This document shows positions 1 to 63,844 of a stretch of 63,844 bases of DNA, piece by piece (within the stretch, counting starts at the first letter, position 1; each line of letters begins with the position of its first letter). Below the pieces are notes generated by a model. The model was not told the DNA's origin and did not search any database. It saw only the letters and a list, made by a program, of their open reading frames with translations. The stretch is from Alphaproteobacteria bacterium (GTDB lineage: Bacteria; Pseudomonadota; Alphaproteobacteria; Rs-D84; CACZYB01), in assembly GCA_051885355.1 (NCBI GenBank), contig JBJEXC010000011.1, positions 1 through 63,844 of the forward strand. The letters run 5' to 3'. The translations under genes and the position numbers were made by a program.

Positions 1-312
1 CCGCTATCACTAGTTTACTCTTTTCCATCTTTTATTCCCCCTTGGTTCGTTTGTATTCCACGATAAAAATCGTAAAACTTATTATCCCATCGTGCTCGCA
101 AACAGGCGGGGAGTTCGAAAATCATATAGTCTGAAATGATTCCACATGACCTTTAAGAACATGCAAAGCATACTCTCTGAACATACGTCAAGGGCTCCCC
201 ACCAAAGGCGGGGGCATTTATTCACATAACATTGCGTTATGCGCAGACTATAAAGGACTTTCGACAGTCCCGTATCCATTCGCGGACACTAGCCTAGATA
301 TAGAAATCTAAA
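1..312 (-). ncRNA. rnpB: Probable RNase P RNA (5' two-thirds; 3' end lies beyond the window start)
   Basis: A GC-richer non-coding block lies downstream of rpe. The minus strand reads P3-like hairpin GUGUCC-GCGAAU-GGAUAC, then GAAAGUCC (CR-I-like), AUAG, AUAACGC, hairpin CCCCGCC-UUU-GGUGGGG, CAGAGAG, hairpin AUGC-UUU-GCAU and AACUCCCCGCC. This is the same order as conserved bacterial type-A RNase P elements. A TTGAAA-N17-TATTAT promoter sits just upstream at about 320-350. CR-I deviates from the consensus GGAAAGUCC. Confidence 0.4.
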
Positions 313-364
313 CATATTTTCATAATATTATATTTAAGATAAGTTTTCAAGATAAAAAAGAAAT

Positions 365-1021
365 TTACATATTTTTAATTTTCAAAACAGCATCATTAAA
401 GTCTTTTTGCTTAAATAAAAAACTTCCAACAACAACAGAATCCGCACCATTTTCAAATACTTTTTTTGATGTTTCAAAATTAATTCCACCATCAACTTGC
501 ACTAAAATATTTCTTCCACTTTTTTTTACAAGAGAAGAAATTTTCAAAACTTTATCAGCAACTTCCTCAATAAATTTTTGCCCACCAAATCCAGGTTCAA
601 CACTCATCACCAAAATTTCATCAACAAAATCTAAATACTTCAAAACCTTTTTATATGAGGTTTTAGGATTTATCACAATCCCACTTTTTATTCCCAAAGA
701 TTTTATAAGTTTTAAAGATTTAAGACAATTCTTCGCCTCAATATGCACAGAAATTAAATCACTACCTGAGGCATAAAAACTTTTAATATAAGGCAAAGGA
801 TTTATAATCATCAAATGCACATCAAAAAATTTCTGAGTATAAGGTTTAATTGAAGAAATAAAATCCATACCATAAGTAATATTTGGCACAAACACACCAT
901 CCATTACATCAAAATGAATCCTGTCTGCATCAGATTTATTTATCATATCAATAGTCTTTTTTATATCAAAATAAGAAGTTGATGTAATACTTACCGACAA
1001 AATTTTTTTACTTTTTTTCAT
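365..1021 (-). CDS. rpe: Ribulose-phosphate 3-epimerase
   Basis: Motifs HFDVMDGVFVPN, HLMI, VMSVEPGFGGQKF and VDGGI are present. Start chosen at MKKSKKIL, 1 nt after the stop of the upstream gene, instead of the longer ORF-track start at 1084. Confidence 0.85.
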   Translation of the reverse strand: MKKSKKILSVSITSTSYFDIKKTIDMINKSDADRIHFDVMDGVFVPNITYGMDFISSIKPYTQKFFDVHLMIINPLPYIKSFYASGSDLISVHIEAKNCLKSLKLIKSLGIKSGIVINPKTSYKKVLKYLDFVDEILVMSVEPGFGGQKFIEEVADKVLKISSLVKKSGRNILVQVDGGINFETSKKVFENGADSVVVGSFLFKQKDFNDAVLKIKNM

Positions 1022-1022
1022 A

Positions 1023-2801
1023 CTAATTCTTCCTAAAAATTCTCCTAAATAATGCCCTATTTTCAGAAGAATCTTCTTCCTCATCCATTTTATCCAAATT
1101 ATCAGCCGACACAGTTATTTTTTCATTTTCAATATTAACAACTATATCATTCTTTATATCCTTTTCCAAAGTAGAAATAATGATAATCTTATCAGGCGAA
1201 AATTTCTCAATAATCTCCAATAACTTTTCTTTATATACTTTTCTTAAGCCTAAGAAAGGTTGATCAAAAATCATAATCTTTGGATTTCCAACAAAAACCC
1301 TTGCAATACTCAAAAGTTTCAATTCCTCAGGTGATAATAAATCCGTCTTACTATCAATAATAGTATTATAGCCATTAGGAAGTTTCGAAATTATATCATC
1401 AAGCCCAAACATCTTACATACCGCTTTATAATCAACAAATCCTGCAAAAGAACTATCATCATTTTCAGATAAGAAACAATTTAGGTTTTCCTTAACCGTT
1501 CCCTCTATTATAAAATAATTTTCACCAACATAATGAACATAATTTTTAAGACTGTCAGCACGAAGATTTGAAATATTATATCTGTCAAAGAAAATTTCAC
1601 CACTTGAAATATCATACCCACCAATCAAACTTTTTAAAAACAAAGATGTATCAAAAGTATTCTTTGCTCGCACAACATAAACTATACTATCCTCAAATAT
1701 AAAATCAACATTTCTTAAAATCACATTCTTACGCGCATCTTCCAAACTAACTCCTTTAAGTTCAAGATTCGCAAAAGTAATATCCTCAATTTCATCACTT
1801 TTTAAAGCCTCCACCTGCTCAGCCATAACTTGACTTAAACGCTCAGTCGAATTAATAAATTTAAAATATTGTGGAAGATACTTTAAAAAACTGTTTATCA
1901 AATAAAAATTTAATGTAAAAAGCAAAAGTATCGCAACCAAAGTTCCAACACTCATATTATGAAGATTAAACGAATAAACCCCAATCAAAGAAAACACCAC
2001 TAACCCCAAAAAGAAAATAACAAAATTCAAAACCAAACAAATATCCAATGTGTAATTTCTTTTATAAGTAATATCAATAATGCTTTTCTGATAATCATAC
2101 CACATATTCATAACCTTATCAGTCAAAGACATAGTTTTAAGTGACGAAAGATTATGAATTGAACCGGACACAAGTTCATCCCTTTCCTTTATAGCCAACT
2201 TTTCCTTATCATCAACAATTCCCAAAATATAGGAAGCAAACACAACAAAAATTGCATAAACAAGTAAAAACAAAAGCACAACAAAAAAGTATCTGCCAAG
2301 TAAAATCCCTATCACTCCAATAAAAAGTAATACAAAAGGAATATCAACAATATTTATAATATAAGAACCAGAAAGTCCATTCCTTATCACATCAATATCA
2401 GCAAACAAGGTAGTCCAAAAGGCATCTTTCTTTTTTTCAATTTTTTTAACCGGCAACTTAAAAACCTTATCCAAAATATTCTTACAAATATTATTATCTA
2501 TATTAAGAAGTATGTAATTTATCATTCCTGCCCTTACATACCTAAATATAAAATTAAAGCCAAGAACACAAACCAAAAACATAATATTAAATATTCCAGC
2601 AGAATCAGTTGAAAGATTAAACTTTCCATCAACCAAAAACATAATACATAAAGGTATTAAAACAGTTAAAACATTTATCAAAAAAGAAAGATAAAAAATT
2701 CTGTGTATAGCACTTTTAAAAGGTGTCAATATAGTAGAAAGACTATACTTAGAATTATCATAATAAACCGACATCACATCATTTTTTTTTAAATCTAACA
2801 T
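1023..2801 (-). CDS. ABC-exporter-like membrane protein with degenerate nucleotide-binding domain
   Basis: N-terminal multi-TM exporter-type domain plus a C-terminal domain with ABC topology. Walker A is replaced (VVRAKNTFDTSLF), the signature is LSPEE instead of LSGGQ, Walker B is IMIFDQP (E to Q), and there is no H-loop His. Confidence 0.6.
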   Translation of the reverse strand: MLDLKKNDVMSVYYDNSKYSLSTILTPFKSAIHRIFYLSFLINVLTVLIPLCIMFLVDGKFNLSTDSAGIFNIMFLVCVLGFNFIFRYVRAGMINYILLNIDNNICKNILDKVFKLPVKKIEKKKDAFWTTLFADIDVIRNGLSGSYIINIVDIPFVLLFIGVIGILLGRYFFVVLLFLLVYAIFVVFASYILGIVDDKEKLAIKERDELVSGSIHNLSSLKTMSLTDKVMNMWYDYQKSIIDITYKRNYTLDICLVLNFVIFFLGLVVFSLIGVYSFNLHNMSVGTLVAILLLFTLNFYLINSFLKYLPQYFKFINSTERLSQVMAEQVEALKSDEIEDITFANLELKGVSLEDARKNVILRNVDFIFEDSIVYVVRAKNTFDTSLFLKSLIGGYDISSGEIFFDRYNISNLRADSLKNYVHYVGENYFIIEGTVKENLNCFLSENDDSSFAGFVDYKAVCKMFGLDDIISKLPNGYNTIIDSKTDLLSPEELKLLSIARVFVGNPKIMIFDQPFLGLRKVYKEKLLEIIEKFSPDKIIIISTLEKDIKNDIVVNIENEKITVSADNLDKMDEEEDSSENRALFRRIFRKN

Positions 2802-2861
2802 TTTATTTCCCTAAATTTTTTATATAAAATATTATAACATAAAACAATATCCAATACAAAT

Positions 2862-4121
2862 TTAAAAATTATCATTTATAAACTTTCTTATTTTTCCCCA
2901 AATTCCAACATCTTTATCAATTTTCACATCAGAATTAAACCTTACTGCAGATGATGATTTTTGAAAATTAAAAACAAACAAACCAAACAAAGTTGAATAA
3001 GATGAATTAAGAAATTCCTCATCAACTCCATTTATTTTTAACGGAGTTGCAACTCTAACTGGCAAAGAAAATACATCTTCACAAATTCCCTTTATATTTT
3101 CAATTTTTGCACCACCCCCTGTGATAATCACCCTATTTACAAAATGTGAAAAATTTTTATCTTCTATATACTTTTTTATAACATTGAATAACATTTTAAC
3201 AACAGGATAAGTAATATTTAAAATATCAGCCTTTACCATTTCAACATTCTCCTCCTCTCCATTATCAGAAATCACAGCGACATTAACATATTCTGAATAA
3301 TCAATAGGAAGAGGTTCCACCGCACCATACTTTATCTTAATACGCTCCGCCTCATCAAATTTTATATTGGTTTTTCGGCAAATATAATTAGTGATATAAT
3401 CCCCACCAAGAGGAAGCGAAAAAGTATAAATAAAATTATTTTCAAAAAATATTCCCACAGACACTGCCGACTTTCCAATATCAACAATCATACTTCCAAC
3501 TCGCTTGTCATCATCAACAAGACAACCAAGTCCAGAAGCATAAGAATTTGCAACAACATCCTTTACTTTTAAATGCGATTTTTTAACAGCCTCAATCACC
3601 TCCATCATCATAAGACTGTCAACCGCAATAATATGATACATAATTTTAAGAGAAGTTGCCGAAAGATTCAAAGGATTCGCAACCTCTTTCTTTCCATCAA
3701 TAATATACTTTATCGGAATAATATGAATAACTGAATAATTTTCCACATCAATATTTTTCATAACAGGAATCTTCTTTGCACATCGCTCAATATCCTTAAC
3801 AGAGATTAATTGTTCAAAATTAAATGCAACTTTTGATTCCAAAAAATACGACTTAAATTCAAATCCAGAAAGTGAAACTACCACCTCACTAATATGACAT
3901 TTAGCCTTCTTTTCCGCAATAGCAACCGCCTCATCAATAGCAAAGGAAAGTTTCACCATATCAGTAATTTTACCATTTGAAAAACCACCATTAACAGAAC
4001 TTCCTACACCAAGACAAACCGTCCCCCCGTCAGAAGATATTGCCCCAATCATACAAATAACTTTACTTGTCCCAATATCAAGAAAACCAACAACACTTTT
4101 CTTATCGTAATCAAAAGCCAT
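2862..4121 (-). CDS. ftsA: Cell division protein FtsA
   Basis: Actin-like ATPase motifs (DIGTSKV, VDIGKSAVSV, ITGGGA). It lies immediately downstream of ftsQ. Confidence 0.85.
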   Translation of the reverse strand: MAFDYDKKSVVGFLDIGTSKVICMIGAISSDGGTVCLGVGSSVNGGFSNGKITDMVKLSFAIDEAVAIAEKKAKCHISEVVVSLSGFEFKSYFLESKVAFNFEQLISVKDIERCAKKIPVMKNIDVENYSVIHIIPIKYIIDGKKEVANPLNLSATSLKIMYHIIAVDSLMMMEVIEAVKKSHLKVKDVVANSYASGLGCLVDDDKRVGSMIVDIGKSAVSVGIFFENNFIYTFSLPLGGDYITNYICRKTNIKFDEAERIKIKYGAVEPLPIDYSEYVNVAVISDNGEEENVEMVKADILNITYPVVKMLFNVIKKYIEDKNFSHFVNRVIITGGGAKIENIKGICEDVFSLPVRVATPLKINGVDEEFLNSSYSTLFGLFVFNFQKSSSAVRFNSDVKIDKDVGIWGKIRKFINDNF

Positions 4122-4865
4122 TTACAAATCCCTCTGCTTTATAAGTATTTTGTTTATATCTCTTATATCTATTTCAGAAATATTTCTTTTAAGTAAATCT
4201 TGCTCTATATCAAACTTATTTATTTTCTCCAAAGCATCCTCTAAATTATCCTTTGCAAACTTTATTAAAATACCATCTTCAACATCATACAAAAATACAT
4301 TCCAACGCAAGTTATTTATATATTGAAGATAAACAACTTTATTCCATATTCTAGGATATTTCTTCGCAACTAAAAGAAAATCCTTCAAACTCTCATTAGC
4401 ACCTTCCCCAGTAATCAAAAGTCCAGACCTATATTCAACCCCAGCAGGTATAATTTTTCCATCACTATCAACAGGGAAATACTCCCCCTCACTAAACATA
4501 TATGCAACAATATCCTTTGGTTCTATTACAAGTAAAAGTTTTGAAGGATACTCCTTCACCACAGAAACATTTTTTACCCATGAAAGTTGGGAAAATTCCT
4601 CTCTCAATTCATCCACATTCACAGAAAAAGTTTTAGGTTTCAAAAGCACACCATACCTATCAAGAATATCCCGCACATCCGCAAGTGCCAAATTAACATC
4701 AATTGATAAATCACCTTTAAACTCCACCTCAGGATAATCCAAAACAAAGCCATCATCACCAACAAAATTCTGCCTTACCGCCACAAAAAGATAAGACACA
4801 CAAAATACAACAAATAATAAAAACAATACTTTTTTTACATTCAAAAATAATTCTTGTATTTTCAC
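4122..4865 (-). CDS. ftsQ: Cell division protein FtsQ
   Basis: Single N-terminal TM helix followed by a POTRA-like region. Its stop abuts the ftsA start. Confidence 0.7.
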   Translation of the reverse strand: MKIQELFLNVKKVLFLLFVVFCVSYLFVAVRQNFVGDDGFVLDYPEVEFKGDLSIDVNLALADVRDILDRYGVLLKPKTFSVNVDELREEFSQLSWVKNVSVVKEYPSKLLLVIEPKDIVAYMFSEGEYFPVDSDGKIIPAGVEYRSGLLITGEGANESLKDFLLVAKKYPRIWNKVVYLQYINNLRWNVFLYDVEDGILIKFAKDNLEDALEKINKFDIEQDLLKRNISEIDIRDINKILIKQRDL

Positions 4866-4969
4866 CTATCTCTCCATTAATATATTAATTAGGAACATTA
4901 TACCAAATTTTTTTCTTTTTTTAAATTAAATTTATTATATAATTAAAAAATATTAAAAAAGGCTTTATT

Positions 4970-5689
4970 ATGACTATACAAAGATTATATATACCACAAA
5001 AAATAGAAGAAAACAAACATTTATATATAACAAATGATGATTTTCACTACATAAAAAATGTTATAAGGTTAAAAATTGATGACGAAATACTCCTTTTTAA
5101 TGAAACAAACGGTGAATTTTTATCAAAAATAAAGGATATTACAAAAAAAGAAATAATAATCACTCCAATAACCCAAACAAAAAAGCCAACAGAGGAAAAT
5201 ATTCCAGATGTCGAACTAATATTCGCCCCAATAAAACATAATCGCCAAGATTTAATTGTTGAAAAAGCAACAGAACTAGGAATTAAGGAATTAAGTCCTA
5301 TCATCACAAAATACACCAACAACAAAAATATAAATATTGAAAGATTAAATACTATTGCAAAGGAGGCAACCGAACAATCCCGCCGTCTTTCAAAACCAAA
5401 AATAAATGAATCCATTTCATTCATTGAAAAAATCAAAAACTTTGATTTTGAAAACAGAACTCTTGTCTATCTTGATGAACGCCCAACACAAACAAATTCC
5501 ATAGAAATTCTTAAAAAGTTAAAGGGAAAACCTGTCTCTTTTTTAATAGGACCAGAAGGAGGCTTTGCAAAAGAGGAATTTGAAATACTACAACAAACTC
5601 CCGCAATAGGAGTGAGTTTAGGCTCCCTTATACTTCGTGCTGAAACCGCATCAATTTCAATAATCGCAATATATAATTTAGGAATGTAA
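4970..5689 (+). CDS. rsmE: 16S rRNA (uracil1498-N3)-methyltransferase RsmE
   Basis: C-terminal SPOUT motif LIGPEGGF...E and typical length (239 aa). Confidence 0.8.
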   Translation: MTIQRLYIPQKIEENKHLYITNDDFHYIKNVIRLKIDDEILLFNETNGEFLSKIKDITKKEIIITPITQTKKPTEENIPDVELIFAPIKHNRQDLIVEKATELGIKELSPIITKYTNNKNINIERLNTIAKEATEQSRRLSKPKINESISFIEKIKNFDFENRTLVYLDERPTQTNSIEILKKLKGKPVSFLIGPEGGFAKEEFEILQQTPAIGVSLGSLILRAETASISIIAIYNLGM

Positions 5690-5691
5690 AA

Positions 5692-7746
5692 ATGAATAAA
5701 CTACCACCTGAAAATATGACCACATCAGAAATAAAAATTGAATTAAAAGACCTTACAAAACAATTGTCAAAGTTTGATGAAGAATATTACACAAATGACG
5801 CTCCAAGTATCACCGATGCCGAATATGATGAACTTAAAAAACGCGCCTTAGAACTTGAAACCTATCTTTCTCAAACCGACCTTTTCGGAAATTTAATTGT
5901 ATCAAAAAAAGTTGGAAGCAAAGTCAAAAATGGATTTAAAAAAATCACTCACACAATCCCTATGCTATCCCTTGAAAACCTTTATAACGATACTGATTTA
6001 AAGGAATTTACAACAAGGATAAAAAAGGACTTATCTCTTCTTCCAAACGAAACTTTTGATATAGTAGCAGAATATAAAATCGACGGACTAAGTTTCAATG
6101 CCAGATACGAAAACGGAAACTTCGTATCCGCCGCAACTCGTGGCGATGGAACCATAGGCGAAGACATTACCGAAAACATAAAAACAATAAAAAACTTCCC
6201 TCTTCATATAAATACTACCCTACCTATATTAGAAATTCGTGGCGAAGTTTATATGAGTAAGGAGGACTTCATAAACCTTAATAAATATCAAGAAACCCAC
6301 GGCGAAAAACTTTTCGCAAACCCACGAAATGCAGCCGCAGGCTCCCTCCGTCAACTTGATGCAAGCATCACAAAAAAACGAAACCTTTCTATAATAGTTT
6401 ATGCGTGGGGAGAAGTATCCGAACCAAAACCATGGAACACCCAAACCGAATTTTATGAATATGCAAAATCCTTAGGTTTTCCAATACAACCTATATATAA
6501 AATTTGCCACACCTACGACGAATTAAAAGATTTCTATCATAAAATAGAAAACGAACGCCATGCAATCCCATTTGATATAGATGGTATAGTCTACAAAATC
6601 AACGACCTCTCCCTTCAAAAAAAACTTGGCTTTATCGCCCGCGCCCCAAAATGGGCAATCGCACACAAATTTCCACCACAACAGGCAATTACTATCATAA
6701 ACAATATTACTTTACAAGTAGGACGAACTGGCGTCATTACCCCAGTTGCCGAACTTGACCCAGTAAATGTCGGTGGAGTTATGGTAGCCCGCGCAACCCT
6801 TCATAACCAAGATTATATAAAGGCAAAGGACATAAGGACAACAGACACAGTAATAATTGAACGCGCTGGCGATGTTATCCCACAGGTAGTAGAAGTAAAA
6901 CTATCCGAAAGAAAACCAAATACAACAGAATTCATAATGCCAACAATCTGCCCAGTCTGTGGCAACCCTATATCACAAAAAAAGGACGAAGTCGCCCTTC
7001 GTTGCACAAACCCAAACTGCCCTGCACAAATAAAAGAATACCTAAAATATTTCATTTCTAGAGATGCTTTCAATATAGACGGACTTGGAGCATCCCAAAT
7101 AGAACTTTTTTATGACAAAGGCTGGCTAAAAAATCCAATCGACATTTTTAACCTTATCACAAACCACAAAAATGATATAGAAAAATTAGAAGGATACGGA
7201 CCAAAATCTATCAAAAACTTAACAACCTCAATCGAAAATGCGAAACACATAAAACTTGATAAATTCATATATGCTTTAGGCATTTTCGGTGTAGGTTCCG
7301 CAACCGCAATACTCCTTGCCGATAAATTTAAATCAATAGACGCTCTACAAAGAACAACTTTTGCAGAACTCACTTCAATTTATGGCATAGGTGACACTAT
7401 GGCAATGGATATATTAAACTTTATGCGCAATGAAACAAAAATAAATTTAATAAAGGACTTAACTTCAATAGTCACAATTGAAAATCCAGAAATAATTGAA
7501 ATTGATAAAACAAACCCTCTATTTGAAAAAACAATAGTCTTTACCGGCACCCTTTCCAATATAGGAAGAAAGGAAGCCGAGGATATTGCAAGAAAGTTCG
7601 GCGCCCACCCAACCTCCTCTGTCAGCAAAAAAACAAACATAGTAGTTGCCGGCACATCCGCAGGCTCCAAACTTGACACCGCACAAAAACTGGGAATAAC
7701 AATTATGTCAGAACAAGAATTCCTTGATATAGTAGGCAAAAAATAA
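5692..7746 (+). CDS. ligA: NAD-dependent DNA ligase
   Basis: Adenylation motif EYKIDGLS, four-Cys zinc finger (CPVCG...CTNPNCPAQ), HhH region and a C-terminal BRCT-like tail. Confidence 0.95.
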   Translation: MNKLPPENMTTSEIKIELKDLTKQLSKFDEEYYTNDAPSITDAEYDELKKRALELETYLSQTDLFGNLIVSKKVGSKVKNGFKKITHTIPMLSLENLYNDTDLKEFTTRIKKDLSLLPNETFDIVAEYKIDGLSFNARYENGNFVSAATRGDGTIGEDITENIKTIKNFPLHINTTLPILEIRGEVYMSKEDFINLNKYQETHGEKLFANPRNAAAGSLRQLDASITKKRNLSIIVYAWGEVSEPKPWNTQTEFYEYAKSLGFPIQPIYKICHTYDELKDFYHKIENERHAIPFDIDGIVYKINDLSLQKKLGFIARAPKWAIAHKFPPQQAITIINNITLQVGRTGVITPVAELDPVNVGGVMVARATLHNQDYIKAKDIRTTDTVIIERAGDVIPQVVEVKLSERKPNTTEFIMPTICPVCGNPISQKKDEVALRCTNPNCPAQIKEYLKYFISRDAFNIDGLGASQIELFYDKGWLKNPIDIFNLITNHKNDIEKLEGYGPKSIKNLTTSIENAKHIKLDKFIYALGIFGVGSATAILLADKFKSIDALQRTTFAELTSIYGIGDTMAMDILNFMRNETKINLIKDLTSIVTIENPEIIEIDKTNPLFEKTIVFTGTLSNIGRKEAEDIARKFGAHPTSSVSKKTNIVVAGTSAGSKLDTAQKLGITIMSEQEFLDIVGKK

Positions 7747-7807
7747 CTATTGTTTTTAAATAATCTTTCCTTTATAATAAAATTTCAAATAAAGCAAAGG
7801 CTAATTT

Positions 7808-8560
7808 ATGTTAAAATTTTTTACAATTCTGTTCCTTCTTATCCTTCCACCATTTGCATTGGCGGAGGACATTGAACTTACAGCCGATAATGGCTTAGAA
7901 TGGAACCAAAAGGAACAAAAAATCATTATGCGAGAAAACGCTAATGCTAAAACTCCTGAATATGAATTAAAGGCCGATTATATTGAGGCTTTTTATAAAG
8001 AACCAAATAAAAAAATATATCAGGTTATCGCAACCGATAATGTAAAAGTCATATCAAAGGAAGAAAATATCACAACCGACAAACTAACCTACGATATTAA
8101 TAATGAAATTATAAAACTATTTTCCACTTCAAATCCAACAACCCTTAAAAATAAAGACAGCGAAATAATTGCAAAGGATGACATAATTTACTACAAAGCA
8201 AAAAATTACGCCACCGCAAAAAATGCAAAAATCATAAATACCGGTCGCACACTTTTCGCTGACGATATAAAAGTTGAATTTGAAAGAACAAAGGCATCAT
8301 CAAACCAACTAAAAAAAATACTCGCAAATGGAAATATAAAACTTATTGATGGCGAAGAAGAATTATACGGTGACACCGCCGAATACAATCCAAAAACTGG
8401 CTTTGCAACGATATCCGGAAATGTGTATTTTAAAAAGGGAACACAGGCAAACCTTTCTGGCGGTAAAATAATATATGATATGAAAACTGGTATAGCCCGC
8501 GTTCTTCCAAAGGATGGTGAAAGCAAGGTAAAAGGTGTATTTTCCACCGATAAAAAATAA
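7808..8560 (+). CDS. lptA: LPS transport periplasmic protein LptA (OstA-like)
   Basis: Signal peptide, repetitive beta-jellyroll-like sequence, and position directly upstream of lptB. Confidence 0.65.
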   Translation: MLKFFTILFLLILPPFALAEDIELTADNGLEWNQKEQKIIMRENANAKTPEYELKADYIEAFYKEPNKKIYQVIATDNVKVISKEENITTDKLTYDINNEIIKLFSTSNPTTLKNKDSEIIAKDDIIYYKAKNYATAKNAKIINTGRTLFADDIKVEFERTKASSNQLKKILANGNIKLIDGEEELYGDTAEYNPKTGFATISGNVYFKKGTQANLSGGKIIYDMKTGIARVLPKDGESKVKGVFSTDKK

Positions 8561-8571
8561 AGGATCCACAA

Positions 8572-9315
8572 ATGGAAACAGAAAATAAACTTATAAAAGA
8601 AATAGTTGTAAAAAACATTGCAAAAAGTTACTCCAAACGCCCAGTTTTAAAAAATGTTTCAATCAATGTAAAACAAGGGGAAGCAGTAGGCTTGCTTGGT
8701 CCAAACGGCGCTGGAAAAACAACTTGCTTTTATTGTATAACTGGACTTATCACACCAGATACTGGCTCTATCACCCTAAGCGGGGAAAACATAACAAAAC
8801 TTCCATTTTACCACCGCGCACAAAAGGGTATCGGCTACCTTCCACAAGAATCTTCAATATTTCGCTCTCTTACTGTCGAAGATAATATTATGGCAGTATT
8901 GGAAGTTGTTGAACCATACGAGGATAAACGCAAACAAAAACTTGATGAATTACTTGCCGAATTTTCTATCACTCATTTAAGGGAAAGTCCAGCCATCGCA
9001 CTATCCGGTGGTGAACGTCGCCGTCTTGAAATAGCACGCGCCCTCGCTGCAAATCCTGACTTTATATTACTTGATGAACCATTCGCCGGCGTTGACCCTA
9101 TCGCCGTTAACGATATAAGAAACCTTGTTTTCCATTTAAAGGACAAGGGCTACGGCGTTCTAATCACCGACCACAATGTCCGCGAAACTTTGGAAATAAC
9201 TGACCGCGCTTATGTCCTTCATAATGGAACTGTTTTATGCGAAGGAACCCCCGATGCAATAGTATGCAATACAAATGTTCGCAAAGTCTACCTCGGTGAA
9301 AACTTTAAAATGTAA
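8572..9315 (+). CDS. lptB: LPS export ABC transporter ATP-binding protein LptB
   Basis: Walker A GPNGAGKTT, signature LSGGERRR, Walker B ILLDEP and H-loop TDHN. 247 aa, downstream of lptA. Confidence 0.85.
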   Translation: METENKLIKEIVVKNIAKSYSKRPVLKNVSINVKQGEAVGLLGPNGAGKTTCFYCITGLITPDTGSITLSGENITKLPFYHRAQKGIGYLPQESSIFRSLTVEDNIMAVLEVVEPYEDKRKQKLDELLAEFSITHLRESPAIALSGGERRRLEIARALAANPDFILLDEPFAGVDPIAVNDIRNLVFHLKDKGYGVLITDHNVRETLEITDRAYVLHNGTVLCEGTPDAIVCNTNVRKVYLGENFKM

Positions 9316-9387
9316 TTTTTTTAATTCTCTCTTGTTAAAAATCCAAAAATATGATATTATATACTTCATATAAGTAGGATTAAAAAA

Positions 9388-10386
9388 ATGTATACAAATT
9401 TAAAATATATTTCCATTATAGTTTTGTCATTAATAATATTTGAAACAAATGTTTCTGCACAAAAGAAAAAAGTAAGCAAAAAACAAAACACCATTACTGG
9501 AAGTTTTGCAAAAAGGGGTTCAATAAAAAGAAATTTAACAGAAACACCCAAAAAAGAAAAAACAGAAGAAATTATTCAAGAAGAAACCACTACAACCGCA
9601 ACCCCATCAGAAAATACTGATGATATTCAAGCAGAAATTGAAAAACTAACCGCACAAAATAATTTAATAAGAAATAACATAAATGAAAAACAAACAAAAA
9701 TTAATGACATCACTTCAAAAATAAACGATTTAGAAGATTCTATTTTAAACCTTGAAACACAACAAAATAAATCAAAAAGTGCCTGCACCCAACTAAGCAT
9801 AAAAAAGATGGAAGAAATCCAAGGCTGGCTTATCGCCTCCGTTGCTTCCTCCGGTGTTGGAACCGCAGCAAACACAACTGCAACAATTACTTCTTTTATG
9901 CAAAAGGATAACTCTCAAATTGATAAACAAAATCAAAAAGCATTAGACCGTGCAACAGACAAGGCAAAAAATCAAGAAATAAAAAAATTAAAAGAAGAAC
10001 AAAAGAAAATATCTGATCAAATAAAAGATAACAATGAACATATAAATATTCTAAGCATTGGAAACGGAGATGAAATTGATAACATTTTTGATTCAAAAGG
10101 AATTGATTATTTAACAGAGCAAAATCGAACAAATAACGAAAAATTTAATGAGTATGAAGATAAAATAAACGATATTCAAAACAATCCTTTTACAGGTGAA
10201 GTTAATGCAAAAAATACTTCATACGAACAACAACAAAAGAAAAATAAAACTCTTTCAACCGTATCTAACATTTCAAGCATAGTTGGAACTGTTGCCTCCG
10301 GTGCCGCAACAATCACATCAACTGTTGCTGCTGGATTGATATCAACTATCGCAAAACAAGTAAAATCTTGCAAAGGAACATTCTAA
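9388..10386 (+). CDS. Secreted coiled-coil protein, paralog A (unknown function)
   Basis: Signal peptide (…ETNVSAQ), long Lys/Glu/Gln/Asn coiled-coil region, and Gly/Thr/Ala-rich hydrophobic segments each followed by a Cys. Confidence 0.6.
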   Translation: MYTNLKYISIIVLSLIIFETNVSAQKKKVSKKQNTITGSFAKRGSIKRNLTETPKKEKTEEIIQEETTTTATPSENTDDIQAEIEKLTAQNNLIRNNINEKQTKINDITSKINDLEDSILNLETQQNKSKSACTQLSIKKMEEIQGWLIASVASSGVGTAANTTATITSFMQKDNSQIDKQNQKALDRATDKAKNQEIKKLKEEQKKISDQIKDNNEHINILSIGNGDEIDNIFDSKGIDYLTEQNRTNNEKFNEYEDKINDIQNNPFTGEVNAKNTSYEQQQKKNKTLSTVSNISSIVGTVASGAATITSTVAAGLISTIAKQVKSCKGTF

Positions 10387-10935
10387 TGAAAAATATTTTT
10401 TATACTATTTTATTTTCTATAATAACAATTCCTTCCCTTGCTCAAACAGCAACCGAATTGGAAGAAAAACTAAAAAAACTTCAACTTGAAAATCAAAGCC
10501 TTACTTTACAAAACACTAACTTTGATACAAAAATCCAAGAAAAAGAAAAGGAACTAACACGCACAGAAACCGAACTAAAACAACTACAACAAAAACGCAT
10601 AAAAAGTGAAGACGCTTGCAAAAATATATCAGATGACGATATAAAACTTATGCAAGGTTTAGCAGGTGGAACAACCGTAATCTCACTTGCTGGAACCGGT
10701 ATTGGCACAGCACATAAAATAACTGGAGCATTACAAAACAAAGAAACAAAAAATGAAGATACTTCACAAATTTCCGAAACAAACCAAAACACAACACTGA
10801 AAAAATCCACAACCCTTGATAAAGCATTAAATATCACAACCACTGTCACCTCTGCTGGTGCCACAGTCACAAGCGCTATCGCCCTTTCAAAAGTAAATGG
10901 ACTAAAAGACGATATAAAAAATTGTATTGATAGTT

Positions 10936-10943
<8 letters not shown>
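10386..10943 (+). CDS. Secreted coiled-coil protein, paralog B (unknown function)
   Basis: Same plan as 9388-10386: signal peptide ...PSLAQ, coiled coil, SEDACKNIS and IKNCIDSF matching SKSACTQLS and VKSCKGTF. Start taken at MKNIFYT; the ATG overlaps the stop of paralog A. Confidence 0.6.
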
Positions 10944-12881
<1,938 letters not shown>

Positions 12882-12937
12882 TTATTTTACAGACTTTTTT
12901 CCCAAAACAACACAAATTCAATTACTTTTGCAAAGAA

Positions 12938-13180
12938 TTATTTCCATTTATCTAAAAGTTCTTTAAAAACAAGTAAAGGATTATAATTTATTACCATAAA
13001 TATTTCTATACATTCCACAATATCAACACGTCTTTCACCATTTTCTATTTTACTTATACAAGATTGAGAACAATTAAGTTTATTTGCAAGTTCACTTTGA
13101 GTTATATTATTTTTCTTTCTAATATCAACTAACATTTTTAGTAAATATTTATAATTATTTGTATATGCAGATTTATTCAT
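12938..13180 (-). CDS. XRE-family HTH transcriptional regulator
   Basis: ITQSELANKLNCSQSCISKIENGER is a classic Cro/C1 HTH. Start at MNKSAYT is supported by an AGGGG Shine-Dalgarno. Confidence 0.7.
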   Translation of the reverse strand: MNKSAYTNNYKYLLKMLVDIRKKNNITQSELANKLNCSQSCISKIENGERRVDIVECIEIFMVINYNPLLVFKELLDKWK

Positions 13181-13332
13181 ATTTTTCCCCTTATTCATTA
13201 AAAACAAATATATTTTATATCCTTTTACAGAATATACCAAATAAGAATAATATTTCCCCTATAATAATTGTAATAGAAATAGAAGTTTAGTCTTGACTTT
13301 AAAAGTAATATATCTTATTTTTACTACAGTTT

Positions 13333-13407
13333 GCTACTGTGGCTCAGTGGTAGAGCGCACCCTTGGTAAGGGTGAGGTCGTGAGTCCGATTCTCACCAGT
13401 AGCACCA
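13333..13407 (+). tRNA. tRNA-Thr (anticodon GGU), CCA encoded
   Basis: Cloverleaf folded by hand: acceptor GCTACTG/CAGTAGC, anticodon arm CACCC-TTGGTAA-GGGTG, T arm GTGAG-TCCGATT-CTCAC. The T loop reads TCC instead of the usual TTC. Confidence 0.85.
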
Positions 13408-13480
13408 TTAAATTTTTCATTAAATATCCTATAAAAGAGCAGAGAAATTAACCACTTCAAGGCTCTTTTTTTTATACCCA

Positions 13481-13735
13481 TTATCTCTGTTCCTCTTCAT
13501 ACATATATTCACAAAAATCACCTAACTCCATATCACTTACTTCCAATATTTTACTAATAGTCCTCATAGATAGCCATCTGCACTTTCCACTCAAATAAAA
13601 TCTTTTACTTTTGTTAAATGCAGTTCCATCTAACCCAGCATTTTTCGCTAATAATGATACAGATATACCATTAATATAGGCTATTTTATCAATAACATTC
13701 CACAAACTCTTATGGTCTTTCTCTAAATTTTGCAT
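13481..13735 (-). CDS. Phage-repressor-like HTH protein
   Basis: ISVSLLAKNAGLDGTAFNKSKRF...RWLSMRTISKIL resembles the short repressor-type HTH family common in Alphaproteobacteria. Confidence 0.6.
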   Translation of the reverse strand: MQNLEKDHKSLWNVIDKIAYINGISVSLLAKNAGLDGTAFNKSKRFYLSGKCRWLSMRTISKILEVSDMELGDFCEYMYEEEQR

Positions 13736-13954
13736 AATAAACTCCTTTTGTTTCTAATAACCCCTCCCTTAAGAAGATATTCTTAATTTAAAATCATATT
13801 AGAATTACAGCAAGTAGAATAAATTCCTCTATCTCAACACAGCCGTTTGCTTAGAATTTTTTAAGTTAAAATAAAAAAACTCAAAAAACAGAAGAAGAAA
13901 TTTCGTTGCTTTTTTGTTTTCTCCGATTCGTTTTTGTGTAGAAAATAAGATTAA

Positions 13955-14230
13955 AAATTCGGTGATGAAGAAGGAAAAACTTTATACGATATAGCCATAA
14001 AAAAAGACGGTGTATTAGATACAAAGTTCGTTAATAAAAAGAATGTTGAAAATTATTTGGCTAATGCTTTGAAGATGGACAATGTCAATAGTTCTGGCAC
14101 TCCATTCACGTCGGGGGATAAAGCGAACTATGCAACCCTTTCGCTACTCAATGATAATATAGCAAATATGTATATAAATGTCAAACCTAATTATCAGCAG
14201 GCAAGGTCTTTGGCTTCAGTTATAATTTGA
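13955..14230 (+). pseudogene. 5'-truncated coding remnant ending inside the degenerate terminal CRISPR repeat
   Basis: A 92-codon stop-free frame in AT-rich DNA with no usable start until its second half. The frame ends at a TGA formed by the degenerate first repeat. Confidence 0.3.
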
Positions 14231-16169
14231 CTTAAATTTCCTATATGCTATAATTCCAGGTGGTGAGACACGCCCCAAAACGCAGTTGCGATTTGACTTA
14301 AATTTCCTATATGCTATAATAGTTATTATTACGAAAGTGTTTCAAATGATGTTGCGATTTGACTTAAATTTCCTATATGCTATAATTTTTGCTCTTGTGT
14401 TTCTTTTGCAATTGTAGTTGCGATTTGACTTAAATTTCCTATATGCTATAATTATATCGAATCCAGATTCTTTTGCATCTTTGTTGCGATTTGACTTAAA
14501 TTTCCTATATGCTATAATAACTGTTTCATAACGCTTTCATACAACAATGTTGCGATTTGACTTAAATTTCCTATATGCTATAATTTTTTTTATAAAAAAT
14601 TTAGGTATGCTTTCGTTGCGATTTGACTTAAATTTCCTATATGCTATAATAGAAAATATTTATTTAACAGATAACAATAGGTTGCGATTTGACTTAAATT
14701 TCCTATATGCTATAATCCCGTTATTCAGAATGCTATAGGCAAAGCAGTTGCGATTTGACTTAAATTTCCTATATGCTATAATTATCCTACTCTTGAAACT
14801 TTTGATGATTTTGTTGCGATTTGACTTAAATTTCCTATATGCTATAATTTTCAGATTGATTATCAAAATTTAATGCTTGTTGCGATTTGACTTAAATTTC
14901 CTATATGCTATAATAGTTTAACACATCTTGACTTGGATGTTATTGTTGCGATTTGACTTAAATTTCCTATATGCTATAATATAAAAGAAATTTTAAATAA
15001 AAAATATCATGTTGCGATTTGACTTAAATTTCCTATATGCTATAATTTCATAGCTCCCAACATAATTGATTTTTTTGTTGCGATTTGACTTAAATTTCCT
15101 ATATGCTATAATTTAAATAAAGAAATATACGTACAAGGGAACGTTGCGATTTGACTTAAATTTCCTATATGCTATAATAGTACATCGCCATTCATTAAAC
15201 CTTTCTTCGTTGCGATTTGACTTAAATTTCCTATATGCTATAATCTTTTTATTGAATTATATTTATCTTGTTTAGTTGCGATTTGACTTAAATTTCCTAT
15301 ATGCTATAATCAAATCACTCTCTAAGTCTGCATAGAGTTTGTTGCGATTTGACTTAAATTTCCTATATGCTATAATGAAATCAATACAAAAACTGGTGAA
15401 ATAACAGTTGCGATTTGACTTAAATTTCCTATATGCTATAATATATAATCAGAATTTTTATTATAACTTTTTGTTGCGATTTGACTTAAATTTCCTATAT
15501 GCTATAATGTTTACGGGAAAGAATTCTGGGACAAACTAGTTGCGATTTGACTTAAATTTCCTATATGCTATAATCATCCCAGGGGAAGTATGGAAGATAA
15601 AAATAGTTGCGATTTGACTTAAATTTCCTATATGCTATAATCATTATCAAATATATTTAATGTTCGCGATTGTTGCGATTTGACTTAAATTTCCTATATG
15701 CTATAATTCTACACCCCAAACTAAATTATCAACATTAGTTGCGATTTGACTTAAATTTCCTATATGCTATAATTATTATCATTGAAGAAGTTAAGAAAAT
15801 TGAGTTGCGATTTGACTTAAATTTCCTATATGCTATAATATTGGAAGTTCTGGCTACTCCGCACAGATTGTTGCGATTTGACTTAAATTTCCTATATGCT
15901 ATAATTTATTATATAAATGTAATCCTTGATTCTTTGTTGCGATTTGACTTAAATTTCCTATATGCTATAATATATCTAGGAGAACAACCAATATACCAAA
16001 GGTTGCGATTTGACTTAAATTTCCTATATGCTATAATTTTGTGGTTGGTTTAATTTTTCTTTGTTTTGTTGCGATTTGACTTAAATTTCCTATATGCTAT
16101 AATAGTTGTAGCACTCATAATCTACGATAAGATGTTGCGATTTGACTTAAATTTCCTATATGCTATAAT
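14219..16169 (+). CRISPR. CRISPR array: 30 repeats of 36 bp (GTTGCGATTTGACTTAAATTTCCTATATGCTATAAT), 29 spacers (28 of 30 nt, one of 31 nt)
   Basis: All 30 repeat starts were located by hand at 66-bp periodicity, with one +1 shift at spacer 21. The first repeat (14219) is degenerate at positions 4-6 (GTTATA...). Each repeat contains TTGACT-N16-TGcTATAAT. Confidence 0.97.
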
Positions 16170-16175
16170 ATCACA

Positions 16176-16206
16176 GAAAAATCCTCAGAATTTCTGGGGA
16201 TTTTTT
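16176..16206. terminator. Bidirectional rho-independent terminator between the array and cas2
   Basis: Stem AATCCTCAG / CTGGGGATT (9 bp, one G-U) with an A run upstream and T6 downstream. Confidence 0.7.
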
Positions 16207-16303
16207 AATTATTTCATAATAAAAATTTAACAAATTTATACTAATTTTTGATTCGTTTTTTTTATTTTTCTTTTACCGATTCGCAATATTATTATCCACA
16301 TTT

Positions 16304-16648
16304 TTAAAACAACATAAATTGCTCTGGCGATTTTGGGACTTCTCTATAATCTAAATCTCCAATTAAAATTATATCTTTAAATTGCTTATCCGTAAAAAAC
16401 AAAATAGTTATATTACCACTTGTTGGCGCATTTTGTTTTATTGCCGAAACATATTTAGGACACAAATCTTTTGCCCCTATAAATTTAGTATAAACAGAAT
16501 ATTGGTTCATAGAAAATCCCATATCCAACAAATATTCCCTAAATTTATGAGCATAATGCCTATTCTCAGGAGTATCCGTTGGCAAATCAAACATAACCAT
16601 CATCCACATAATTTTTCTCCCATCTATTATATTACTCATAATAATCAC
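16304..16648 (-). CDS. cas2: CRISPR-associated endoribonuclease Cas2
   Basis: MVMFDLPTDT beta1 motif, about 110 aa, start overlapping the cas1 stop. Confidence 0.85.
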   Translation of the reverse strand: MIIMSNIIDGRKIMWMMVMFDLPTDTPENRHYAHKFREYLLDMGFSMNQYSVYTKFIGAKDLCPKYVSAIKQNAPTSGNITILFFTDKQFKDIILIGDLDYREVPKSPEQFMLF

Positions 16649-17555
16649 CTAAATAACTATCTATAAGTTTGTCAGTAATAGAAAGTGAAAAAGTTTTATT
16701 AAGACAAGAATTTGCAAAACTTCTTACATAATTTTGAGTAACAATAGGAAGTTCAGAAATACCATCCAAAGTTTTTATATCTTTATGTAAGATATTAATT
16801 ATTAAAAATTTTTTGCTTTCTGCTTCCAAAGATTTTTCAACATCATCAATTCCATTAAAAATCTTATAAACAAGCAAATCTACAACAGGACGAAATGGTT
16901 CAATCAAATCATCAACTAAACAAAAGGGATTCAAATAACTGTGATGATTAACACCAAATGATGGATTTAAACCAGTCGCAACAACAAACCTAGCAATCAC
17001 CCCTCGAATAATAGCATACCCATAATTAAGAAAACTATTTATACCAGATTTATTTGTATCCCTAACAAAATTATCCCCAAACAAAGCAGAAAAATAATAC
17101 CGTGCGGCCACTGCCTCTTGATTAGTAGTATCTCCAGATAAAACTTGCGTTGCAATATAATCAAGTTTAGTATCATTCTTCAAAAATTTTAAAACTTTTG
17201 ATTGATTTTTTATCTTCTCTTGAACTATTTTTTGCCATAAATTTTTCTGCAAAGGTTTTGATATAGAAATTTGCATTTGTTGAATACGAGTTTGTTGATA
17301 ATTACCATTTATACCAAGCAATAATCCCGAAGGATTATAATTTTTACCACATATAACAAGTGGGATATTTTCTTCGATCAATCTTTGTAATAAAGAATGC
17401 GTATAAATGACTTGATTCGCAGAAACAATTATTCCTCCCAATGAATCAAAAGGGAGATCTTTTACAATCTCCCCTTCTTCCTTTATCCTCAAAAATCCCC
17501 TATATGTTGTTAATGTTTTACCATCATCGTTTATCTCTATAATATTATTTAACAT
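16632..17555 (-). CDS. cas1: CRISPR-associated endonuclease Cas1 (type II)
   Basis: LNYGYAIIRG and HHS...LVDDLIEPFRP motifs; 307 aa. Confidence 0.9.
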   Translation of the reverse strand: MLNNIIEINDDGKTLTTYRGFLRIKEEGEIVKDLPFDSLGGIIVSANQVIYTHSLLQRLIEENIPLVICGKNYNPSGLLLGINGNYQQTRIQQMQISISKPLQKNLWQKIVQEKIKNQSKVLKFLKNDTKLDYIATQVLSGDTTNQEAVAARYYFSALFGDNFVRDTNKSGINSFLNYGYAIIRGVIARFVVATGLNPSFGVNHHSYLNPFCLVDDLIEPFRPVVDLLVYKIFNGIDDVEKSLEAESKKFLIINILHKDIKTLDGISELPIVTQNYVRSFANSCLNKTFSLSITDKLIDSYLGDYYE

Positions 17556-17570
17556 TTTATACCTCTTTGG

Positions 17571-20500
17571 TTAGTTATTATTTATCTCCTTTCCCAAAGC
17601 ATTTAAATAAACCTTTTTTATATTATATTGTTGAGCTACTGATATTCCTTTCTTTGTAGAAAAATTACATTGCCAAGTTTTTTTATCTCCATTATCTTCC
17701 TGTGCAATATGTAACGGACGTAAATAAAGTGTATCTCCTGTCATTTTTTTCACTTTAAAATAAAAATCCATACTCTCTTTGTTTGTATTAAGGAAACGAT
17801 TATCTATAAAATTTTTAAATTTTTTAAGACTATCACATAAATCTTTATCTTTATTAATATTAACCTTCACAATATCATTTGCTCTAAGTGTCATAATTTT
17901 TTTAGCATTTGGATAAATTTTATTCCATAAAGCATAACCATTTTTATCTTCAAGGTGCTCAAAAACTCTAAATCTATTTAAAATTTCCATTTGCCATTTT
18001 CCATCAACCATATAAATCTGTGCTTCATAATTACCATCACTAGCATACCATTTATAGGCTTTGTCTTTTGTAAATGATTCTTCAAATAACTTTTTTGTTT
18101 TATCAAATTCCTCTTGTGTAATTTTACCATCTAACAATCTTTGTTTACCAATAAAATACTTATCAAATAATTCTAAATAGATTTTCTTTTGCTCTTTATT
18201 TCTAAATACCGGTATCATAGAAGATATATTACTTATTTCAGTTTCAACCTTACCTTTTGAACGATTAAATTTTTTAAAAGTCACATTATCATCTTTTGTT
18301 AAATTATTATTTTCTATACTGTATGCTGTCCCTTTCATAATATTTAAAAAACTTAGATTAGATTTATTTTTCCCTTCCCTTATACCTTTCATAAGATATT
18401 TTACTTTATTAGTTTCTTCCTTATAAAAAATAAACATATTTCTAAATCTTTCTTTTAATTCATTCATATCAAAATTTTTATAAGGATTTTCTTTATTTTC
18501 ATTTCTTAATTTTTCAGAAATCAATGATTCTTTCAAAGATTTTCTAAATCTTGCCTCATTTATATTCTTATCACCTTTAATACCTTCATAATATTGTCTA
18601 TCAACTTCTTTTCTAAAATCCTCACTATTTGGATATTGAACCAAAGCAGTATCTAAACAAGCACACACTATTGCATCTATTGCATGATGATAATGAATTG
18701 CCCTATCCTTTTGCTTACTGGATAAATTATAGAAAAGTTGATGACAATTTTTCTTTATTTCATCAGAAGATAAATTCTCCGTTTCCACTTTTACAAATTG
18801 AAAGTTATGAATATCAAAAGCGTTTCTTTTTATTATAGGAGTTTTAACATCTTTTTCATTTTTATTTAATAACTCAACATCACCTATTTCATTAGATTGA
18901 TTTATAACAAACTTTTCAAATTCATCAACTAAGTTATTATATTTTGTTGGATTTCCATCAATTAAATCATCAATAATTTCAGCAACTTTACTATTAAATT
19001 CTTTCTGCATATCCTTTTTATCATATTCTGGATGTAAAAAAAGAATTACATCTTTTAATTTATCACTTAAAAAATCTTGTTGCCATTTTTGAGGAATCCA
19101 TAAATCAAAATCCCGTGGCACAGCCCTTAATAACTGCCAAGCATTTCTATATAAATCAGTAGCGATACCAGTATTAACAGTATTATGCTTCCAATCATTA
19201 GAAACATAATTTAAATACTGATTTGTAAGTTTTGTAATGTATCTTGTATCATTTATATCTCTTGCATTTAAACCGCCGGTTAATTTATTATAAATATCCA
19301 TTGCATTAGGTAAAAAACGCCACCATGTATCAAAAAGTTTATATTCTATCCTCTTTTTATTATTTCCTTTTAGCGCAGATTTATCTCCTTTTTTATCTTT
19401 TCTATAAAAATCAATAAACCCTGCTCTTTTTTGCAATAACTTCAATTCTTCTGGTTCATTTGTTTTCCATTCACTTGGTGTTCTATCACATTTTTCTCCA
19501 TTATACTTACTTTTTGTTATTATCTTATTTGCATAACTGTCATCACCACTTTTTGAAAATGGAAGAATATGTTCTATTTCATATTTAGGCGAAAAAAGTT
19601 CTGATAGAGGAATTGGATGAACTTCATCTATATTATAAATATCAATTCTTTTCGTTTCATCGTGTGGGCAAAGATTTCTCCATACCTTATATTTTTCAAT
19701 ATTATAATCACTAGGATTTTCTCCTTGAGAAATAATAGCCCTTCTTGCTTCATCATTTATTTTTTTATTATCAGATTGTATCACAGCAATTTTTGCTTTT
19801 GTTTTATCACCTTGTGCCATATCACGAGCGACTTCAATTCCAATAACTTCTGGATTACCATACAAAGCAATAATTTCATTTACAACTATACGAAGTTGGT
19901 TAAGTGCAATATGAACAACAGGATTTGTAATTCTGCCATTTCTGCCAAGATATTCTTTAAATTTTTCTGTATAATATGGAAGATTTGTTAAAGGTATCCA
20001 CCCTTCCTTTTGGTATTCCTTTAAAGAATGATTTATTTCTATTTTCTCCAATGCTTCATGATATTTTAAATTATCATTTTCCATAAGTGGTATAATTTTT
20101 TCCAATATATCCTTTGATAATTTGCAATATCCCTTTGGTAATTTATTAAGAATTTCATTTACCTTTATATTATCAAATTCTATATTATATTGTTCCTTTA
20201 AACTCTTTACTCTATCCTTTGCAAACTTACTATAATCAGTTAAAATTTCAATAATATCAAACTTATCAGTATCACTAAAACTGTTCCAATTTTTAATTTC
20301 ACTATAAAGAATATTATTTGTTTCAGAACACTTTATTCCTTCCCTTAACAAAGGTTTATAAACATCTTCATACTCTGCTTTTCCCTCTTCATTTTTACCT
20401 TTATACTTATATTTTTTAGTTGCTTCAAAGTTAAAAAGTGTTTCAACATCCAAGCCTAAAAACTCTTTAATAGATAAATAAGAAACGACATTATCCTTTG

Positions 20501-21434
20501 ATTTTAATTTTGTATTACAATTATAAAGAGCATCTATAAGTTTTCTTCTATCTTCATCAGATAACTTTTTATTTTCAGGATAAATAATTTCAAGATTGCG
20601 AACTTCCGATACAATTCTGAATTTTTGAAAAAGAATTTGTGCTAGTTGTATATTAGGCTTATCATCAAAAAGACATTTTGCAGGTTCTTGCTTTTTTAAA
20701 TTATTTTGATCTAATATAATATCAGTTATTTCCTTTTCCATCTCTTCTGTAAGTTCTGGGAAAAATTTTCTCTGTATTTCAAACATAGATTTTATTTCTT
20801 GTTTGTAAATATCACGACTTGGAAACTCATCTTTTTTCAATTTACCATTATCATCAATCGCCCCTCTAAACCTTACTTTTTCACCATTTTTAATCATTTT
20901 CCATTGATATTCACCAAGAGTTTTACAATCATTATTTTTTATTTCCTCAATTAATTTTTTATGAGCATCTTCCCATTTTGAAGTGTTATCCTCTGATAAA
21001 GATTGAAAACCTCTATGTTGATTTATATGAAATAAAGCCCTTCCTAAAATATAAAGAGGATTATTCAAATTTTGAATCAACTCAGATTCTTTTAAACTAC
21101 CCTTTACACATTCTGCTCTACATTTATAAGGATTTAAAATTTCCAAAGATTTCTGCTCACTTTTATCATTAGGCATAAACCCATAACTTACCAATAAATC
21201 AAAAAGTTTTTTACGACGCACCAAATATCTGTCTTGATTTACTCTTGCACCTTTTGCTTCACTTCTTACAGAAGCAAGGGATTTTGGTTTAGTATCTTGG
21301 GTTAAACCATTATTAAAAATTCGAACCCCAAAATCAATCAAATTAAGAGGAATAATCTTATCATTTTCTCTTTTTATTTCAACAACAGCCCAACCAATAG
21401 AATTTGTTCCAATATCAATACCAAGTTTATACAT
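17571..21434 (-). CDS. cas9: Cas9, type II-C gene context, 1287 aa
   Basis: RuvC-I LGIDIGTNSIGWAVV, RuvC-II IGIEVARD, HNH YEIEHILPFSKSGDDSYANKIIT...N, RuvC-III HYHHAIDAIV. No csn2 or cas4 is nearby. Confidence 0.95.
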   Translation of the reverse strand: MYKLGIDIGTNSIGWAVVEIKRENDKIIPLNLIDFGVRIFNNGLTQDTKPKSLASVRSEAKGARVNQDRYLVRRKKLFDLLVSYGFMPNDKSEQKSLEILNPYKCRAECVKGSLKESELIQNLNNPLYILGRALFHINQHRGFQSLSEDNTSKWEDAHKKLIEEIKNNDCKTLGEYQWKMIKNGEKVRFRGAIDDNGKLKKDEFPSRDIYKQEIKSMFEIQRKFFPELTEEMEKEITDIILDQNNLKKQEPAKCLFDDKPNIQLAQILFQKFRIVSEVRNLEIIYPENKKLSDEDRRKLIDALYNCNTKLKSKDNVVSYLSIKEFLGLDVETLFNFEATKKYKYKGKNEEGKAEYEDVYKPLLREGIKCSETNNILYSEIKNWNSFSDTDKFDIIEILTDYSKFAKDRVKSLKEQYNIEFDNIKVNEILNKLPKGYCKLSKDILEKIIPLMENDNLKYHEALEKIEINHSLKEYQKEGWIPLTNLPYYTEKFKEYLGRNGRITNPVVHIALNQLRIVVNEIIALYGNPEVIGIEVARDMAQGDKTKAKIAVIQSDNKKINDEARRAIISQGENPSDYNIEKYKVWRNLCPHDETKRIDIYNIDEVHPIPLSELFSPKYEIEHILPFSKSGDDSYANKIITKSKYNGEKCDRTPSEWKTNEPEELKLLQKRAGFIDFYRKDKKGDKSALKGNNKKRIEYKLFDTWWRFLPNAMDIYNKLTGGLNARDINDTRYITKLTNQYLNYVSNDWKHNTVNTGIATDLYRNAWQLLRAVPRDFDLWIPQKWQQDFLSDKLKDVILFLHPEYDKKDMQKEFNSKVAEIIDDLIDGNPTKYNNLVDEFEKFVINQSNEIGDVELLNKNEKDVKTPIIKRNAFDIHNFQFVKVETENLSSDEIKKNCHQLFYNLSSKQKDRAIHYHHAIDAIVCACLDTALVQYPNSEDFRKEVDRQYYEGIKGDKNINEARFRKSLKESLISEKLRNENKENPYKNFDMNELKERFRNMFIFYKEETNKVKYLMKGIREGKNKSNLSFLNIMKGTAYSIENNNLTKDDNVTFKKFNRSKGKVETEISNISSMIPVFRNKEQKKIYLELFDKYFIGKQRLLDGKITQEEFDKTKKLFEESFTKDKAYKWYASDGNYEAQIYMVDGKWQMEILNRFRVFEHLEDKNGYALWNKIYPNAKKIMTLRANDIVKVNINKDKDLCDSLKKFKNFIDNRFLNTNKESMDFYFKVKKMTGDTLYLRPLHIAQEDNGDKKTWQCNFSTKKGISVAQQYNIKKVYLNALGKEINNN

Positions 21435-21537
21435 TTTTATACCTTTTTTATTATTTTTAGTTATTCTATAAAATATTATTCAGATACACAATAAAAATTT
21501 TCTTGATTATTAAGAATATTAGAACTACAATAAATCT

Positions 21538-21649
21538 GATTTTGAAACGATAATTATAATATATAGGAAATTTAAGTCTATCGTTAACAAGGAACTATTT
21601 ATAATAGTTACCATCAAAATCAAAAGAGGGTTCAAAACCCTCTTTTTTT
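21538..21649 (+). ncRNA. tracrRNA
   Basis: Anti-repeat ATTATAATATATAGGAAATTTAAGTCTATCG (from 21553) matches the reverse complement of the repeat: blocks of 6 and 18 perfect bp plus a bulge. It is followed by hairpin AACTATT-TATA-ATAGTT and terminator AGAGGGTT-CAA-AACCCTCT-T7. Promoter TTGATT (21503-21508) -N17- TACAAT (21526-21531). Confidence 0.8.
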
Positions 21650-21663
21650 ATTACAAATAAACT

Positions 21664-21693
21664 AAAAAAATTCCCTCACAAAATAGAGGGAAT
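21664..21693 (-). terminator. Rho-independent terminator of the 220-aa ORF
   Basis: ATTCCCTC-N8-GAGGGAAT followed by T7 on the minus strand. Confidence 0.65.
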
Positions 21694-21699
21694 TAAATT

Positions 21700-22362
21700 T
21701 TATCTACCTGCATTTTTTAAATGCTCTTCACAAAGCCTATCCAACTCAGGTTGATTACGCTTACTATGTTGGAATGCTGATGTATTAAGCAAATCACAAA
21801 GTATATGCATTTCATCAAAAAGAAATTCTTCACATAGTTCAGGAGTCATCATATTATACAAAGCACCCAACTTATACGCTTCATTAGATTTATTCGCTTT
21901 CAAAACTTTAAGAGGTAAATCAAGCAACTTCTTTTTTTCCTTATCAGTTGCAAATTTTCCAGAATTTTCCTTTGATTTAAAATTTTCTGTATCATAGACA
22001 TAAGCCAAAATAGTTGCAATAAAGTAAGAATCATCAGCATCTTCTGATAAGATATTAATATAATCAAATACCTGTTTTTTAACAGCCCAACTTTTATTAG
22101 AAAAACGAAGCTTAATATATTCCTTAATCCTACGATTAAAAATATCTTCCTTTATTCTTTTAAACTTCAAACTATCCCAATTATCATCTGTTTGAAGAAA
22201 TCTACGAAGAAGAACCTCTCTTCTGTCTTTATAATCATCAAAAATATCCAATTGAATACCATTATCAAAATGTCTAAATATAAAATAAGGTTTATAAGGT
22301 CCTTCTAACTCATCAAGCCTATTATAAACATCCTTAAAAGATTTATAATTAATTTTCTTCAT
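21700..22362 (-). CDS. Hypothetical protein (220 aa) between lon and the tracrRNA/cas9 locus
   Basis: Long ORF with an AGGAGG Shine-Dalgarno 15 nt after the lon stop and its own terminator. No recognisable motif. Confidence 0.55.
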   Translation of the reverse strand: MKKINYKSFKDVYNRLDELEGPYKPYFIFRHFDNGIQLDIFDDYKDRREVLLRRFLQTDDNWDSLKFKRIKEDIFNRRIKEYIKLRFSNKSWAVKKQVFDYINILSEDADDSYFIATILAYVYDTENFKSKENSGKFATDKEKKKLLDLPLKVLKANKSNEAYKLGALYNMMTPELCEEFLFDEMHILCDLLNTSAFQHSKRNQPELDRLCEEHLKNAGR

Positions 22363-22377
22363 ATTATATCCTCCTAT

Positions 22378-24876
22378 TTATTGAACAACTACCGAAGAAG
22401 TTGGCGCATTCAAAATATTTTCAAAGAAATTGCCTTCCTCTTTTATCGGTGTAAAAGGTTTTACAAGAGCATACTTTAAAACTTCCTCTGCCGTCTTCAC
22501 AGGAATAATCTTAAGCCCATCTTTCACGACTTGAGGAATTTCCTCCAAATCCTTAACATTTTCCTCTGGTATAAGAACTGTCTTAATTCCACCACGAAGC
22601 GCAGCAAGAAGTTTTTCTTTTAACCCTCCAATAGGAAGCACCCTTCCCCTTAATGTAATTTCACCAGTCATAGCAACATCTTTTCTAACAGGTATCTCTG
22701 TCAATGTTGAAACAATAGAAGTCATCATACCAACCCCAGCGGAAGGACCATCCTTCGGTGTTGCCCCCTCTGGCACATGAATATGAATATCAATCTTATC
22801 CCAAATTTTTGGATTAATACCAAAGTGCAAAGATTTACTTCTAACATACGATTTCGCAGTTTCAATACTTTCCTTCATCACATCACCAAGTTTTCCTGTA
22901 AATACTGCTAAACCTTTACCCATCATCACAGCAGATTCAATTTGTAAAAGTTCACCACCTACCTCTGTCCAAGCAAGCCCAGTTACAACACCAACTGCAT
23001 CATCATTTTCTGATTTGCCAAAATCAAATCGCCTTACGCCCAAAAAGTCAGCCAAGTTTTTCACTGTAATCTTAACTTTCTCTTTCTTTGGTTTATCAAG
23101 TCTGTCCTTATCAAGTTTAAACAAATCAGACGAATTTTCATCAACATTATTGCAAAGTTTTCGCACAGATTTACGCATCAATTTATCAATCTGACGCTCC
23201 AATCCACGAACACCAGATTCGCGAGTATAATATCTGACTATATCACGAATTGCATCATCAGTAATTGAAAATTCTTCCTTAACAAGTCCATTTTTAACAA
23301 GGGTTTTAGGAACAATATGACGCTTTGCAATTTCAATTTTTTCATCCTCTGTATAACCGGAAAGTTCAATTATTTCCATTCTATCAAGAAGAGGTCTAGG
23401 TATATCATAACTATTCGCCGTCGCAATAAACATTACATTTGATAAATCATAATCCACATCAAGATAATGATCATTGAAAGCATTATTTTGCTCTGGATCA
23501 AGAACCTCTAACATCGCACTAGCAGGATCACCATGATGATCATTTCCCATTTTATCAATTTCATCAAGCATTACAAGAGGATTATTCACACCCGCTTTTT
23601 TCATAGTCGATAAAATTTTTCCACATTGAGAACCGATATAAGTCCTTCTATGTCCGCGAATTTCCGCCTCATCATGAACACCACCCAAAGACAATTTTTC
23701 AAAAACTCTACCTGTCGCATGGGCAACCGATTTTCCAAGCGAAGTTTTACCAACCCCAGGAGGTCCCATAAAGCAAAGTATAGTTCCCTTCGCACAACCA
23801 ATCCTTTTTTGCACACTTAAAAATTCCAAAATACGCTCCTTTACTTTTTCAAGGGCATAATGTTCATCATTTAAGATTTTTTCCGCCAAATCAATATCAG
23901 TTTGAAGTTCTGATTTTTTAGACCATGGAAGTTCAAGCATACAATCAAGATAATTTCTGATAACCGTTGCCTCCGGTGATTGAGAACTCATCTTTCTCAA
24001 TTTTTTAAGTTCATTTTTCGCCTTCAAAAATGCTTCTTTTGAAAGTCCAGCCTTATCAATTTTTTCTTCCAAAGAATGATAATCTTCATCATCTTCACCA
24101 AGTTCTTTTTGAATAGCACGAATTTGCTCATTAAGATAAAATTCTTTCTGATTTTTATCAATTGATTGCCTTACACGATTTTGTATACGCCTATTCATTT
24201 TTATAAATTCAAGTTCCGTTTCCAAAAGAAGATATAACTTTTCCAATTTTTCCTTAACACTATTTAATTCAAGTATTTCTTGCTTCTTATCAACATTTGT
24301 ATTTATACTCATAATAACAGTAGTAATAAGTAAATTTGGATCCTCTATCTTTGAAAAATCACTAACCTCTTCTACCAAAATTTCTTTGTTAAACTTTATA
24401 TACCTAGAAAATGAATTTATTATAGATTTTACTAAAATCTTTATATCATTATCATTTTTATCATACTCTTTATTTTCATTTATAATATCAACAGTAGTTG
24501 TTAAATAAGGCTTTGATATATTCAAAGACTTTATTTTCACCTTTTGATTTGCCTCTATTAATAATTTTATAGTATTATCCTGCAATTTTAACATTTGGAC
24601 AATATTTGCCTCTACCCCAACTTCAAATAAATCAGATTGAGAAGGATTATTTATACTTCCATCGCGTTGAGAAACGACAACTATTTTTTTATCACGCTTC
24701 ATTGCCTCTTCTACTGTTGCAATAGACTTTCCTCTACCTATAAATATTGGGACAAGAGTAAAAGGAAATACAACTATATCACGAAGAGGAAGCAAGCAAA
24801 CATCCTCACTGCAATTTTTAATATCTATCTCTTCATTGTTAGATAATTTGTCATTCAATTTTTCTTTTCCAAACAT
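22378..24876 (-). CDS. lon: ATP-dependent Lon protease
   Basis: LON N-domain, Walker A GPPGVGKTS, Walker B MLDEIDK and protease Ser motif PKDGPSAG. Start at MFGKEK. Confidence 0.95.
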   Translation of the reverse strand: MFGKEKLNDKLSNNEEIDIKNCSEDVCLLPLRDIVVFPFTLVPIFIGRGKSIATVEEAMKRDKKIVVVSQRDGSINNPSQSDLFEVGVEANIVQMLKLQDNTIKLLIEANQKVKIKSLNISKPYLTTTVDIINENKEYDKNDNDIKILVKSIINSFSRYIKFNKEILVEEVSDFSKIEDPNLLITTVIMSINTNVDKKQEILELNSVKEKLEKLYLLLETELEFIKMNRRIQNRVRQSIDKNQKEFYLNEQIRAIQKELGEDDEDYHSLEEKIDKAGLSKEAFLKAKNELKKLRKMSSQSPEATVIRNYLDCMLELPWSKKSELQTDIDLAEKILNDEHYALEKVKERILEFLSVQKRIGCAKGTILCFMGPPGVGKTSLGKSVAHATGRVFEKLSLGGVHDEAEIRGHRRTYIGSQCGKILSTMKKAGVNNPLVMLDEIDKMGNDHHGDPASAMLEVLDPEQNNAFNDHYLDVDYDLSNVMFIATANSYDIPRPLLDRMEIIELSGYTEDEKIEIAKRHIVPKTLVKNGLVKEEFSITDDAIRDIVRYYTRESGVRGLERQIDKLMRKSVRKLCNNVDENSSDLFKLDKDRLDKPKKEKVKITVKNLADFLGVRRFDFGKSENDDAVGVVTGLAWTEVGGELLQIESAVMMGKGLAVFTGKLGDVMKESIETAKSYVRSKSLHFGINPKIWDKIDIHIHVPEGATPKDGPSAGVGMMTSIVSTLTEIPVRKDVAMTGEITLRGRVLPIGGLKEKLLAALRGGIKTVLIPEENVKDLEEIPQVVKDGLKIIPVKTAEEVLKYALVKPFTPIKEEGNFFENILNAPTSSVVVQ

Positions 24877-24983
24877 AATATTTCCTTTTTTATTAAATAT
24901 ATTAAAAACTAGCAAAAATTTTAATACTAGTCAAGCATAACAGTATATATAAGGATTAAATTCAAAAACTTCAAGGGCTTAAC

Positions 24984-27098
24984 CTATTTTGCAATAAGCA
25001 GGATAAAAGTCCTTGGATTTATAGTAATAGTATTTTTTATAAGTGCATTTTCCTTGTAAAGTTCCGATGTATCAAACACAACTCGCCATTCTTTATACGG
25101 AGGTTGTGTAGGAGGTATAATAGATTTTAACTTCTTTGTATCCGCATTCATAATAACAAAGAAATTATTATCAGGAGTTGCCTGACCATTTTTATCAAGA
25201 TGGAATTTGTCACCTGCCTCCCCAGATATTTTGAAAATCAAGGTTTTATTCATAGGATTATGCCAATCTTCTGTTGTCATTTCAATACCTGCAGGTGTAA
25301 GCCATGTAATATCCTTATTGCGTGTTCCAGGGATTCTTTGCCCCTTAAAAAACTTAGATCTGCGAAAAACAATATGACTTTTTCGTATTGCAATAACCTT
25401 TTTCACAAAATCATAAAGTTCTTTATTCTTATTCAAAAATTTCCAATTATACCAACTGATTTTGTTATCTTGACAATAGGCATTATTATTTCCATTTTGC
25501 GTCCTTTTCATTTCATCACCGCCAAGCATCATAGGAAGCCCCTGCGATAACATAAGAGTCGCAAAAAAGTTTTTCATCTGCCTTGTTCTTATAGTGTTAA
25601 TCTTAGCATTCTTTGTTGGACCTTCTTCCCCATAATTGTAACTTTCATTATCATTATTACCATCACGATTATCCTCACCATTTGCCTCATTATGCTTGTA
25701 ATCATAAGAAACCAAATCATTCATAGTAAATCCATCATGCGCAGTCACAAAATTAACTGTGGACCATGGACGGCGTCCATATTTATCAAACAGTTCTGAA
25801 GAACCTGTAAATCTTGTTGCCATATCACCAATTTGTCCATCATCACCACGCCAAAAACGACGCACAGTATCACGATAGCGACCATTCCACTCACTCCACC
25901 CTGGAGGAAAATTACCAACCTGATATCCACCCATTCCAACATCCCAAGGTTCAGCAATCCTTTTAACCTTTTGCAAAACAGGATCTTGAGACATAGCATC
26001 ATAAAAATCAGATTCGCTACTAAAACCATAATCAGTTCTACCCAAGGATACAGCCAAATCAAACCTAAATCCATCAACTTTCATATCAACAGCCCAATAA
26101 CGAAGAGAATCCATAGTCATTTGCACAACCCTAGAATTATCAAAGTTAAGAGTATTACCACAACCAGTCGTATCATCGTAATACCTTGGATTATCCTTCA
26201 CCAACCTATAATAATAGGCATTATCAATCCCCTTAAATGAAAACATAGGGCCAAGATGATTTCCCTCTGGCGTATGATTATATACAACATCCATTATAAT
26301 TTCCAATCCAGCAGAATGATACTTATCAACCATTTCCTTAAACTCATTTATATCCTTTGAATAAAGATATGCAGGTTCAGGAGAAAAGAAATTCACCGTA
26401 TTATATCCCCAATAATTATAAAGATTTTTTCGCTCAGGAATAGAACCTAAAAAGAAACATTGCGCTGGCATTAATTCTATCGCCGTTATCCCCAAGTCCT
26501 TAAAATAATTTATAGAGTTTTTATGTGCCAAAGCCTCAAATGTTCCGCGTATTTTTTCCGGTATTTTAGGATTTTGCTCAGAAAATCCCTTCACATGCAC
26601 TTCGTAAAGAATAGAATTACTACGACGCGTTCCTACAACACTTTCATTTTGCCACTTGTAATTATTATCCACAACAACACACTTTGGCATATACTTTGCA
26701 CTATCTCGCTCATCAAAAGATAAGTCCTTATCTGGACTGTTTAATTTATATGGGAAAAGAGCACTTGACCAAACAATTTTTCCAAATGTCGCCTTTGCAT
26801 ACGGATCAATCAAAAGTTTATTGCCATTAAACCTGTGCCCCTCATTCGGAGAATACTTTCCATAAACTCTATATCCATAAAGTTGCCCAGGTTTGACCTC
26901 CGGAAGATAACAATGCCAAACTTCATCAGTGTATTCTTGAAGTTCAACCCTAGCAATTTCAGTTTTTCCCTTTGCATCAAAAAAACATAACTCAACTTTT
27001 TCAGCATTTCTAGAAAATATTGCGAAATTTGTTCCCTTGCCATCATAATTCGCGCCAAGAGGATATGGTCTACCTGGAAGCATTCTTAATTTTGTCAT
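24984..27098 (-). CDS. glgX: Glycogen debranching enzyme GlgX (GH13)
   Basis: N-terminal CBM48-like region (GANYDGKGTNFAIFS) and GH13 regions DVVYNHT, GFRFDLA, EPWD, VTAHDGFT. Confidence 0.9.
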   Translation of the reverse strand: MTKLRMLPGRPYPLGANYDGKGTNFAIFSRNAEKVELCFFDAKGKTEIARVELQEYTDEVWHCYLPEVKPGQLYGYRVYGKYSPNEGHRFNGNKLLIDPYAKATFGKIVWSSALFPYKLNSPDKDLSFDERDSAKYMPKCVVVDNNYKWQNESVVGTRRSNSILYEVHVKGFSEQNPKIPEKIRGTFEALAHKNSINYFKDLGITAIELMPAQCFFLGSIPERKNLYNYWGYNTVNFFSPEPAYLYSKDINEFKEMVDKYHSAGLEIIMDVVYNHTPEGNHLGPMFSFKGIDNAYYYRLVKDNPRYYDDTTGCGNTLNFDNSRVVQMTMDSLRYWAVDMKVDGFRFDLAVSLGRTDYGFSSESDFYDAMSQDPVLQKVKRIAEPWDVGMGGYQVGNFPPGWSEWNGRYRDTVRRFWRGDDGQIGDMATRFTGSSELFDKYGRRPWSTVNFVTAHDGFTMNDLVSYDYKHNEANGEDNRDGNNDNESYNYGEEGPTKNAKINTIRTRQMKNFFATLMLSQGLPMMLGGDEMKRTQNGNNNAYCQDNKISWYNWKFLNKNKELYDFVKKVIAIRKSHIVFRRSKFFKGQRIPGTRNKDITWLTPAGIEMTTEDWHNPMNKTLIFKISGEAGDKFHLDKNGQATPDNNFFVIMNADTKKLKSIIPPTQPPYKEWRVVFDTSELYKENALIKNTITINPRTFILLIAK

Positions 27099-27181
27099 AG
27101 AATCTCCTTATTATTATTTTATAATAATACCAGATTTTTAAAACTTAGTAAATAGGATTTTAAATAAAAATTTTAATGAAA

Positions 27182-27267
27182 TGGTGGGAAGAACAGGATT
27201 CGAACCTATGTAGCCCGAAGGCGACAGATTTACAGTCTGTTGCTTTTGACCGCTCAGCCATCTTCCC
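27182..27267 (-). tRNA. tRNA-Tyr (anticodon GUA), long variable arm, CCA encoded
   Basis: Reverse complement GGGAAGATGGCTGAGCGGTC...GACTGTAAATC...GGTTCGAATCCTGTTCTTCCCACCA folds as a class II tRNA. Confidence 0.9.
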
Positions 27268-27315
27268 AACAATGGATAACATAATACCGATTTTTGGTAT
27301 AAAGTCAAGCATATT

Positions 27316-27657
27316 TTATTTAATTTTAAAAGAACTGACTAAGGAATTCATCTCAGTCGGTGTCATATCACGAGCAACCGCATCAATATCATCATACTTC
27401 TTTTTATCAATTTCTTCCCAACCAGTCAAAGTATTATAAAGTTTATATGCCTCCGGCAAATGCTTATTCTTTTGAAGTTGTTCCACAAGCGATTTAGGAT
27501 ATGTTATTCCAAGATAAGCAGGCAATCCATAAATTCCACCAAACACACAAACAGCACCCGTAACCCAAGGAAGTCCACGAACCGCCAATTTTGTAGCCGC
27601 AACTATCTTATCATGATTATTCGCAGCAAATCCCAAAAAACTTTCAAATAAACTCAT
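27316..27657 (-). CDS. Hypothetical small membrane protein
   Basis: 113-aa ORF with one hydrophobic segment (WVTGAVCVFGGIYGLPAYLGI). Confidence 0.45.
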   Translation of the reverse strand: MSLFESFLGFAANNHDKIVAATKLAVRGLPWVTGAVCVFGGIYGLPAYLGITYPKSLVEQLQKNKHLPEAYKLYNTLTGWEEIDKKKYDDIDAVARDMTPTEMNSLVSSFKIK

Positions 27658-27800
27658 AATATCCCCTTACTTTTTCTTTAAATTTTAACACAAAATATTT
27701 TTTTTGTAAATAAATAATTTTTTTTCACTAAAAAATGAAATTTTTGTTTTAAATAAAATTTTATAATGCTATAAAGAAAAGAAAAACACATAATAAAAAA

Positions 27801-28361
27801 ATGATTGATACTAATAATTTAAAATTAAAAATAAATAAACCAATAGTAATAGTCGGACTTATGGGCGCCGGAAAAACATCTGTTGGAAAATTACTTTCAA
27901 AAAAACTATGCTTTCCATTTATCGATTCTGACAGCGAAATTGTAAAGGCTGCAGGATGTTCCGTCGTGGATATTTTTTCCATCTATGGGGAAAAGGAATT
28001 TCGTCGTGTAGAAGATAAGGTTATAAACAGACTTTTATCAGACAATCAAATAAAGGTCCTATCAACTGGCGAAGGCGCATTTATAATAGACAATGTCCGA
28101 AAATTAACAAAGGAAAAGGCTATCACAATATGGCTTAAAGCCGACCTCCCTTTACTTGTAAAAAGGACAAGTTTCAAGGACACCCGCCCACTCCTTCTTA
28201 ATTACGATTCCAGTAAGATTTTACAAAAACTTATTGATGAAAGATACCCTATTTATGCAAAGGCTGATATTACTGTGGAAACAAGGGACGAACCAACATT
28301 TAAAACTGCCTCTAATGTAATGAAAGCGCTTTACAATTATTTGGAAAAGGAACAAAAATAA
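27801..28361 (+). CDS. aroK: Shikimate kinase
   Basis: P-loop GLMGAGKTSVGK, the DSD motif, and 186 aa. Confidence 0.85.
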   Translation: MIDTNNLKLKINKPIVIVGLMGAGKTSVGKLLSKKLCFPFIDSDSEIVKAAGCSVVDIFSIYGEKEFRRVEDKVINRLLSDNQIKVLSTGEGAFIIDNVRKLTKEKAITIWLKADLPLLVKRTSFKDTRPLLLNYDSSKILQKLIDERYPIYAKADITVETRDEPTFKTASNVMKALYNYLEKEQK

Positions 28362-28362
28362 A

Positions 28363-28878
28363 ATGCAAAAATTTTTAAACCTAATTGTTTGTATATCACT
28401 TTGTGCATGCGGTTTTAAACCACTTTACAAAAAAACTTCATACAATGATTTATCTGAACAAACAAGTGAAATTGCTATAGCACCAGTAAAAAATTTTGAT
28501 GGAGCAAGAGGAATTGATTTAAGAAATACCCTCTTAAATAAACTGACCCCAGACGGCAAACCAGAAAATCCAAAATACTACCTAAACATTACACTTTCAC
28601 AACCAATAATCACTGATTACACAATTAAAAACGACGGTATTGCATCTTCTTACTTAATTACAATGAATGCAACTTACACACTTACAAACGCAAAAAATCA
28701 TAATGTAATTCTTACAAAAACTGCTAACTCCGAAATTTCATATAATATTTTAAAAGACCAATTTTCAACAGAAATGTTAAAAAATAATGCTATAAAGTTA
28801 GCAATAAACGACATCGCAGAAAAAATTTATTTTTCAATAATAATTTATTTTACAGAAAAAGCAAATGGCAAAATTTAA
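28363..28878 (+). CDS. lptE: LPS-assembly lipoprotein LptE-like
   Basis: Lipoprotein signal (…ISLCAC), about 170 aa, immediately upstream of and overlapping holA, which is the typical proteobacterial lptE-holA pairing. Confidence 0.5.
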   Translation: MQKFLNLIVCISLCACGFKPLYKKTSYNDLSEQTSEIAIAPVKNFDGARGIDLRNTLLNKLTPDGKPENPKYYLNITLSQPIITDYTIKNDGIASSYLITMNATYTLTNAKNHNVILTKTANSEISYNILKDQFSTEMLKNNAIKLAINDIAEKIYFSIIIYFTEKANGKI

Positions 28879-29899
28879 ACAAAACGATTTCAATAATGCA
28901 CTAAGAAATAAATTCTCCAACCTATCTGGTATCCTTTTTTATGGACCAGATAGAGGACAAGTCCTTGAAAATTTCAACACAGCCTCCGATGTAATCGCAC
29001 CTGACAGCGACGACGGATTTTCAGTTTTTGAATTCAAAGCAGAAGAAATAAAAGACGACCCATCAAAACTTGTTGACGAAGCAACAACTATTTCCTTCCT
29101 TTCATCACGAAAGGTTATAAAAATAAAGGACGCCACAAACGACACTGCTGACACATTAAAAGATTTACTAAAATCAACTGATAAACTAGAAGCCTTTATC
29201 ATTATGTCTGCAGACGAACTTCCCCCATCATCAAAACTTCGAATTCTATTTGAAACAAATCCTAAACTCGCTGCTCTTCCAAGTTATACTGATGATGGTG
29301 AAAACCTTTCAACCCTTATCAGACAAACTTTGGTAAAAAACGGCATCAAAAAAATCCCAGACGAAGTTCTACTATACCTTCGTGAAAATTTTGGTGAAAA
29401 CAGAGCCACCACAAAAATGGAACTGGAAAAACTTTGCCTATATCTATATGGAAAAGATTCTATTACTCTGGACGATGCAATAAATTGCATTATGGACTCC
29501 TCCGTCCTTAATATGTCAGACCTTCCTATGTCAGTTGCAGAGGGCAACAATAAAAAACTTGCCTCCGTCTTAAACCGCCTTTTAAACGAAGGAATTTACC
29601 CAATCCAACTTTTACGAACAGTTTTATACCACTTTAAAAACCTTTATTTTATGGCAGGTGAAGTTGAAAAAGGACAAACCATTTCAACCGTAATTGAAAA
29701 TTCCAAACCTCCAATATTTTTCAAACTTAAACCAAGTTATGAAAGACAATTAAAATTCTGGAACACAGATAAAATTATAAAAATTATTTCTAAATTGAAT
29801 GAGGCAGAAATTATGTGCAAAACAACAAATTCTCCCGCAGAAATAATTCTTTCACAAATACTTTTCAACATTTGCGCCTTTGCAAACAAAAAAATATAA
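28865..29899 (+). CDS. holA: DNA polymerase III delta subunit
   Basis: Size, N-terminal ILFYGPDRG clamp-loader-like motif, and synteny with lptE. Confidence 0.7.
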   Translation: MAKFKQNDFNNALRNKFSNLSGILFYGPDRGQVLENFNTASDVIAPDSDDGFSVFEFKAEEIKDDPSKLVDEATTISFLSSRKVIKIKDATNDTADTLKDLLKSTDKLEAFIIMSADELPPSSKLRILFETNPKLAALPSYTDDGENLSTLIRQTLVKNGIKKIPDEVLLYLRENFGENRATTKMELEKLCLYLYGKDSITLDDAINCIMDSSVLNMSDLPMSVAEGNNKKLASVLNRLLNEGIYPIQLLRTVLYHFKNLYFMAGEVEKGQTISTVIENSKPPIFFKLKPSYERQLKFWNTDKIIKIISKLNEAEIMCKTTNSPAEIILSQILFNICAFANKKI

Positions 29900-29958
29900 T
29901 TTTATTGAAAATATTCTTAAAGTAGTTAATATAGAAAAAAATTAAGGGAGAGAACATT

Positions 29959-32601
29959 ATGAAATTTACAAGAAAAAAAATTATCAATTCTTTAATAATC
30001 ATTATAATATTATCTATAATTATATCACTATTTTTTATTAATAAAAAAACAAATCAGAATTCTAACTATAAATGGTATGATAAAATGGTAATATATCATA
30101 TCCTTCCAAAAGCATTCAATGATACAAATAGTGATGGCATTGGAGATTTTAACGGTATCACAGAAAAACTTGATTATATAAAGGATTTAGGTGCAAATAC
30201 TATATACATAATGCCAATCCAAGACTCCCTTTCCGACCCAGAAAGACTTCGCTCCAACTATGGTTATGAAGTAAAGGATTTGAAATCCATTAACCCAGAT
30301 TTAGGAACAATGGATGATTTTAAAAAACTTTTAAAAGAAGCACATAAACGAGATATTCATATAGTAATAGATTTCGTAACTACAGTAATTTCTGTTGAAA
30401 ACTTTATATTCAAAGATATACTTGCAAATCCAGATACAAGCCCATACAAAGATTGGATTATCACAAACCCAACCCCTATAGAAGGTCCATGGATGAACTT
30501 TAATGATTACCCAGGACAATTTACTTCATCAGCATGGAACAAACTACCTAATGGAATATATTACTATTCTTTATGGGGACAATCTCCTTTCTTACAATTT
30601 TATAACCCAGATGTTCAAGAATATATCCTAAGTGTTATGGATTTTTGGTTAGACATTGGCGTTGACGGCTTTCGTATTGATGCAACAAAACATTTATTCA
30701 TAAATGGTCCAGGCGAAGAATTACAATTCCACCAACCACAAAATTTTGAATTTTGGAGAAAAATGAAAGCCCATATGATGGAAAAATATGGACCAGAAAG
30801 AACTCTTATAGCAGAAACAATCCCTATACCTACAAACATACCATACAAGGAGGATAACAGACAAACTTTTGATACTATGTTGGGAAACACTATGACTGAC
30901 GAATTTTGGCCATATCAAAAAGTTTCATTGAAAGATTACTTAACAAGCGACTTTATAGCCTCTACTTTCATAAATCCTATAAAATATCAAATAAATAAAC
31001 TACAGGACAGAATTTTTTATAATAGCGATCACGATGGGGCAAGAATTTCATCACGCTTCATAAATCCAACCCCAGCGGAAATCAAACTTATTGCCTCTAT
31101 ACTTTTACTTACTCCAGTTCACGCAAAAATATATTTTGGTGATGAAATAGGTCTAGCCGGTATTTTAAATGAAAATCGCCCAGATTTTTGGTTACATTCT
31201 CCTTCACATACTATGGCTTGGAACAACAAGAAAAACGGAGGCTTCTCCTCTGCCGATAAAACATTAATGCCAATATCCGAAGACTATAAATTGCATAATG
31301 TCGCCTCTCAAAGAAAAGATAAAAATTCTATCCTTTCATATTATAAAAAACTTATACAACTTAAAAATAACTATGCTCCATTATTTTTCAAGGGTGAAAT
31401 GGCTCAAATTCCATTCTATGATAATAAAATTTACACTTACTTATTAAATAATGAAAACGAATATGCAATAGTTGTATCTAATCTTTCTGACGAATACAAA
31501 TACTTCAAATTAAATCTAAAAAAATACATAGAAAATAATGAAGTAAAACAAATATTTGCAAGTGATGAAAATATAGATGTAAAAATAGAAAACGGAATTT
31601 TAAACTTTGAAAAACTTCCATCTTTTTCAACCATTGTATTTTACTTTAAAGATAACAATCATTCAAAATTTACAGAACTATTTAATCAACTTCCTGACTT
31701 TGAACACAACACAGTTTTCTATGATTATTGCGATAACTTTGATGATGAAAAAATACATATTTCTGATATTAATAAGGTAATAAATATTCATAACAATAAT
31801 TCATTAATTTATATTCCAAAAAATCAAGGTGAAGTAACTTTAAATGGATATACTATCATAAATAATAATCCAGAAGTTGATACTCCTGAAAATGTAACTT
31901 ATCATTTATCATACAAAGATAAAATAAATACAAATAAATTAAAAGAAGATTTAATTTTACCAATACAAAGTAACATAACACACTTACATTTAAAACAATC
32001 AAATGTAAAATTCAAATTGTTAACTGTAAAATCTTTACCTGAATATATACAAAAGAAGATAACTTCAACTACAAAATCATCATCTAATAAACAACTAAAA
32101 GAATTAGGTGTAGGACAAGATGAAAACTTCATTTATATAAAAATTAAAAATAAAGATTATATTATGGATAAAAATGCAGGATTAGATTTTTCAATTCTTA
32201 TAAACAATAACGAATATGCAAACGGAATAAACGAACTTTCAATCTGGAAACTTCCAACAATAAATTCAGAAAAGCCAATAACCGCAATGATTAATTATGA
32301 AAGACATGTTAATTCTTTCTATTTAGTCAACAATATCACACCAGAAAGACCTTTGGGAATGGATAACTCTTTATCATTAATAAAATTTATTAATTATAAC
32401 AAAAATTATGATGATATGTATATAGTAGTCCCAAAATCATTAATCCCTGGCAAAAACTATAACATCGCCACTATAGTTTGGTCTGCTGGCGGGAAATGGG
32501 GAGATTTTCCACCAGAAGGCAAATTTCCTATTGTTGAAAGATTACCAATAGATAAAAAAGGAACCCTAAACACCATAACAAACTATATGAAAGTCGAATA
32601 A
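29959..32601 (+). CDS. Membrane-anchored GH13 alpha-amylase-family enzyme with about 400-aa C-terminal extension
   Basis: N-terminal TM anchor and GH13 regions GFRIDATKH, LIAET, NSDHD. Region I reads DFVTTV instead of DxVxNH. Confidence 0.8.
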   Translation: MKFTRKKIINSLIIIIILSIIISLFFINKKTNQNSNYKWYDKMVIYHILPKAFNDTNSDGIGDFNGITEKLDYIKDLGANTIYIMPIQDSLSDPERLRSNYGYEVKDLKSINPDLGTMDDFKKLLKEAHKRDIHIVIDFVTTVISVENFIFKDILANPDTSPYKDWIITNPTPIEGPWMNFNDYPGQFTSSAWNKLPNGIYYYSLWGQSPFLQFYNPDVQEYILSVMDFWLDIGVDGFRIDATKHLFINGPGEELQFHQPQNFEFWRKMKAHMMEKYGPERTLIAETIPIPTNIPYKEDNRQTFDTMLGNTMTDEFWPYQKVSLKDYLTSDFIASTFINPIKYQINKLQDRIFYNSDHDGARISSRFINPTPAEIKLIASILLLTPVHAKIYFGDEIGLAGILNENRPDFWLHSPSHTMAWNNKKNGGFSSADKTLMPISEDYKLHNVASQRKDKNSILSYYKKLIQLKNNYAPLFFKGEMAQIPFYDNKIYTYLLNNENEYAIVVSNLSDEYKYFKLNLKKYIENNEVKQIFASDENIDVKIENGILNFEKLPSFSTIVFYFKDNNHSKFTELFNQLPDFEHNTVFYDYCDNFDDEKIHISDINKVINIHNNNSLIYIPKNQGEVTLNGYTIINNNPEVDTPENVTYHLSYKDKINTNKLKEDLILPIQSNITHLHLKQSNVKFKLLTVKSLPEYIQKKITSTTKSSSNKQLKELGVGQDENFIYIKIKNKDYIMDKNAGLDFSILINNNEYANGINELSIWKLPTINSEKPITAMINYERHVNSFYLVNNITPERPLGMDNSLSLIKFINYNKNYDDMYIVVPKSLIPGKNYNIATIVWSAGGKWGDFPPEGKFPIVERLPIDKKGTLNTITNYMKVE

Positions 32602-33945
32602 ATGTATAAGTTTATAAAGGACAAAAAAAGCGTAATATTTTTTGCAATTTTGTTATTACTTCAAACAGGATATACCGCAGGTTGGGCTGGGGTATATTCT
32701 TTTTTAATTGCAAAATCTAATGCAAACACACTTCCTTACTACTTTATATTTTCTGCCCTTGGCTCTTTCTTTATAAACATAATATCTGCTTTCTTTTCAG
32801 ACTTATTCAAAAAACAAACCATAATAAAATTTTCACAAATAATATTCATTATATTCCTAATCACAGAAATATTTGTGATAAAAAATCACAACTTGTTTAA
32901 CAATAATACCCTTTTTTCAATACTTCTTATACTAAGTATTATAATAGTATCAATTCCATCAATATTCACAATACAACTTTGGGCTTTGATAAATGAAAAT
33001 GTCGAACCATCAAAGGCCTCAAAAGTATATCCTGTCTTATGCAGTGCAAACATCATAGCCTCTATTACAGGAGGAATGATAGCAAACATAATTCCAAAAT
33101 ATTTTTCCAATATTTACCTAATCGCTATATGGATTATCACAGTTGCAATTTCATACATCCTAATTTCCCTAATAAAAAATAATTATGATGATGAGGTAGA
33201 AAAAAAACAATTAAAAACTTTAATAAATAATTTTAAGGAAGGGGCAAAACACTATTTCACCTCATCTTTTCTAAAATATTTAAGTATAGTTTTCATTTCA
33301 TTCTGGCTAGTAAATACCTTAACTTACTTTTATTATTCCCAATTTTTAAATATAAGATATAATAATCCGGAAAAAATCGCCTCATTCATAGGATTATTCA
33401 CTATGATTATCCAATTTTCCGCACTCGCAATGCAATTCATAATTTCCCCTATCGTAATAAAAAAAATAGGAATAATAAACGGACTTTTCTATCTTCCTAT
33501 TTCTCAAGTTATAGGATTAAGTCTGATAATAATATATCCACAATTCTGGGCAATAATACTTACCGAATTTTTACAGGACTTCATAGGTATGTCAATACAA
33601 TCAAACTCCGTCAATATGTCATTTAACATAATTTCATCAAAAGTAAGAGCAAAAATCCGCACTCTTTTAGAAGGAATTATAAACCCACTTGGCGGAGTTT
33701 TAGCAGGAATTTCCATACTAATCATACAAAAAACTCTCCCACAATCAGAATTTATAAATTACTATATACCTTTGTTTGGATTGATATTCGCAATACTTTG
33801 GACTCTATCAGTTTTCAAACTCAAAAAATACTATATAAAGGAACTTAAAAAATCCTTTAAAATAAATAAAAATAATGATAGAATATTTATAAAAGAATTT
33901 TTGACAATAGAAAAAAATGCGAAAAGAAAAAAACAGAGTAGCTAA
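32602..33945 (+). CDS. Polytopic membrane transporter (MFS-like; substrate unknown)
   Basis: About 11-12 hydrophobic segments over 447 aa. The start abuts the amylase stop. Confidence 0.5.
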   Translation: MYKFIKDKKSVIFFAILLLLQTGYTAGWAGVYSFLIAKSNANTLPYYFIFSALGSFFINIISAFFSDLFKKQTIIKFSQIIFIIFLITEIFVIKNHNLFNNNTLFSILLILSIIIVSIPSIFTIQLWALINENVEPSKASKVYPVLCSANIIASITGGMIANIIPKYFSNIYLIAIWIITVAISYILISLIKNNYDDEVEKKQLKTLINNFKEGAKHYFTSSFLKYLSIVFISFWLVNTLTYFYYSQFLNIRYNNPEKIASFIGLFTMIIQFSALAMQFIISPIVIKKIGIINGLFYLPISQVIGLSLIIIYPQFWAIILTEFLQDFIGMSIQSNSVNMSFNIISSKVRAKIRTLLEGIINPLGGVLAGISILIIQKTLPQSEFINYYIPLFGLIFAILWTLSVFKLKKYYIKELKKSFKINKNNDRIFIKEFLTIEKNAKRKKQSS

Positions 33946-34648
33946 AATCATTTCAGAAAGTGGTCTTTGTTCAAGACGCGTTGCCGAAAGAAAAATCCTA
34001 AATGGGGAGGTATCTATAAACGGACATATTATAGACTCCCCTGCTCTTAATGTTTCATACGACGATATAATCTTAGTAAACGGAAAACCTCTTTTAAAAC
34101 GCGAAGATACAAAACTCTACATCTATCACAAACCAGCCGGACTTATCACAAGCCACAACGACGAAAACGGTCGAAAAACTATCTTTGATGATATAGGCAA
34201 TAAATACGGCAAACTTCTTTCCATAGGAAGATTGGATTTAAACTCCGAAGGCTTACTCCTTCTTACAAATGACGGCGAATTTCAAAGATTTATGGAAAGC
34301 CCAAAAAACGAATTCGAACGCATTTACAAAGTCCGCGTCCACGGCACACCATCAAAAGATGACATACTAAAACTTAAAAACGGAATAACAGTAGATGGCA
34401 TAAAATACAAAAAAATTGATGTAAAAATCGACAAAGTTTTATCATCTAATTCTTGGTTAACTGTAAAACTTATTGAGGGCAAAAACAGGGAAATAAGAAA
34501 AACTCTATCCGCACTTGGCTACGAAGTAAACAAACTTATCCGCATAAGTTACGCCGGTTTTGAACTAAGGAATTTAGAAAAAAGTGACATTTACGAGGTC
34601 AAAATCCCGCAATCCCTTCTTCAAAAATTTGAAAATTTTAAAGGATAG
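33917..34648 (+). CDS. rRNA pseudouridine synthase, RsuA/RluB family
   Basis: S4 domain (GLCSRRVAERKILNGEVSING) and catalytic motif GRLDLNSEGLLLLTNDG. Confidence 0.85.
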   Translation: MRKEKNRVAKIISESGLCSRRVAERKILNGEVSINGHIIDSPALNVSYDDIILVNGKPLLKREDTKLYIYHKPAGLITSHNDENGRKTIFDDIGNKYGKLLSIGRLDLNSEGLLLLTNDGEFQRFMESPKNEFERIYKVRVHGTPSKDDILKLKNGITVDGIKYKKIDVKIDKVLSSNSWLTVKLIEGKNREIRKTLSALGYEVNKLIRISYAGFELRNLEKSDIYEVKIPQSLLQKFENFKG

Positions 34649-34650
34649 AA

Positions 34651-35763
<1,113 letters not shown>

Positions 35764-35889
35764 TTAACTCCTGTTATTTTATAAAATAATTACCAAAACA
35801 AAGGAAAAAATGCAACATTTATTTTATTGTATTTTCACATTTTACCTATATAATCATTCATATAAGGAATTTTAAAGAAAAGGTTTATT

Positions 35890-38685
35890 ATGAATAAAAA
35901 ATATATTTTGGTTGATGGTTCAGGATTTATATTTCGTGCCTTTTACGCACTTCCACCTATTTCAAGAAGTGATAATTTACCAGTCGGTGCAGTATATGGC
36001 TTTTGCAATATGCTTTTGAAACTTCTTATCGAAAGGGACGGCAAGGATGAAATAGTTGCCGTGATTTTTGATGCTGCCAGAAAAAATTTCAGAAACGATA
36101 TTTACCCTGATTACAAGGCAAATAGAAGTGAAACGCCAGAGGAACTTATCCCACAATTTGCCTATATAAGAAAGGCTGTAGAGGCTTTCAATCTTCCATC
36201 AATTGAACAACTTGGGTTTGAGGCAGACGATTTAATCGCAACCTATGCTCATCAGATTGAGGAAAACGGAGATACCGCAGTTATTTATTCATCGGATAAA
36301 GATTTAATGCAACTTTTAACAGATAAAGTTTCTATATTTGACCCATTAAAACAAAAGCAAGTTAACAAGCAAACCGTCCTTGATAAATTCGGTGTTGAAC
36401 CAAACAAAGTTGTTGATGTGCAAGCATTAATTGGTGACTCCACCGACAATATCCCTGGGGTAAAAGGTATCGGTCCAAAAACAGCATCAGAACTTATAAA
36501 TAAATACGGCTCACTTGAAAACCTACTTGAAAATGCAAGAAATATAAAACAGGATAAACGCCGTGAGACTATTGAAACTAATGCCGACCTTGCAAAAATT
36601 TCAAAACAACTTGCAACCCTAAAAAAAGATGTGCCACTTACCACACCTTTGGATACACTTCATAAAACACCAGTTAACAAAGAAAAACTTCTTTCATTTA
36701 TAAATGAAATGGAATTCAAATCCCTCATTTCAAAGGCTAATAAGTTCATTGAAGAAATTTCTAAAACTCCAACAACAACTAATACAACAGAAGAAACTTC
36801 GGTAATAAACAAACCTGTGATAAAAAACATTGAAAAACATTATGAACTTGTCCGTGATATTGAAACACTTGATAAATGGATAAAGAAATGTGAAGAGAAA
36901 AAACGCTTTGCTGTTGATACAGAAACCACAGGACTTGACAGCCTCTCCGCCTCTATCGTTGGAATGTCCATTGCAATCGATGAAGGTGAGGCTTGCTATA
37001 TCCCTATACATCACATAAAAAAAGTTTTTGATGGTGGAGATTTATTTAACAATGGACAAGATACCCTTGTCGAAAATCAAATCCCAGTTAATGAACTTGT
37101 AAAACACATTAAACCTTTGCTTGAAAATCCAGAGGTAGTAAAAATAGGACATAACATAAAATACGATATGCACATTTTCAAACAACTTGGTATAGATGTA
37201 TATCCTATCGAAGATACTATGGTGATGAGTTATGATTTAGACAGCACAAAGAACCTTCACAATATGGACGATTTAGCATTAAATCACCTTAATTACTCCA
37301 CAATACATTTTACCGATGTCTGCGGAAGCGGAAAGGCTCAAATCACATTTGCGGAGGCACCTCTGGAAAAGGCACTTGATTATGCAGCAGAAGATGCTGA
37401 TATAACACTTCGCCTTTATAATGTATTTAAGGAGCGACTTGATGCAGACACAGAACTTTCAAAAATCTATTACGATATGGATTTGCCACTTGTCTATATC
37501 CTATTTTCTATGGAAGAATGGGGCGTCAAAATCGACAGCCTCACCCTATCCGAATTAAGCACAGAATTTGAAAAAATTCTATCTGGCTTAGAGGGGGAAA
37601 TTTTTGCAATCACAGGCACCACATTCAACATACTTTCACCAAAACAACTGGGCGAAATGTTATTTGATACAATGGGACTTCCATATCCGGCAAAGAAAAA
37701 ATCCTCCGATGGATATTCAACCGATATTGATGTTTTAAAACAACTTTCATATCAAGGATACGAAATCGCAGATAAGGTCTTAAAATATCGTGAGATTGCA
37801 AAATTAAAGGGAACTTACACCGACACACTTCCAAATCAAATTTTGCCACGCGATGGACGAGTCCATACAAATTACTTTGAATGTGGAACATCAACCGGAC
37901 GCCTCTCTTCCAATAACCCAAACCTTCAAAACATACCTATCAGAACCGATTTGGGAAAGGATATAAGGAAAACTTTTATTGCATCAAATGGTTTCAAACT
38001 TCTTTCCGCCGACTACTCTCAAATTGAACTTCGTGTAATGGCAGATTATGCCGATGTTAAAAATTTAAAGCAAGCCTTCCTTGATAATGTGGATATTCAT
38101 ACAAGGACCGCCTCCCAAGTTTTCGGTATCCCAGAGGCTGAACTTGATGCAGATACACGCCGTAAGGCAAAGGCAATAAACTTTGGTATTATATATGGCA
38201 TTTCCTCATTCGGACTTGCAAATCAACTAAACATTTCACAGGGTGAGGCAAAGGAATACATTGATAACTACTTCAAAAACTTCCCTGAGATACAAAAGTA
38301 TATGGAAGAAACGAAAAATTTCGCCCATCAAAATGGATATATAAAAACTATGATGGGGCGTAAATCCTTCATATCAAATATAAATAACCCTCGCCTCAAA
38401 GCCTACGCAGAACGCGCCGCTATCAATGCTCCTATACAAGGAACCGCTGCGGATATTTTGAAAATGGCAATGATTAAAATTCAAAATATTTTAAAAGAAC
38501 AAAATTTAACTGATGACATTCGTATGCTTCTTCAAGTCCACGACGAACTTGTATTTGAGGTCCGCGATGATAAAATTGAATATGCAACAAAACTTATAAA
38601 GGATACTATGGAAAACATCGTAAAACTTTCCATTCCATTAGTAGTAGAAGTTGGTATCGCAAATAATTGGAAAGATGCACATTAA
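35890..38685 (+). CDS. polA: DNA polymerase I
   Basis: 5'-3' exonuclease N-terminus, 3'-5' exonuclease motif FAVDTETTGLD, and polymerase motifs DYSQIELR and QVHDELVFE. Confidence 0.97.
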   Translation: MNKKYILVDGSGFIFRAFYALPPISRSDNLPVGAVYGFCNMLLKLLIERDGKDEIVAVIFDAARKNFRNDIYPDYKANRSETPEELIPQFAYIRKAVEAFNLPSIEQLGFEADDLIATYAHQIEENGDTAVIYSSDKDLMQLLTDKVSIFDPLKQKQVNKQTVLDKFGVEPNKVVDVQALIGDSTDNIPGVKGIGPKTASELINKYGSLENLLENARNIKQDKRRETIETNADLAKISKQLATLKKDVPLTTPLDTLHKTPVNKEKLLSFINEMEFKSLISKANKFIEEISKTPTTTNTTEETSVINKPVIKNIEKHYELVRDIETLDKWIKKCEEKKRFAVDTETTGLDSLSASIVGMSIAIDEGEACYIPIHHIKKVFDGGDLFNNGQDTLVENQIPVNELVKHIKPLLENPEVVKIGHNIKYDMHIFKQLGIDVYPIEDTMVMSYDLDSTKNLHNMDDLALNHLNYSTIHFTDVCGSGKAQITFAEAPLEKALDYAAEDADITLRLYNVFKERLDADTELSKIYYDMDLPLVYILFSMEEWGVKIDSLTLSELSTEFEKILSGLEGEIFAITGTTFNILSPKQLGEMLFDTMGLPYPAKKKSSDGYSTDIDVLKQLSYQGYEIADKVLKYREIAKLKGTYTDTLPNQILPRDGRVHTNYFECGTSTGRLSSNNPNLQNIPIRTDLGKDIRKTFIASNGFKLLSADYSQIELRVMADYADVKNLKQAFLDNVDIHTRTASQVFGIPEAELDADTRRKAKAINFGIIYGISSFGLANQLNISQGEAKEYIDNYFKNFPEIQKYMEETKNFAHQNGYIKTMMGRKSFISNINNPRLKAYAERAAINAPIQGTAADILKMAMIKIQNILKEQNLTDDIRMLLQVHDELVFEVRDDKIEYATKLIKDTMENIVKLSIPLVVEVGIANNWKDAH

Positions 38686-38695
38686 GGAGATTATT

Positions 38696-39244
38696 ATGGA
38701 AAAAATTATTACACCAGAAAAAATTAAAGGAGATAGAATATATCTTCAAAAACCAAAACCATCATTTGAACTTGCAACCACTGGCTACAAGGTGGCTATG
38801 GAAAGCTATGATACTATTTCAAGATACCTTAATTGGATTTTTGATTTTTCACCAGAATCATATTATAATTACTTATCATCATTTGAAAATTCAACTGACC
38901 ATTTCGGTTATATAATTTATGATAAAGACAACAACTTTATAGGATTCATTGACTTACATAATTATAGTGCAGAAAATAAACGTGCCGAATTTGGTTATTG
39001 GATTTCCAATAAATTTACAGGACACGGATATATGATGGAAGCAGTTGCCCTTATGGAAAAAGAATTTTCAAAAATACTTGGCATTCAAAAATTTATGATT
39101 ATGACACATTTTAAAAATACAAAATCTCAAAATGTAGCACTTAAATCCGGATATGAATTAGAAGCCGTATTAAAAAGACATTTATATTGCAAATATGATG
39201 ATAAAATTGTTGATGAAAATGTTTATTCAAAATTTATTGATTAG
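38696..39244 (+). CDS. GNAT family N-acetyltransferase (RimJ/RimL-like)
   Basis: AEFGYWISNKFTGHGYMMEAV acetyl-CoA-binding-type motif. Start at MEKIITPE. Confidence 0.75.
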   Translation: MEKIITPEKIKGDRIYLQKPKPSFELATTGYKVAMESYDTISRYLNWIFDFSPESYYNYLSSFENSTDHFGYIIYDKDNNFIGFIDLHNYSAENKRAEFGYWISNKFTGHGYMMEAVALMEKEFSKILGIQKFMIMTHFKNTKSQNVALKSGYELEAVLKRHLYCKYDDKIVDENVYSKFID

Positions 39245-39405
39245 CCAAATTTCTTATAAAGATATTTAATGTTATCTTTTATTGTTATTGTATATTCACC
39301 AAGACATTGAAACATCTTGCCTTCACACCTTTCATACTCACGAAGTGCGAATGCTGTAGTGCTTATCAAAATTATAAATATAAAAATATATATAAGTTTT
39401 AACAT
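39241..39405 (-). CDS. Small secreted protein (54 aa, below the ORF-track cutoff)
   Basis: GAGGAG Shine-Dalgarno and ATG. Sequence MLKLIYIFIFIILISTTAFALREYERCEGKMFQCLGEY... has a signal peptide plus two Cys. Confidence 0.4.
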   Translation of the reverse strand: MLKLIYIFIFIILISTTAFALREYERCEGKMFQCLGEYTITIKDNIKYLYKKFG

Positions 39406-39482
39406 AACTTTCTCCTCTTTGTATTGTCTTATTATTTGATATGAAAGTCAACTAATTTGATTAAACTTGAAATTCTTCCTTT

Positions 39483-39526
39483 AAAGACTTATAATACTAC
39501 AAATAAAGACTTATAATACTACAAAA
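39483..39526 (+). repeat. Tandem duplication of 22 bp (AAAGACTTATAATACTACAAAt/a), each copy carrying a TATAAT box
   Basis: Read directly. It ends 12 nt upstream of the ATG at 39538. Confidence 0.9.
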
Positions 39527-39537
39527 TGGAGGCCATT

Positions 39538-39738
39538 ATGAAAAAATTCGGATATAAAAGAAACATAGACTTAAATAAATTTGATTTCAACTCAATTGAA
39601 AAAGAAAGATTTTCACGAAGAATAAAAAATGACGAAGAACTAAAAAACAGAATAAATCAACATCATTTTACCAATGAACAAATTGCGGAATCTGTTTCAA
39701 AAGAAATGATAAAAGCAATGGATAATTGGGAAAGATAA
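39538..39738 (+). CDS. Hypothetical protein (66 aa)
   Basis: GGAGG Shine-Dalgarno 4 nt upstream of the ATG at 39538. The ORF-track start at 39526 lies inside the Shine-Dalgarno region. Confidence 0.45.
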   Translation: MKKFGYKRNIDLNKFDFNSIEKERFSRRIKNDEELKNRINQHHFTNEQIAESVSKEMIKAMDNWER

Positions 39739-39808
39739 ACACCTTCGGTATGTTTTCTTAAAAATTTCTTGCATTTAAAGAAAAATATAATATAATATTT
39801 GCATCTTT

Positions 39809-39885
39809 GCGCCATTAGCTCAATTGGATAGAGTATCTGACTACGGATCAGAAGGTTAGAGGTTCGACTCCTCTATGGCGCACCA
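39809..39885 (+). tRNA. tRNA-Arg (anticodon ACG), CCA encoded
   Basis: Acceptor GCGCCAT/ATGGCGC, anticodon loop CTACGGA, T arm AGAGG-TTCGACT-CCTCT. Confidence 0.9.
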
Positions 39886-40032
39886 TTCTTCACAATTTTT
39901 AGTCTTTAGCATAGCATCAAAAGGTCTAACTATTGATAATACTAACTTTTTTTGAATCTAATAAAGAGTTCGGAACTAAAATTTGTAAAATTTCCTTTTT
40001 TAGGGAAAATTCCGAACTTTCAAAATACTTAC

Positions 40033-40920
40033 CTATCTATTGATATTGTTTTCAAAAATTTTAACATTTTCTTGTAAGTCATTTGTTTGATTAATATCAG
40101 AAATTTTTGTCATTCCTTTATCAAATTGTAACGATTGATTATATTTTTTATTCTTTTCCAACAATTCTTCTATAACAACATTATCTGTATAACACTCTTT
40201 AACAACTTTTTGAAAAGATAAATCTGTTGGTATTCCTTTTTCCATAAATGTATCTAAAAGATTATTAAATATCATTCTTATATAATCATAATATTTTGTT
40301 TCTTTTTTTCCTTCTTTATCATACTTAAATTTCAATCCTGCACCAGTAAGAACAACATAAGATTCCATAAATAATACTTTCATTCTTTTTTCTTTATATT
40401 CATCAACAAAAAAACTCTCATTAAAATTCAAATCGATAAAACTTATTTTACCATCTGATAAAAAGAAATTCCCACATTTTGATGGATCCACAGATATTCC
40501 AGCGTTATTAATCGCAATCCAATCAGATATAAACTTATTTAAATTTTCAGAAGACATATTGGAAACTTCTTTTAATCTTGTTTCATATTCATCTATTGAC
40601 ATTTTAGAATTATATAATTCTTCGCCTTTTGCCCTTTTTTGAAGACAATATATACTACAATCTCCTTCATCTCTATCTATTGTCGAAGCATCAATTTTAT
40701 ATTCTAATGGAGGAATAACCGATACACCATCATTTTCCAACTTATTAATTATTTGTATTTCTTTCTTTAATTTTTCTTCATATAAATCAACAGTTTTCAA
40801 ATCAACAAAACTACTACTAACTAACAAAGCATATTCATCAAATAAGAAGCATTTTTTATTACCACCATAAAGATGATTATCCATTTGCTTGGAAAATTCT
40901 ATAAATTTATCTATTAACAT
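40033..40920 (-). CDS. Hypothetical protein with APH/choline-kinase-like catalytic segment
   Basis: GISVDPSKCGNFFLSDGKISFIDLN aligns by eye with the aminoglycoside-phosphotransferase segment HGDLGDSNIFVKDGKVSGFIDLG, with 1-residue indels. Start at the second Met is supported by a GGAG Shine-Dalgarno. Confidence 0.45.
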   Translation of the reverse strand: MLIDKFIEFSKQMDNHLYGGNKKCFLFDEYALLVSSSFVDLKTVDLYEEKLKKEIQIINKLENDGVSVIPPLEYKIDASTIDRDEGDCSIYCLQKRAKGEELYNSKMSIDEYETRLKEVSNMSSENLNKFISDWIAINNAGISVDPSKCGNFFLSDGKISFIDLNFNESFFVDEYKEKRMKVLFMESYVVLTGAGLKFKYDKEGKKETKYYDYIRMIFNNLLDTFMEKGIPTDLSFQKVVKECYTDNVVIEELLEKNKKYNQSLQFDKGMTKISDINQTNDLQENVKIFENNINR

Positions 40921-41064
40921 AACATACTCCATAATGATGTTATAATGTTATCATGTTATCTAATGTTATTCAAGTTGAAACTACTTCATAATTATAAATT
41001 TGACATTGCCTTAAAAATCGTATAAAATAATGTATATTTATAATAATATAAAAAAGGAAAAAAA

Positions 41065-41706
41065 ATGATTGATAGAAAAGAAGATTTAATAAAAGAAATT
41101 GAAAACGAACTTAAATTATCCAATGGAAAAATAACAAAGGATTTTCATGAAAAAATAAAAACTAAAATCCAAAAGATTTTGTTTTTTAATTATGTCCAAC
41201 TTGCAAAAAATGGAAAAGCATTTGATTTGGCAAAAGTTTCAAAACAAATGGATATATATAAAAGAAAAAATCCTAAAGATACTAGTCTTTCTTTTTACCA
41301 CATTAAAAAAGATTATACTGATTATTCAGATTTATTTGGGATTATTACAAATCCAAAACAATTTTTTGTAAGTGATGAAGATGTGGACGAAATATTGAAT
41401 GATCCTATTTCTATTTATGGCTATGTCAATGAGGGATATGAAAATCTTAGCGACAATAATAAAGAGTATTATTTAAGACATAAAGAAAATAACTCTGATA
41501 TTGGTTCCAGAAGTCAATCACTTAAAGATATTCAAAAGTTGATTAAATTTAGTGAAATAAGAGTTGCTTTAAATGATACAAAGGCAAAAATGCACAAAGA
41601 TAGTGGATTTAAGGCTGGAATTGAAAAATTAAAATATTCTATTATGTATTCCAAATCAGAAAAAGAAGAAAATAAAATTTTAAGACAAGTTGATATAGAA
41701 AGATAA
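41065..41706 (+). CDS. Hypothetical protein (213 aa)
   Basis: Long ORF with Lys/Asp/Glu-rich composition and no motif recognised. Confidence 0.5.
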   Translation: MIDRKEDLIKEIENELKLSNGKITKDFHEKIKTKIQKILFFNYVQLAKNGKAFDLAKVSKQMDIYKRKNPKDTSLSFYHIKKDYTDYSDLFGIITNPKQFFVSDEDVDEILNDPISIYGYVNEGYENLSDNNKEYYLRHKENNSDIGSRSQSLKDIQKLIKFSEIRVALNDTKAKMHKDSGFKAGIEKLKYSIMYSKSEKEENKILRQVDIER

Positions 41707-41712
41707 AAATAT

Positions 41713-42183
41713 TTATACTTTTCCTTGCTTTTTTAAAAATTCAAGAAAAGCCTGACAACCATCTACTATATCCCAGTAAGTTTCATCAAAGTTGCCAGTA
41801 TACCACGGGTCCTTTATTTTACGAGGGTGGTTTGTATAATCCAAAAGCATACTTATCTTGCCATCTGTATCCTTGCCGATAAGGGTTTGAATATCCTCTA
41901 CATTACTTTCATCCATAGCAATTATATAGTCAAATTTTTTGTAATCTTCCTTTCTTATTCGCCTTGAATAATGCTGAGAAAAAGGCACTTTCATCTCAGT
42001 TAAAATCTCCCGTGTTCCATAATGAATACCTTCACGATTTAACTCATTATACCCATCAGTCCCAGCAGAATCTATTTCAAATTTCTCAGTCAATCCAGCC
42101 TCATCAACCATCTTTTGAAATACAAACTGAGCCATAGGGGAACGACAAATATTTCCCAAACATACAAATAAAACTTTTATCAT
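41713..42183 (-). CDS. Low-molecular-weight protein-tyrosine phosphatase
   Basis: P-loop VCLGNICRSP (CX5R) near the N-terminus and a DP loop (IKDPWY). 156 aa. Confidence 0.85.
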   Translation of the reverse strand: MIKVLFVCLGNICRSPMAQFVFQKMVDEAGLTEKFEIDSAGTDGYNELNREGIHYGTREILTEMKVPFSQHYSRRIRKEDYKKFDYIIAMDESNVEDIQTLIGKDTDGKISMLLDYTNHPRKIKDPWYTGNFDETYWDIVDGCQAFLEFLKKQGKV

Positions 42184-42452
42184 TTCAATTCCTCTTTCAC
42201 AAAAGAATATATCACACTTTTATCTCCCCGGTCAATCTTTATCATTGCATTTCATATTCTGCTCTGGTATTATAATTTTTAATATTTGTTATTTAACATA
42301 TATAATGTATTAGATTTTCTAACATTAATCTTTAGAGTATTATACAAGAAAGACAAAATTGCGTCAATCTGATTTTGAGTAAAGTCTTTTCTCGTTATTA
42401 AACTTTTAAATTTTTTTTAATAGTCTAGTCATATTTTTACCTCCTTTACTTA

Positions 42453-42480
42453 TAAAAAACTCCCCATCAGAACGATGGGG
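42453..42480 (-). terminator. Rho-independent terminator after the endolysin gene
   Basis: CCCCATC-N5-GATGGGG followed by a T run on the minus strand. Confidence 0.65.
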
Positions 42481-42485
42481 AAAGA

Positions 42486-42896
42486 TTATATTTCACTTAT
42501 GAAAAAGAAAAGTTCTTCAACCCGCCTTTTATATATACCTTTAAGTTTGGATTTAAAACCGAAATCCCATTCACGACAAATAGCCTCAAAATCTTTATTA
42601 ATAATAGCCTGCCTTAATTTAGATTTTTTAAACGCAGGACCACCAACATTATACACAAGTGATACAACGGCCTCCAATTGACGCCCTCTCAAATTCAAAT
42701 CAGAAATATATGGCATCACTTCACAATCAATCCATTTAGAAAGAAGTATCTCAGCCCTCTCCTCTGTAATACTCATTCCTTCATAAACAGGCACACCATC
42801 AACACTTGTATTTCCATAACCAATAGTCCAAACACCAGCCGGACATTTATAGGCAACAAGTAAGCACCCTTCATACTTTTTTATCAAAGAATTCAT
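42486..42896 (-). CDS. Phage-type lysozyme (GH24 endolysin)
   Basis: KKYEGC...AYKCPAGVWTIGYGNT contains the catalytic Glu and the TIGYG motif. The ATGA start overlaps the upstream lipoprotein stop. Confidence 0.85.
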   Translation of the reverse strand: MNSLIKKYEGCLLVAYKCPAGVWTIGYGNTSVDGVPVYEGMSITEERAEILLSKWIDCEVMPYISDLNLRGRQLEAVVSLVYNVGGPAFKKSKLRQAIINKDFEAICREWDFGFKSKLKGIYKRRVEELFFFISEI

Positions 42897-43123
42897 TTGC
42901 ACTCACTCATATAAATTTCATAATAAATATTAAGATGACGAGCCGTTTCCAAAGTATCCTGTCTGCTTGGAAGCATAGGTTCATATATGGCACAAAAACT
43001 ATCAATCTCGGTAGTGCAACTTGTCAGCACTAACACTATTAACACGAGATTTAATCTTAGTTTTCGTATTAACTTTTTTAAGAATTTTTTTAGTCTGCTT
43101 TGCTTTCTGTTTCGACACACCAT
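42893..43123 (-). CDS. Rz1/o-spanin-like lysis lipoprotein
   Basis: Basic N-region, lipobox LVLTSC, and a short mature part with conserved Cys (CAIYEPMLPSRQDTLETARHL...C). The start is embedded out of frame in the upstream ORF. Confidence 0.5.
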   Translation of the reverse strand: MVCRNRKQSRLKKFLKKLIRKLRLNLVLIVLVLTSCTTEIDSFCAIYEPMLPSRQDTLETARHLNIYYEIYMSECK

Positions 43124-43193
43124 TTTCTTCTCCTTTAAAATAAACAAGTAAAGTTCCCAAAATCCCAGCCATAATACAATAAACTTTTTTCAT
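43002..43193 (-). CDS. N-terminally anchored, highly basic small protein (i-spanin- or holin-accessory-like)
   Basis: TM segment VYCIMAGILGTLLVYF followed by a Lys-rich tail. It overlaps the lipoprotein ORF in another frame, as Rz/Rz1 pairs do. Confidence 0.4.
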   Translation of the reverse strand: MKKVYCIMAGILGTLLVYFKGEENGVSKQKAKQTKKILKKVNTKTKIKSRVNSVSADKLHYRD

Positions 43194-43194
43194 A

Positions 43195-43380
43195 TTATAC
43201 CCCTGTAAATAATAAGGTTAATATAGCAACTGGATTTTCAAACGAACCTTGATAAATTGAAACTCCTAAATAACCCAAAACAATCAAAGTTCCCAATATT
43301 CGTTTAAGACCTATTTGACCATCAGGTTTTACAAAACACTTTTTAAGTGCAGTTAATATAAATTCAAATATTTTTTTCAT
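43195..43380 (-). CDS. Holin-like small membrane protein
   Basis: 61 aa with 2-3 hydrophobic segments, an AAGGAG Shine-Dalgarno, and the first position of the lysis cassette. Confidence 0.5.
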   Translation of the reverse strand: MKKIFEFILTALKKCFVKPDGQIGLKRILGTLIVLGYLGVSIYQGSFENPVAILTLLFTGV

Positions 43381-43571
43381 TATTACTCCTTTAAATAGAA
43401 AAATACTCACGAAATGCAAGTATTAAGATTAAAAAAAAACTCCCCCTAACGGAGGAATTAAACATAACTAACAAAATAATAATGGAGAGAGACTTATCCT
43501 ATTAGTCAGAAAATACTATACACCATTTTACTCCAAAAGTCAAGAACAAAATTAGAACAATTAATAATCTT

Positions 43572-44840
43572 TTACTTATCATTTGAATTTACTAACATTT
43601 CTAAATTTACAACACTGTGTTCCACATCATTATTTAAATTACTAATAGCCTTATCAAACATATTATCCTTTTCAGTAGTTTTCATTACCTCATTAAATTC
43701 CTCTTGAAAATTTTGTTGGAACTGTTGTTTCAATTCATCAGGTAAAAAGAAATACTCATGCCCCTTTAACCATTTTTTAACTTGCTTATTAAATGCTTCA
43801 CATAATTTTGGCATACCTGTTTTTTCTTCATCAGAAGATTTAATATAATTTTCCCAAATTTTTACAATAGATTCAAATGCTTCTTTTTCATTTTCATCTA
43901 TCCCCATTCTACTCTTTATACTTTTCTTCAATTCATCAAAATTATTAGGAAAATTACCTCTGTTTGAAATATACAATTTTATATTAGGGTATTTTTTATC
44001 GACCTTTCTAACTTCAATATTTGGAAGACTATAATTACCTTCTGTAATAACATCTTTTTCTTCTTTAAGAGGAAGTCTATATTCTTTTATAAATCCACTA
44101 ATTTCCTCCAAATTTTCTCTTAAATTTCTTCGCCAAATATTTTCAAGTGTATCCTTTTTTCCACCACCAGCAATAGTTTTATCAGAAATATTTACAATAG
44201 CAGTTGTCTTAAAATATTTAGGATAGTTTTCCAAAGACAATGCAGGAGATGAAATAAAAACTTTTGGTAAAGATAATAAATGTTCAATTTGTTTTTCATT
44301 AAATTTAGTTTGCTTTAATTTTTCTTTAAGCAAATGTTCCAGTTGTGATACAACAACAGTCCCAAAACAATGTCCCCGTAAAAATAATTTATTTAAATTT
44401 TTTGCTACCACATAATAATCATCACTTAGTAAAGGAGAAATCGTTTTATTGAAAATATCTTTCACAGGATTACAAACATCCTCAACATTTTCAATATTAT
44501 CCATATTATTATACTTATGAATTAAAACATCTGCCTTATTTTCATATACAGCGGTAAAAAACTTTGCATTAACAGAAGATACAGAAATCATCTGTTTTGT
44601 TTTTTCTGTTGCATTCTTCGCATCACGCATACATTTTTCTTCACCCGTATGACTTATTGCCATACCAGAACCAGGAAAATTAAGAACAATAATTTCATTA
44701 CTATTTGAAGTTATTTTATCAACTTTTTCACCATTTAAACCAACAAAGAAAGTATTACCAATCCAATCTTTTTCCCCATCTTCATTTGTCTCTATCTCCA
44801 AAGCAGATGGCTCTCTTACCTCATATTCAAATCCAGTCAT
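43572..44840 (-). CDS. Hypothetical protein with alpha/beta-hydrolase-like GHCFG nucleophile elbow
   Basis: VLNFPGSG (oxyanion-hole-like) and LFLRGHCFGTVVV (G-x-Cys-x-G). 422 aa. Confidence 0.5.
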   Translation of the reverse strand: MTGFEYEVREPSALEIETNEDGEKDWIGNTFFVGLNGEKVDKITSNSNEIIVLNFPGSGMAISHTGEEKCMRDAKNATEKTKQMISVSSVNAKFFTAVYENKADVLIHKYNNMDNIENVEDVCNPVKDIFNKTISPLLSDDYYVVAKNLNKLFLRGHCFGTVVVSQLEHLLKEKLKQTKFNEKQIEHLLSLPKVFISSPALSLENYPKYFKTTAIVNISDKTIAGGGKKDTLENIWRRNLRENLEEISGFIKEYRLPLKEEKDVITEGNYSLPNIEVRKVDKKYPNIKLYISNRGNFPNNFDELKKSIKSRMGIDENEKEAFESIVKIWENYIKSSDEEKTGMPKLCEAFNKQVKKWLKGHEYFFLPDELKQQFQQNFQEEFNEVMKTTEKDNMFDKAISNLNNDVEHSVVNLEMLVNSNDK

Positions 44841-44896
44841 TAAATCCTACCTCATTATATTTAAAGAAAAAATATTTTTATCAAAAAAAGAGGGTA

Positions 44897-46354
44897 TTAT
44901 CTACCCTCATCACCTCTAGTTATCGATAATCCTTTTGAAGATTTCTTACTTTTAACTTCAAGTTTTATACTTCCTTCATCAAACATTGATTTTTTATGCA
45001 TAACTTTATTAAAGGCAATATTTTCTTCTTTACTTGCTACTTTCAAATCAATATTTTCATTGAAACCAATATAATTAACAGCATGTTTTTTTAACTCCAA
45101 AATTTCATCTTTATATTTTAGAAGAACAGACTTTAGATTTGCTTTATTTGATAATGCTATTTCTTTAACTATATTCATAGAAAGCTCCAGAGGAACAAAC
45201 TTATCATCATTCCAATTTTTAAAAACAACTTTTGGTGGATATTTTTTATAATCTTCATCTCTAATTTTTTTATATTTATCAACAGTTTGTTTTACAAAAG
45301 AATCATCTTTATCAAAACCACAATGATTTAAGATATTTTCTCTTTCTTCAGGATGATTTTTATAAATATAAGTATAAAGTCCATCAAAATATTCTGCTTT
45401 TTTCTTAGTATAAATTTCTTTATCTATATTAGAAAAAAGAGCTCTGTTAATTTTTATTAATATTTTATAATACTCATTGCTATCTATACCTTTATTTTTA
45501 TTAGCCTGTTTATCAAAAGCCTTATATTCAAGAGTTTCATCATATCCATATTTAAAAGTTTGGTCATAGTAACCTTTAATTCTATCTCTATATAAATCAG
45601 CAGATAAATATCCTTCTTTAATTAAAGGTCTTTCTTTCAATTTTTCATGCAACTCATAGTATGTGTGTATAAATTCTTTTGGAAGACCAATATCCATAGA
45701 TCCAAAATTACGAATATTAAGGAAGAATTGTTCAGGTGGAGTTTTCTTAGCCTCCTCAAAAAGGTGAATATTTCTTCTCATATTTTTTATACGCTTTTTG
45801 CGTATCGTACTAATTAATTTGTCTTTACGCAATGCTTCAAACTTTCCTTTATCGTCATTTAAATCTACAAAAAGTTTTGAACATTTCTTTATCAAAGGCA
45901 AAATAGTATCATTATAATATTTATTATCTTTAGCAACTATAGCATCAAAATTTTTTTTACGACTATTTATATAATTTGAACGCATATATTTTAAATGATT
46001 TTTATTAACAACTACCCCACCTTTAAAATCACTTGGAATATATTTACTTAACTTATCACTGAAAGAAGTTATTGGAGATATCATATAGTAGGATTTTCCT
46101 GCCAACATATCCATTTCTTTTATATCTTCTATTACATCTTCTTTAAATAATTCATCATATTGTTCTAAAATATCAAAATCATCTTCAATATAAAAACCAT
46201 CATCATAATTATTAAATGATAAATCCTCCTCAGGATAATCATAATATACGGTTAAACCTCTATCTATTTCTTCTTTTACTTCTTCAGGTATTGGGGTATT
46301 ATTTGCCTGTTTTATTATTCTGTTAATTTTCTTTTTAATATCTTTTTCACTCAT
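44897..46354 (-). CDS. Hypothetical protein (485 aa)
   Basis: Long ORF with an AAGGAG Shine-Dalgarno and no motif recognised. It is the first gene of an apparent two-gene unit. Confidence 0.55.
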   Translation of the reverse strand: MSEKDIKKKINRIIKQANNTPIPEEVKEEIDRGLTVYYDYPEEDLSFNNYDDGFYIEDDFDILEQYDELFKEDVIEDIKEMDMLAGKSYYMISPITSFSDKLSKYIPSDFKGGVVVNKNHLKYMRSNYINSRKKNFDAIVAKDNKYYNDTILPLIKKCSKLFVDLNDDKGKFEALRKDKLISTIRKKRIKNMRRNIHLFEEAKKTPPEQFFLNIRNFGSMDIGLPKEFIHTYYELHEKLKERPLIKEGYLSADLYRDRIKGYYDQTFKYGYDETLEYKAFDKQANKNKGIDSNEYYKILIKINRALFSNIDKEIYTKKKAEYFDGLYTYIYKNHPEERENILNHCGFDKDDSFVKQTVDKYKKIRDEDYKKYPPKVVFKNWNDDKFVPLELSMNIVKEIALSNKANLKSVLLKYKDEILELKKHAVNYIGFNENIDLKVASKEENIAFNKVMHKKSMFDEGSIKLEVKSKKSSKGLSITRGDEGR

Positions 46355-46385
46355 AATTTTTCTCCTTTTTGTTAGACATAATTCT

Positions 46386-46412
46386 ATTTTACCCCCCCCC
46401 AGATTTTGTCAA
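46386..46412 (-). promoter_or_regulatory. Sigma70-type promoter TTGACA-N15-TAAAAT whose spacer contains a G9 tract
   Basis: Minus strand reads cTTGACAaaatctGGGGGGGGGTAAAATagaatta. It lies about 32-58 nt upstream of the ATG at 46354. Confidence 0.6.
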
Positions 46413-46723
46413 GAAAAAAAGATATAAATTCTTATACCCTCTAAAAAAACTAAATAACAACCTTCTGCATAAATTCAAGAAAAATTAGAATCTCCCCTTT
46501 AAAGCAAAAAAAAATCCCCCATACAGAAGGATTTTTCAAACTTTAGTAGGTGTTAGTAAACTATTCACTAACTTTTCTATAACTCCTACCAACCTATTGA
46601 TTTCCTCCAATTTATTCCATTTTTAGAATTTTCGCTTAGTGTTGTATGGTGGGGGATGAAAAATGTTATATTTTATGTTTTTTAATTTACCATCAAAAAA
46701 AACTATTGACTTTTAAAACAAAA

Positions 46724-46761
46724 TGTCGTATATTGACACTATATTTTGTCGTATATTGACA
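46724..46761 (+). promoter_or_regulatory. Two copies of palindromic TGTCGTATATTGACA (putative AbiEi operators)
   Basis: Copies at 46724-46738 and 46747-46761, 23 bp centre to centre, ending 13 nt upstream of the abiEi ATG. Confidence 0.6.
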
Positions 46762-46773
46762 TAAGGTAATAAT

Positions 46774-47229
46774 ATGAAAAAACAGACTTTAATTAATACT
46801 ATTAAATTAAAAATAAATAAAAGTAGAAAAAATACTTTCTTACTTAAGGATTTTAATAACCTTATTGAAAAATACGATTATGATCAAGTTTTACGTGGCT
46901 TAAGAGGATTAGTTAAAGACGGTTTTCTTATTAAAATATCAAGGGGCATTTATGCAAAAACAAAAATTTTAAGTGACGGTTCAATATTACTTAATAAAGG
47001 AATAAATGAACTTGCAACTGAGGCTTTAAATAATCTTGGTATTAAAACTGGTCCTTCAAGTTATTCAATACAATACATAAATGGAGATACAACTCAAGTG
47101 CCAACTGGACGAGTAATTGCTGTTAATAAAAGGGTTAGAAGAAAAATCGGGTATAATGGCAATTACATAAAGTTTGAAAAAATAAATAAAACATATCTTA
47201 ACAATTTATATAATAATCAAAATAGGTAA
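46774..47229 (+). CDS. abiEi: AbiEi-family antitoxin/transcriptional regulator
   Basis: LRGLRGLVKDGFLIKISRGIYAK is the AbiEi winged-helix signature. It lies directly upstream of an AbiEii-type gene. Confidence 0.8.
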   Translation: MKKQTLINTIKLKINKSRKNTFLLKDFNNLIEKYDYDQVLRGLRGLVKDGFLIKISRGIYAKTKILSDGSILLNKGINELATEALNNLGIKTGPSSYSIQYINGDTTQVPTGRVIAVNKRVRRKIGYNGNYIKFEKINKTYLNNLYNNQNR

Positions 47230-47234
47230 ACAAA

Positions 47235-48131
47235 ATGCTTCCACAAAATGAAATATTTGAAAAAATTGCACAAGATAAAGGTTGTAATATTGCATTTCCA
47301 ATAAAAGAAAACTTCCTTTTACAAGTAATAAAACAGTTTGTAGAAAATCTTGAATTACCAAATGGGTATAAATTTATTTTTGGTGGTGGAACAAGTCTTG
47401 TCTGTGCTTATGATGAACTTACAAAACGTTTTAGTGAAGATGCTGATTTCCGTATCGTACCAAAACCTAAACATACGGAAGATATAAGAAATCAACTTAA
47501 ACAAATTGCAGATAATTTAAAGGGATTTAAGTTATCAAATCGTAAAGATGATAGAAACATGATTACATTTTCATTTGAGGCTACAGATTTTAATATTCCT
47601 TCACATGAAGCAATTAAACCAGATATTAAAATGGAAGTATTTTTCACAAATAATTTATTTTATGAACCAAAAGAAAAAGAACTTATATCCTTTTATAATA
47701 AGTATGCAGGATTACCTTCTGAAACTAAAGTATTGTGTGTTTCTCTTGAAGATACAACTATTGATAAAATAAGCACATTACTATGGAGAATTGCATCAAA
47801 CAAAACTGAAACTCCTAAATATAATAAACCTGATATAAGACATTTGCATGATTTAGCTTATTTATATCCTAAGTTAAATATTGATGATAAATTCAAAAGT
47901 TATGTTTTACAAGTTGTAAATCAAGATATAAAGGAAAGATTAAAAAGTGATAAAACTTTCAATGAAGTTGTAAATGAAGTTTTATTAGAGTTAAAAACAA
48001 ATAAAACATATAAAAATGACTTTAAAACATATGTTGAAAATATGTCTTATGAAAAAACAGATAACCAATTAACTTTTGAAAAAGTATTAGAAAGTTTTGA
48101 GAAATTGATTTCGAAAATAGTTAGTATTTAA
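47235..48131 (+). CDS. abiEii: AbiEii/AbiGii-family nucleotidyltransferase toxin (DUF1814)
   Basis: FGGGTSLVCAY...RFSEDADF nucleotidyltransferase motif. 298 aa. Confidence 0.85.
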   Translation: MLPQNEIFEKIAQDKGCNIAFPIKENFLLQVIKQFVENLELPNGYKFIFGGGTSLVCAYDELTKRFSEDADFRIVPKPKHTEDIRNQLKQIADNLKGFKLSNRKDDRNMITFSFEATDFNIPSHEAIKPDIKMEVFFTNNLFYEPKEKELISFYNKYAGLPSETKVLCVSLEDTTIDKISTLLWRIASNKTETPKYNKPDIRHLHDLAYLYPKLNIDDKFKSYVLQVVNQDIKERLKSDKTFNEVVNEVLLELKTNKTYKNDFKTYVENMSYEKTDNQLTFEKVLESFEKLISKIVSI

Positions 48132-48139
48132 TAAAAATA

Positions 48140-48967
48140 TCAATTGTCATTATACCCCAAACCATTTCTAGTACATAAAGTGTCTTTCCACCATTGTTCT
48201 CTATCTATAATAATTTTATCACTTACTTTAGAATTAAATATATCTAATATTGAATACTGAAAATTTTTCTTTATATAATCAAATCCTTTTTCATTTACAA
48301 TTTTTTTTAAGATTTTATTTCCTCCATGCCCATTATCGACATAATTTTTCCATCTTCCAAGTAACGCTTCATTTCCATATGCAGATCCCACATATAATTT
48401 ACCATTATTTTTATCTGTTATTAAATATACCGCTTTTTGATTTTTAAAAGCATTTATCCAATCTATCTTATTTTTCTCCAATATATTTTTTAATTCAATA
48501 TATGATAAACACACATTATCATAACCTTTAAATTCTTTTCCATCATAAGGAGTTGGCAAAATATTAGTTACAATAAGTTTGTCTAAACAGTTATTTGCAG
48601 TAAGACATTGTTGTTGACTCGTTTTATGAAAATTTATAATAATTCTTCCAAAAAATGGTTTATATTCATCTAATTCAGTCCCCTCAAAAGAAATTCCATT
48701 TTTAATCTTTAAATCTTTTGTAACCTTTTTTATTGTTGTTAATAAATGTGTATCTGCATTTAATTCTAATAAAGATATGGCAATTTGTCCCTCTTTAAAA
48801 TTAGCATTATAAGTTCTTCCAAACAAATAATTTATATTAACTATATCTGGATTTTCCACATACTTATCTACTATGTCTTTTTCTGAATAATAATTATTAA
48901 ATTTTATTTTAGTAATATTAACCTGATCTTTAGTCAAATGAAGTATATCATTAAGTTTTATATCCAT
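48140..48967 (-). CDS. GIY-YIG nuclease-domain protein with about 170-aa N-terminal domain of unknown function
   Basis: KAVYLITDKNNGKLYVGSAYG...LLGRWKNY... is a GIY-YIG core. Confidence 0.75.
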   Translation of the reverse strand: MDIKLNDILHLTKDQVNITKIKFNNYYSEKDIVDKYVENPDIVNINYLFGRTYNANFKEGQIAISLLELNADTHLLTTIKKVTKDLKIKNGISFEGTELDEYKPFFGRIIINFHKTSQQQCLTANNCLDKLIVTNILPTPYDGKEFKGYDNVCLSYIELKNILEKNKIDWINAFKNQKAVYLITDKNNGKLYVGSAYGNEALLGRWKNYVDNGHGGNKILKKIVNEKGFDYIKKNFQYSILDIFNSKVSDKIIIDREQWWKDTLCTRNGLGYNDN

Positions 48968-49293
48968 TTTCTTTCCTATATGTTTAATATATTTTAAGTA
49001 TCAATACACATTACTAAATATAATAATATAACTAAAAGAATAAAATCACAACTATTTCTTCAGCATATTTATAATTTTAAAATAAACAAACATAGAATAT
49101 TCAAAATTTAACCATAAATAATTATAGAAACTTCATTTTTACATTCCTATAAATGTAATTTCTAACATTTTTAGGTTCCAATAAATGTAATTTTTTTTAC
49201 ATTTTAGTTTGATACAATATATTTTTTATGAAAAATAACAAAACTGTCCTTTATATATATAATAATAACTACTTCAAAATAAGTTAAAGATAC

Positions 49294-50643
49294 TTAATTT
49301 TCAAGCCTCATTAACCAATTAAGAACATTTTGACGCTTTATTCCATTTATATCTTCACTACCAATATCCATTGACAATATATATTTTTTATAGTTATCAT
49401 TTATTTCTTTTAATGGGCGAAGTTCTCTATTCAATGTATCTGTAGATTCATTAACATAATATGCAACTTGATAATATTCTACAATATTATCTTTTTTAGC
49501 TACAAAATCAACTTCTATTGAAACTCGTTCTGTTTTACCTTCTTTATTCTTTATATACTTAGATATTTGACCAAAGGAAACTTTATAACCTCTTCTTAAT
49601 AATTCTAAATATACAAGGTTCTCCAGCATATGACCTTTATCTTCAGTATACTTTCTGTTAGCAAGTAAAGTATTTCTTAAACCTATATCAACAACAAAAT
49701 ATTTTGAATTACCATTTAATATTTGCTTTCCTTTTATGTTATATCTTTTACATTCATATAATAAGTAACTATCCAATAAACCTTTTATATATTTTGATAT
49801 ATCTGGAACAGATATTTTTATTCCCGTATTTTTAAGAGCATTTGCTATTCCTCTTAAAGATGTTTCACTTCCTATATTATTGAATATATATAAAATTACA
49901 TTCTCTAAATTTTTAGAATTTTTTATATTAAATCTTTTTATTATATCCTTTTGTAAAGTATTGTTATAAACAACATCTCTAAGGTAATCTTCTATCATCT
50001 GTCTATCCCAAGATAAATTAACAGTTTGAGGAAAACCACTATTTTGAATATATTTTAAATATATGTCATTTATACTATCTTTAGTTAATACTTCTTGTTT
50101 TGATTTACCATTGTTTTCATTTGTCAAAAGATAAGCTCCATAGTATTCAGCAAATGAATAAGGTTGCATTTTTATTTCAACATATCTACCCCCAAAGAAA
50201 TTAGAAAGATCACTTGAGAACATATATGCATTTGAACCAGTTAGATATACATCAACATTATCTTGCAAACGTAAAGTATTTGCTACCTGTTGCCAATTAT
50301 TAAGAAGTTGTATTTCATCTATAAATACATAATTCATTTTATTTGGTTGAATTTTACTCATAATAAAATTAAGCAATGTTTCAAAACTATCCAAGAAACC
50401 ATCCTTATTCAAAGACAATCCTATTTCTTGAACTTTTAGTTGGTCTTCAAGGTTTATACTTATTATTTGGTCTTTTGTTATCTTCTTTTCTTCTAATAAT
50501 TTGTTTTGAAATATTTCCAAAAGTTTGGACTTACCGCAACGTCTTACACCTGTGATTATTTTCACTAAATCAGGTGAATTACTCCATTTCTCTAGTTTTT
50601 GGATATATTCATTCCTGTAAAATAAATTTTTATCGTAAGGCAT
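49294..50643 (-). CDS. AAA-type ATPase (AAA_14 + DUF4143 architecture)
   Basis: P-loop GVRRCGKSKLL, Walker B VFIDEIQ and a C-terminal DUF4143-like region. Start at MPYDKN. Confidence 0.8.
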   Translation of the reverse strand: MPYDKNLFYRNEYIQKLEKWSNSPDLVKIITGVRRCGKSKLLEIFQNKLLEEKKITKDQIISINLEDQLKVQEIGLSLNKDGFLDSFETLLNFIMSKIQPNKMNYVFIDEIQLLNNWQQVANTLRLQDNVDVYLTGSNAYMFSSDLSNFFGGRYVEIKMQPYSFAEYYGAYLLTNENNGKSKQEVLTKDSINDIYLKYIQNSGFPQTVNLSWDRQMIEDYLRDVVYNNTLQKDIIKRFNIKNSKNLENVILYIFNNIGSETSLRGIANALKNTGIKISVPDISKYIKGLLDSYLLYECKRYNIKGKQILNGNSKYFVVDIGLRNTLLANRKYTEDKGHMLENLVYLELLRRGYKVSFGQISKYIKNKEGKTERVSIEVDFVAKKDNIVEYYQVAYYVNESTDTLNRELRPLKEINDNYKKYILSMDIGSEDINGIKRQNVLNWLMRLEN

Positions 50644-50883
50644 TTTAACCTCCATAATGCTTTTCCCTTTAATTATATTACGATTTTGTGTAAAGTCAAT
50701 ATTTTATTTGAAATTTCTAAACAATTTTATGTATATACACACTTTTGTTTAAAAAATTTATAATAATTTTAAAATAACAGATAATATTTCTTATACCACA
50801 TTTTCTCTTAAAAGTCAAGAACAAAATACAAACATTATTTTCCCCTTGCCTTATATAATCGGAGTTAGTATAATTTTCCCATT

Positions 50884-52563
50884 ATGAAAAAGGTATTTTT
50901 AGTTATTTTTGTATTTTGTGCGAGGGTGGTATTTTCGCAAACTCCTGAGCAGATTCAACGTTCACAACAGCAATTAATTGATGCAGGATTTAAGAGGCAG
51001 GAGTTAGAGCGTGCGATCAGCAAACCGTCCACTCAACAACCACAACAAAGTGAGGAAACTGCACCTCAAAAATCATCGCATTGCGTTCAAATCAACAGCA
51101 TTGAATTTGATGGAAATACAAAACTTTCCACCCACAAAATCAACAAACTTTCAAAACCTTTTCTTAATAAATGCCTGACGGTGGAGGAGATAAACAAACT
51201 TCTTAACACTATCACAAACGCCTATATTGACAAGGGTTTTATCACAAGCGGGGCTTACCTTAAAACTCCGCAAACCAAAACCAAAGACGGCATTTTGCAA
51301 ATCAAAATCATAGAGGGGACTATTGAAAAAATTAATGGGTTAAAGGAGGCGGAACGCATCTCCGCATTTCCAAATTTGCTTGGTAAAATTCTAAATCTTC
51401 GTGATATAGAGCAAGGGCTTGACCAGATGAATCGCCTTTCTTCCAACCACGCAACTATGGAAATAACCGCATCCGAAAATGCAAACGGAGCAAGCCAAAT
51501 CGTGATTAAAAACACCCCTGAAAGTCGCGTTTCCTATAACACTTACACCGACAATCTCGGCTCCAAATCCACGGGTCAATACAGGGCTGGTGTCAACTTC
51601 GGCATTGACAATATGTTGGGCGTCAACGACCAATTAAACATAGGCTACACAAACTCACTTACCGAACATTACGGTGATAAAAATTCACACTCCGCAAGCA
51701 TAGGTTTTTCTGTGCCATTCGGGTATTGGACCTTCACAAACAACACCTCCTACTCCTACTATAAAACCAATGTAAAACTTCCGATAAGCAGGGAAAAATT
51801 ATACTCCTTCGGCGACAGCTGGACTGACAATTTTTCCGTGGAACGTTTGCTTGCCAGAGGGCAAAAGTATAAGGTTTCCGCATTGGTCGGATTATCATAC
51901 AAGGAAAACGATAACTACACAAAGGTCCTTGACATACTCACAAAAAACGAGGTATCAAGCAGGCATCTTTCAAACATAGAATACGCCTTGCCAACGACAA
52001 TTTATTTTGACCGAGGCGTCATATTCGCAAAGCCATCTTTTGTGAACAGAGTAAAACTTTTCGGGAGTTTAGAGGACGATGGAACCTTCCAACAAAAGGC
52101 TCAATTTGAGGCATACAAACTTTACCTTTACACAGGTTTCAATTTTGGTTTTGTGAATTTGGCAACCACCTTTGACGGTCAATACAGCCCTGATGAACTT
52201 TTCTCCTCCGACGGATTTTATATTGGAAGTGAAGCATCGGTCAGAGGTTTTGCTAACGAAGGTTTAACCGGGGACAGTGGCTTTTACATAAGGAACGATT
52301 TGAAGTTTAATTTGGCGGATATTTTTAAAAGTCAGAATGTGTTTTTGAGAGATTTTAGCCCAAGCATTTTCTTTGATTACGGTTTTGTAAAAACCAATAA
52401 CGATGATGAAAAATCGGAGCTTTCAAGTATGGGTGCAAAAATAAATTACAGATATAAGATAGTGGATTTTTCCACCACCTACGCCCACCCGTTGAAAAAA
52501 GAAACTGAAATGTCCGGCACCCCCGAAACCTACTTCACGATTTCAATCAATGGAAGGTTTTAG
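50884..52563 (+). CDS. ShlB/FhaC/HecB-family two-partner-secretion outer-membrane transporter (TpsB)
   Basis: Signal peptide, POTRA-type region (VQINSIEFDGNTKLS...ITNAYIDKGFITSGAYL...ILQIKIIEGTIEKI), a beta-barrel-type C-terminal half and a terminal F. Confidence 0.9.
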   Translation: MKKVFLVIFVFCARVVFSQTPEQIQRSQQQLIDAGFKRQELERAISKPSTQQPQQSEETAPQKSSHCVQINSIEFDGNTKLSTHKINKLSKPFLNKCLTVEEINKLLNTITNAYIDKGFITSGAYLKTPQTKTKDGILQIKIIEGTIEKINGLKEAERISAFPNLLGKILNLRDIEQGLDQMNRLSSNHATMEITASENANGASQIVIKNTPESRVSYNTYTDNLGSKSTGQYRAGVNFGIDNMLGVNDQLNIGYTNSLTEHYGDKNSHSASIGFSVPFGYWTFTNNTSYSYYKTNVKLPISREKLYSFGDSWTDNFSVERLLARGQKYKVSALVGLSYKENDNYTKVLDILTKNEVSSRHLSNIEYALPTTIYFDRGVIFAKPSFVNRVKLFGSLEDDGTFQQKAQFEAYKLYLYTGFNFGFVNLATTFDGQYSPDELFSSDGFYIGSEASVRGFANEGLTGDSGFYIRNDLKFNLADIFKSQNVFLRDFSPSIFFDYGFVKTNNDDEKSELSSMGAKINYRYKIVDFSTTYAHPLKKETEMSGTPETYFTISINGRF

Positions 52564-52565
52564 AA

Positions 52566-52627
52566 GCATTTACACTTGATGTGAAAGTGAAGAGGAGGAT
52601 AAGGATATAGGTGAGGATGTTAGTCAT
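52566..52627 (-). pseudogene. Stand-alone remnant of the cassette leader (MTNILTYILILLFTFTSSVNAS), no toxin body
   Basis: A sixth copy of the conserved leader block. Homology stops 3-7 nt from the tpsB stop codon. Confidence 0.7.
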
Positions 52628-52637
52628 TTTTCTATTC

Positions 52638-53132
52638 TTACAATTTAAAAATAATATAACTTTCATTATATACGAATATTTTTTCTAATATCATATCAAT
52701 ATTATTGATATTTATTTTTACTAAAAATTCTTTTATAAAACACAGAGCATCAAATTCATTTAATTTATATTTAATTCTACAATCTTTAACAACATCACAC
52801 AGATTTATTGAACGGATTTTTAATTCTTCCTCTAATAATTCAATTAAATCTCTTTCATTCAAATCATTATAAACAAAATGTAAATGATTAAAATTACATA
52901 AAGATAAATCTATATTTTTCCACAATTTTTGTAAAAAAATATCTCTAGGGATAATAAATTCTTTACCATTTTCCTGAGTTATTATATCCAGTAAAAGTTC
53001 TCTAAAATTTATTGAATATTTAAAATTCACATACTTTCCCTGATGAAAATATATTTCATTTGCCATAGTCAAAATTTCTTGTTTTTCATTTAACAATTTA
53101 ATAAACTGCAAAATAATTTCATTTTCTGTCAT
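52638..53132 (-). CDS. Immunity-like small protein (164 aa)
   Basis: Second small ORF after toxin ORF 53586-54596. AAGGAAA Shine-Dalgarno; no motif recognised. Confidence 0.5.
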   Translation of the reverse strand: MTENEIILQFIKLLNEKQEILTMANEIYFHQGKYVNFKYSINFRELLLDIITQENGKEFIIPRDIFLQKLWKNIDLSLCNFNHLHFVYNDLNERDLIELLEEELKIRSINLCDVVKDCRIKYKLNEFDALCFIKEFLVKININNIDMILEKIFVYNESYIIFKL

Positions 53133-53181
53133 ATTTTATTTCCTTACTTATATCCACTATTTCTACTTACTACAAAATTAA

Positions 53182-53466
53182 TTAAATATTATCAAGTAAA
53201 TCTTTTAAATCAATGACATCTTCTTCAATTATAAAACTCCTATTTAAATTATCCAAAAATTCTAACCCAAATTTTAAGGATTCTGGATTTATAAAAATTC
53301 TGTAATTAGAATCATTTATACCTGTAAAATCTGTTAACAAATAAATATTTTTACCATTTATATTGCACATTTTTAACGGAATTTTATGAGAAAAATACCA
53401 ATCTTTTAAATGGGATTCTGGTAATTTTTCTTCTTGCTCTTTTATAAATTCTTCAATATTTTCCAT
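53182..53466 (-). CDS. Immunity-like small protein (94 aa)
   Basis: Starts 9 nt after the stop of the frameshift-restored toxin frame (TAA at 53476-53478). Confidence 0.5.
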   Translation of the reverse strand: MENIEEFIKEQEEKLPESHLKDWYFSHKIPLKMCNINGKNIYLLTDFTGINDSNYRIFINPESLKFGLEFLDNLNRSFIIEEDVIDLKDLLDNI

Positions 53467-53585
53467 TTTCTATCCTTACTTTTTTATAGTATCTGTTGTG
53501 TATATAGGACCTGATTTATAAGTAGCTTTACCATTTTCAAAAATTTCCACATGTGTATGAGGAGTACTATGAGGATGAGGATTAT

Positions 53586-54596
53586 TTAAATCAAATCTAA
53601 CCTTTTTAGTAATATTACTTCTTGACTCATAAAAACAGTATCTCCTGATTTATTTTTTATTACCTTAACGTTATTTCCTAAAAATTCTTCTATATCATTA
53701 GCAATTTTATCAATCTTCTTAGAGTTTATACCAGAGTTACCACTCTTCGCTCCAACCTCTTCCATTGTAGTCATATTTTTATTAGATGCAACATTTGTTT
53801 TCATTGACGAGTATAAACCATATACGCCTATACTCATATTAACTGTATTACCTGCCATATCCCAGGTCATATCTGAATTATTCATATACTGACCTGAGAA
53901 GTTCTCATAATAACCATATTCATTTTTTCCCTGATATAACATATAGCCATCTTCTGCAAACCCTGTTAAACCCATTGATGTATAGCCAATACCTGAAACT
54001 AAATTACTACCACCAACAGTAAAACCTGAAGATACAAGACCTAATCCATTCTTTGCAGTAGAATACATCAACTGATTTTTATTTACTTTTCCATTTTCTG
54101 TATAATACATTCCATTACTATCTGGACCAGTTTTCAAACTTGCTATATTACTTCCTAAATTTTGAGCACTTTTACCTGCAGTATATGCTGTCCAAGCCCA
54201 CATTCCTAGTTTTACTGCTCCTATCACAAGAGGAGGAATATTATCCCTATTCTCTACCCTACTCCAATCTATCGTATTCCCTATTACATAAGATGAATTG
54301 TTATCCACGCTCCAATTACCCAAACTGGTATCTTTTCCGTTTATCCATAGACTGTCGGTATATGCTCCTATGAAGTTATTACCAAGATACTTTGCGAAAT
54401 CTTCATTTGAGCCATATATTGCATGACCTACTTCATGACCAAATACTCCCAATCCTTTTTCTGTATTTCCATTTATATATAAATCATTTAGGTATATATC
54501 GTGGGTATCTTTATCGTGGTGTTGTATATAGCAAGCGTTTACACTTGATGTGAAAGAGAAAAGGAGGATAAGGATATAGGTGAGGAAGTTAGTCAT
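53586..54596 (-). CDS. Leader-bearing polymorphic toxin cassette T5 (HExxH module + variable C-terminus; apparently frameshifted near the 3' end)
   Basis: Leader MTNFLTYILILLFSFTSSVNAC, then HDKDTHDIY...FGHEVGHAIYGS...WSRVENRDN, then a unique region. A second frame continues to 53476. Confidence 0.7.
   Translation of the reverse strand: MTNFLTYILILLFSFTSSVNACYIQHHDKDTHDIYLNDLYINGNTEKGLGVFGHEVGHAIYGSNEDFAKYLGNNFIGAYTDSLWINGKDTSLGNWSVDNNSSYVIGNTIDWSRVENRDNIPPLVIGAVKLGMWAWTAYTAGKSAQNLGSNIASLKTGPDSNGMYYTENGKVNKNQLMYSTAKNGLGLVSSGFTVGGSNLVSGIGYTSMGLTGFAEDGYMLYQGKNEYGYYENFSGQYMNNSDMTWDMAGNTVNMSIGVYGLYSSMKTNVASNKNMTTMEEVGAKSGNSGINSKKIDKIANDIEEFLGNNVKVIKNKSGDTVFMSQEVILLKRLDLI
54248..54551. repeat. 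304-bp perfect direct repeat, copy 1 (copy 2 at 55838-56141)
   Basis: Every 10-mer block was checked by eye at a constant offset of 1590 bp. Confidence 0.9.
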
Positions 54597-55161
54597 TTTT
54601 TAGAAGTAATTCATTTATATCCAAATTTAATTTTTTTAATAAAATATCTTCATTATCATAAAATAATTTATCAATTAAATTATCTTTTTTTAATTCATTT
54701 AAAACATATATTAAAAAACCTACTATTGTTATAGTATTTAATTTAAAATTATTTATCCCATCATTTAAAATAGTATTTAAGTTTATTTTTAAATTTTTAT
54801 CCCTTATATCTTTAAATAAATATATATATTCTTTAATACTAATTCCTAAAACAGAACTATACTGGTTAATATTTATTTTTACAAAATACCTCCAATAATT
54901 TAATAAATTCAATATATTGCGAAGTGTATTATTCATTAATTGAGTATTAACAATTCTATTTTCTAATTCAGCATCCCCAAATTCTATATCTATAATAGAA
55001 ATCAAAGAGTTAACCTCATAAACAAACTCTTTTTCTGTTTCATTTATATTATCTATATTAAAATAATATTGAAAAATATCAGATAAACTATGTTGTTTAT
55101 TAAGAATAAAATTATACAAATTATTCATTTGATCTATAATATATTTTGATTCTATATACAT
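54589..55161 (-). CDS. Immunity-like protein (190 aa)
   Basis: Starts 8 nt after the T4 stop. Its last codons AAT GAC TAA overlap the T5 leader ATG. Confidence 0.55.
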   Translation of the reverse strand: MYIESKYIIDQMNNLYNFILNKQHSLSDIFQYYFNIDNINETEKEFVYEVNSLISIIDIEFGDAELENRIVNTQLMNNTLRNILNLLNYWRYFVKININQYSSVLGISIKEYIYLFKDIRDKNLKINLNTILNDGINNFKLNTITIVGFLIYVLNELKKDNLIDKLFYDNEDILLKKLNLDINELLLKND

Positions 55162-55169
55162 TTCTTTTC

Positions 55170-56186
55170 CTATTTCAAATTAGTTATTTTTCTACCTGGA
55201 ATAACTGTAATAACAGAACCTTCATTATTTGTTACTACATTTACTTTATTAATTTTATCATAATAATATATTTTTGTAGCAGAACTATTAATTTCTTTAG
55301 TTCCCGAAGAAATAGTATTTTCTACAACAGATGGAGAAAGACCTCTACCTTGCATTTGATCTAATGCATGTCCTGTATAATATCTGTCTAATATTGTCGT
55401 AGGTTTATTTGTCCCAGATTGTATAGATATAGGATTATTTATTACTCCAACAATTTCATGTGTTCCTGTTTTAGGTAATGGTTTTGCAACCTTTTCCGCT
55501 TCTCCAAGATATTTTAAATCTGTTCCTATACCACTAATATGATCTATGTCTAAAGCATCATCAACTTTACTCATTAACTTTGAACCAACCTTACTTACTG
55601 CTTTTCCTCCTACATATAATCCCCCTCCAATGATTAAATCTGTCGCTCCTTCTTTTATGTTCCCTCCAGCTGTATATATCTTACCGTCTACTATCGGATC
55701 CTTATATTCTGTCTTACCCTTATATCCTTTCCCCTTTATCCATGCATATATCTTCCTTGCACTATCTTGGATTGAGTATACCTCTCCTGCTATTACTAAA
55801 GCTGTTATTGCCATACTAATAGGTTCAAAGTTGTCTTTATTCTCTACCCTACTCCAATCTATCGTATTCCCTATTACATAAGATGAATTGTTATCCACGC
55901 TCCAATTACCCAAACTGGTATCTTTTCCGTTTATCCATAGACTGTCGGTATATGCTCCTATGAAGTTATTACCAAGATACTTTGCGAAATCTTCATTTGA
56001 GCCATATATTGCATGACCTACTTCATGACCAAATACTCCCAATCCTTTTTCTGTATTTCCATTTATATATAAATCATTTAGGTATATATCGTGGGTATCT
56101 TTATCGTGGTGTTGTATATAGCAAGCGTTTACACTTGATGTAAAAGTGAAGAGTAGGATAAGTATATAGGTTAGAAAGTTAGTCAT
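55170..56186 (-). CDS. Leader-bearing polymorphic toxin cassette T4 (HExxH module, shared middle domain, RNase-like tip)
   Basis: Same leader and HExxH module (304 bp identical to T5), then VENKDN. The middle domain is shared with T0 and T1. The tip YYTGHALDQMQGRGLSPSVVENTI...GSVITVIPG resembles DUF4258/BECR-type RNase toxins. Confidence 0.7.
   Translation of the reverse strand: MTNFLTYILILLFTFTSSVNACYIQHHDKDTHDIYLNDLYINGNTEKGLGVFGHEVGHAIYGSNEDFAKYLGNNFIGAYTDSLWINGKDTSLGNWSVDNNSSYVIGNTIDWSRVENKDNFEPISMAITALVIAGEVYSIQDSARKIYAWIKGKGYKGKTEYKDPIVDGKIYTAGGNIKEGATDLIIGGGLYVGGKAVSKVGSKLMSKVDDALDIDHISGIGTDLKYLGEAEKVAKPLPKTGTHEIVGVINNPISIQSGTNKPTTILDRYYTGHALDQMQGRGLSPSVVENTISSGTKEINSSATKIYYYDKINKVNVVTNNEGSVITVIPGRKITNLK
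55838..56141. repeat. 304-bp perfect direct repeat, copy 2
   Basis: See 54248-54551. Confidence 0.9.
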
Positions 56187-56568
56187 TTAAGTTTAAATTA
56201 TATATACTATATTTATCATATAATGTTAAAGAAATTAAATATCTATCATTTCTAATAGAAGAAACAAAAGTTAAATATTTTTTCATCTCATCTATAGCTT
56301 CATTTATGCAAACATTATAATTCTTTTTTGCTATATCACACTTATATTCCCAATGGGTGAATCCTGTAACATCATAATCATATATATTTTCATCAATTTT
56401 TGTGAAAATTTCACCAAAAGCAATCAACAATTTATGTTCTTTTATAAAATCTATAATATCATCTACAATATCAATATAAAAACCTAGTTTATTACTATGA
56501 TAAGGTAATAGTGGATATACTTTATCTTGTAAATTTTCTTTTAAAAAAATTCTATATTCAACCTGCAT
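56179..56568 (-). CDS. Immunity-like protein (129 aa)
   Basis: AGGAG Shine-Dalgarno 9 nt after the T3 stop. Ends ...LND with a stop overlapping the T4 leader ATG. Confidence 0.55.
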   Translation of the reverse strand: MQVEYRIFLKENLQDKVYPLLPYHSNKLGFYIDIVDDIIDFIKEHKLLIAFGEIFTKIDENIYDYDVTGFTHWEYKCDIAKKNYNVCINEAIDEMKKYLTFVSSIRNDRYLISLTLYDKYSIYNLNLND

Positions 56569-56577
56569 TTTTATCTC

Positions 56578-58038
56578 CTAACGTAAATTTTTAGTTATTT
56601 TATTAGCTTCTTTAAATAATCTATGTGTTATAGTATTATTTCTAGGATCTAACACATATTCAAAAAATCCTTTATTCCCATTTTTAGTACCTTCTATAAT
56701 AGCTTTATAATATATATTATTATCTCCTCCTGTAAATTTAACCCAATCTTTTGGTTTTAATAATTTATCTATTAAAATAGGAAAATCATGATTATCACCT
56801 TTCCCAATTTTACTTAATACAGAGGAACTATATTTAAAATCATTAGCATCACCTTTAAATAACCCTCTAATACCTCCCTTAATACCTTTCACAAATGGTG
56901 CTATTCCCATTAATAAATTACCACCAATATCCATTGTACCATATATCTTTAAATTTGTCTCTAAATCTTCTGATGATATATGTTCTCCACTTGGTCTCAT
57001 ATATTCTCCATTACCTATATATCCTACATCAGCTATCGCTTTTGCCTCACCTCCTTTGTATGCTCCTACAGCTGCAATAATTACTCCTCCCACAAAAGTT
57101 ATCGTAACAGGCTCTAAATTATCCCTGTTCTCTACCTTACTCCAATCCATCGTATTCCCTATTACATAAGATGAATTGTTATCCACGCTCCAATTACCTA
57201 GACTGGTATCTTGTCCGTTTATCCATAGGCCGTCGGTATAGGCTCCTGTGAAGTTATTACCCAGATACTTTACGAAATCTTCATCTGAGCCGTATATTGC
57301 ATGACCTACTTCATGACCGAATACTTCCAATCCCTTTTCTGTATTTCCATTTATATACAAGTCATTTAGGTATATATCGTGGGTATCTTTATCGTGGGAA
57401 CCTCCTGTGATAACTCCTACCACTTTGTTGGTATTATCATTTACACCAAGTTCCATACCAGCAAAAGTTTTAACATTACCGATTTTTATATAATCGTCAT
57501 CGGTTTCATCTTTACCTGTATTATAGATACCAGCAATTTCATTTTTAAACATAGCAAGAGCTATATCTTTTTCTTCCACAGTTGCATCAATTTGACCAGA
57601 CAGAATCGCAACCGCTTCTTCACCACCGTTTGTATTCAATAGATTTGATATTGCAAGCTTAGATACTTCTTTGTATCTGATACCACTTAAAGCTTGGTTC
57701 AAAGTGACATCAGTCATAACTGCGTCATACAAATTAGTTGCTATATTTTCAATGAAACTCTCAGATACCTTGAAATCCTTCAATATCTTCTTTCTCCCCT
57801 CCCCACTAAACACCCTATTGTCTATAGTCATACTTCCATCCAAAGCACCAGTGATTTTATCCTTTGTAATTTCTTGAGCTCTTTCTACATCCCTGTTTAG
57901 TCCCTCTAAATCAGAGTTAGTTTCCCCTCCTACTGTTATATTACCTGGGCCTATTGTTGCGTGAGGAAGATAACAAGCACTTACACTTGATGTAAAAGTG
58001 AAGAATAGGATAAGGATATAGGTGAGAAAGTTAGTCAT
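56578..58038 (-). CDS. Leader-bearing polymorphic toxin cassette T3 (pre-toxin block + HExxH module + unique tip)
   Basis: Leader, then HATIGPGNITVGGETNSDLEGLNRDVERAQEITKDKITGALDGSMTIDNRVFSGEG, a linker, then HDKDTHDIY...HEVGH...VENRDN and a unique 180-aa C-terminus. Confidence 0.75.
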   Translation of the reverse strand: MTNFLTYILILFFTFTSSVSACYLPHATIGPGNITVGGETNSDLEGLNRDVERAQEITKDKITGALDGSMTIDNRVFSGEGRKKILKDFKVSESFIENIATNLYDAVMTDVTLNQALSGIRYKEVSKLAISNLLNTNGGEEAVAILSGQIDATVEEKDIALAMFKNEIAGIYNTGKDETDDDYIKIGNVKTFAGMELGVNDNTNKVVGVITGGSHDKDTHDIYLNDLYINGNTEKGLEVFGHEVGHAIYGSDEDFVKYLGNNFTGAYTDGLWINGQDTSLGNWSVDNNSSYVIGNTMDWSKVENRDNLEPVTITFVGGVIIAAVGAYKGGEAKAIADVGYIGNGEYMRPSGEHISSEDLETNLKIYGTMDIGGNLLMGIAPFVKGIKGGIRGLFKGDANDFKYSSSVLSKIGKGDNHDFPILIDKLLKPKDWVKFTGGDNNIYYKAIIEGTKNGNKGFFEYVLDPRNNTITHRLFKEANKITKNLR

Positions 58039-58789
58039 TTTTCATCAAAACTGAAAATCTTATAATCAAATCAGAAAACAATAAAGATTTAAAATCTTTT
58101 TCATCATAAATCTCTATATTACAATCTGATATCAATGTATCTTTGGTTAAGGTATCAAAATAATTTTGTAATATTTGTTGCTTCTCTTTGTTTTCATTAC
58201 CAATAGGAATAAATTTAATTTTATAATCATTTATTATAATATCCCCTAAATATATATTTTCAATTTTTTTCAAATAAATCTTTGTATCATTAAAAACAGA
58301 CTTTGCCATATTGTCACTATATAAGGAATATATATTACTTTGCATTTGAGAAGTATTTTTTCCATGATAATCCAACATATTTTTCTTTCTTCTACAAGTC
58401 TGATTTCTACTATATGTCTTCCATTCTAAAACTTTATCAGAATTATCTACTTTAAATATTCCATTTTGATCAAAACTAAGTATACTATGCCCAGTTCCTA
58501 TTTTCAAATCTTCCTCACTAAAAGAAGTAATCAATTTTTTTCTACTTTTATCTTCATAAATAAAATATCTGATATCTCGTCTATCCTGTAAAGATATATT
58601 AGGATTATAATCAAGATTTAAAATATCACCTTTTTTAAAATACAATACATTATTATATTTGAAGTAAGGAATATAAACAAAAATTTCATCATAATATAAA
58701 TTTTTAATTACAACAGGAAAAACTGGATATACAATATGAAAACAAGCAGTTAATACCAACAAAATACACATTATAAATATTTTCTTCAT
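58031..58789 (-). CDS. Immunity-like lipoprotein (252 aa)
   Basis: Start at MKKIFIMCILLVLTACF (lipobox LTAC), 1 nt after the T2 stop. Ends ...KND overlapping the T3 leader ATG. The longer ORF-track start (58978) overlaps T2 and is rejected. Confidence 0.55.
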   Translation of the reverse strand: MKKIFIMCILLVLTACFHIVYPVFPVVIKNLYYDEIFVYIPYFKYNNVLYFKKGDILNLDYNPNISLQDRRDIRYFIYEDKSRKKLITSFSEEDLKIGTGHSILSFDQNGIFKVDNSDKVLEWKTYSRNQTCRRKKNMLDYHGKNTSQMQSNIYSLYSDNMAKSVFNDTKIYLKKIENIYLGDIIINDYKIKFIPIGNENKEKQQILQNYFDTLTKDTLISDCNIEIYDEKDFKSLLFSDLIIRFSVLMKND

Positions 58790-58790
58790 T

Positions 58791-59648
58791 TTAAATTCCC
58801 TTATATTTTTGATTTCCATATTTATCTGCATCGGCTTCAAATCTATTTTTTGATGTAAATGGATTATCCAATAAATACATAGGTAAAAATAGTGGCCCCC
58901 ACTGTCTATACTGTTGAACATGTCTATTTTCATGCTCTCTCCATATTGTCCAATCATCTTCTGTAGGAACCTCAACAAATAATCCTAACTCCCTTGCCTC
59001 TTTTACTCTTTCTGAATATTCATATGTACGATTAGCAATATCTATACCATCTCCATAATCATCAACATATCCAAAATAATTTACAACTTGTCCAAATGTT
59101 GTAGCCCAATCATTTAAATTTTCCTCTCCAAATAAACCATTTAACATATGAAACAAAGGATTTCCTATTATATTATGAATTCTATTTTCTTCATCATATT
59201 CATGTCTAGCTCCTAATAAAACTCCGATAGCTCCAATTGTAGCACCTATCATAGTATTTGGCAAGTTCCAAATATCTCCCAAAACTGTTAATGTATTCCC
59301 TACTAAATTCGTATGATCCTCTATTATACTCCTCCAGCCCTCTCCGCTAAATACCCTATTGTCTATAGTCATACTTCCATCCAAAGCACCAGTGATTTTA
59401 TCCTTTGTAATTTCTTGAGCTCTTTCTACATCCCTGTTTAGTCCCTCTAAATCAGAGTTAGTTTCCCCTCCTACTGTTATATTACCTGAGCCTATTGTAG
59501 CGTGAGTTATTTGTTCCTTTTCCGAACCCTTGTCCTTCATAGTTATAGTTGTTGAACCGTTTGGATGGATGGAGTAGTAATAGCAAGCATTTACACTTGA
59601 TGTGAAAGAGAAAATAAGAATGAGGATATAGGTAAGGAAGTTAATCAT
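58791..59648 (-). CDS. Leader-bearing polymorphic toxin cassette T2 (pre-toxin block + HExxH-containing tip)
   Basis: Leader MINFLTYILILIFSFTSSVNAC, a pre-toxin block 135 bp identical to T3, and a tip with NLPNTMIGATIGAIGVLLG and REHENRHVQQYRQWGPLF. Confidence 0.75.
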   Translation of the reverse strand: MINFLTYILILIFSFTSSVNACYYYSIHPNGSTTITMKDKGSEKEQITHATIGSGNITVGGETNSDLEGLNRDVERAQEITKDKITGALDGSMTIDNRVFSGEGWRSIIEDHTNLVGNTLTVLGDIWNLPNTMIGATIGAIGVLLGARHEYDEENRIHNIIGNPLFHMLNGLFGEENLNDWATTFGQVVNYFGYVDDYGDGIDIANRTYEYSERVKEARELGLFVEVPTEDDWTIWREHENRHVQQYRQWGPLFLPMYLLDNPFTSKNRFEADADKYGNQKYKGI

Positions 59649-60218
59649 TTATTTTAAGAAAAAATCTTTGTAATTATTATAAATATTTATAATCCCAACA
59701 TATGGATTAAAATCTAAATTTACTTCTACTTCTTTTTTTAAGTTCTTATAAAAATTATAAAAATTATTTATATATTGCTTATAAGTATTTCCAAAAATAC
59801 CCTTTAAATTTTCTTCTTTTCCAATCCATATATGATAATAGTCATTATCATTAAAAATCATTACTTTTTCATCACTTGATATTAAAACGAAATAAAGAAA
59901 ATGAAGAGTTAAATATATATCAGAAGGTAATATATCTGGATAGTCATTAAGATATATCATTTCATTATCTCCCAATAAAGATATTATTGCTTTTTGATTA
60001 ATAAAATATCTATCAAATAATAATCTTTCACTATCTTCATCAAAAATATTTTCAACAAAAGGTATAATTTTCAAATTATTTTGAATAAGATATTTTCTAT
60101 CCAATTCCCAATAGGAATTTTCTGAAGTTTTACATTCAATTGTTATATTTTTACACAAATTTAAAATATATTTACTTTTTTTCTTAAAAAATATATCTCT
60201 AATATCTAATAACATCAT
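59649..60218 (-). CDS. Immunity-like protein (189 aa)
   Basis: AGGAGAA Shine-Dalgarno 5 nt after the T1 stop. Its stop directly abuts the T2 ATG. Confidence 0.55.
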   Translation of the reverse strand: MMLLDIRDIFFKKKSKYILNLCKNITIECKTSENSYWELDRKYLIQNNLKIIPFVENIFDEDSERLLFDRYFINQKAIISLLGDNEMIYLNDYPDILPSDIYLTLHFLYFVLISSDEKVMIFNDNDYYHIWIGKEENLKGIFGNTYKQYINNFYNFYKNLKKEVEVNLDFNPYVGIINIYNNYKDFFLK

Positions 60219-60223
60219 TTCTC

Positions 60224-61252
60224 CTATTTATATCTAATATCAATATACTTTCCCAAATTATAATCATATACTTCCAAAGTATCAACCCCTTTCAAGGAAG
60301 TACTTTTATGTAAATTTATAATTTCTCCATCTCTTGTACTTCCAATTATAGCATTATTTTTATGGATAGGTTCAACAACATTTATAGAGCTAAAATCGTC
60401 TAAAGCATTTCCTCCCTTCTCATAATTAATAACTTTTTTAGGACTATTTTGAATTGTTGATAGTTTAGAATCCTTCAAAATATTATCAAAACTATTAACT
60501 TTATCAACTGGTTTTAAATCAGTTCCTATACCACTAATATGATCTATATCTAATGCATCATCTACCTTACTCATTAACTTAGAACCAACCTTATTTACAG
60601 CTTTTCCTCCTACATATAATCCCCCTCCAATGATTAAATCTGTCGCTCCTTCCTTTAAATTACCTTCAGCTGTATATATTTTCCCATTTATTGGATCAAC
60701 ATAAGTTGTTTTTCCTTTATATCCTTCTCCATCAAACCATGCATATATTTTCCTTGCACTATCTTGGATTGAGTAAATACTTGCTGCAATGGCTAATCCA
60801 GTCAATATAAAACCATCTCCTCTACCCTCTCCTGTCATAGTATTATGCAAATCCGATATAAGTCCAAGACTTCCCTCCCTTATCGTATCCTCTCCGCTAT
60901 GAGATTCTAACCACTCATCTCCTCCCATTCCATTAGTATTCTCGTTACCATAGTTCTTTAGTCCGAAGATTCCTGCTCCTGTATCTCCTCTATTCTTCGC
61001 AGTAATCTCATTTGCATTATGTTCTTCAAAGTTTGTAGTTTCGTGATACAACGCATTCATCAAAGCTTTTGGATCGGACATATCTATATTTGCCATATTA
61101 AGCGTTATATTTTTTACTTCGCTGTCGTTACTTTGATATGCAAAACCTATTATATTTCCATTTTCTGTTGTTGTATGTGGAACATAGTAGACATTTACAC
61201 TTGATGTAAATGTGAAGAGGAGAATGAGGATATAGGTGAGGAGTTTAGTCAT
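60224..61252 (-). CDS. Leader-bearing polymorphic toxin cassette T1
   Basis: Leader MTKLLTYILILLFTFTSSVNVYY, then about 650 bp identical to the partial ORF at the window edge, then a unique 110-aa tip. Confidence 0.75.
   Translation of the reverse strand: MTKLLTYILILLFTFTSSVNVYYVPHTTTENGNIIGFAYQSNDSEVKNITLNMANIDMSDPKALMNALYHETTNFEEHNANEITAKNRGDTGAGIFGLKNYGNENTNGMGGDEWLESHSGEDTIREGSLGLISDLHNTMTGEGRGDGFILTGLAIAASIYSIQDSARKIYAWFDGEGYKGKTTYVDPINGKIYTAEGNLKEGATDLIIGGGLYVGGKAVNKVGSKLMSKVDDALDIDHISGIGTDLKPVDKVNSFDNILKDSKLSTIQNSPKKVINYEKGGNALDDFSSINVVEPIHKNNAIIGSTRDGEIINLHKSTSLKGVDTLEVYDYNLGKYIDIRYK
60513..61161. repeat. About 650-bp direct repeat, copy 1 (identical by eye to 62808-63457)
   Basis: Line-by-line comparison of T1 and T0 DNA. 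Confidence 0.85.
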
Positions 61253-61691
61253 TTATTTTTTTTAATGTAAAAACACAATCTTTTATATTCATTGTTTTAT
61301 ATATAATATTATTATTTAATTTCACAGAGTATTTCACTATATCATTCGGATATTTATCATGAGTTAAAAAATTATTATAAGAAGAATATAAATCATTAAA
61401 TAATAGTTTACATTTTTTATCACAATATAATTCAACTTTATAACTATTAAGAGGATAATCAACAAAACAATATTTTAATGATTTATGAAAATTATCAAGA
61501 ACTGTTATATTCTTAGCCCATATATCTTCATCAAGAAAATCATCTTCCCAACGCATAATTGGAAAAGATTTTTCATTAACAAAATCTAATATTTTTTTAT
61601 AATTATACACTAAATCATTAGGATTTAAAATATCTTGCACTTTATCTTTAATATTGTAAGTTTTATCTTTTTTTTTATTAATACCAAACAT
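61245..61691 (-). CDS. Immunity-like protein (148 aa)
   Basis: ATG preceded by AGGTGATTAAT. Ends ...IND overlapping the T1 leader ATG. Confidence 0.5.
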   Translation of the reverse strand: MFGINKKKDKTYNIKDKVQDILNPNDLVYNYKKILDFVNEKSFPIMRWEDDFLDEDIWAKNITVLDNFHKSLKYCFVDYPLNSYKVELYCDKKCKLLFNDLYSSYNNFLTHDKYPNDIVKYSVKLNNNIIYKTMNIKDCVFTLKKIND

Positions 61692-61700
61692 ATTAATCAC

Positions 61701-62051
61701 CTAATCAAATTCTACAATATCATTAAAATCTCTAACAACATATAAATAATGTTCATTATTATTTCTTATTAAAACGGCTTCTGGTCCATTAAAACCTGTA
61801 TCACTCATATCAATCTCAATATAATTATTATTGTTTAAGATAAGTTTTATATAAGTATTTTCTTTTTCTTCTATTTCTATTATGCTTTTCCCAATTAAAT
61901 TTTCCAATCTATCATTAAATATGTATGTATTAACTATTTCAATATTAAATAAATTATTCAAACCCAAAGTAATATCCTTATCAATTCCAATATAAATGCC
62001 AACAATACTTTGATTTAACAATTTGTCTTTTAATTCACTTTTTATATACAT
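61701..62051 (-). CDS. Immunity-like protein (116 aa), paralog of 62111-62461
   Basis: Shares a C-terminal pattern with its neighbour (...PEA..L.....N..YL....FN[DE]I..F). Confidence 0.5.
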   Translation of the reverse strand: MYIKSELKDKLLNQSIVGIYIGIDKDITLGLNNLFNIEIVNTYIFNDRLENLIGKSIIEIEEKENTYIKLILNNNNYIEIDMSDTGFNGPEAVLIRNNNEHYLYVVRDFNDIVEFD

Positions 62052-62110
62052 TTTTATCTCCTTTATTTTATTTAATAGGAAAATTACATTAGATTTCCTG
62101 ATTTTAACTT

Positions 62111-62461
62111 CTACCTAAAATCATATATTTCATTAAAATTATTGTAAATAAGATAAATATTATTTCCCTCAGATTTTAAAGAAAAGGCTTCTGGGGTATC
62201 ACAAGAATCGGCATCTAATCCAATAAAGAATTCCAAAGAGTTATCTAAAACAAATTTAATTTTTTCATCCAAACAAGCCTGTATTTTTATTATGTTATGA
62301 TTTTTACATTCTTCTATACCAAAAGGGAAATAACACTTGTTATTGACTGAAAGATAAATATCTTTATCAAATTCAAAATCATAAACAGAAATATTATCTT
62401 TTATAGAGATCAATCGTTTATTTAAAAGGATATTATTTAAACGTTTTTCAATTTCTAACAT
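62111..62461 (-). CDS. Immunity-like protein (116 aa), cognate position for the edge toxin ORF
   Basis: The ATG lies 1 nt after the stop of 62463-63844 and is preceded by AGGTGAT. Confidence 0.55.
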   Translation of the reverse strand: MLEIEKRLNNILLNKRLISIKDNISVYDFEFDKDIYLSVNNKCYFPFGIEECKNHNIIKIQACLDEKIKFVLDNSLEFFIGLDADSCDTPEAFSLKSEGNNIYLIYNNFNEIYDFR

Positions 62462-62462
62462 A

Positions 62463-63844
62463 TTAATCACCTATTTTTATAGAAAAATGCCCTTTCATTC
62501 CTTCATCTATTTGTTTTAATGTATAAGGATCAATACCTGCGTTACTTTTTGGTAAAGAATACTTTACATACCCATTAGGATATGCAGGTATTTTACCATT
62601 ATTTTTAGCTTCCACAGGATTCATAATTCTCATATCAACTTGTGTTCCTTTTATTGTACCACCTTCTAATATAACGCCTTTCCCATTATTTGCAAGGTTT
62701 AGTGTATAATTTTCTGGAACAGGAAATACTTGACCTGAAGAATCCACAAAGAAATTTGTTCCTGTCTTAGGTAATGGTTTTGCGACCTTCTCCGCTTCTC
62801 CAAGATATTTTAAATCAGTTCCTATACCACTAATATGATCTATATCTAATGCATCATCTACCTTACTCATTAACTTAGAACCAACCTTATTTACAGCTTT
62901 TCCTCCTACATATAATCCCCCTCCAATGATTAAATCTGTCGCTCCTTCCTTTAAATTACCTTCAGCTGTATATATTTTCCCATTTATTGGATCAACATAA
63001 GTTGTTTTTCCTTTATATCCTTCTCCATCAAACCATGCATATATTTTCCTTGCACTATCTTGGATTGAGTAAATACTTGCTGCAATGGCTAATCCAGTCA
63101 ATATAAAACCATCTCCTCTACCCTCTCCTGTCATAGTATTATGCAAATCCGATATAAGTCCAAGACTTCCCTCCCTTATCGTATCCTCTCCGCTATGAGA
63201 TTCTAACCACTCATCTCCTCCCATTCCATTAGTATTCTCGTTACCATAGTTCTTTAGTCCGAAGATTCCTGCTCCTGTATCTCCTCTATTCTTCGCAGTA
63301 ATCTCATTTGCATTATGTTCTTCAAAGTTTGTAGTTTCGTGATACAACGCATTCATCAAAGCTTTTGGATCGGACATATCTATATTTGCCATATTAAGCG
63401 TTATATTTTTTACTTCGCTGTCGTTACTTTGATATGCAAAACCTATTATATTTCCATCTACATTTGCAAGTTTTAAATCTCCACTAAATCCGCCACCTTC
63501 TGCTACAAAATCAGCAACTTGTTGTAATATGGCTTGAGCTTCTGGAGAATCAAAATCAGTCATTCCGTTAAGAGCCACAACTAAATCCCTACGTTTCTCC
63601 TGCAACTCTGTCATCTGCCTGTCTTGCTTTACATAGTCTGCAATCGTATCTATCAAATCCTTCGTTTTATCAGTAATTGCATTTTCTATCGCCTTTACTA
63701 CTATATTGTTTCTCAACCCACTTCCTATTTGAACAAGGTTATCCCCTATCTCCTCATGTTGCTTAACTATCTCCGCTCTTCCCTCTCCACTAAATACCCT
63801 ATTGTCTATAGTCATACTTCCATCCAAAGCACCAGTGATTTTAT
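62463..63844 (-). CDS. C-terminal part of a toxin-bearing exoprotein T0 (5' end outside the window)
   Basis: The frame is open to the window edge, where it reads KITGALDGSMTIDNRVFSGEG, identical to T2 and T3. It then has a linker, a degenerate zincin-like module (LYHETTNFEEH), the shared middle domain and a unique tip. Confidence 0.8.
   Translation of the reverse strand, partial: KITGALDGSMTIDNRVFSGEGRAEIVKQHEEIGDNLVQIGSGLRNNIVVKAIENAITDKTKDLIDTIADYVKQDRQMTELQEKRRDLVVALNGMTDFDSPEAQAILQQVADFVAEGGGFSGDLKLANVDGNIIGFAYQSNDSEVKNITLNMANIDMSDPKALMNALYHETTNFEEHNANEITAKNRGDTGAGIFGLKNYGNENTNGMGGDEWLESHSGEDTIREGSLGLISDLHNTMTGEGRGDGFILTGLAIAASIYSIQDSARKIYAWFDGEGYKGKTTYVDPINGKIYTAEGNLKEGATDLIIGGGLYVGGKAVNKVGSKLMSKVDDALDIDHISGIGTDLKYLGEAEKVAKPLPKTGTNFFVDSSGQVFPVPENYTLNLANNGKGVILEGGTIKGTQVDMRIMNPVEAKNNGKIPAYPNGYVKYSLPKSNAGIDPYTLKQIDEGMKGHFSIKIGD
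62808..63457. repeat. About 650-bp direct repeat, copy 2
   Basis: See 60513-61161. Confidence 0.85.

What the first reader, a model, noticed from the sequence alone, without database searches (positions are those of the whole stretch)
14219..16169. Every CRISPR repeat contains a near-consensus sigma70 promoter (TTGACT-N16-TGcTATAAT)
In the 36-bp repeat, positions 9-14 are TTGACT and positions 31-36 are TATAAT, preceded by an extended -10 TG at positions 28-29. Each of the 30 repeats is therefore a full promoter firing into the downstream spacer on the plus strand.

- **Precedent.** Repeat-embedded promoters, mainly extended -10 boxes, are known for the type II-C loci of Neisseria meningitidis and Campylobacter jejuni. 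There, crRNA 5' ends arise by transcription initiation rather than processing.
- **What differs here.** Both the -35 and -10 elements are close to consensus.
- **Expected consequence.** A start about 7 nt after the -10 would give guides of about 23-24 nt from 30-nt spacers.
Basis: partly seen in the sequence, partly recalled or inferred. Interest (0 to 1): 0.65.

Follow-up and report, generated by a model that had tools for sequence, protein, structure and literature searches.

The report
Type II-C CRISPR repeats carrying promoters
This is an ordinary type II-C CRISPR-Cas9 locus from an uncultured gut alphaproteobacterium in which every repeat carries a promoter for the next guide RNA, a feature already known for this CRISPR subtype, here with an unusually complete promoter sequence.

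Summary
The array at 14219-16169 has 30 repeats of 36 bp, 29 of them identical. Every repeat contains TTGACT-N16-TGcTATAAT on the + strand.

The locus is a complete type II-C system. cas9, cas1 and cas2 lie on the - strand and the array converges on them. A tracrRNA gene on the + strand upstream of cas9 fixes the crRNA sense as +, the same sense as the promoters.

The host is a low-GC gut alphaproteobacterium. Its three tRNA genes have TTGACT/TTGCAT-N16-17-TATAAT-like promoters, so its RNA polymerase should recognise the repeat motif.

Relatives support the model in three ways:
- Repeats keep both hexamers in 9 of 9 clade loci, although the Cas proteins are only about 40-55% identical.
- The tracrRNA anti-repeat shares the RNA-pairing constraint but loses the -7 T in 6 of 9 loci and the intact -35 in 6 of 9.
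- New spacers enter at the cas-proximal end, and a terminator follows the last repeat.

Repeat-embedded promoters are the textbook feature of type II-C (Neisseria meningitidis, Campylobacter jejuni, and a survey of 58 species). The full -35 is less discussed, but 13 of the 52 II-C repeats I sampled have one. No RNA data exist for this organism. This is a new member of a known kind.

The parts
14219..16169 (+). CRISPR array: 30 repeats of 36 bp and 29 spacers (28 of 30 nt, one of 31 nt). The crRNA sense is the + strand, convergent with the cas operon.
14219..14254 (+). First (extra, oldest) repeat, GTTATAATTTGACT.... It is mutated at positions 4-6 in the guide-handle part, while the promoter hexamers are intact. 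The mutations weaken predicted tracrRNA pairing from -33.2 to -28.9 kcal/mol.
   Evidence: compare PMC12080349
14293..14320 (+). Example promoter inside repeat 2: -35 TTGACT at 14293-14298, TG at 14312-14313, -10 TATAAT at 14315-14320. The same layout recurs every 66 bp (one step of 67 bp) in all 30 repeats. The predicted start is at about nt 5-7 of the following spacer.
   Evidence: start position inferred from PMC3656092 and PMC12477760
16176..16206 (.). Hairpin terminator 7 nt after the last repeat (14 pairs, T-run on both strands). It should stop array transcripts before they run antisense into cas2-cas1-cas9, and it also ends the cas operon. A hairpin with a T-run follows the last repeat at 6-10 nt in L001-L003 and within 0-4 nt in L097, L099, L101 and L102. 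In the latter group I saw the T-run only on the crRNA-sense side.
16170..16303 (.). Leader: the cas-proximal flank of the last repeat, the inferred site of spacer acquisition.
   Evidence: L099 vs L100 polarity; PMC12080349
16304..16648 (-). cas2 (114 aa)
   Evidence: TIGR01573, 2.4e-19
16632..17555 (-). cas1, type II NMENI subtype (307 aa)
   Evidence: TIGR03639, 6.3e-77
17571..21434 (-). cas9 (1287 aa). Its distant relatives are type II-C Cas9 proteins of Alphaproteobacteria.
21503..21531 (+). tracrRNA promoter, TTGATT-N17-TACAAT. A -35/-10-like pair lies at the same place in the relatives: TTGAT(T/A) in L001-L003 and TTGACA in L013, L097, L099, L101 and L102.
21538..21653 (+). tracrRNA (5' end inferred). 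The anti-repeat at 21553-21588 pairs with repeat positions 1-36 apart from a small internal loop at positions 9-10. It is followed by AAGG and a stem-loop, then a terminator at 21622-21646 with a T7 run.

Best explanation
The region is the CRISPR array of a chromosomal type II-C CRISPR-Cas9 system in an uncultured, low-GC gut alphaproteobacterium.

**How it most likely works**
- Each 36-bp repeat ends in an extended -10 element (TGcTATAAT) and also holds a -35 element (TTGACT) 16 bp upstream.
- The housekeeping sigma70 RNA polymerase starts transcription about 5-7 nt into the spacer that follows each repeat. The 5' end of each crRNA is therefore made by initiation, not by cutting.
- The transcript runs into the next repeat. 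There it pairs with the tracrRNA encoded upstream of cas9.
- RNase III, or simply Cas9 binding, defines the 3' end. The result is a guide of about 23-26 nt plus a repeat-derived handle.

**The array ends**
- Spacers are added at the cas-proximal (last) repeat, so no leader promoter can serve the array.
- The hairpin terminator right after the last repeat stops array transcripts from running antisense into the cas genes.
- The first repeat has mutations in its handle that weaken formation of a useless 'extraneous' crRNA, while its promoter stays intact.

**Shown here:** the anatomy, the strand logic, the host promoter type, conservation in relatives and the acquisition polarity.

**Inferred:** the actual start sites, promoter strength and the contribution of the -35.
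For: **Motif.** It is present in 30 of 30 repeats and is rare elsewhere in the window.

**System type.** The cas9-cas1(NMENI)-cas2 set has no fourth gene.

**crRNA sense.** A + strand tracrRNA has an anti-repeat, a nexus-like AAGG, a terminator and its own promoter, and it is conserved in 8 relatives. The predicted repeat:anti-repeat duplex is -33 to -47 kcal/mol. This sets the crRNA sense equal to the promoter sense.

**Host.**
- The nearest named Lon relatives are Alphaproteobacteria.
- All three tRNA genes in the window have promoters of the same type: TTGACT-17-TATTTT, TTGCAT-16-TATAAT and TTGACT-16-TATTAT.
- A TTGACT-16-TATAAT site lies 44 bp upstream of an ORF start at 50655.

**Clade comparison.**
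- Nine loci have Cas9/Cas1/Cas2 only 39-79/47-85/50-93% identical to the window, yet their repeats are 32-36/36 identical.
- Variation falls at positions 7-8, 15-17 and 35. TTGACT is kept in 9 of 9, and TATAAT or TATAGT in 9 of 9.

**Paralogue control.** The reverse complement of the tracrRNA anti-repeat shares the RNA-pairing constraint. It keeps TTGACT in only 3 of 9 loci and the -7 T in only 3 of 9.

**Wider II-C survey.** Across 52 II-C repeats, T31, A32 and T36 are present in 51, 50 and 48. In many loci the local repeat-to-anti-repeat alignment ends around repeat position 32.

**Acquisition polarity.** L099 and L100 have identical Cas9 and share their 5 cas-distal spacers. L100 has 7 more at the cas-proximal end.

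**Terminator.** One lies directly after the last repeat in all relatives examined.

**Literature.**
- Start sites inside spacers were mapped in C. jejuni (PMC3656092) and N. meningitidis (PMC5965381, PMC12477760).
- The gnTAnaaT motif at the 3' end of II-C repeats was reported for 58 species (PMC4607530).
- Mutated extra repeats were described in PMC12080349.
Against: - **No RNA evidence.** No RNA run holding this sequence could be found.
- **Alternative cause for 3'-end conservation.** The repeat's 3' end is also its leader-proximal end, which the Cas1-Cas2 integrase may recognise.
- **Alternative cause for the TTG of the -35.** It coincides with the internal loop of the repeat:anti-repeat duplex. 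Cas9 binding may conserve it.
- **Weak -35 in high-GC relatives.** Their II-C repeats carry only TGGACC or TTGGCC there, so a -35 is not a general requirement.
- **No protospacer found.** There is therefore no independent PAM-side check of orientation.
Confidence: 0.8

Rival explanations
1. Only the extended -10 (TGcTATAAT) acts as the promoter, as in N. meningitidis and C. jejuni. The TTGACT at positions 9-14 is kept because it forms part of the crRNA handle and internal loop that Cas9 and the tracrRNA recognise, and it adds little to transcription.
For: - The two characterised II-C systems work without a -35 (PMC3656092; Cje repeat).
- Positions 9-10 are unpaired in the predicted duplex, and the same region is mismatched in most II-C anti-repeats.
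- G11, A12 and C13 are common across II-C repeats even where the hexamer is a poor -35, such as TGGACC.
Against: - The hexamer is an exact TTGACT in 9 of 9 clade repeats, while its immediate neighbours (positions 8, 15, 16) vary freely.
- TTGACT is the very -35 used by two of the host's three tRNA promoters.
- The spacing is 16 nt.
- The anti-repeat tolerates C, A or a gap opposite positions 9-10, so RNA pairing does not demand TT.
Confidence: 0.35
2. The array is transcribed as one precursor from a promoter outside it (for example read-through from the tRNA-Thr gene at 13333) and is matured by RNase III and trimming. The promoter look-alike in the repeat is incidental to an AT-rich repeat.
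For: - This is the rule in type II-A systems.
- The tRNA-Thr promoter (13293) points towards the array, and the scan found no terminator on the + strand between 13408 and 14218.
Against: - The leader lies at the 3' end of the crRNA sense.
- No promoter-like site scoring 9/12 or better appears among the + strand sites listed between the tRNA and the first repeat (36 weaker sites were not shown).
- The chance of an 11/12 site with TG in a 36-mer is about 1e-4.
- The -12T, -11A and -7T positions are nearly invariant across 52 II-C repeats although many anti-repeat alignments stop short of them.
- Internal start sites have been demonstrated experimentally in this subtype.
Confidence: 0.07
3. The invariant 3' end of the repeat is conserved as the recognition site for Cas1-Cas2 integration at the leader-repeat junction. 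Promoter activity is absent or a by-product.
For: - The TATAAT end abuts the leader in the last repeat.
- Integrases of other type II systems are known to read leader-proximal repeat bases (established knowledge, not tested here).
Against: - This does not explain why the sequence matches the sigma70 extended -10 consensus so exactly.
- It does not explain why the -10 sits at the right distance from a -35.
- It does not explain why the same consensus positions are the conserved ones across distant II-C systems.
- Promoter activity of this element has been shown in relatives (PMC3656092).
Confidence: 0.08
4. The array is read on the - strand, in the same direction as cas9-cas1-cas2, so the + strand motif is irrelevant.
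For: The array lies directly downstream of cas2.
Against: - A terminator lies between cas2 and the array.
- The tracrRNA's promoter, anti-repeat and terminator make sense only on the + strand.
- The repeat reads GTTG...AAT in the crRNA sense, like the other II-C repeats.
- PMC4607530 and PMC7038990 report convergent transcription for II-C arrays.
Confidence: 0.03

Closest known systems
Neisseria meningitidis type II-C CRISPR-Cas9 (processing-independent crRNAs; Zhang et al. 2013 as summarised in PMC5965381; PMC12477760)
   Same: - cas9-cas1-cas2 gene set only.
- 36-bp repeats ending in TGCTAnAAT.
- Array convergent with the cas genes.
- Promoters inside repeats and 5' ends made by initiation inside spacers.
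- Acquisition at the cas-proximal repeat.
   Different: - As I recall it (not re-checked in a paper here), the Neisseria repeat has no -35-like hexamer and its -10 is TACAAT. Here the repeat has TTGACT-N16 plus TATAAT.
- Cas9 here is 1287 aa and only about 30% identical to typical II-C Cas9 proteins.
- The host is a low-GC gut alphaproteobacterium.
- Nothing here has been tested experimentally.
Campylobacter jejuni minimal type II-C system (Dugar et al. 2013, PMC3656092; Pearson et al. 2015, PMC4607530)
   Same: - AT-rich 36-bp repeat ending in an extended -10 (GGTAAAAT there).
- One promoter per repeat, with the start at about nt 5 of each spacer.
- RNase III and tracrRNA define the 3' end.
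- The first transcribed repeat is degenerate.
   Different: - The C. jejuni repeat lacks a -35 (best match 2/6).
- Its tracrRNA lies next to the array, not upstream of cas9.
- C. jejuni uses an upstream terminator against extraneous crRNA (PMC12080349). Here the first repeat is mutated instead.
Clostridium cellulolyticum H10 type II-C (PMC7038990)
   Same: - The array is transcribed opposite to the cas genes.
- The last nine repeat bases resemble an extended -10.
- crRNAs carry 23-26 nt of spacer.
   Different: Internal initiation there was proposed rather than proven, and no -35 was noted.

Membership tests
Type II-C CRISPR-Cas | Effector Cas9 plus Cas1 and Cas2 only, with no Csn2 or Cas4 | tested here: met
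   Cas9 matches TIGR01865 (7.7e-117), Cas1 matches TIGR03639 NMENI (6.3e-77) and Cas2 matches TIGR01573. No other ORF of 80 aa or more lies between cas2 and the array or between cas9 and the tracrRNA.
Type II-C CRISPR-Cas | tracrRNA with an anti-repeat complementary to the repeat, followed by stem-loops and a terminator | tested here: met
   The + strand region 21538-21653 has a duplex energy of -33.2 kcal/mol with the repeat and a terminator at 21622-21646. It is conserved, with its own promoter, in 8 relatives.
Type II-C arrays with repeat-embedded promoters | Repeat ends in a sigma70 -10 or extended -10 (gnTAnaaT / TGnTAnnnT) oriented into the next spacer | tested here: met
   TGCTATAAT occupies positions 28-36 of all 30 repeats. 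T31, A32 and T36 are present in 51, 50 and 48 of 52 sampled II-C repeats.
Type II-C arrays with repeat-embedded promoters | crRNA sense convergent with the cas operon, degenerate repeat at the first transcribed (cas-distal) end, and new spacers at the cas-proximal end | tested here: met
   The strand layout is shown. The first repeat is mutated at positions 4-6. L100 has 7 extra cas-proximal spacers relative to L099, which has an identical Cas9.
Type II-C arrays with repeat-embedded promoters | Host RNA polymerase recognises this promoter type | tested here: met
   All three tRNA genes have TTGACT/TTGCAT-N16-17-TAT(A/T)(A/T)T promoters. The host is an alphaproteobacterium by its Lon relatives. 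This is indirect evidence, from sequence only.
Type II-C arrays with repeat-embedded promoters | Primary (5'-triphosphate) transcript starts inside each spacer | not testable with these tools
   No RNA run holds this sequence. The only run found is a fecal DNA metagenome with a distant strain.
Type II-C arrays with repeat-embedded promoters | crRNA function independent of RNase III processing | not testable with these tools
   This needs genetics or a heterologous system.

The most novel reading that the evidence does not exclude
In this clade of gut and rumen alphaproteobacterial II-C systems, the repeat may be a dual-coded element. It would be a complete -35/extended -10 sigma70 promoter superimposed on the Cas9 guide handle, with both hexamers under selection of their own rather than explained by RNA pairing. 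That double constraint would explain why the repeat stays 32-33/36 identical while Cas9, Cas1 and Cas2 drift to about 40-55% identity. It would also make crRNA output -35-dependent, and therefore stronger or more tunable than in the extended-10-only Neisseria and Campylobacter systems.
Probability: 0.3. Interest if true: 0.45.

Novelty: new member of a known kind. Interest (0 to 1): 0.25.

Why it matters
The finding adds no new principle. Promoters inside type II-C repeats were shown in 2013 and are now treated as a defining trait of the subtype.

**What it does offer**
- A clean natural example with a full consensus promoter, from an uncultured gut lineage whose Cas9 (1287 aa) is far from characterised orthologues.
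- Guide-RNA design information for anyone wishing to use this Cas9: the crRNA sense, the tracrRNA sequence and a likely guide length of 23-26 nt.
- A simple in-silico control, comparing the repeat with its own anti-repeat, that separates promoter constraint from RNA-pairing constraint.

Tried and rejected
**Non-sigma70 host.** I tested whether the host might be a Bacteroidetes-type organism whose polymerase ignores TTGACA/TATAAT. This was rejected. Lon relatives are alphaproteobacterial, LptE is in synteny, and the tRNA promoters are canonical.

**Direct RNA evidence.** Three run searches found no RNA run. Laying the one fecal DNA run on the locus gave only two spurious 22-24-nt pieces.

**Protospacers and PAM, to confirm orientation independently.**
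- BLAST of the whole array against 50,697 phage records gave only chance-level hits (E = 0.6).
- Six exact scans of IMG/VR with the PAM-proximal (3') or central part of a spacer found nothing.
- No self-targets with up to 4 mismatches exist in the window or in any fetched locus.

**Relatives by Cas9 peptide patterns.** The first scan of genome contigs found none. An alignment-based scan then gave 80 loci.

**Unbiased repeat scan.** A metagenome scan with the promoter positions left free returned mostly chance single matches and only two true arrays.

**Sequence upstream of the array.** I tested whether 13940-14218 is a remnant of the MuF_C gene seen next to the repeat in L003. There was no similarity and no Pfam hit.

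**Rfam.** At gathering threshold it reports only three tRNAs in the window.

**Zhang et al. 2013.** The paper is not held in the library. Its content is cited only through reviews.
Full report
**1. What is in the sequence**

The stretch 14219-16169 is a CRISPR array. A search with the 36-mer GTTGCGATTTGACTTAAATTTCCTATATGCTATAAT finds 30 copies on the + strand and nowhere else. Twenty-nine are identical. The first (14219-14254) reads GTTATAAT... and differs only at positions 4-6.

The 29 spacers are 30 nt long, except one of 31 nt.

In each repeat, positions 9-14 are TTGACT, positions 28-29 are TG and positions 31-36 are TATAAT, with a 16-nt spacer. The consensus scan scores every copy 11/12 with an extended-10 TG.

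Outside the array the 64-kb window holds only ten sites of 11/12 or better on both strands, and one of them has TG. A random 36-mer would carry such a site with a probability of about 1e-4 to 1e-3.

**2. The surrounding system and the sense of the crRNA**

Three genes lie immediately to the right, on the - strand:
- cas2 (16304-16648)
- cas1 of the type II NMENI subtype (16632-17555)
- cas9 of 1287 aa (17571-21434)

There is no csn2 or cas4, so this is the type II-C gene set.

The best match to the reverse complement of the repeat outside the array lies upstream of cas9, at about 21540. On the + strand this region reads as follows:
- TTGATT-N17-TACAAT (21503-21531), a promoter.
- ATTATAATATATAGGAAATTTAAGTCTATCGTTAAC (21553-21588), the anti-repeat.
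- AAGG and a small stem-loop.
- A strong hairpin (21622-21646) followed by seven T.

That is the canonical build of a tracrRNA, and it makes sense only on the + strand. Co-folding pairs it with nearly the whole repeat, at -33.2 kcal/mol, leaving a small internal loop at repeat positions 9-10.

The crRNA is therefore + strand RNA, the same sense as the promoter motif, and it converges on the cas operon.

A 14-pair hairpin with T-runs on both sides (16176-16206) starts 7 nt after the last repeat.

**3. Could the host polymerase use this motif?**

The Cas9 has no close named relative. The best hit is 78% identical, from a fecal 'bacterium' MAG, and named hits at about 30% are II-C Cas9 proteins of Alphaproteobacteria.

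The neighbouring Lon protease is 75% identical to proteins of 'Alphaproteobacteria bacterium' MAGs and 55-59% identical to Rickettsiales and Rhodospirillaceae. Syntenic relatives carry lptE. The only sequencing run with related DNA is a feces metagenome.

The host is thus an uncultured, low-GC (about 30%) gut alphaproteobacterium.

Its own strong promoters are of the canonical type. All three tRNA genes in the window are preceded by such sites at the right distance:
- TTGACT-17-TATTTT
- TTGCAT-16-TATAAT
- TTGACT-16-TATTAT

A TTGACT-16-TATAAT site also sits 44 bp ahead of an ORF start. The repeat motif is the kind of site this organism uses.

**4. Relatives**

I collected loci through the Cas9 protein.

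*Close clade, repeats.* Nine loci have Cas9/Cas1/Cas2 that are 39-79/47-85/50-93% identical to the window. Their repeats differ from the window's only at positions 7-8, 15-17 and 35. Position 8 takes all four bases. TTGACT is intact in all nine consensus repeats, and the -10 is TATAAT or TATAGT.

*Close clade, tracrRNA.* All have a tracrRNA in the same place with its own promoter.

*Close clade, terminator.* All have a hairpin with a T-run after the last repeat: 6-10 nt after it in L001-L003, and within 0-4 nt in the clade with about 40% Cas9 identity. In that clade I saw the T-run only on the crRNA-sense side. That argues for transcripts arriving from inside the array.

*Acquisition polarity.* L099 and L100 encode the identical Cas9 and share their five cas-distal spacers. 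L100 has seven more at the cas-proximal end. Spacers therefore enter at the last transcribed repeat, as published for II-C (PMC12080349), and a leader promoter cannot feed the array.

**5. A control for RNA-pairing constraint**

The anti-repeat is a reverse-complement copy of the repeat. It is under the same duplex constraint but has no need to be a promoter in the crRNA sense.

Read as reverse complement, the nine anti-repeats keep TTGACT in only three cases. The others read TAGACT (twice), CTGACT (twice), CTTACC and CCAACT. They keep the essential -7 T in only three cases. The repeats keep both in nine of nine.

In a wider sample of 52 II-C repeats, T31, A32 and T36 are present in 51, 50 and 48. 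In many of these loci the local repeat-to-anti-repeat alignment stops at about position 32.

The -10 is thus conserved for a reason other than tracrRNA pairing.

For the -35 the case is weaker, for three reasons:
- The TTG sits in the internal loop of the duplex, which Cas9 may read.
- High-GC relatives have only TGGACC or TTGGCC there.
- Only 13 of the 52 repeats match TTGACA at 5/6 or better. These come from gut alphaproteobacteria, Treponema, Cloacimonadota, Desulfovibrionaceae and a Rickettsiales MAG.

**6. Most likely mechanism**

- Sigma70 polymerase initiates from every repeat about 5-7 nt into the following spacer.
- The transcript reads into the next repeat and pairs with tracrRNA.
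- Cas9 binds, and RNase III may trim the 3' side. This yields guides of about 23-26 nt.
- The promoter of the 30th repeat meets the terminator almost at once.
- The first repeat keeps its promoter, so it serves spacer 1. Its handle mutations lower the tracrRNA pairing energy from -33.2 to -28.9 kcal/mol. This is the published way of suppressing an 'extraneous' crRNA (PMC12080349, medians -31 vs -26).

The anatomy, polarity and conservation are shown here. Initiation sites, promoter strength and the role of the -35 are inferred.

**7. Comparison with what is known**

- Primary starts inside spacers and an extended -10 at the repeat end were shown by dRNA-seq and primer extension in C. jejuni (PMC3656092).
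- The same was shown in N. meningitidis (summarised in PMC5965381; start at the 6th spacer nt in PMC12477760).
- A survey of 58 II-C species found gnTAnaaT at the repeat 3' end, convergent arrays and a degenerate proximal repeat (PMC4607530).
- Current work states plainly that in II-C each repeat has its own promoter (PMC12080349).

The window's array meets every sequence-level criterion of that class. The two functional criteria, triphosphate ends and RNase III independence, could not be tested.

The papers I read do not discuss a -35 element in the repeat, and the C. jejuni repeat lacks one. My survey shows that a -35 recurs in about a quarter of II-C repeats, so it is a little-noticed variant rather than a peculiarity of this locus.

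**8. What failed**

- No RNA data could be found.
- No protospacers were found in phage records, IMG/VR or the loci in hand. The PAM is therefore unknown.
- Zhang et al. 2013 could not be read directly.

**9. Verdict**

The locus is a new member of a known kind. Interest is modest, at 0.25. It would rise to about 0.45 if the -35 were shown to be used and to be the reason for the extreme conservation of this repeat.

Noticed in passing
window 1-63844: GC skew is strongly negative (about -0.03 to -0.38 in 2-kb windows) along the whole window, whichever strand the genes are on. This is an unusually large strand bias for a bacterial chromosome.
   Followed up: no
L103:6011-6136 vs L102:10764-11746; L003:15281-15316: These look like natural 'array-collapse' alleles. 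L103 keeps only the single degenerate first repeat joined to the leader, while L102, with the identical Cas9, has 15 repeats. L003 has one repeat plus a terminator beside intact cas9-cas1-cas2, with a MuF_C-domain ORF reading into the repeat. They resemble the engineered crRNA-null allele used in N. meningitidis (PMC12477760). Assembly collapse cannot be excluded.
   Followed up: partly
window 21553-21580 (- strand): The reverse strand of the tracrRNA anti-repeat keeps a repeat-like promoter (TAGACT-N16-TATAAT, 10/12) pointing at cas9. A second candidate, TTGTGT-N17-TAGAAT, lies about 30 nt before the cas9 start codon. L001-L003 keep similar elements. Which one drives cas9 is unknown.
   Followed up: partly
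window 14156-14184 (- strand): A near-consensus promoter with an extended -10 (TTGACA-N17-TGtTATATT, 11/12) abuts the first repeat and points away from the array. No convincing gene lies downstream before the small HTH-like ORF at 13481-13735.
   Followed up: no
window 17571-21434: Cas9 is 1287 aa, about 200 aa longer than the II-C average (1077 +/- 49 aa, PMC4607530) and about 100 aa longer than its relatives at roughly 40% identity (1168-1199 aa). The extra segment was not located.
   Followed up: no
window 14219-16169 vs L097, L099, L101, L102: The repeats are 32-33/36 identical between loci whose Cas9, Cas1 and Cas2 are only 39-42%, 47-51% and 50-56% identical. The repeat evolves more slowly than any protein of the system.
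   Followed up: partly
window 14255-14284: The oldest spacer (TCCAGGTGGTGAGACACGCCCCAAAACGCA) is 57% GC, against a mean of 28% for all spacers. This suggests a target from a quite different source.
   Followed up: no
window 12938-13240 and 13481-13735 (- strand): Two small HTH (Xre/Cro-like) ORFs flank the tRNA-Thr gene just left of the array. They may be remnants of an integrated element at the tRNA.
   Followed up: no

What the first reader, a model, noticed from the sequence alone, without database searches (positions are those of the whole stretch)
46386..46412. G9 tract forms the spacer of a TTGACA / TAAAAT promoter: candidate transcriptional phase variation of a two-gene unit
On the minus strand, upstream of 44897-46354, the sequence is TTGACA-aaatct-GGGGGGGGG-TAAAAT, a 15-nt spacer that is suboptimal. 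Gain of 1-2 G would give the optimal 16-17 nt. Promoter-spacer homopolymers are an established ON/OFF/volume switch, for example in Neisseria porA and opc. The controlled unit is a 485-aa unknown protein plus a 422-aa protein with a GHCFG hydrolase-like elbow. It is closed by a terminator at about 43430-43460.
Basis: partly seen in the sequence, partly recalled or inferred. Interest (0 to 1): 0.65.

Follow-up and report, generated by a model that had tools for sequence, protein, structure and literature searches.

The report
Poly-G tract inside a promoter spacer
A run of nine G's fills the gap between the two halves of the only plausible promoter of an unknown gene in an uncultured gut bacterium. 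It leaves the promoter 1-2 bases too short, so it is probably a slippage-driven on/off or volume switch of a well-known type, but switching could not be tested here.

Summary
On the minus strand, 46412..46386 reads TTGACA-aaatct-G9-TAAAAT with a 15-nt spacer. An AAGGAG ribosome-binding site and the ORF1 ATG (46354) follow at the right distances.

It is the only credible promoter in the 155-nt gap between a strong upstream terminator and ORF1. Clear promoters elsewhere in the window use 16-17 nt spacers.

The window holds only two G/C runs of 7 or more. Both are G9 on the minus strand. The second lies in the 5' coding part of a capsule-type glycosyltransferase, a classic contingency gene. This supports a slipped-strand switch of the porA/opc/fetA kind.

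Switching itself is untested. The only other copies come from the same strain and also carry G9, and no reads were available.

The "two-gene unit" is only partly supported. A hairpin plus T7 overlaps the ORF1 stop codon, so ORF2 would be made only by read-through.

ORF2 is confirmed as an alpha/beta-hydrolase fold with a Cys nucleophile (GHCFG) and belongs to an unannotated family of about 45 members. ORF1 is a near-orphan.

The pair is a mobile cassette. It sits in a defence island (AbiE, Uzume, PDC-S01) next to a phage lysis cassette.

Verdict: a new member of a known kind, of moderate interest.

The parts
46407..46412 (-). -35 hexamer TTGACA (6 of 6), preceded by a T-rich stretch (ctttttttc)
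   Evidence: It is one of only 15 TTGACA on the minus strand of the window.
46392..46400 (-). G9 homopolymer (C9 on the + strand). It makes up 9 of the 15 spacer bases and is the proposed slippage-prone element.
   Evidence: The same length is seen in same-strain contig L008.
46401..46406 (-). Fixed part of the spacer (aaatct)
46386..46391 (-). -10 hexamer TAAAAT (5 of 6), 15 nt from the -35
   Evidence: The identical hexamer pair with a 17-nt spacer stands upstream of the gene at 41065.
46381..46386 (-). Alternative -10-like hexamer TAGAAT (5 of 6), 20 nt from the -35
46362..46367 (-). Shine-Dalgarno AAGGAG, 7 nt before the ATG. The inferred 5' UTR is about 24 nt.
   Evidence: The SD and start region is conserved in homologues.
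46509..46537 (-). Upstream intrinsic-terminator-like hairpin plus T-run. It would insulate the ORF1 promoter from transcription coming from upstream.
   Evidence: One search gives -16.0 kcal/mol, z -4.9, with 0 of 200 shuffles as good.
44897..46354 (-). ORF1, 485 aa. It is Lys/Asp/Glu/Tyr-rich, predicted helical and soluble, and belongs to a near-orphan family. This is the gene directly downstream of the promoter.
44883..44908 (-). Hairpin GAGGGTA-gataa-TACCCTC, with the ORF1 stop codon in its loop, followed by T7. It is a likely internal terminator or attenuator between ORF1 and ORF2.
   Evidence: One search gives -11.9 kcal/mol, z -2.6. The hairpin, without a T-run, is conserved in L003-L006.
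43572..44840 (-). ORF2, 422 aa. It has an alpha/beta-hydrolase fold with a Cys nucleophile elbow (RGHCFG, C158), invariant D220 and H361, and an NFPGSGM loop.
   Evidence: One search gives pLDDT 87, with strand 152-157, C158, then helix 159-176.
43430..43459 (-). Terminator-like hairpin plus T-run downstream of ORF2
   Evidence: One search gives -12.6 kcal/mol, z -3.6.
43515..43543 (-). Promoter-like TTGACT-17-TATAGT between the ORF2 stop and that terminator. It would give a short terminated transcript just upstream of the lysis genes.

Best explanation
The site is the sigma-70-type promoter of ORF1, and its spacer is made largely of a G9 tract.

Shown by the sequence:
- a perfect -35 and a 5-of-6 -10;
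- a correct distance to a strong ribosome-binding site and ATG;
- an upstream terminator;
- no alternative promoter in the gap;
- a 15-nt spacer, where the genome's clear promoters use 16-17 nt.

Inferred: slipped-strand mispairing at the G9 tract during replication adds or removes G's. The spacer to TAAAAT is n+6 for a tract of n G's. G10, G11 and G12 would therefore give 16, 17 and 18 nt (on, or high). G9 gives 15 nt (low or off). The sequenced state would be a low-expression phase.

ORF1 is the gene directly controlled. ORF2, the Cys alpha/beta-hydrolase, would follow only as far as RNA polymerase reads through the hairpin and T7 at the ORF1 stop. Its ribosome-binding site lies too close to the only local -10 for that promoter to serve it, so read-through is the more likely source of its mRNA.

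The cassette is a mobile, fast-evolving pair of unknown function in a defence island. Stochastic switching would let a subpopulation carry a product that is probably costly or conflict-related.
For: Anatomy. These show the only -35/-10 pairs of at least 11 of 12 in the 155-nt gap; all others score 8 of 12 or less.

Insulating terminator.

Native spacing:
- TTGACA-17-TAAAAT lies 37 nt upstream of the ATG at 41065.
- TTGACT-16-TATAAT lies upstream of the gene starting at 50655.
- TTGACT-16-TATAAT occurs in each of about 30 CRISPR repeats.

Tract census: there are only two G/C runs of 7 or more, both G9 on the same strand, and none of length 7-8. The expectation is 0.08.

Second G9: it lies at codons 58-60 of a PF05704 Caps_synth glycosyltransferase, just before the domain. 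That is the typical place for a translational contingency tract.

The tract is lineage-specific. Promoters of ORF1 homologues (L001, L002, L004) and all other related loci have no G/C run of 7 or more.

Precedent:
- In porA, 11G to 10G gives a 2-fold drop and 9G a 13-fold drop (PMC3639595).
- fetA carries a poly-C tract between -10 and -35 (PMC5320596).
- opc carries a poly-C promoter tract whose length changed during passage (PMC6389960).

Conflict-type context:
- AbiEi/AbiEii, UzuA and PDC-S01 lie next door.
- Resolvase-ORF1h-ORF2h moves as a unit between different flanks.
- The N-terminal part of ORF1 is replaced between two strains whose flanks are 98.6% identical.
Against: No tract-length polymorphism was seen. 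The only other copies (L008/L017, and L019 for the second tract) are from the same strain, with 100% identity, and also carry G9.

There are no reads, no RNA data and no mapped TSS.

Promoter-like hexamer pairs are as common as chance in this AT-rich DNA.

The mismatch-repair status and slippage rate of this organism are unknown.

In AT-rich bacteria a good -10 can work with a poor or mis-spaced -35, so the effect of tract length may be modest.

Short promoter tracts can be fixed alleles rather than switches. The nspA 5A/6A tract is an example (PMC6389960).
Confidence: 0.55

Rival explanations
1. This is a real promoter but a static one. The G9 tract is a fixed or decaying feature that leaves a horizontally acquired cassette weakly expressed or silent. 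Length changes are too rare to act as a switch.
For: The same G9 is found in every copy seen. Relatives have no homologous tract. nspA is a precedent for a promoter homopolymer that is allelic rather than phase-variable (PMC6389960).
Against: All copies seen are one strain, so they say nothing about variability. A nine-base G run is in the length range that switches in every system studied (established knowledge; porA and opc). The window shows a gap at lengths 7-8 with two tracts at 9, and the second G9 sits in a classic contingency gene. Both points argue that long tracts are maintained.
Confidence: 0.2
2. Tract length is largely irrelevant because ORF1 is transcribed in another way. Candidates are -35-independent initiation at TAAAAT or TAGAAT, another sigma factor or activator, or read-through from upstream.
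For: Two overlapping -10-like hexamers are present. The surroundings are AT-rich and promoter-like sites are abundant. There are no TSS data.
Against: There is no TG extended -10; the three bases before TAAAAT are GGG. A strong terminator lies upstream. A perfect -35 standing exactly one spacer away is unlikely by chance: 15 TTGACA on the minus strand in 63.8 kb gives about 0.014 for a 60-nt stretch.
Confidence: 0.15
3. The homopolymer or its length is an assembly or sequencing artefact.
For: Homopolymers are error-prone. A Logan contig of the same strain ends 20 nt past the tract.
Against: An independently assembled contig from run SRR30616845 has the identical C9 and flanks. The second tract is also reproduced, and it keeps the glycosyltransferase in frame.
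Confidence: 0.03

Closest known systems
Neisseria meningitidis porA (poly-G), opc and fetA/frpB (poly-C) promoter-spacer tracts
   Same: A G/C homopolymer of about 9-14 nt lies between -35 and -10. Tract length sets the spacing and hence graded or on/off transcription. In porA, 9G is the low state (PMC3639595; PMC5320596; PMC6389960).
   Different: Here the organism is an uncultured, low-GC (30%) gut bacterium. The controlled gene is a soluble protein of unknown function in a defence island, not an outer-membrane antigen. No switching or expression data exist.
Poly-G contingency loci of Campylobacter jejuni, Helicobacter and Haemophilus (translational, in surface-glycan glycosyltransferases)
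   Same: This matches the second G9 of the window (11656-11664), in the 5' coding part of a Caps_synth glycosyltransferase. Other shared traits are about 30% GC, a long-tract-only distribution, and a Cas9 array with promoters inside the repeats (H. canadensis survey PMC2823697, listed).
   Different: The finding itself is transcriptional, not translational. The taxon is different: the nearest named relative of ORF1 is in a MAG labelled Alphaproteobacteria.
Phase-variable defence genes (SSR-switched restriction-modification systems)
   Same: Stochastic switching of a conflict-related locus. The cassette lies beside AbiE, Uzume and PDC-S01.
   Different: ORF1 and ORF2 match no PADLOC, PHROG or Pfam model. 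A defence role rests only on neighbourhood and mobility.
Alpha/beta-hydrolases with a Cys nucleophile (G-x-C-x-G, dienelactone-hydrolase-like chemistry)
   Same: ORF2 has the strand-nucleophile-helix elbow with C158. D220 and H361 are invariant, and there is a PGSG loop after an early strand. The best fold matches are alpha/beta-hydrolases.
   Different: There is no sequence-level relative in PDB or Pfam. TM-scores are only 0.25-0.38. A long helical C-terminal extension is present. Substrate is unknown.

Membership tests
SSR-mediated transcriptional phase variation (promoter-spacer homopolymer, porA/opc/fetA type) | A homopolymer of about 8 nt or more lies between the -35 and -10 hexamers of the gene's promoter | tested here: met
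   TTGACA-aaatct-G9-TAAAAT. It is the only strong pair in the gap.
SSR-mediated transcriptional phase variation (promoter-spacer homopolymer, porA/opc/fetA type) | The promoter is the one actually used (the TSS maps just downstream of the -10) | not testable with these tools
   No RNA runs were served. This is inferred only from geometry, the upstream terminator and the lack of alternatives.
SSR-mediated transcriptional phase variation (promoter-spacer homopolymer, porA/opc/fetA type) | Tract length varies within or between populations | tested here: inconclusive
   The only other copies are the same strain and also G9. Three collection scans found no further copies.
SSR-mediated transcriptional phase variation (promoter-spacer homopolymer, porA/opc/fetA type) | Expression changes with tract length | not testable with these tools
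   This needs reporter fusions or RT-qPCR on variants.
SSR-mediated transcriptional phase variation (promoter-spacer homopolymer, porA/opc/fetA type) | The genome carries other contingency-type tracts, with long G/C runs over-represented | tested here: met
   Two G9 against 0.08 expected. None of length 7-8. The second lies in the 5' coding region of a glycosyltransferase. Only 64 kb of the genome was available.
Two-gene operon ORF1-ORF2 | Co-transcription with no terminator between the genes | tested here: inconclusive
   A hairpin plus T7 lies at the ORF1 stop. ORF1 homologues are monocistronic in L001, L002 and L007. Against that, ORF2's ribosome-binding site lies upstream of any TSS from the local TTGATA-19-TATAAT, and the pair is linked without a T-run in L003-L006.
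Alpha/beta-hydrolase fold (ORF2) | Nucleophile elbow G-x-Nuc-x-G between a beta-strand and a helix | tested here: met
   G156-H-C158-F-G160 is invariant in 41 sequences. The model has strand 152-157, then helix 159-176, at pLDDT about 96.
Alpha/beta-hydrolase fold (ORF2) | Conserved acid and histidine completing a triad; overall fold match | tested here: met
   D220 and H361 are invariant. The top Foldseek hits are all alpha/beta-hydrolases: Obc1 at E 3e-4, lipases and YDR428C, and a Tupanvirus ORFan at E 3e-8. TM-scores are low (0.25-0.38), and the triad geometry in 3D was not inspected.
Known anti-phage defence systems (PADLOC) | Match of ORF1 or ORF2 to a defence-system model | tested here: not met
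   There are no PADLOC hits for ORF1, ORF2 or the 581-aa ORF2 homologue. The neighbours hit AbiEi, AbiEii, UzuA and PDC-S01.

The most novel reading that the evidence does not exclude
ORF1 and ORF2 form a new mobile conflict cassette, either anti-phage or abortive-infection in type. ORF1 would be a hypervariable helical protein acting as sensor or partner. ORF2 would be a Cys alpha/beta-hydrolase acting as effector. Expression would be gated stochastically by a promoter-spacer poly-G switch. That would make it a phase-variable defence module outside the restriction-modification world, in an uncultured gut bacterium that uses poly-G contingency loci as Campylobacter and Neisseria do.
Probability: 0.15. 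Interest if true: 0.65.

Novelty: new member of a known kind. Interest (0 to 1): 0.4.

Why it matters
If the tract switches, an uncultured low-GC gut bacterium would be using the same poly-G contingency strategy as mucosal pathogens. That would extend to transcriptional control of a mobile cassette of unknown function in a defence island.

The finding gives a concrete, cheap test: the tract-length spectrum in existing reads. It also flags two unannotated protein families for functional work. One is a family of about 45 Cys alpha/beta-hydrolases. The other is a near-orphan, fast-evolving partner.

If the tract does not switch, this is an ordinary weak promoter.

Tried and rejected
- **Read-level tract spectrum.** The look-up of sequencing runs listed no run for two stretches. 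Read laying refuses SRR ids.
- **Other copies of the promoter.** Two pattern scans of metagenome contigs and one of viral contigs found nothing. Exact-protein look-ups of neighbours returned only same-strain contigs.
- **ORF1 function.** There are no Pfam, PHROG or PADLOC hits. Only 4-6 relatives exist in 5.8 and 1.8 billion proteins. The AF2 model has pLDDT 44, so it is unusable and was not fold-searched.
- **ORF2.** A profile search added no annotated relatives. There are no PDB sequence relatives and no phage or plasmid records.
- **Rfam.** Nothing was found in 43350-46800, nor in the structured leader of the L002 homologue.
- **Shared module around the two G9 tracts.** Alignment of the flanks is not significant beyond TTGACAAA.
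- **Island boundaries.** No repeat of the tRNA-Arg end was found.
- **Own promoter for ORF2.** TTGATA-19-TATAAT was considered and judged unlikely. Its -10 ends 13 nt before the ATG, so the GAGG ribosome-binding site would lie upstream of the TSS.
- **Contig break as evidence.** I rejected the Logan contig break 20 nt past the tract as evidence of heterogeneity. It does not sit at the k-mer bubble boundary, and breaks near homopolymers are generic.

Full report
**1. The observation**

On the minus strand the sequence reads cTTGACA-aaatct-GGGGGGGGG-TAAAAT-agaattatgtctaacaaAAGGAGaaaaattATG.

| Element | Coordinates |
|---|---|
| -35 | 46412-46407 |
| G9 | 46400-46392 |
| -10 | 46391-46386 |
| Shine-Dalgarno | 46367-46362 |
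| ORF1 ATG | 46354 |

A second -10-like hexamer, TAGAAT (46386-46381), overlaps the first and lies 20 nt from the -35.

**2. Is it more than chance?**

Hexamer pairs alone are not. The consensus scan finds 31 promoter-like sites in 42800-47400 against 30.9 expected. The conjunction is beyond chance.

- TTGACA occurs only 15 times on the minus strand of the whole window.
- In the 155 nt between the upstream terminator and the ORF1 ribosome-binding site, the only pairs scoring 11 of 12 are the two that use this TTGACA. Everything else scores 8 of 12 or less, and none of those has a 16-18 nt spacer.
- The window contains exactly two G/C runs of 7 or more. Both are nine long and both are G on the minus strand. 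The census is C5 x15, C6 x1 and nothing at 7-8.
- Dinucleotide-preserving shuffles give 0.08 G9 tracts on average, and 1 of 100 shuffles reaches two.

**3. The promoter in its setting**

Upstream on the same strand there is a strong terminator-like hairpin with a T-run at 46537-46509. It folds at -16.0 kcal/mol with z -4.9. ORF1 therefore needs its own promoter within the next 155 nt.

Clear promoters elsewhere in the window have 16-17 nt spacers:

- The identical hexamer pair, TTGACA-17-TAAAAT, lies 37 nt upstream of the ATG at 41065.
- TTGACT-16-TATAAT lies in front of the gene starting at 50655.
- TTGACT-16-TATAAT lies inside every one of about 30 CRISPR repeats.

As sequenced, the ORF1 promoter is thus 1-2 nt too short. 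For a tract of n G's the spacer to TAAAAT is n+6 and the spacer to TAGAAT is n+11. G10-G12 would give 16-18 nt to TAAAAT. G8-G9 are the worst lengths for both hexamers. This is arithmetic plus inference, not measurement.

**4. Does the tract vary?**

I could not test this.

- The neighbouring AbiEi and AbiEii proteins are found on Logan contigs from runs SRR30616845 and SRR30616848.
- One contig (L008/L017) crosses the tract and has C9. It is 100% identical to the window over 5,760 nt, so it is the same strain and not independent.
- The second tract is likewise G9 in the same run.
- No run was served for read laying.
- Pattern scans of metagenome and viral contigs found no other copy.

**5. 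Indirect support for a contingency switch**

The second G9 (11664-11656) encodes Gly58-60 of a 300-aa protein. Its Caps_synth glycosyltransferase domain (PF05704, E 4e-64) begins at residue 63. The gene overlaps the obg stop codon (ATGA), and no in-frame ATG or GTG lies between the tract and the domain (only the Leu55 TTG of the TTGACA just upstream of the tract is in frame). The tract is therefore intragenic and currently in frame.

A poly-G run in the 5' part of a surface-glycan glycosyltransferase is the textbook translational contingency locus of Neisseria, Haemophilus, Campylobacter and Helicobacter. That statement rests on established knowledge; related literature was listed. This organism therefore appears to keep long G tracts where they can switch genes.

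The ORF1 tract is lineage-specific. ORF1 homologues in L001, L002 and L004 have different upstream regions, and none of the 20 other related loci (L001-L007, L009-L016, L020-L023; the remaining three of the 23 fetched, L008, L017 and L019, are same-strain copies of the window's two tracts) has a G/C run of 7 or more.

**6. What is controlled: ORF1**

ORF1 (485 aa) is soluble, rich in Lys, Asp, Glu and Tyr, and predicted helical.

- It has no Pfam, PHROG or PADLOC match.
- It has only 4 relatives among 5.8 billion clustered proteins and 6 among 1.8 billion representatives.
- Its AF2 model is unusable at pLDDT 44.
- It evolves fast. L001 and L002 are 98.6% identical up to about 70 nt into the gene. 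They then fail to align for about 270 nt and continue at 81% identity.

**7. What is controlled: ORF2**

ORF2 (422 aa) belongs to an unannotated family of about 45 members.

- Invariant features are NFPGSGM, R-G-H-C158-F-G, S-D220 and G-H361-E.
- The AF2 model is good, with pLDDT 87 and pTM 0.87. It places C158 exactly between strand 152-157 and helix 159-176.
- The best structural matches are all alpha/beta-hydrolases: the Obc1 hydrolase domain, lipases, YDR428C and a Tupanvirus ORFan. TM-scores are low, at 0.25-0.38.
- No sequence relative exists in PDB, phage records or plasmid records.

**8. Is it a two-gene unit?**

Only partly. The ORF1 stop codon sits in the loop of the hairpin GAGGGTA-gataa-TACCCTC, which is followed by T7 (44908-44883). 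It folds at -11.9 kcal/mol with z -2.6.

- In L001, L002 and L007 the ORF1 homologue stands alone and ends in its own strong terminator.
- In L003-L006 the same hairpin is conserved at the nucleotide level but lacks the T-run. It is followed 47 nt later by a 581-aa ORF2 homologue with 52% identity.
- In the window, the only local promoter-like site for ORF2 is TTGATA-19-TATAAT. Its -10 ends 13 nt before the ATG, so the GAGG ribosome-binding site would not be on that transcript.

My reading is that ORF2 is made by read-through, and that the hairpin acts as an attenuator. This is inference.

Most ORF2-family members lie without an ORF1 homologue. They sit after a Fic gene, next to AAA_14/DUF4143 and PDDEXK genes, or alone.

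**9. Neighbourhood**

The window is chromosomal, carrying LigA, Obg, Cas9, Lon, GlgX and PolA. It comes from a diderm bacterium, as shown by a ShlB/POTRA transporter. GC content is 30%. The nearest named relative of ORF1 is in a MAG labelled Alphaproteobacteria from a deer rectum.

Upstream of ORF1, divergently transcribed, lie three defence-type genes or pairs:

- AbiEi/AbiEii;
- a GIY-YIG UzuA (Uzume);
- an AAA_14/DUF4143 PDC-S01 protein.

Downstream of ORF2 lies a complete phage-type lysis cassette for a diderm host:

- a 61-aa membrane protein;
- overlapping Rz-like and Rz1-like spanin genes, the latter with an LTSC lipobox;
- a GH24 endolysin.

The lysis cassette is preceded by TTGACT-17-TATAGT and then the terminator at 43459-43438.

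Resolvase-ORF1h-ORF2h is 98.5% identical between L003 and L004 while the flanks differ. The pair is therefore a mobile cassette. All this points to a conflict-related role, but only by association.

**10. Comparison with known systems**

The mechanism proposed is that of porA, opc and fetA in Neisseria.

- In porA, moving from 11G to 10G halves expression, and 9G lowers it 13-fold (PMC3639595).
- fetA and opc use poly-C tracts between the promoter elements (PMC5320596; PMC6389960).
- The same paper shows that a short promoter tract (nspA, 5A/6A) can be a fixed allele rather than a switch. That is the main rival here.

Of the defining features of the family, position in the spacer and the presence of other contingency tracts are met. 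Length polymorphism is inconclusive. TSS use and length-dependent expression are not testable with these tools.

**11. Verdict**

The "two-gene unit" needs qualifying, and no switching has been shown.

It is a new member of a known kind, of moderate interest (0.4). The most novel reading is a phase-variable new defence or conflict cassette. It is not excluded, but it rests on neighbourhood alone (probability about 0.15).

Noticed in passing
window 11656-11664 (minus strand G9), ORF 10936-11838: A second G9 tract encodes Gly58-60 of a 300-aa Caps_synth (PF05704) glycosyltransferase, just before the domain and currently in frame. It is a candidate translational phase-variable glycan gene. The gene's ATG overlaps the obg stop codon.
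   Followed up: partly
window 11673-11640 and 46412-46386 (minus strand): Both G9 tracts are directly preceded by TTGACAAA. The intragenic one also reads TTGACA-18-GATAAT, with TTGAC...GTCAA flanking the tract. The chance of a TTGACA within 0-8 nt upstream of a given position is about 0.002. The rest of the flanks are not significantly alike. Unexplained.
   Followed up: partly
window 14227-16171 (+), cas genes 16304-21434 (-): A CRISPR array of about 30 repeats of 36 nt has a 66-nt period. Each repeat carries TTGACT-16-(TGc)TATAAT reading into the next spacer, away from cas9-cas1-cas2. These are repeat-internal promoters, as described for type II-C systems (from my own knowledge).
   Followed up: partly
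window 42486-43543 (minus strand): A promoter-like TTGACT-17-TATAGT is followed after about 55 nt by a terminator. Next come a 61-aa membrane protein, overlapping Rz-like and Rz1-like spanins (LTSC lipobox) and a GH24 endolysin. The layout recalls a lambdoid late promoter and terminator ahead of lysis genes. No antiterminator was identified.
   Followed up: partly
window 46774-50655: A defence island holds AbiEi (151 aa) and AbiEii, a GIY-YIG UzuA (Uzume) and an AAA_14/DUF4143 PDC-S01 protein. The abiE promoter region holds two copies of the palindromic TGTCGTATATTGACA (46724-46738 and 46747-46761), which are likely AbiEi operators.
   Followed up: partly
window 46509-46640 (minus strand): A strong terminator has no ORF upstream of it on that strand, and imperfect stem-loops lie before it. 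This may be a small RNA or a leftover of an integration event. There was no Rfam match.
   Followed up: partly
L001 6053-6323 versus L002 3345-3711: Two contigs are 98.6% identical in their flanks, yet the N-terminal part of the ORF1 homologue differs completely and the rest is 81% identical. This indicates localised replacement or diversification of this gene.
   Followed up: partly
L003, L004, L005, L006 (end of the ORF1 homologue); window 44890-44908: The hairpin GAGGGTAGATAATACCCTC, which contains the stop codon, is conserved at the nucleotide level between proteins that are only about 50% identical. Only the window copy has the T-run. The hairpin may have a role beyond termination.
   Followed up: partly
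L001 5790-5960 and L002 3070-3240: A conserved leader of about 170 nt with a structured appearance lies between the RF-1-like gene and the ORF1 homologue. There were only sub-threshold Rfam hits (preQ1-II at E 0.11).
   Followed up: partly
window 53586-63827 (minus strand): A tightly packed operon of 13 genes (116-486 aa) has no Pfam or PHROG match at the thresholds used.
   Followed up: partly
L011-L013 5001-6647: A 548-aa ORF2-family member shares its C-terminal hydrolase part at 99.5% DNA identity with L004. It has a different N-terminal part and follows a Fic gene, with a resolvase nearby. This is modular shuffling of the hydrolase domain.
   Followed up: partly

Follow-up and report, generated by a model that had tools for sequence, protein, structure and literature searches.

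Beside a tpsB-type transporter gene, a contig of a low-GC, gut-associated, uncultured alphaproteobacterium carries six minus-strand ORFs (T1 to T6) that share sequence blocks and end in different C-terminal regions, which raises the question of what kind of locus this is and whether such ORFs are genes or silent fragments. The sequence-only reading had taken the region for a stacked polymorphic-toxin/immunity array, and all six ORFs that it listed are present in the window, by which we mean the whole 63,844-nt stretch analyzed here. Only the end of T6, placed at 53586 where the annotated ORF stops, had to be moved, as T6 is frameshifted near 53600 and the repaired reading ends at 53476, 9 nt before I6a. 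The window and the loci compared with it are uncultured MAGs, and the coordinates of the features are collected in Table 1.

Table 1. Coordinates of the toxin ORFs, candidate immunity ORFs, leader copies and tpsB in the window
Feature	Position	Strand	Size	Description
tpsB/cdiB-type Omp85 transporter	50884..52563	+	559 aa	Pfam ShlB 6e-68, POTRA_2 3e-23, POTRA_3 1e-17
Seventh, truncated leader copy	52564..52627	-		MTNILTYILILLFTFTSSVNA then SKTFH*; sequence read; nhmmer E 5.9e-17
I6b	52638..53132	-	164 aa	candidate immunity gene; N-terminal homologue in L001 immunity-only island (55% over 64 aa)
I6a	53182..53466	-	94 aa	candidate immunity gene, T6 partner; ORF; homologue in L001 (49%)
T6 orphan	53476..54596	-		leader, HEVGH module, VENRDN boundary, glycine-rich entry-like module, frameshifted toxin end
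Five 69-nt leader copies, span	54528..61252	-		alignment, nhmmer, codon analyses
Leader copy of T6	54528-54596	-		alignment, nhmmer
I5	54589..55161	-	190 aa	candidate immunity gene for T5; homologues after T5-type tip in L087, also in L001
T5 orphan	55170..56186	-		leader, HEVGH module, VENKDN boundary, linker/entry module, DUF4258-like tip
Leader copy of T5	56118-56186	-		alignment, nhmmer
I4	56179..56568	-	129 aa	candidate immunity gene for T4; follows T4-type toxin end in L081 (95%), L087 (65%)
T4 orphan	56578..58038	-	486 aa	leader, pretoxin block, helical region, HEVGH module, VENRDN boundary, entry-like module, toxin end
Leader copy of T4	57970-58038	-		alignment, nhmmer
I3	58031..58789	-		lipoprotein-type immunity protein (MKKIFIMCILLVLTAC...); fusion of two lipoprotein immunity genes
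T3 orphan	58791..59648	-	285 aa	leader, pretoxin block, tip with HENRH (HExxH) motif
Leader copy of T3	59580-59648	-		alignment, nhmmer
I2	59649..60218	-	189 aa	candidate immunity gene for T2; follows T2-type tips in L089 (56%), L086 (31%)
T2 orphan	60224..61252	-	342 aa	leader, HETT module, linker/entry module, tip
Leader copy of T2	61184-61252	-		alignment, nhmmer
I1c	61245-61700	-		candidate immunity ORF after T1
I1b	61701-62051	-		candidate immunity ORF after T1
I1a	62111-62461	-		candidate immunity ORF after T1
T1, 3' end	62463..63844	-	459 codons	pretoxin block, HETT module, linker/entry module, T1 tip (62466-62756); homologous to C-terminus of L003 TpsA and to L081 orphan at 4464-5930

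Locus type and modular organization

Comparison with related loci supports a placement of the region as the tail of a two-partner-secretion (TPS; CdiA/CdiB-type, contact-dependent-inhibition-type) polymorphic-toxin locus in which spare toxin/immunity cassettes are stacked. In MAGs of related gut alphaproteobacteria a TpsA of this type sits in the same locus as a TpsB, and on a single strand tpsA, which encodes TPS and Fil_haemagg_2 domains, is followed by the cassettes and these by tpsB. The full-length TpsA proteins of L002, L003, L081 and L089 (2096-2416 aa, with TPS and Fil_haemagg_2 domains) have C-terminal regions homologous to T1-T4, and the shared N-proximal blocks of the window ORFs find their homologues in the last 300-500 residues of full-length TpsA. 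As T1 is cut off by the contig end, the part of tpsA that encodes the TPS domain is missing from the window and membership of a TPS locus rests on these relatives; T1 is the end either of a full-length tpsA/cdiA or of a long leader-bearing orphan. The ancestral order would be of the Burkholderia type, with tpsA, an immunity gene, repeated orphan/immunity units and tpsB on one strand, where T2-T6 would be orphan toxin genes and the small ORFs cognate or leftover immunity genes.

CdiA-CT/CdiI, Rhs-CT and MafB had all been named as possible types. The CdiA-CT/CdiI-type orphan array is supported, because the shared blocks match TpsA C-termini, tips and partner ORFs are linked and tips differ between sister strains. 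The Rhs type was rejected, since the window ORFs have no RHS_repeat match and only the T1 tip domain is common with Rhs proteins elsewhere, and so was the MafB type, with neither a DUF1020 domain nor a mafA lipoprotein gene among the Pfam matches of any ORF. An integron-like cassette array was likewise discarded, as the boundary element is a coding direct repeat with no flanking inverted repeats and no integrase was found in 40-51 kb of the window. Neither was an att repeat found, and an island of accessory DNA starting at the tRNA-Arg (39809-39885), as once proposed, is thus without support.

The blocks shared between the toxin ORFs are true repeats, far above chance, as had been read from the sequence. 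T1 and T2 have 650 nt at 100% identity (62808-63457 = 60512-61161), T5 and T6 349 nt at 98%, T4 and either T5 or T6 280-293 nt at 91-93%, T3 and T4 169 nt at 97%, and T1 and T5 321 nt at 87%. The general module order is a pretoxin block ending DNRVFSGEG (in T4 HATIGPGNITVGG...LNRDVERAQEITKD...DNRVFSGEG), a middle module, a glycine-rich entry-like module and a small toxin domain. HETT, or a zincin-like HEVGH module ending VENRDN, takes the middle place, and one of three glycine-rich modules the entry-like one; the T5 linker/entry module reads SIQDSARKIYAW...DIDHISGIGTDLK, and the entry-like module of T6 is found again in L003 and L087, where it is fused to different toxin ends. Sequences diverge after both boundary motifs of the window, ...TIDNRVFSGEG and ...W S(R/K) VEN(R/K)DN, the second of which is only VENN-like, and in the Pfam search neither PT-VENN nor any other pretoxin model matched the window ORFs. 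The AF2 model of T4 was poor (pLDDT 50). By comparison of the sequences, modules are shown to recombine via long identical tracts, and tips to swap between orphan and main positions and between strains, with the link between tip and immunity gene kept.

Toxin tips and candidate immunity genes

By comparison the C-terminal tips proved unrelated to each other, as first described. Whether relatives show C-terminal polymorphism had been set beforehand as a test of the array, and in the sister strain L081 the tips differ in set and order, the T1 tip of the window being found there on an orphan, so that the array reading withstood this test. Several lines of evidence indicate that the tips are toxins, since recognized toxin domains occur in tips of relatives (colicin E5, lysozyme, VanY/M15, barnase-type RNase, M23), Rhs proteins elsewhere end in tips of the T1 family and the T5 tip is DUF4258-like. 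The T1 family is always C-terminal, also in proteins with RHS_repeat, TcdB_midN or SpvB domains. The T1 tip itself had no Pfam, NCBIfam or PDB-sequence match, and its predicted fold, although confident (pLDDT 91), no structural match; this conserved C-terminal domain, which occurs on Rhs and other scaffolds, supports a new toxin family and, for T1, the earlier expectation of new toxin/immunity pairs. The T5 tip scored 23.5 bits against DUF4258 (PF14076), below the 25-bit Pfam gathering threshold, as did the homologous tip of L087 (23.7 bits), and that of L086 reached 29.6 bits, above the cut-off. An L089 orphan has a tip 81% identical to that of T2. Tips related to that of T3 are found in L002 at the end of the main TpsA and in L081 on an orphan, both followed by lipoprotein ORFs, and the T3 target is probably periplasmic, because the partner I3 is predicted to be a lipoprotein.

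Each toxin ORF is followed by one to three tightly packed small ORFs, in agreement with the initial description, with gaps of 1-9 nt to the first partner and 8-nt start/stop overlaps. That these partners are mutually unrelated does not hold for I1a and I1b, which are distant paralogues (26% identity, E 2e-6). I3 is a fusion, the N-terminal half of which matches L081 12555-12929 (90%) and the C-terminal half L086 14534-14905 (86%). The T1 tip is followed by I1a in L003 and by I1b and I1a in L081, and in L087 a homologue of I1c follows a different toxin; by this gene order, I1a and I1b appear as paralogous partners of the T1 tip and I1c as an immunity gene without its toxin. Linkage of tip and partner is kept in one or two other loci each for the T1 tip with I1a/I1b, the T2 tip with I2, the C-terminal part of the T4 tip with I4 and the T5 tip with I5. 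I4 has a dN/dS of 0.06, I6b has no Pfam or NCBIfam match, and L001 holds an immunity-only island.

The orphan leader and the neighboring tpsB

T2-T6 each begin with ATG and about 23 codons (MTNFLTYILILLFTFTSSVNACY), giving a leader of 21-23 residues, and the ~69-nt element at their 5' ends was detected by nhmmer with E values of 1e-15 to 1e-18. In relatives this leader peptide is the signal peptide of TpsB itself, as TpsB of L002, L003, L087, L089, L108, L129, L132 and L137 starts with it, and in the first four of these it is the N-terminus of the same-strand TpsB. Since the N-terminus common to T2-T6 repeats the tpsB signal peptide, each orphan reads as a complete gene with its own ATG, a feature absent from classical silent fragments. 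The sequence-only reading had mentioned neither this origin of the leader nor the seventh copy listed in Table 1.

Within the window and nine related loci all 26 orphan-borne leader copies (23 + 3) are fused in frame, in about 12 junction types, and the entry point into the TpsA C-terminal region varies between orphans. The leader codons have a pN/pS of 0.15-0.20 overall (about 0.17; pS 0.4-0.6, pN 0.06-0.13) and of 0.17 within the same-junction classes (Sd 61, Nd 32, binomial p about 5e-17, from pairs that are not fully independent), although gene conversion with functional tpsB leaders could contribute to this low ratio. The start of the next toxin overlaps the stop of the preceding small ORF by 8 nt in ATGACTAA, as where the I5 stop lies within the copy that starts T6, and in relatives the tpsB start overlaps the upstream immunity stop exactly as the orphan starts do. 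The orphan bodies have a dN/dS of 0.13-0.35, similar to immunity genes and tpsB (0.18 for T4 against the L081 orphan). Because the leaders are in frame and low in pN/pS and the bodies have this dN/dS, the orphans look like translated, Sec-exported pre-toxins rather than silent fragments. Among the five orphans of the window only T6 is disrupted, and in relatives the SSVNA cleavage region is missing from some of the leader copies (e.g. MTNLLTYIFLFSFFSF-GFNIDL), so not every orphan can be a functional exported protein. In the independent lineage L085/L090, one L085 orphan begins with the first 45 residues of the TpsB of that locus, a broken leader in L085 is followed by a second signal peptide, and in L090 a 726-aa protein has a signal peptide with about 50% identity to the one of the TpsB next to it.

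In the window tpsB carries a signal peptide of its own (MKKVFLVIFVFCARVVFSQ) and is convergent with the array, an orientation also found in the sister strain L081/L082. The truncated leader runs straight into the complement of the tpsB stop codon, and the same junction occurs, decayed, in L081; on its position, this leader appears to be the relic of an earlier co-directional leader-tpsB gene. The array had been called AT-richer than tpsB, and it is (28.5% vs 40.4% GC), but it lies near the window average of 30.1% and tpsB, with 0.404 against 0.31 in relatives, is the atypical part. The identity of the window TpsB to the TpsB of relatives is also lower than that of the TpsA core. Since the relic abuts the tpsB stop in both strains, GC is 40% vs 31% and identity is lower than for the TpsA core, tpsB seems to have been replaced: the original co-directional body would have been lost in this lineage with only the leader relic left, and a convergent tpsB of higher GC, which has a separate signal peptide and promoter region, would now be present.

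Known systems and rival explanations

The array resembles the orphan cdiA-CT/cdiI arrays of E. coli EC93/EC869, Yersinia and Dickeya, in which 3'-end fragments of tpsA/cdiA with part of the pretoxin region and unrelated tips are stacked, each followed by an immunity gene of its own; homologous recombination moves tips between these fragments and the main gene, and the arrays serve as an immunity bank (PMC3150448). Those modules "generally lack translation initiation signals" and a signal sequence (Poole et al. 2011, PMC3150448), whereas T2-T6 each have an ATG and a conserved Sec-type leader. They also lie downstream of cdiBAI with a Pfam-recognizable VENN, whereas here the ancestral position would be between an immunity gene and tpsB, and the boundary motifs are DNRVFSGEG and VENRDN. 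The tpsA-IORF-tpsC islands of Neisseria meningitidis are likewise TPS loci with repeated truncated cassettes whose 5' parts are homologous to the tpsA 3' region, with an immunity IORF per cassette and a recombination unit that spans a cassette, its IORF and the 5' part of the cassette that follows; many tpsC cassettes are interrupted by stops or frameshifts and lack a leader (Arenas et al. 2013, PMC3848433). Here, in contrast, the unit boundary is a tpsB-derived signal-peptide-coding element, junctions are in frame and bodies are under purifying selection. The gene order on one strand (A, I, an extra ORF, B) is that of Burkholderia bcpAIOB or "Burkholderia-type" cdiAIB, and class I loci have an extra signal-sequence ORF, BcpO, immediately upstream of the transporter gene (Anderson et al. 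2012, PMC3415462). Rather than a toxin fragment, BcpO is a short, conserved lipoprotein of 73-74 aa; there is no report that its signal sequence copies that of BcpB, and stacked toxin cassettes are not described at that position (PMC3415462). Neisseria MafB/MafI also combine a Sec signal peptide, a conserved N-terminal region, a variable C-terminal toxin, a downstream immunity gene and alternative C-terminal cassettes (PMC4287609), but the conserved region of our ORFs is that of the TpsA C-terminus, with a tpsB gene adjacent and neither DUF1020 nor mafA. Rhs/YD-repeat toxins with orphan rhs-CT/rhsI follow the same logic of C-terminal tip displacement, and the T1 tip family occurs on RHS-repeat proteins elsewhere, but the window offers no RHS repeats, PAAR or VgrG context.

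We put the probability at about three in four that this is a TPS locus in which T2-T6 are leader-bearing orphan toxin genes, translated and Sec-exported, and in which tpsB was replaced. A classical silent reservoir, as in E. coli EC93/EC869 or Neisseria tpsC, would instead hold untranslated spare tips and expressed immunity genes, with the leader as a recombination scar or portable homology arm from repeated insertion before tpsB. Such a role is established for orphan arrays (PMC3150448, PMC3848433), the leader flanks every cassette and could thus guide homologous recombination, and both the T6 frameshift and the leaders without cleavage region fit. We regard it as unlikely, since the leader copies are only 76-91% DNA-identical, below neighboring modules at 97-100%, the substitutions left the peptide conserved, the junctions keep frame in about 12 independent types, the ATG start overlaps the upstream stop as in functional tpsB, and orphan bodies are under purifying selection.

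Still less probable, and in our judgment very much so, are autonomous secreted toxins, a Sec-dependent class with MafB-like or "mini-CdiA" logic that reaches targets via TpsB, vesicles or lysis with tpsA dispensable. We know of no TpsB substrate without a TPS domain in type Vb secretion, a full tpsA heads the same arrays in L002, L003, L081 and L089, and a DUF1020 domain and a MafA partner are lacking. The signal peptide is under selection, though, and L085 has signal-peptide-bearing proteins of 365-600 aa with immunity genes and tpsB but no tpsA within 10 kb upstream, the 726-aa protein of L090 has a Fil_haemagg_2 domain and directly precedes an immunity gene and tpsB, and L086 is an orphan-only island with neither tpsA nor tpsB within 10 kb; loci without tpsA may be just decayed or split. 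That there is no toxin system at all, and the ORFs are decaying adhesin/haemagglutinin fragments with unrelated small ORFs or an artefact of metagenome repeat assembly, is barely credible: the same architecture was assembled independently in many samples, tips and partners are linked across loci, the ORFs are under purifying selection, the T1 tip family caps Rhs proteins and relatives' tips bear known toxin domains, even if this is a metagenome-type contig with a 650-nt exact repeat and most tips and all partner ORFs are without a Pfam family.

For the exported orphans that we favor, we suggest that the leaders derive from 5' ends of tpsB that were captured as cassettes accumulated before this gene, and that the orphans would be translated by coupling and exported to the periplasm by Sec rather than being silent. 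The likeliest benefit would be unbroken translation through the long operon, so that the distal immunity genes and, ancestrally, tpsB are expressed, and Sec export would keep toxin fragments out of the cytoplasm. An independent toxic role of the orphans is possible; we know of no path by which a periplasmic fragment lacking a TPS domain could reach target cells. It is a speculative and quite improbable extension that the leader-bearing ORFs are not spare parts but a class of their own, "mini-CdiA" pre-toxins that are exported by Sec and need no TPS domain, with loci without tpsA (L085, L086, L090) as the working form of this class. Delivery to neighbors would then use an undescribed route, in which TpsB handles a C-terminal fragment in the periplasm, or vesicles or exchange between outer membranes carry the protein. 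Alternatively, the pre-toxins would re-enter the cytoplasm of the producer via the entry modules, and each cassette would then act as an addiction module, routed through the periplasm, that forces the cell to keep the immunity gene of the cassette.

Layout of the locus and its relatives

All six minus-strand toxin ORFs (T1 to T6) described by the sequence-only reading were found in place, and the tight packing of small ORFs was also borne out, since gaps of 1-9 nt follow every toxin ORF before its candidate immunity genes (I1a to I6b). At its 3' end the small ORF before each next toxin ORF overlaps it, the toxin start falling within that stop at ATGACTAA. The ORFs share strong DNA repeats and their variable C-terminal ends (tips) show no kinship, as had been claimed. 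T1 and T2 share 650 nt at 100% identity (62808-63457 vs 60512-61161), a sign that the array underwent duplication or gene conversion very recently; such an exact repeat is also a possible trap in short-read assembly. Further repeats connect T5 with T6 (349 nt, 98%), T4 with T5 and with T6 (280-293 nt, 91-93%), T3 with T4 (169 nt, 97%) and T1 with T5 (321 nt, 87%). Some earlier statements had to be corrected: the partner ORFs are not all mutually unrelated, as I1a and I1b are distant paralogues, and the contrast in composition with tpsB, the transporter gene, is not due to the array, as its GC content (28.5%) is close to the window mean (30.1%) and the outlier is tpsB (40.4%).

Features of the window
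Feature	Positions	Strand	Remark
T1	62463-63844	minus	ORF open at contig end
T2	60224-61252	minus	ORF
T3	58791-59648	minus	ORF
I3	58031-58789	minus	fused immunity ORF
T4	56578-58038	minus	ORF
HEVGH module (example)	55838-56110		
T5	55170-56186	minus	ORF
T6	53586-54596	minus	ORF
Repaired T6 C-terminus	~53476-53640	minus	
Relic leader	52564-52627		seventh copy
tpsB	50884-52563	plus	
AbiE-type gene pair	46774-48131	plus	accessory stretch before tpsB
Lysozyme and phosphatase genes	41713-42902	minus	near the tpsB side
ORF-poor stretch	12879-16631		~3.7 kb without an ORF >=120 aa

Two genes of the array are irregular. I3 is a single ORF that fuses two different lipoprotein-type immunity genes, which are separate genes in the sister strain (L081) and in a further related locus (L086). 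T6 carries a frameshift near 53600 and could be a pseudogene or reflect a sequencing error; the repaired reading stops 9 nt before I6a, and its C-terminus, which reads ...VRFDLNNPHPHSTPHTHVEIFENGK..., had no match in Pfam, NCBIfam or PDB. An exact-protein look-up of I1a, aimed at extending the contig, gave no match; the window spans the complete record of 63,844 nt.

The tpsB product has ShlB and POTRA domains (Pfam), and its nearest relatives (57-59% identity) come from MAGs of human (Hadza) gut and rumen, labelled uncultured Alphaproteobacteria or proteobacterium. Further loci were recovered via homologues of T4. In the related loci a full-length TpsA (TPS and Fil_haemagg_2 domains, 2096-2416 aa) stands first. 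Behind it, in the same orientation, come immunity-like ORFs, then between one and five shorter toxin ORFs, each with small ORFs of its own, and last tpsB. The blocks common to T1-T4 (...HATIG.G.I.V..G.DL.GLNRD....QEITKD..TG.LD....IDNRVF..EGR...) lie within the C-terminal 300-500 residues of the relatives' TpsA, and this match indicates that the window contains the distal portion of a locus of TPS/CDI type in A-I-(orphan-I)n-B order, where orphans are the spare toxin genes, here T2-T6. This order is known from Burkholderia-type loci (PMC3415462). Arrays of this kind, with orphan toxin-immunity modules in a TPS/CDI locus, are known, and the proposal of spare modules of CdiA-CT/CdiI type is supported by TpsA homology, linkage of tip and partner, and polymorphism.

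Several other features were also observed. The second gene of the pair in the accessory stretch encodes an AbiEii nucleotidyltransferase toxin (Pfam 1e-25) and the first, an ORF of 151 aa, is probably its AbiEi partner; the two resemble an abortive-infection or type IV toxin-antitoxin module. Both the window and L081 (16240-18671) have, close to the tpsB end of the locus, genes for a phage-type lysozyme and for a low-molecular-weight phosphotyrosine phosphatase. The ORF-poor stretch holds a tRNA-Thr and a switch in AT skew, and an Rfam scan of it found only the tRNA.

Toxin ends and their immunity partners

Linkage between tips and partners recurs in other assemblies: the T1 tip with I1a/I1b in L003 and L081, the T2 tip with I2 in L089 and L086, the T4 toxin end with I4 in L081 and L087, and the T5 tip with I5 in L087, each pair side by side. 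The predicted polymorphism between strains was confirmed by L081 (dS to the window ~0.25-0.5), which has another main tip, other orphans and another order, and where the T1 tip of the window is found as an orphan. Relatives carry tips with colicin E5, phage-type lysozyme, VanY/M15, barnase-type RNase and M23 domains on the same scaffold. Another related locus, L001, has ten small ORFs in a row downstream of tpsB (6241-11539), five of them homologues of I5, I1c, I6a, I6b and I4, and a separate I1a homologue upstream of tpsB (1034-1378); no toxin genes are linked to this run of immunity genes, and together with the I1a homologue it looks like a bank of orphan immunity genes. Taken together, our results show a TPS-type polymorphic-toxin locus in which, judging by these comparisons, tips recombine via long identical tracts while linkage to immunity is kept.

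The toxin ORFs are built from exchangeable modules. The pretoxin block ends in DNRVFSGEG and is followed by one of two middle modules, HETT in T1 and T2 or the zincin-like HEVGH in T4, T5 and T6. The latter (HExxH, ~95 residues) ends in W-S-(R/K)-VEN(R/K)DN, lies directly before the VENRDN boundary, and could be a pre-toxin processing peptidase. Next follows one of three glycine-rich, partly hydrophobic modules, of which one (SIQDSARKIYAW...DIDHISGIGTDLK) is found in T1, T2 and T5 and the others are of T4 and T6 type; in other loci these modules are joined to other toxin ends. CdiA-CT regions consist of two parts, an entry domain and a toxin domain, and the module layout matches this plan, by analogy with which the glycine-rich modules may serve in entry.

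Most tips could not be placed in families. When the tips and the HEVGH/HETT modules were scanned against Pfam and NCBIfam, nothing emerged beyond zincin hints at motif level and a DUF4258 match below threshold, the latter for the T5 tip (23.5 bits; a homologue lies above the cut-off at 29.6 bits); the T2, T4 and repaired T6 tips received no family assignment. Nothing significant was found for any of the nine partner ORFs, each scanned whole, and PDB sequence searches with four tips and a T1-tip profile returned nothing below E 0.04. A homologue search with concatenated tips gave one match only, one with the T4 toxin end alone gave no candidate, and an AF2 model of whole T4 (38-sequence alignment, mean pLDDT 50) was too poor for a fold search. 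The HENRH motif of the T3 tip and its lipoprotein partner suggest a periplasmic target.

At least one possibly new toxin family, as had been anticipated, is represented by the T1 tip, a domain without Pfam, NCBIfam or PDB-sequence match. An exhaustive search gave 65 representative clusters, with the domain nearly always at the extreme C-terminus of proteins of 103-2877 aa, the large ones carrying RHS_repeat, TcdB_midN, SpvB, FG-GAP, DUF6443, LysM or PDZ domains; invariant residues are G8, P14, G27, R43, M45, G54, Y59, G62, Y63 and H90. AF2 modelling (26-sequence alignment) gave a confident all-beta fold (pLDDT 91.4, pTM 0.82), for which Foldseek found no significant match in PDB (best E 1.4, TM at most 0.37) or BFVD. 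The T1 tip therefore appears to be a widespread putative toxin domain, present also on Rhs proteins, with a predicted fold unmatched among solved structures.

The tpsB signal peptide on orphan toxins

T2-T6 all begin with MT(N/K)(F/L)LTYILIL(L/F)F(T/S)FTSSVNACY, encoded by a ~69-nt leader element conserved from the ATG on. The same peptide is TpsB's own N-terminus (MTKLLTYIFILFFAFTSLVNA-QAPSD...) in L002, L003, L087, L089 and five metagenome contigs, and from this identity and the biology of TpsB, an outer-membrane protein, the leader would be a Sec signal peptide. A lipoprotein signal was rejected, since VNAC misfits the lipobox consensus, several copies have Gly or Val in place of the Cys, and the corresponding TpsB sequence is VNA-Q; by inspection, cleavage by signal peptidase I is more likely. 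A DNA-level profile scan, independent of gene calling, of the window and seven loci found 29 leader copies: 4 on tpsB, 2 terminal remnants and 23 in-frame fusions to ORFs of 200-553 aa, with ~12 distinct junction types and no out-of-frame fusion. Three more orphans with an in-frame leader came from a metagenome scan. The DNA-pattern scan of metagenomes gave real copies in 8 of 61 stretches, the remainder being chance matches; two weak matches, in L096 and L140 (E 6.5e-3), were discounted as they do not extend past leader position 27.

Among 76 TpsB loci, only 6 were seen to carry additional copies of the TpsB N-terminus, and these 6 belong to two lineages that are related. In the second lineage, L085, one orphan and one remnant begin with the first 45 residues of that TpsB, mature residues included, which as sequence evidence would confirm the direction of capture, from tpsB to orphan. 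In two other L085 orphans a broken leader mini-ORF (MKKLSTISLIALFSTPALVI*; at 9938-10003 and 13814-13879) comes first. Immediately after it, with its own ATG, begins a second and unrelated signal peptide (MLKKIFAFLLILFACVALSW), which is joined to the pretoxin block. In L090, the signal peptides of a 726-aa Fil_haemagg_2 protein and of the TpsB next to it are ~50% identical. L086 holds an orphan-only island between rplI and dnaB (7843-15110), with four leader-bearing toxin genes, immunity genes and no tpsA or tpsB within 10 kb, which ends in a shortened 69-aa leader ORF. Just upstream of tpsB in Nitratidesulfovibrio liaohensis, a 148-aa ORF (L019, 3913-4359) is similar to the N-terminal part of TpsB (33% over 54 aa); this could be a partial duplication of unrelated origin.

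Downstream of the last immunity gene of the window the relic leader reads MTNILTYILILLFTFTSSVNA and directly abuts the complement of the tpsB stop codon. L081 has the identical junction with a decayed leader, so the junction is ancestral to both and no assembly artefact; the arrangement is found again in L082. The window tpsB has a signal peptide different from the leader and a GC content of 40% vs 31% in relatives (genome ~30%), and its product is 57-59% identical to relatives whose TpsA cores are 61-64% identical among themselves, whereas in the other clade TpsB is more conserved than TpsA. No meaningful inverted repeats flank tpsB, and together with the GC content and the lower identity this disfavours a simple inversion of an invertible tpsB segment. 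With the differing signal peptide also considered, we favour that the native co-directional tpsB body was replaced by a foreign, convergent tpsB. The convergent tpsB of L081 (13314-14992, minus) is split into two ORFs of 336 and 223 aa, which may be a frameshift or sequencing error; the transporter there may be inactive.

Selection on the leader and possible roles of the orphans

Judged from its codons, the leader is conserved as a peptide and not as DNA: pS is 0.38 and pN 0.059 for the window copies, and 0.64 and 0.13 for all 24 copies. For orphans with the same junction, whose divergence must postdate the arrival of the leader, the ratio is 0.17 (Sd 61, Nd 32, binomial p ~5e-17). The dN/dS values are 0.13-0.35 for orphan bodies, 0.06-0.26 for immunity genes (except the N-terminal half of I3, at 0.58) and 0.09 for tpsB.

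We propose that cassettes stacked ahead of tpsB captured its 5' end, and that the orphans would be translated by coupling to the upstream immunity gene and exported via Sec. Promoter and terminator scans gave counts at the shuffled expectation. In the ancestral order the distal immunity genes and tpsB would lie downstream of the array, where untranslated stretches would be polar, and toxin fragments in the cytoplasm would be harmful; a start codon with an export signal may solve both polarity and toxicity, which is the reason we prefer. If the array were instead a silent reservoir and the leader a recombination scar, neither peptide-level conservation nor a reading frame kept at every junction would be expected, and leader DNA is less similar than that of the neighbouring modules, so this explanation is disfavoured. 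Non-toxin debris or an assembly artefact is excluded by independent assemblies, tip/partner linkage and selection.

Autonomous toxins, "mini-CdiA" or MafB-like, are suggested by L085 and L086, which show no full-length tpsA, and by L090, also without it, where the contig begins only 410 nt upstream of the signal-peptide-bearing protein; however, a full tpsA heads the same arrays in other loci and MafB hallmarks are absent. To our knowledge, a fragment without the TPS domain has no route to target cells, and this, together with the broken T6 and the leaders of some relatives without a cleavage region, argues against a simple function of all exported orphans.

Classical CDI orphans "generally lack translation initiation signals" and a signal sequence (PMC3150448), the opposite of T2-T6, and many Neisseria tpsC cassettes have stops or frameshifts (PMC3848433), in contrast to the leader-bearing orphans of the window, of which only T6 is disrupted. 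No description of orphans with the signal peptide of the transporter was found in the literature searched. The novelty of the array is that its orphans are complete genes with a selected copy of this signal peptide, in an uncultured gut clade. Orphan modules are usually seen as silent spares, with their value mainly in the immunity genes; if those of this clade are translated and exported, orphan function in CDI-type systems needs re-examination. Orphans might then serve the expression of the operon, the safe disposal of toxin fragments or delivery by a second route. Capture of the tpsB 5' end shows a way in which cassettes may accumulate in A-I-B-ordered loci, and a delivery route of their own or an addiction function of the exported orphans, if proven, would raise the significance of the finding.

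Follow-up and report, generated by a model that had tools for sequence, protein, structure and literature searches.

In classical orphan cdiA-CT modules, the toxin fragment has neither an initiation codon nor a signal sequence (PMC3150448; PMC9086364). The DNA analyzed here, a single alphaproteobacterial contig of 63,844 nt (the window), carries an array of toxin cassettes, and all five of them open with an ATG and a hydrophobic leader kept conserved by purifying selection, which upholds the contrast with classical orphans drawn in an earlier note on this sequence. Where does this leader come from, and are the spare toxins behind it made and exported?

Results

A toxin array with six leader copies

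The array adjoins the 3′ end of tpsA and a tpsB gene with ShlB, POTRA_2 and POTRA_3 domains (Table 1). The part of tpsA within the window is homologous to TPS/Fil_haemagg_2 proteins of 2,200–2,400 aa. Searching with a degenerate peptide pattern returned exactly six matches to the leader block of ~69 nt, all on the minus strand, where shuffles lead one to expect 0 (n = 100); their ATGs, at 61252, 59648, 58038, 56186, 54596, and 52627, are those listed in the earlier note. The block has sharp edges in the alignment, extending from 2–3 nt 5′ of the ATG through codon 23, and its five full copies open ORFs of 285–486 aa. The copies at 54596 and 56186, which that note had named T5 and T4, differ at exactly 7 nt as it described: six changes are synonymous (TTC/TTT, CTC/CTA, ATC/ATA, CTC/CTA, CTT/CTC, and TTC/TTT) and one exchanges Ser for Thr (TCT/ACT). 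A shared VNAC ending does not extend to the copy at 61252 (MTKLLTYILILLFTFTSSVNVYY), which has Lys3 and lacks both the Cys and the −1 Ala, or to that at 58038 (VSAC); the copy at 59648 reads MINFLTYILILIFSFTSSVNAC. At 52627, 21 leader codons are followed by SKTFH and a stop codon, and only 1 nt lies between this end and the point at which tpsB, on the opposite strand and convergent, terminates with its stop codon.

T3 and T4 have HATIG…DGSMTIDNRVFSGEG in common with the main tpsA/cdiA gene, and a stretch of no less than 300 nt in the T5 body matches the 3′ region of the main cdiA gene at 100% identity (60512–60811 = 62808–63107). The last of the main-toxin immunity candidates ends within the T5 leader, with an overlap of 8 nt (AATGACTAA). 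None of the nine small candidate immunity ORFs of the window had a Pfam match. The lipoprotein signal of candidate I4 implies a periplasmic site of action for T4.

Table 1. Features of the toxin array and flanking genes in the window
Feature	Position	Strand	Remarks
tpsA/cdiA exoprotein gene, 3′ end (pre-toxin region and C-terminal toxin)	62463–63844	−	Frame open to window end, continues past contig end
Main-toxin immunity candidates, three small ORFs (62111–62461, 61701–62051, 61245–61691)	61245–62461	−	Shine–Dalgarno on each
Cassette T5, toxin ORF	60224–61252	−	342 aa; leader 61184–61252 (MTKLLTYILILLFTFTSSVNVYY) fused in frame
Immunity candidate I5	59649–60218	−	189 aa; Shine–Dalgarno AGGAG; stop immediately 5′ of T4 leader ATG
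Cassette T4	58791–59648	−	285 aa; leader 59580–59648 (MINFLTYILILIFSFTSSVNAC), full pre-toxin region (HATIG…DGSMTIDNRVFSGEG), toxin with HENRH motif
Immunity candidate I4	58031–58789	−	Lipoprotein signal (MKKIFIMCILLVLTAC); stop overlaps T3 leader by 8 nt
Cassette T3	56578–58038	−	486 aa; leader 57970–58038 (…SVSAC), pre-toxin region, HExxH block, toxin
Immunity candidate I3	56179–56568	−	129 aa; Shine–Dalgarno AGGAG; end …NLNLND within T2 leader
Cassette T2	55170–56186	−	338 aa; leader 56118–56186 joined directly to HExxH block, hydrophobic helix, toxin; weak DUF4258 match in toxin
Immunity candidate I2	54589–55161	−	190 aa; Shine–Dalgarno AGGA; end …LLLKND within T1 leader
Cassette T1	53586–54596	−	336 aa; leader 54528–54596, HExxH block, toxin of unknown family
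T1 immunity candidates, two small ORFs (53182–53466, 52638–53132)	52638–53466	−	Shine–Dalgarno on both
Leader stub, codons 1–21 (MTNILTYILILLFTFTSSVNA)	52565–52627	−	Cut exactly at signal-peptide boundary
tpsB/cdiB, ShlB/FhaC family, POTRA_2 and POTRA_3	50884–52563	+	Convergent with array; different signal peptide (MKKVFLVIFVFCARVVFSQ)
Promoter-like TTGCCT-17-TATAAT	50846–50874	+	Ends 9 nt 5′ of tpsB ATG; kept in L001; consensus match alone

Origin of the leader in TpsB

Related loci have the gene order tpsA-immunity-(leader-toxin-immunity)n-tpsB, and their TpsB starts with the leader peptide (MTKLLTYIFILFFAFTSLVNA|Q...). The leader forms the TpsB N terminus in the syntenic loci L008, L012, L013, and L016 and also in ~21 TpsB clusters with 57–61% identity to the window TpsB; the mature part of leader-type TpsB aligns with window TpsB from the first residue past the leader. 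Relative to signal peptides of the TpsB/FhaC/ShlB family, the leader thus corresponds by homology, at every position, to residues 1–21 of sister-lineage TpsB, but there it stands on a POTRA/β-barrel protein and in the window on toxin fragments. A second TpsB leader variant (MNKFGFYFTAFISLATSVNA) was found on toxins too (L017:2322 and P0289). Immunity families found next to a toxin leader in some genomes precede tpsB in another: the I5 family (…YKDFFLKND) sits immediately 5′ of tpsB in L012, as does the I3 family in L016.

Because related TpsB proteins open with the same peptide in such arrays, we read the leader as the TpsB/CdiB Sec signal peptide carried on cdiA-CT fragments; by homology, the block of ~69 nt represents the beginning of tpsB/cdiB, comprising its start codon and Sec signal peptide. 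The earlier note had called the sixth copy a remnant; the comparison does not bear it out as a decayed toxin cassette. L001:13264 has the same stub junction as the window (VNAS-stop), and to judge from these junctions the stub is an old tpsB start, left after its replacement by a tpsB that is convergent and has another signal peptide. Exoprotein, immunity, and transporter genes lie on one strand in the Burkholderia-like order in L012, L013, and L016 but not in the window or L001, where tpsB is convergent and has its own promoter-like site.

Selection on the leader peptide

Among the five window copies, the leader has a dN/dS of 0.12, and over 27 unique copies carried on toxins of related contigs the value is 0.10 (dS ~1.4), compared with 1.0 and 4.5 in shifted-frame controls. 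Variable columns by codon position number 10/6/19 of 20, and nucleotide diversity (4.1/1.0/9.3) has a strong three-base periodicity. Toxin-borne leaders also switch between the serine codon families AGT and TCN. These results agree with the claim that changes fall mainly at third positions under purifying selection on a peptide, and the proposed calculation over copies in relatives likewise found substitutions biased to synonymous sites. Selection also extends past the leader: orthologous leader-toxin ORFs have dN/dS values of 0.15–0.26, and the T3 toxin body compared with L001:10001 gives 0.155.

Between window and L001 copies, pN/pS is 0.17. Both lineages share the stub, and neither has a leader-type tpsB in the locus that could be a source for conversion; the window is a single 64-kb contig, however, and a further TPS locus may lie in other parts of the genome. 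Leader conservation could in part be a legacy of copies that once acted as the tpsB start, or of gene conversion. The further claim that selection acts on a peptide and not on a DNA recombination site stands in its first half. Recombination breakpoints map in or beside the leader, around which the sequence is mosaic, and this indicates a DNA-level role for the block as a homology arm too.

Signal-peptide features

We scored signal-peptide features by a heuristic (Kyte–Doolittle hydropathy, −3/−1 and lipobox patterns). The hydrophobic core of the leader spans 12 aa with a maximal hydropathy of 2.4–2.6. A V-x-A (−3/−1) site follows residue 21 in T1–T4 and the stub and is lost in T5 (VNV). The lack of a basic N-region, reported as a general trait, proved lineage-specific: Lys and Arg are missing from the n-region in four of the five window copies (Asn3, codon AAC, in T1–T4, as in the stub), but Lys3 is found in T5 and 22 of 29 aligned toxin copies, and thus in most relatives (AAA).

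Fusion junctions and translation starts

In DNA of 30% GC, 31 of ~36 unique toxin-borne leader copies run on in frame for at least 200 codons. The leader/toxin junctions lie at no fewer than 14 different points, all in frame. A start codon is kept in every leader copy; in L001:7867, a GTG plus AAGGAG forms the replacement. At the same cassette position, other lineages carry unrelated leaders (MLKKIFAFLLILFAC…, MFKKLILLIGIILTLNC…, MIKKFIVFLFLSLFLVG…, and MKKLLTTLLTIVFFQSQVFC…), and the toxin leader of L005 corresponds to the initial ~45 codons of the TpsB native to its lineage. Some arrays occur without a full-length tpsA: in L013 the gene is cut to 268 aa, and no tpsA lies within 10 kb of the L007 and L005 arrays. 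The L007 array is intact with neither tpsB nor tpsA within that distance.

In ~40 of 44 leader copies, the stop codon of a preceding ORF (at least 100 aa) lies 0, +1, +4, or +8 nt from the ATG, and ~38 of the 44 lack a Shine–Dalgarno sequence, which all nine window immunity genes possess. The cassettes are therefore not independently translatable as had been proposed: the overlap of 0, 1, 4, or 8 nt with the upstream immunity stop, together with the missing Shine–Dalgarno sequence, indicates translational coupling, and expression is possibly low.

Discussion

We consider it probable, on sequence grounds, that these arrays combine a tpsB-derived Sec leader on toxins, coupled translation, export to the periplasm, and use of the leader as a recombination arm. 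This model builds directly on the observed TpsB homology, peptide selection, in-frame fusions, stop/start overlap, and mosaic recombination near the leader. The ancestral order would have been tpsA-cdiI-tpsB, with the tpsB ATG overlapping the immunity-gene stop. Duplication or recombination events with one endpoint within the pre-toxin/toxin portion at the tpsA 3′ end and the other just past the tpsB signal codons would yield leader|cdiA-CT junctions and an array of leader-toxin and immunity units ending in leader-tpsB; in the window lineage, the last unit would have shrunk to the 21-codon stub. Translation of leader-toxin ORFs would be coupled, through termination and reinitiation, to that of the immunity gene before each, and their product would pass to the Sec translocon. 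Signal peptidase I would most likely cut it after V-N-A, as for TpsB, and a toxin fragment lacking the TPS domain would be set free in the periplasm. The repeated leader may further provide the downstream homology arm for swaps of toxin/immunity modules. Translation, Sec export, the cleavage site, and the action of the exported toxin are steps that we infer. As selection has kept a transporter export signal on each spare toxin gene, each "spare" toxin is probably made and exported to the periplasm, not silent like textbook orphans. Points against the model are the n-region of T1–T4, which lacks basic residues, the loss of the −1 Ala in T5, and the leader ATGs without a Shine–Dalgarno sequence. 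We also know of no way for a fragment without the TPS domain to traverse the outer membrane or get into a target cell.

The leader itself might be understood differently. Its sharp 5′ edge, and the arrangement of all copies as direct repeats at cassette boundaries with breakpoints at the block, would suit a DNA site (for site-specific recombination, or an attC-like cassette boundary) or an RNA element in which the ORF is incidental. This reading is effectively refuted by the codon-position pattern: the diversity is periodic in three bases, shifted-frame controls fail, and the peptide is kept at a synonymous divergence close to saturation. We found no inverted repeat in the array, no recombinase gene in or beside it, and no Rfam match. 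A lipoprotein signal for signal peptidase II, which would make the toxins lipid-anchored proteins of the outer membrane or cell surface, attached through Cys22, is quite unlikely. Cys does follow V-N-A in 18 of 29 toxin leaders of the DNA alignment and four of five window copies, and two unrelated leaders of other lineages end close to a Cys (LFAC and TLNC). However, VNAC fails the PROSITE-like (PS51257-like) and DOLOP patterns ([LVI][ASTVI][GAS]C) because of the Asn at −2, and T3 (VSAC) alone among the window copies matches lipobox patterns. Cys22 is replaced in ~40% of copies, by Gly, Tyr, or Thr (DNA copies) or by Asp (protein match P0010), and 95%-identical orthologous toxins differ at this residue (Gly in L007:11843, Cys in L017:5642). 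The parent TpsB signal, with Gln at +1, must be a signal peptidase I substrate. The replaceable Cys at +1 leaves the lipoprotein reading weak, and the sequences agree better with a putative site for signal peptidase I following VNA; of the suggested "signal or lipoprotein leader," the signal peptide stands, as the N terminus of TpsB.

Other alternatives concern the cassettes. If these were silent spare parts, with leaders as passive scars of cdiI-tpsB-junction duplications, conserved through selection on a real tpsB and its spread by gene conversion, their toxins would not be meaningfully expressed. The leader demonstrably comes from tpsB, crossovers lie at it, Shine–Dalgarno sequences are absent there, and window leaders are closer to one another (85–93% identity to the stub) than to those of L001. 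We nevertheless regard this account as very unlikely: toxin leaders have the fixed states Thr/Ser14, Cys/Gly22, and Tyr23, as against Ala14, Gln22, and Val/Ala23 in tpsB copies sampled as DNA; L012 toxin leaders differ from the L012 tpsB leader at ~18–20% of sites; the low pN/pS persists in the window/L001 lineage, without a leader-type tpsB in the locus; and every junction class is in frame, with a start codon in every copy, including the replacement at L001:7867. Toxins that are translated and exported, yet are no weapons, seem unlikely as well, if less so. Translation would then keep a long operon coupled and avoid polarity on downstream immunity genes and the operon-end tpsB, Sec export would clear a dangerous protein from the cytoplasm, and the value of the array would lie in its immunity genes and its recombination reservoir. 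This would agree with the operon-distal tpsB of L012, L013, and L016, itself coupled to the preceding immunity gene, with the contrast in Shine–Dalgarno sequences between leader ORFs and immunity genes, and with the lack of an evident outer-membrane exit route for the fragments. It sits poorly with the window and L001, where tpsB is convergent with its own promoter and yet the cassette ORFs are intact and the leader conserved, with the intact L007 array, with the repeated gain of unrelated signal peptides in other lineages, and with purifying selection on toxin bodies. It is possible, though doubtful, that the cassettes are autonomous Sec-exported antibacterial toxins independent of the TpsA filament (e.g., by outer-membrane vesicles, surface display, or TPS-domain-independent handover to TpsB), arisen repeatedly by cdiA-CT capture of cdiB or other signal peptides. 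Such autonomy would account for the intact arrays in which tpsA is truncated or absent (L013, L007, and L005) and, if true, would show how secreted proteins akin to bacteriocins can evolve from contact-dependent toxins.

The arrays are a variant of CDI orphan cassettes, in which the origin of the leader in TpsB is the new point. Like orphan cdiA-CT/cdiI modules (Poole et al. 2011, PMC3150448; PMC9086364), the window has tandem toxin-fragment/immunity pairs beside tpsA/tpsB, 5′ parts with homology to the full-length gene in its pre-toxin region, immunity genes with their own Shine–Dalgarno sequences, and a mosaic, recombinogenic array. Classical orphans, however, start at the pre-toxin motif, whereas many junctions here lie far inside or past the pre-toxin region, and each cassette has a start codon and a conserved, tpsB-derived Sec signal peptide. 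The exoprotein-immunity-(extra ORFs)-transporter order of L012, L013, and L016 is common to Burkholderia cdiAIB/bcpAIOB loci (Anderson et al. 2012, PMC3415462; Koskiniemi et al. 2015, PMC4364669). There, BcpO is a signal-peptide-bearing ORF between immunity and transporter genes, and cdiAIB loci are reported to correlate with the absence of orphan modules. BcpO is a small conserved lipoprotein, whereas the ORFs here are toxin fragments; the window further differs from Burkholderia-type loci in its convergent tpsB.

To our knowledge, the spare cassettes of Neisseria MafB toxins carry no signal peptides. MafB itself resembles the present cassettes in having a Sec signal, downstream immunity genes, spare C-terminal cassettes, and an unclear outer-membrane route, but its N-terminal part is a distinct conserved domain (DUF1020), and MafB and TPS exoproteins are not related. 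These polymorphic toxins are reportedly the subject of work by Jamet et al. from 2015.

Leader copies and locus organization

The minus strand of the window carries six copies of the leader, as the earlier note had described. A degenerate pattern of the peptide gives six matches where none is expected, and the aligned copies form a conserved block with sharp edges, from 2 to 3 nt 5′ of the ATG through codon 23. The copies at 54596 and 56186 differ, as first claimed, by six synonymous changes and one Ser/Thr exchange. The leader sequence proposed earlier holds in its general form, but the fifth toxin cassette, T5 (61252), reads …SVNVYY with Lys3 and lacks Cys, and T4 begins MINF. The observation is thus confirmed and its core interpretation supported.

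The window (63,844 bp, 30% GC), apparently an entire metagenome contig, has its relatives among metagenome-assembled genomes (MAGs) of uncultured gut "Alphaproteobacteria bacterium". The exoprotein gene tpsA enters with its 3′ end on the minus strand and is followed by three small ORFs and then by five larger ORFs, each with one or two small ORFs behind it. The locus is of the contact-dependent-inhibition (CDI) type with an orphan toxin/immunity array. Over at least 300 nt the T5 body shows 100% identity to the 3′ region of the main cdiA gene, and the two part at the extreme C-terminus, a sign of very recent duplication or gene conversion. Three genes immediately beyond tpsB (47235-50655) give this edge of the array the look of a defence/toxin-antitoxin neighbourhood. 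An Rfam search of the window returned only three tRNAs, all outside the array, and a promoter/terminator scan of the array did not rise above shuffled sequence (90 sites versus 84 expected) in DNA of 30% GC.

Features of the window and of related contigs (L numbers); positions are in the window unless a contig is named
Feature	Position	Strand	Remarks
AbiEii nucleotidyltransferase toxin gene	47235-48131		beyond tpsB
GIY-YIG domain protein	48140-48967		beyond tpsB
AAA_14/DUF4143 ATPase	49294-50655		beyond tpsB
Promoter-like TTGCCT-17-TATAAT	50846-50884	plus	ends 9 nt 5′ of tpsB ATG
Same site in L001	L001 ~14990-15040	minus
tpsB/cdiB	50884-52563	plus	ShlB, POTRA_2, POTRA_3 domains; convergent, closes array
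T1	53586-54596	minus	leader 54528-54596
T2	55170-56186	minus	leader 56118-56186
T3	56578-58038	minus	leader 57970-58038
T4 immunity candidate	58031-58789	minus	behind T4
T4	58791-59648	minus	leader 59580-59648
T5 body, shared part	60512-60811	minus	equals main cdiA 3′ region, 62808-63107
T5 leader	61184-61252	minus
tpsA/cdiA 3′ end	62463-63844	minus	full-length two-partner-secretion exoprotein gene, enters from contig end
Regions around the TpsB-fusion 365-aa ORF and 72-aa fragment	L005 12227-13324, 16056-16274, 17308-19176
TPS-domain ORF	L013 7811-8617		tpsA cut to first 268 aa
Core-truncated leaders	L012 7254; L013 15005 and 16520; L021 1627		MTNLLTYIFLFSFFSFGF/NIDLTKPNELMN…
MLKKIFAFLLILFAC…GNITVGG	L005, two copies		signal peptide at leader position
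MFKKLILLIGIILTLNC-AHATIGGG	L006, two copies		signal peptide at leader position
MIKKFIVFLFLSLFLVG-GFGMNTS…			signal peptide at leader position
MKKLLTTLLTIVFFQSQVFC…			signal peptide at leader position

The leader corresponds to the TpsB signal peptide

Among public assemblies, proteins homologous to the cassette products mostly open with the same leader peptide. The usual order in this group, on a single strand, is tpsA, immunity, (leader-toxin, immunity)n, tpsB (L012, L013, L016, L008), and TpsB in such loci begins MTKLLTYIFILFFAFTSLVNA/QVPSDIQRHQQNLIDAGF…. With the window TpsB as query, about 21 TpsB clusters were recovered, 57-61% identical to it, that open with the leader or with the variant MNKFGFYFTAFISLATSVNA/Q; this variant also stands on toxins (L017:2322 and the protein hit P0289). 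The mature leader-type TpsB aligns to the window TpsB from the first post-leader residue (…SQTPEQIQR versus …AQVSSQIQR), so the block coincides exactly with the Sec signal peptide of the transporter. Judged by sequence, the leader is the TpsB/CdiB signal peptide, which is the decisive addition to the earlier account. The TpsA signal peptide was considered as a source and rejected; full-length TpsA homologues start MSSFSKIFQIFSKGFCKSLVFYFSFYLIFSPLFSFQAFAQ, with no evident relation when the N-termini are compared by eye.

The sixth copy (52627), previously read as a toxin remnant, is present but has another history. After 21 leader codons it meets, 1 nt on, the stop codon of tpsB, which is convergent; stub and junction (VNAS-stop) recur in L001, the closest relative. 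Because the leader is the TpsB signal peptide in relatives, this copy is the stub of a former tpsB start. A simple inversion of tpsB is not demonstrable as its origin, the window-type TpsB being just 57-61% identical to leader-type TpsBs; at this identity, inversion and replacement by a different tpsB allele are equally possible. The signal peptide of the convergent tpsB, MKKVFLVIFVFCARVVFSQ, is unrelated to the leader and common to the window and L001. Right at the end of the signal peptide the two TpsB types become homologous again, as would be expected of modular signal-peptide exchange. The promoter-like site 9 nt from the tpsB ATG suggests a nearly leaderless mRNA.

Selection acts on the leader peptide

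About 44 leader copies were gathered by nhmmer from 27 sequences, and 34 were aligned without indels (29 toxin-borne, 27 of them unique, four on tpsB and one stub). The purifying selection claimed for the peptide is borne out, with dN/dS = 0.10 (dS ~1.4) among toxin-borne copies and 0.12 within the window. Across the three codon positions nucleotide diversity is 4.1/1.0/9.3, dN/dS is 1.0 and 4.5 in the two other reading frames, and Ser17 and Ser18 are encoded by AGT in some copies and by TCN in others. A reading of the block as a DNA site was considered and is downgraded by the codon periodicity and the frame controls.

Toxin-borne copies show Thr/Ser14, Cys/Gly22 and Tyr23, versus Ala14, Gln22 and Val/Ala23 in the tpsB copies sampled as DNA, and pN/pS between the toxin leaders of the window and L001 is 0.17. 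Since both share the stub, neither locus holds a leader-type tpsB as a source of conversion, which argues that selection acts directly on the cassette-borne leaders, as far as the locus itself is concerned, further TPS loci in the genome being possible.

Leader third codon positions in the five window ORFs are 30-50% C and 0% G, and those of the toxin bodies only 6-9% C. The C-ending codons produce tracts rich in pyrimidines (ATCCTCCTCTTC, for example), and codons ending in T or A take their place in other lineages. The bias could reflect, for instance, signal-peptide codon usage or a constraint on the mRNA where reinitiation would occur. A strict leader DNA pattern had 0 matches in representative genomes, and a looser one picked out a single MAG, alphaproteobacterial and from Hadza gut. 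Three matches in JGI metagenomes are due to chance; they lie at the C-terminal end of an unrelated ORF.

Leaders are fused in frame and chained to immunity genes

In this AT-rich DNA, 31 of about 36 unique toxin-borne leaders run on in frame for 200 codons or more; the remainder are four short ORFs and one lacking a start codon. At least 14 distinct junctions with the exoprotein C-terminus, among them points before ETGFGVSTS, SLHPNG, HATIG, the HExxH block, the hydrophobic helix and NRGxTGAGIF, are all in frame. Random joining would give one in three, the junction events not being strictly independent. Orthologous leader-toxin ORFs have dN/dS of 0.15-0.26 over their whole length, and in L001:7867 the lost ATG is replaced by GTG preceded by AAGGAG. 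Core-truncated leaders have lost the TSSVNA cleavage region and may act as uncleaved signal anchors.

The cassettes had been thought independently translatable, which does not hold: the leader ATGs mostly lack Shine–Dalgarno sequences and overlap the upstream immunity stop. Of 44 copies, toxin-borne or on tpsB, about 40 have an upstream ORF of 100 aa or more whose stop lies 0, 1, 4 or 8 nt before the ATG or into it (TAAATG, ATGA, AATGACTAA), and about 38 of 44 have no Shine–Dalgarno-like motif. All nine small ORFs of the window have AGGAG, AGGTGA or AAGGA at a proper distance. Owing to the overlap, unrelated immunity proteins all end …ND, encoded by the first eight nucleotides of the leader. 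Termination-reinitiation is established for overlapping bacterial genes, and from it we infer translational coupling: immunity genes would initiate on their own, and the leader ORFs, natively tpsB, would be reinitiated by the terminating ribosome.

With Gln at +1 and an outer-membrane β-barrel protein as its passenger, the TpsB signal is a signal peptidase I substrate. V-x-A at −3/−1 is kept in the toxin leaders, T5 excepted. The earlier suggestion of a lipoprotein leader finds little support: VNAC fails both lipobox patterns, and T3 (VSAC) alone passes. Moreover, Cys22 is substituted in about 40% of copies, and 95%-identical orthologous toxins differ there (Gly in L007:11843, Cys in L017:5642). 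Lipidation is thus not required, and a lipoprotein signal is downgraded to a possibility for some copies.

Array growth and parallel fusions

Identity profiles around the leader ATG are mosaic and mark the leader as a recombination joint as well. The upstream immunity gene and leader of L007:10001 are 100% identical to those of L017:4499 and L021:3171, with toxin bodies at 74-84%; conversely, toxin bodies 93-97% identical follow unrelated upstream sequence (L007:11843 versus L017:5642; window T2 versus T1). The same immunity families lie directly 5′ of tpsB in one genome and 5′ of a toxin leader in others. These patterns fit a scenario in which duplications spanning the immunity-tpsB junction would create the arrays and modules would then be exchanged, the upstream homology arm being the pre-toxin region and the downstream one the next leader. 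With the tpsB 5′ end as the downstream arm, each such duplication would automatically make a signal-peptide fusion. The link between leader and tpsB would give array growth in cdiA-I-B-ordered loci a concrete mechanism.

In the distant L005, a toxin is joined to the first ~45 codons of its own lineage's TpsB. The 365-aa ORF and the 72-aa fragment open with that signal peptide and about 25 mature residues and are unrelated thereafter, an independent instance of tpsB 5′-end fusion. In other lineages, unrelated canonical signal peptides occupy the leader position before the pre-toxin region (Table). Such recurrent acquisition points to export itself as the selected property. On the Hadza-gut contig L013, five leader-toxin cassettes and tpsB remain intact downstream despite the truncation of tpsA, and L007 and L005 have intact arrays with no tpsA within 10 kb.

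Comparison with classical orphan cassettes

Orphans by definition lack translation initiation signals and a signal sequence (Poole et al. 2011, PMC3150448), a definition repeated in a 2022 review (PMC9086364), and the cdiAIB arrangement is reported to correlate with a scarcity or absence of such modules (Koskiniemi et al. 2015, PMC4364669). The contrast drawn earlier with such modules stands: classical orphan cdiA-CT sequences are a silent reservoir with no start codon or export signal, whereas every cassette here has a start codon and a selected TpsB signal peptide. BcpO, the sole signal-bearing ORF described between immunity and transporter genes, is not a toxin fragment. Full-text literature searches on CDI and orphans turned up no account of orphan toxins with a cdiB-derived or other signal peptide, an absence that is not proof. 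The cassettes are a variant of CDI orphan cassettes; what is new is the TpsB-derived leader and the sixth copy as an old tpsB start.

In this uncultured gut lineage, then, the leader peptide is kept by selection, its fusions are in frame, and the ORFs are chained by stop/start overlap. Export of the products would mean that a second class of toxins, periplasmic or secreted and independent of TpsA, is encoded by CDI loci, and the term "orphan" would then have to be redefined. Exported fragments could be weapons, could serve safe disposal and operon continuity, or both.

Toxin and immunity proteins

Searched against Pfam, NCBIfam and PDB sequences, the toxins and immunity proteins gave nothing usable save a weak DUF4258 match in T2. 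An AlphaFold2 model of T1 from a 14-sequence alignment has a mean pLDDT of 36 and is therefore unusable. A block common to T1, T2 and T3 contains an invariant HExxH motif (GVFGHEVGHAIYGS), and G53, H54, E55, G57 and H58 do not vary across 14 homologues; a hydrophobic helix follows, both lying upstream of the variable toxin. A zincin-like peptidase domain with a releasing or pre-toxin role is one possibility for this block, for which Pfam, NCBIfam and PDB gave no match. T4 has an HENRH motif, and the immunity candidate behind it a canonical lipoprotein signal (MKKIFIMCILLVLTAC). Together these suggest that T4 is a metallopeptidase toxin acting in the periplasm and that its immunity protein is periplasmic too. 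L001, L007 and L016 have immunity ORFs of a similar lipoprotein type.
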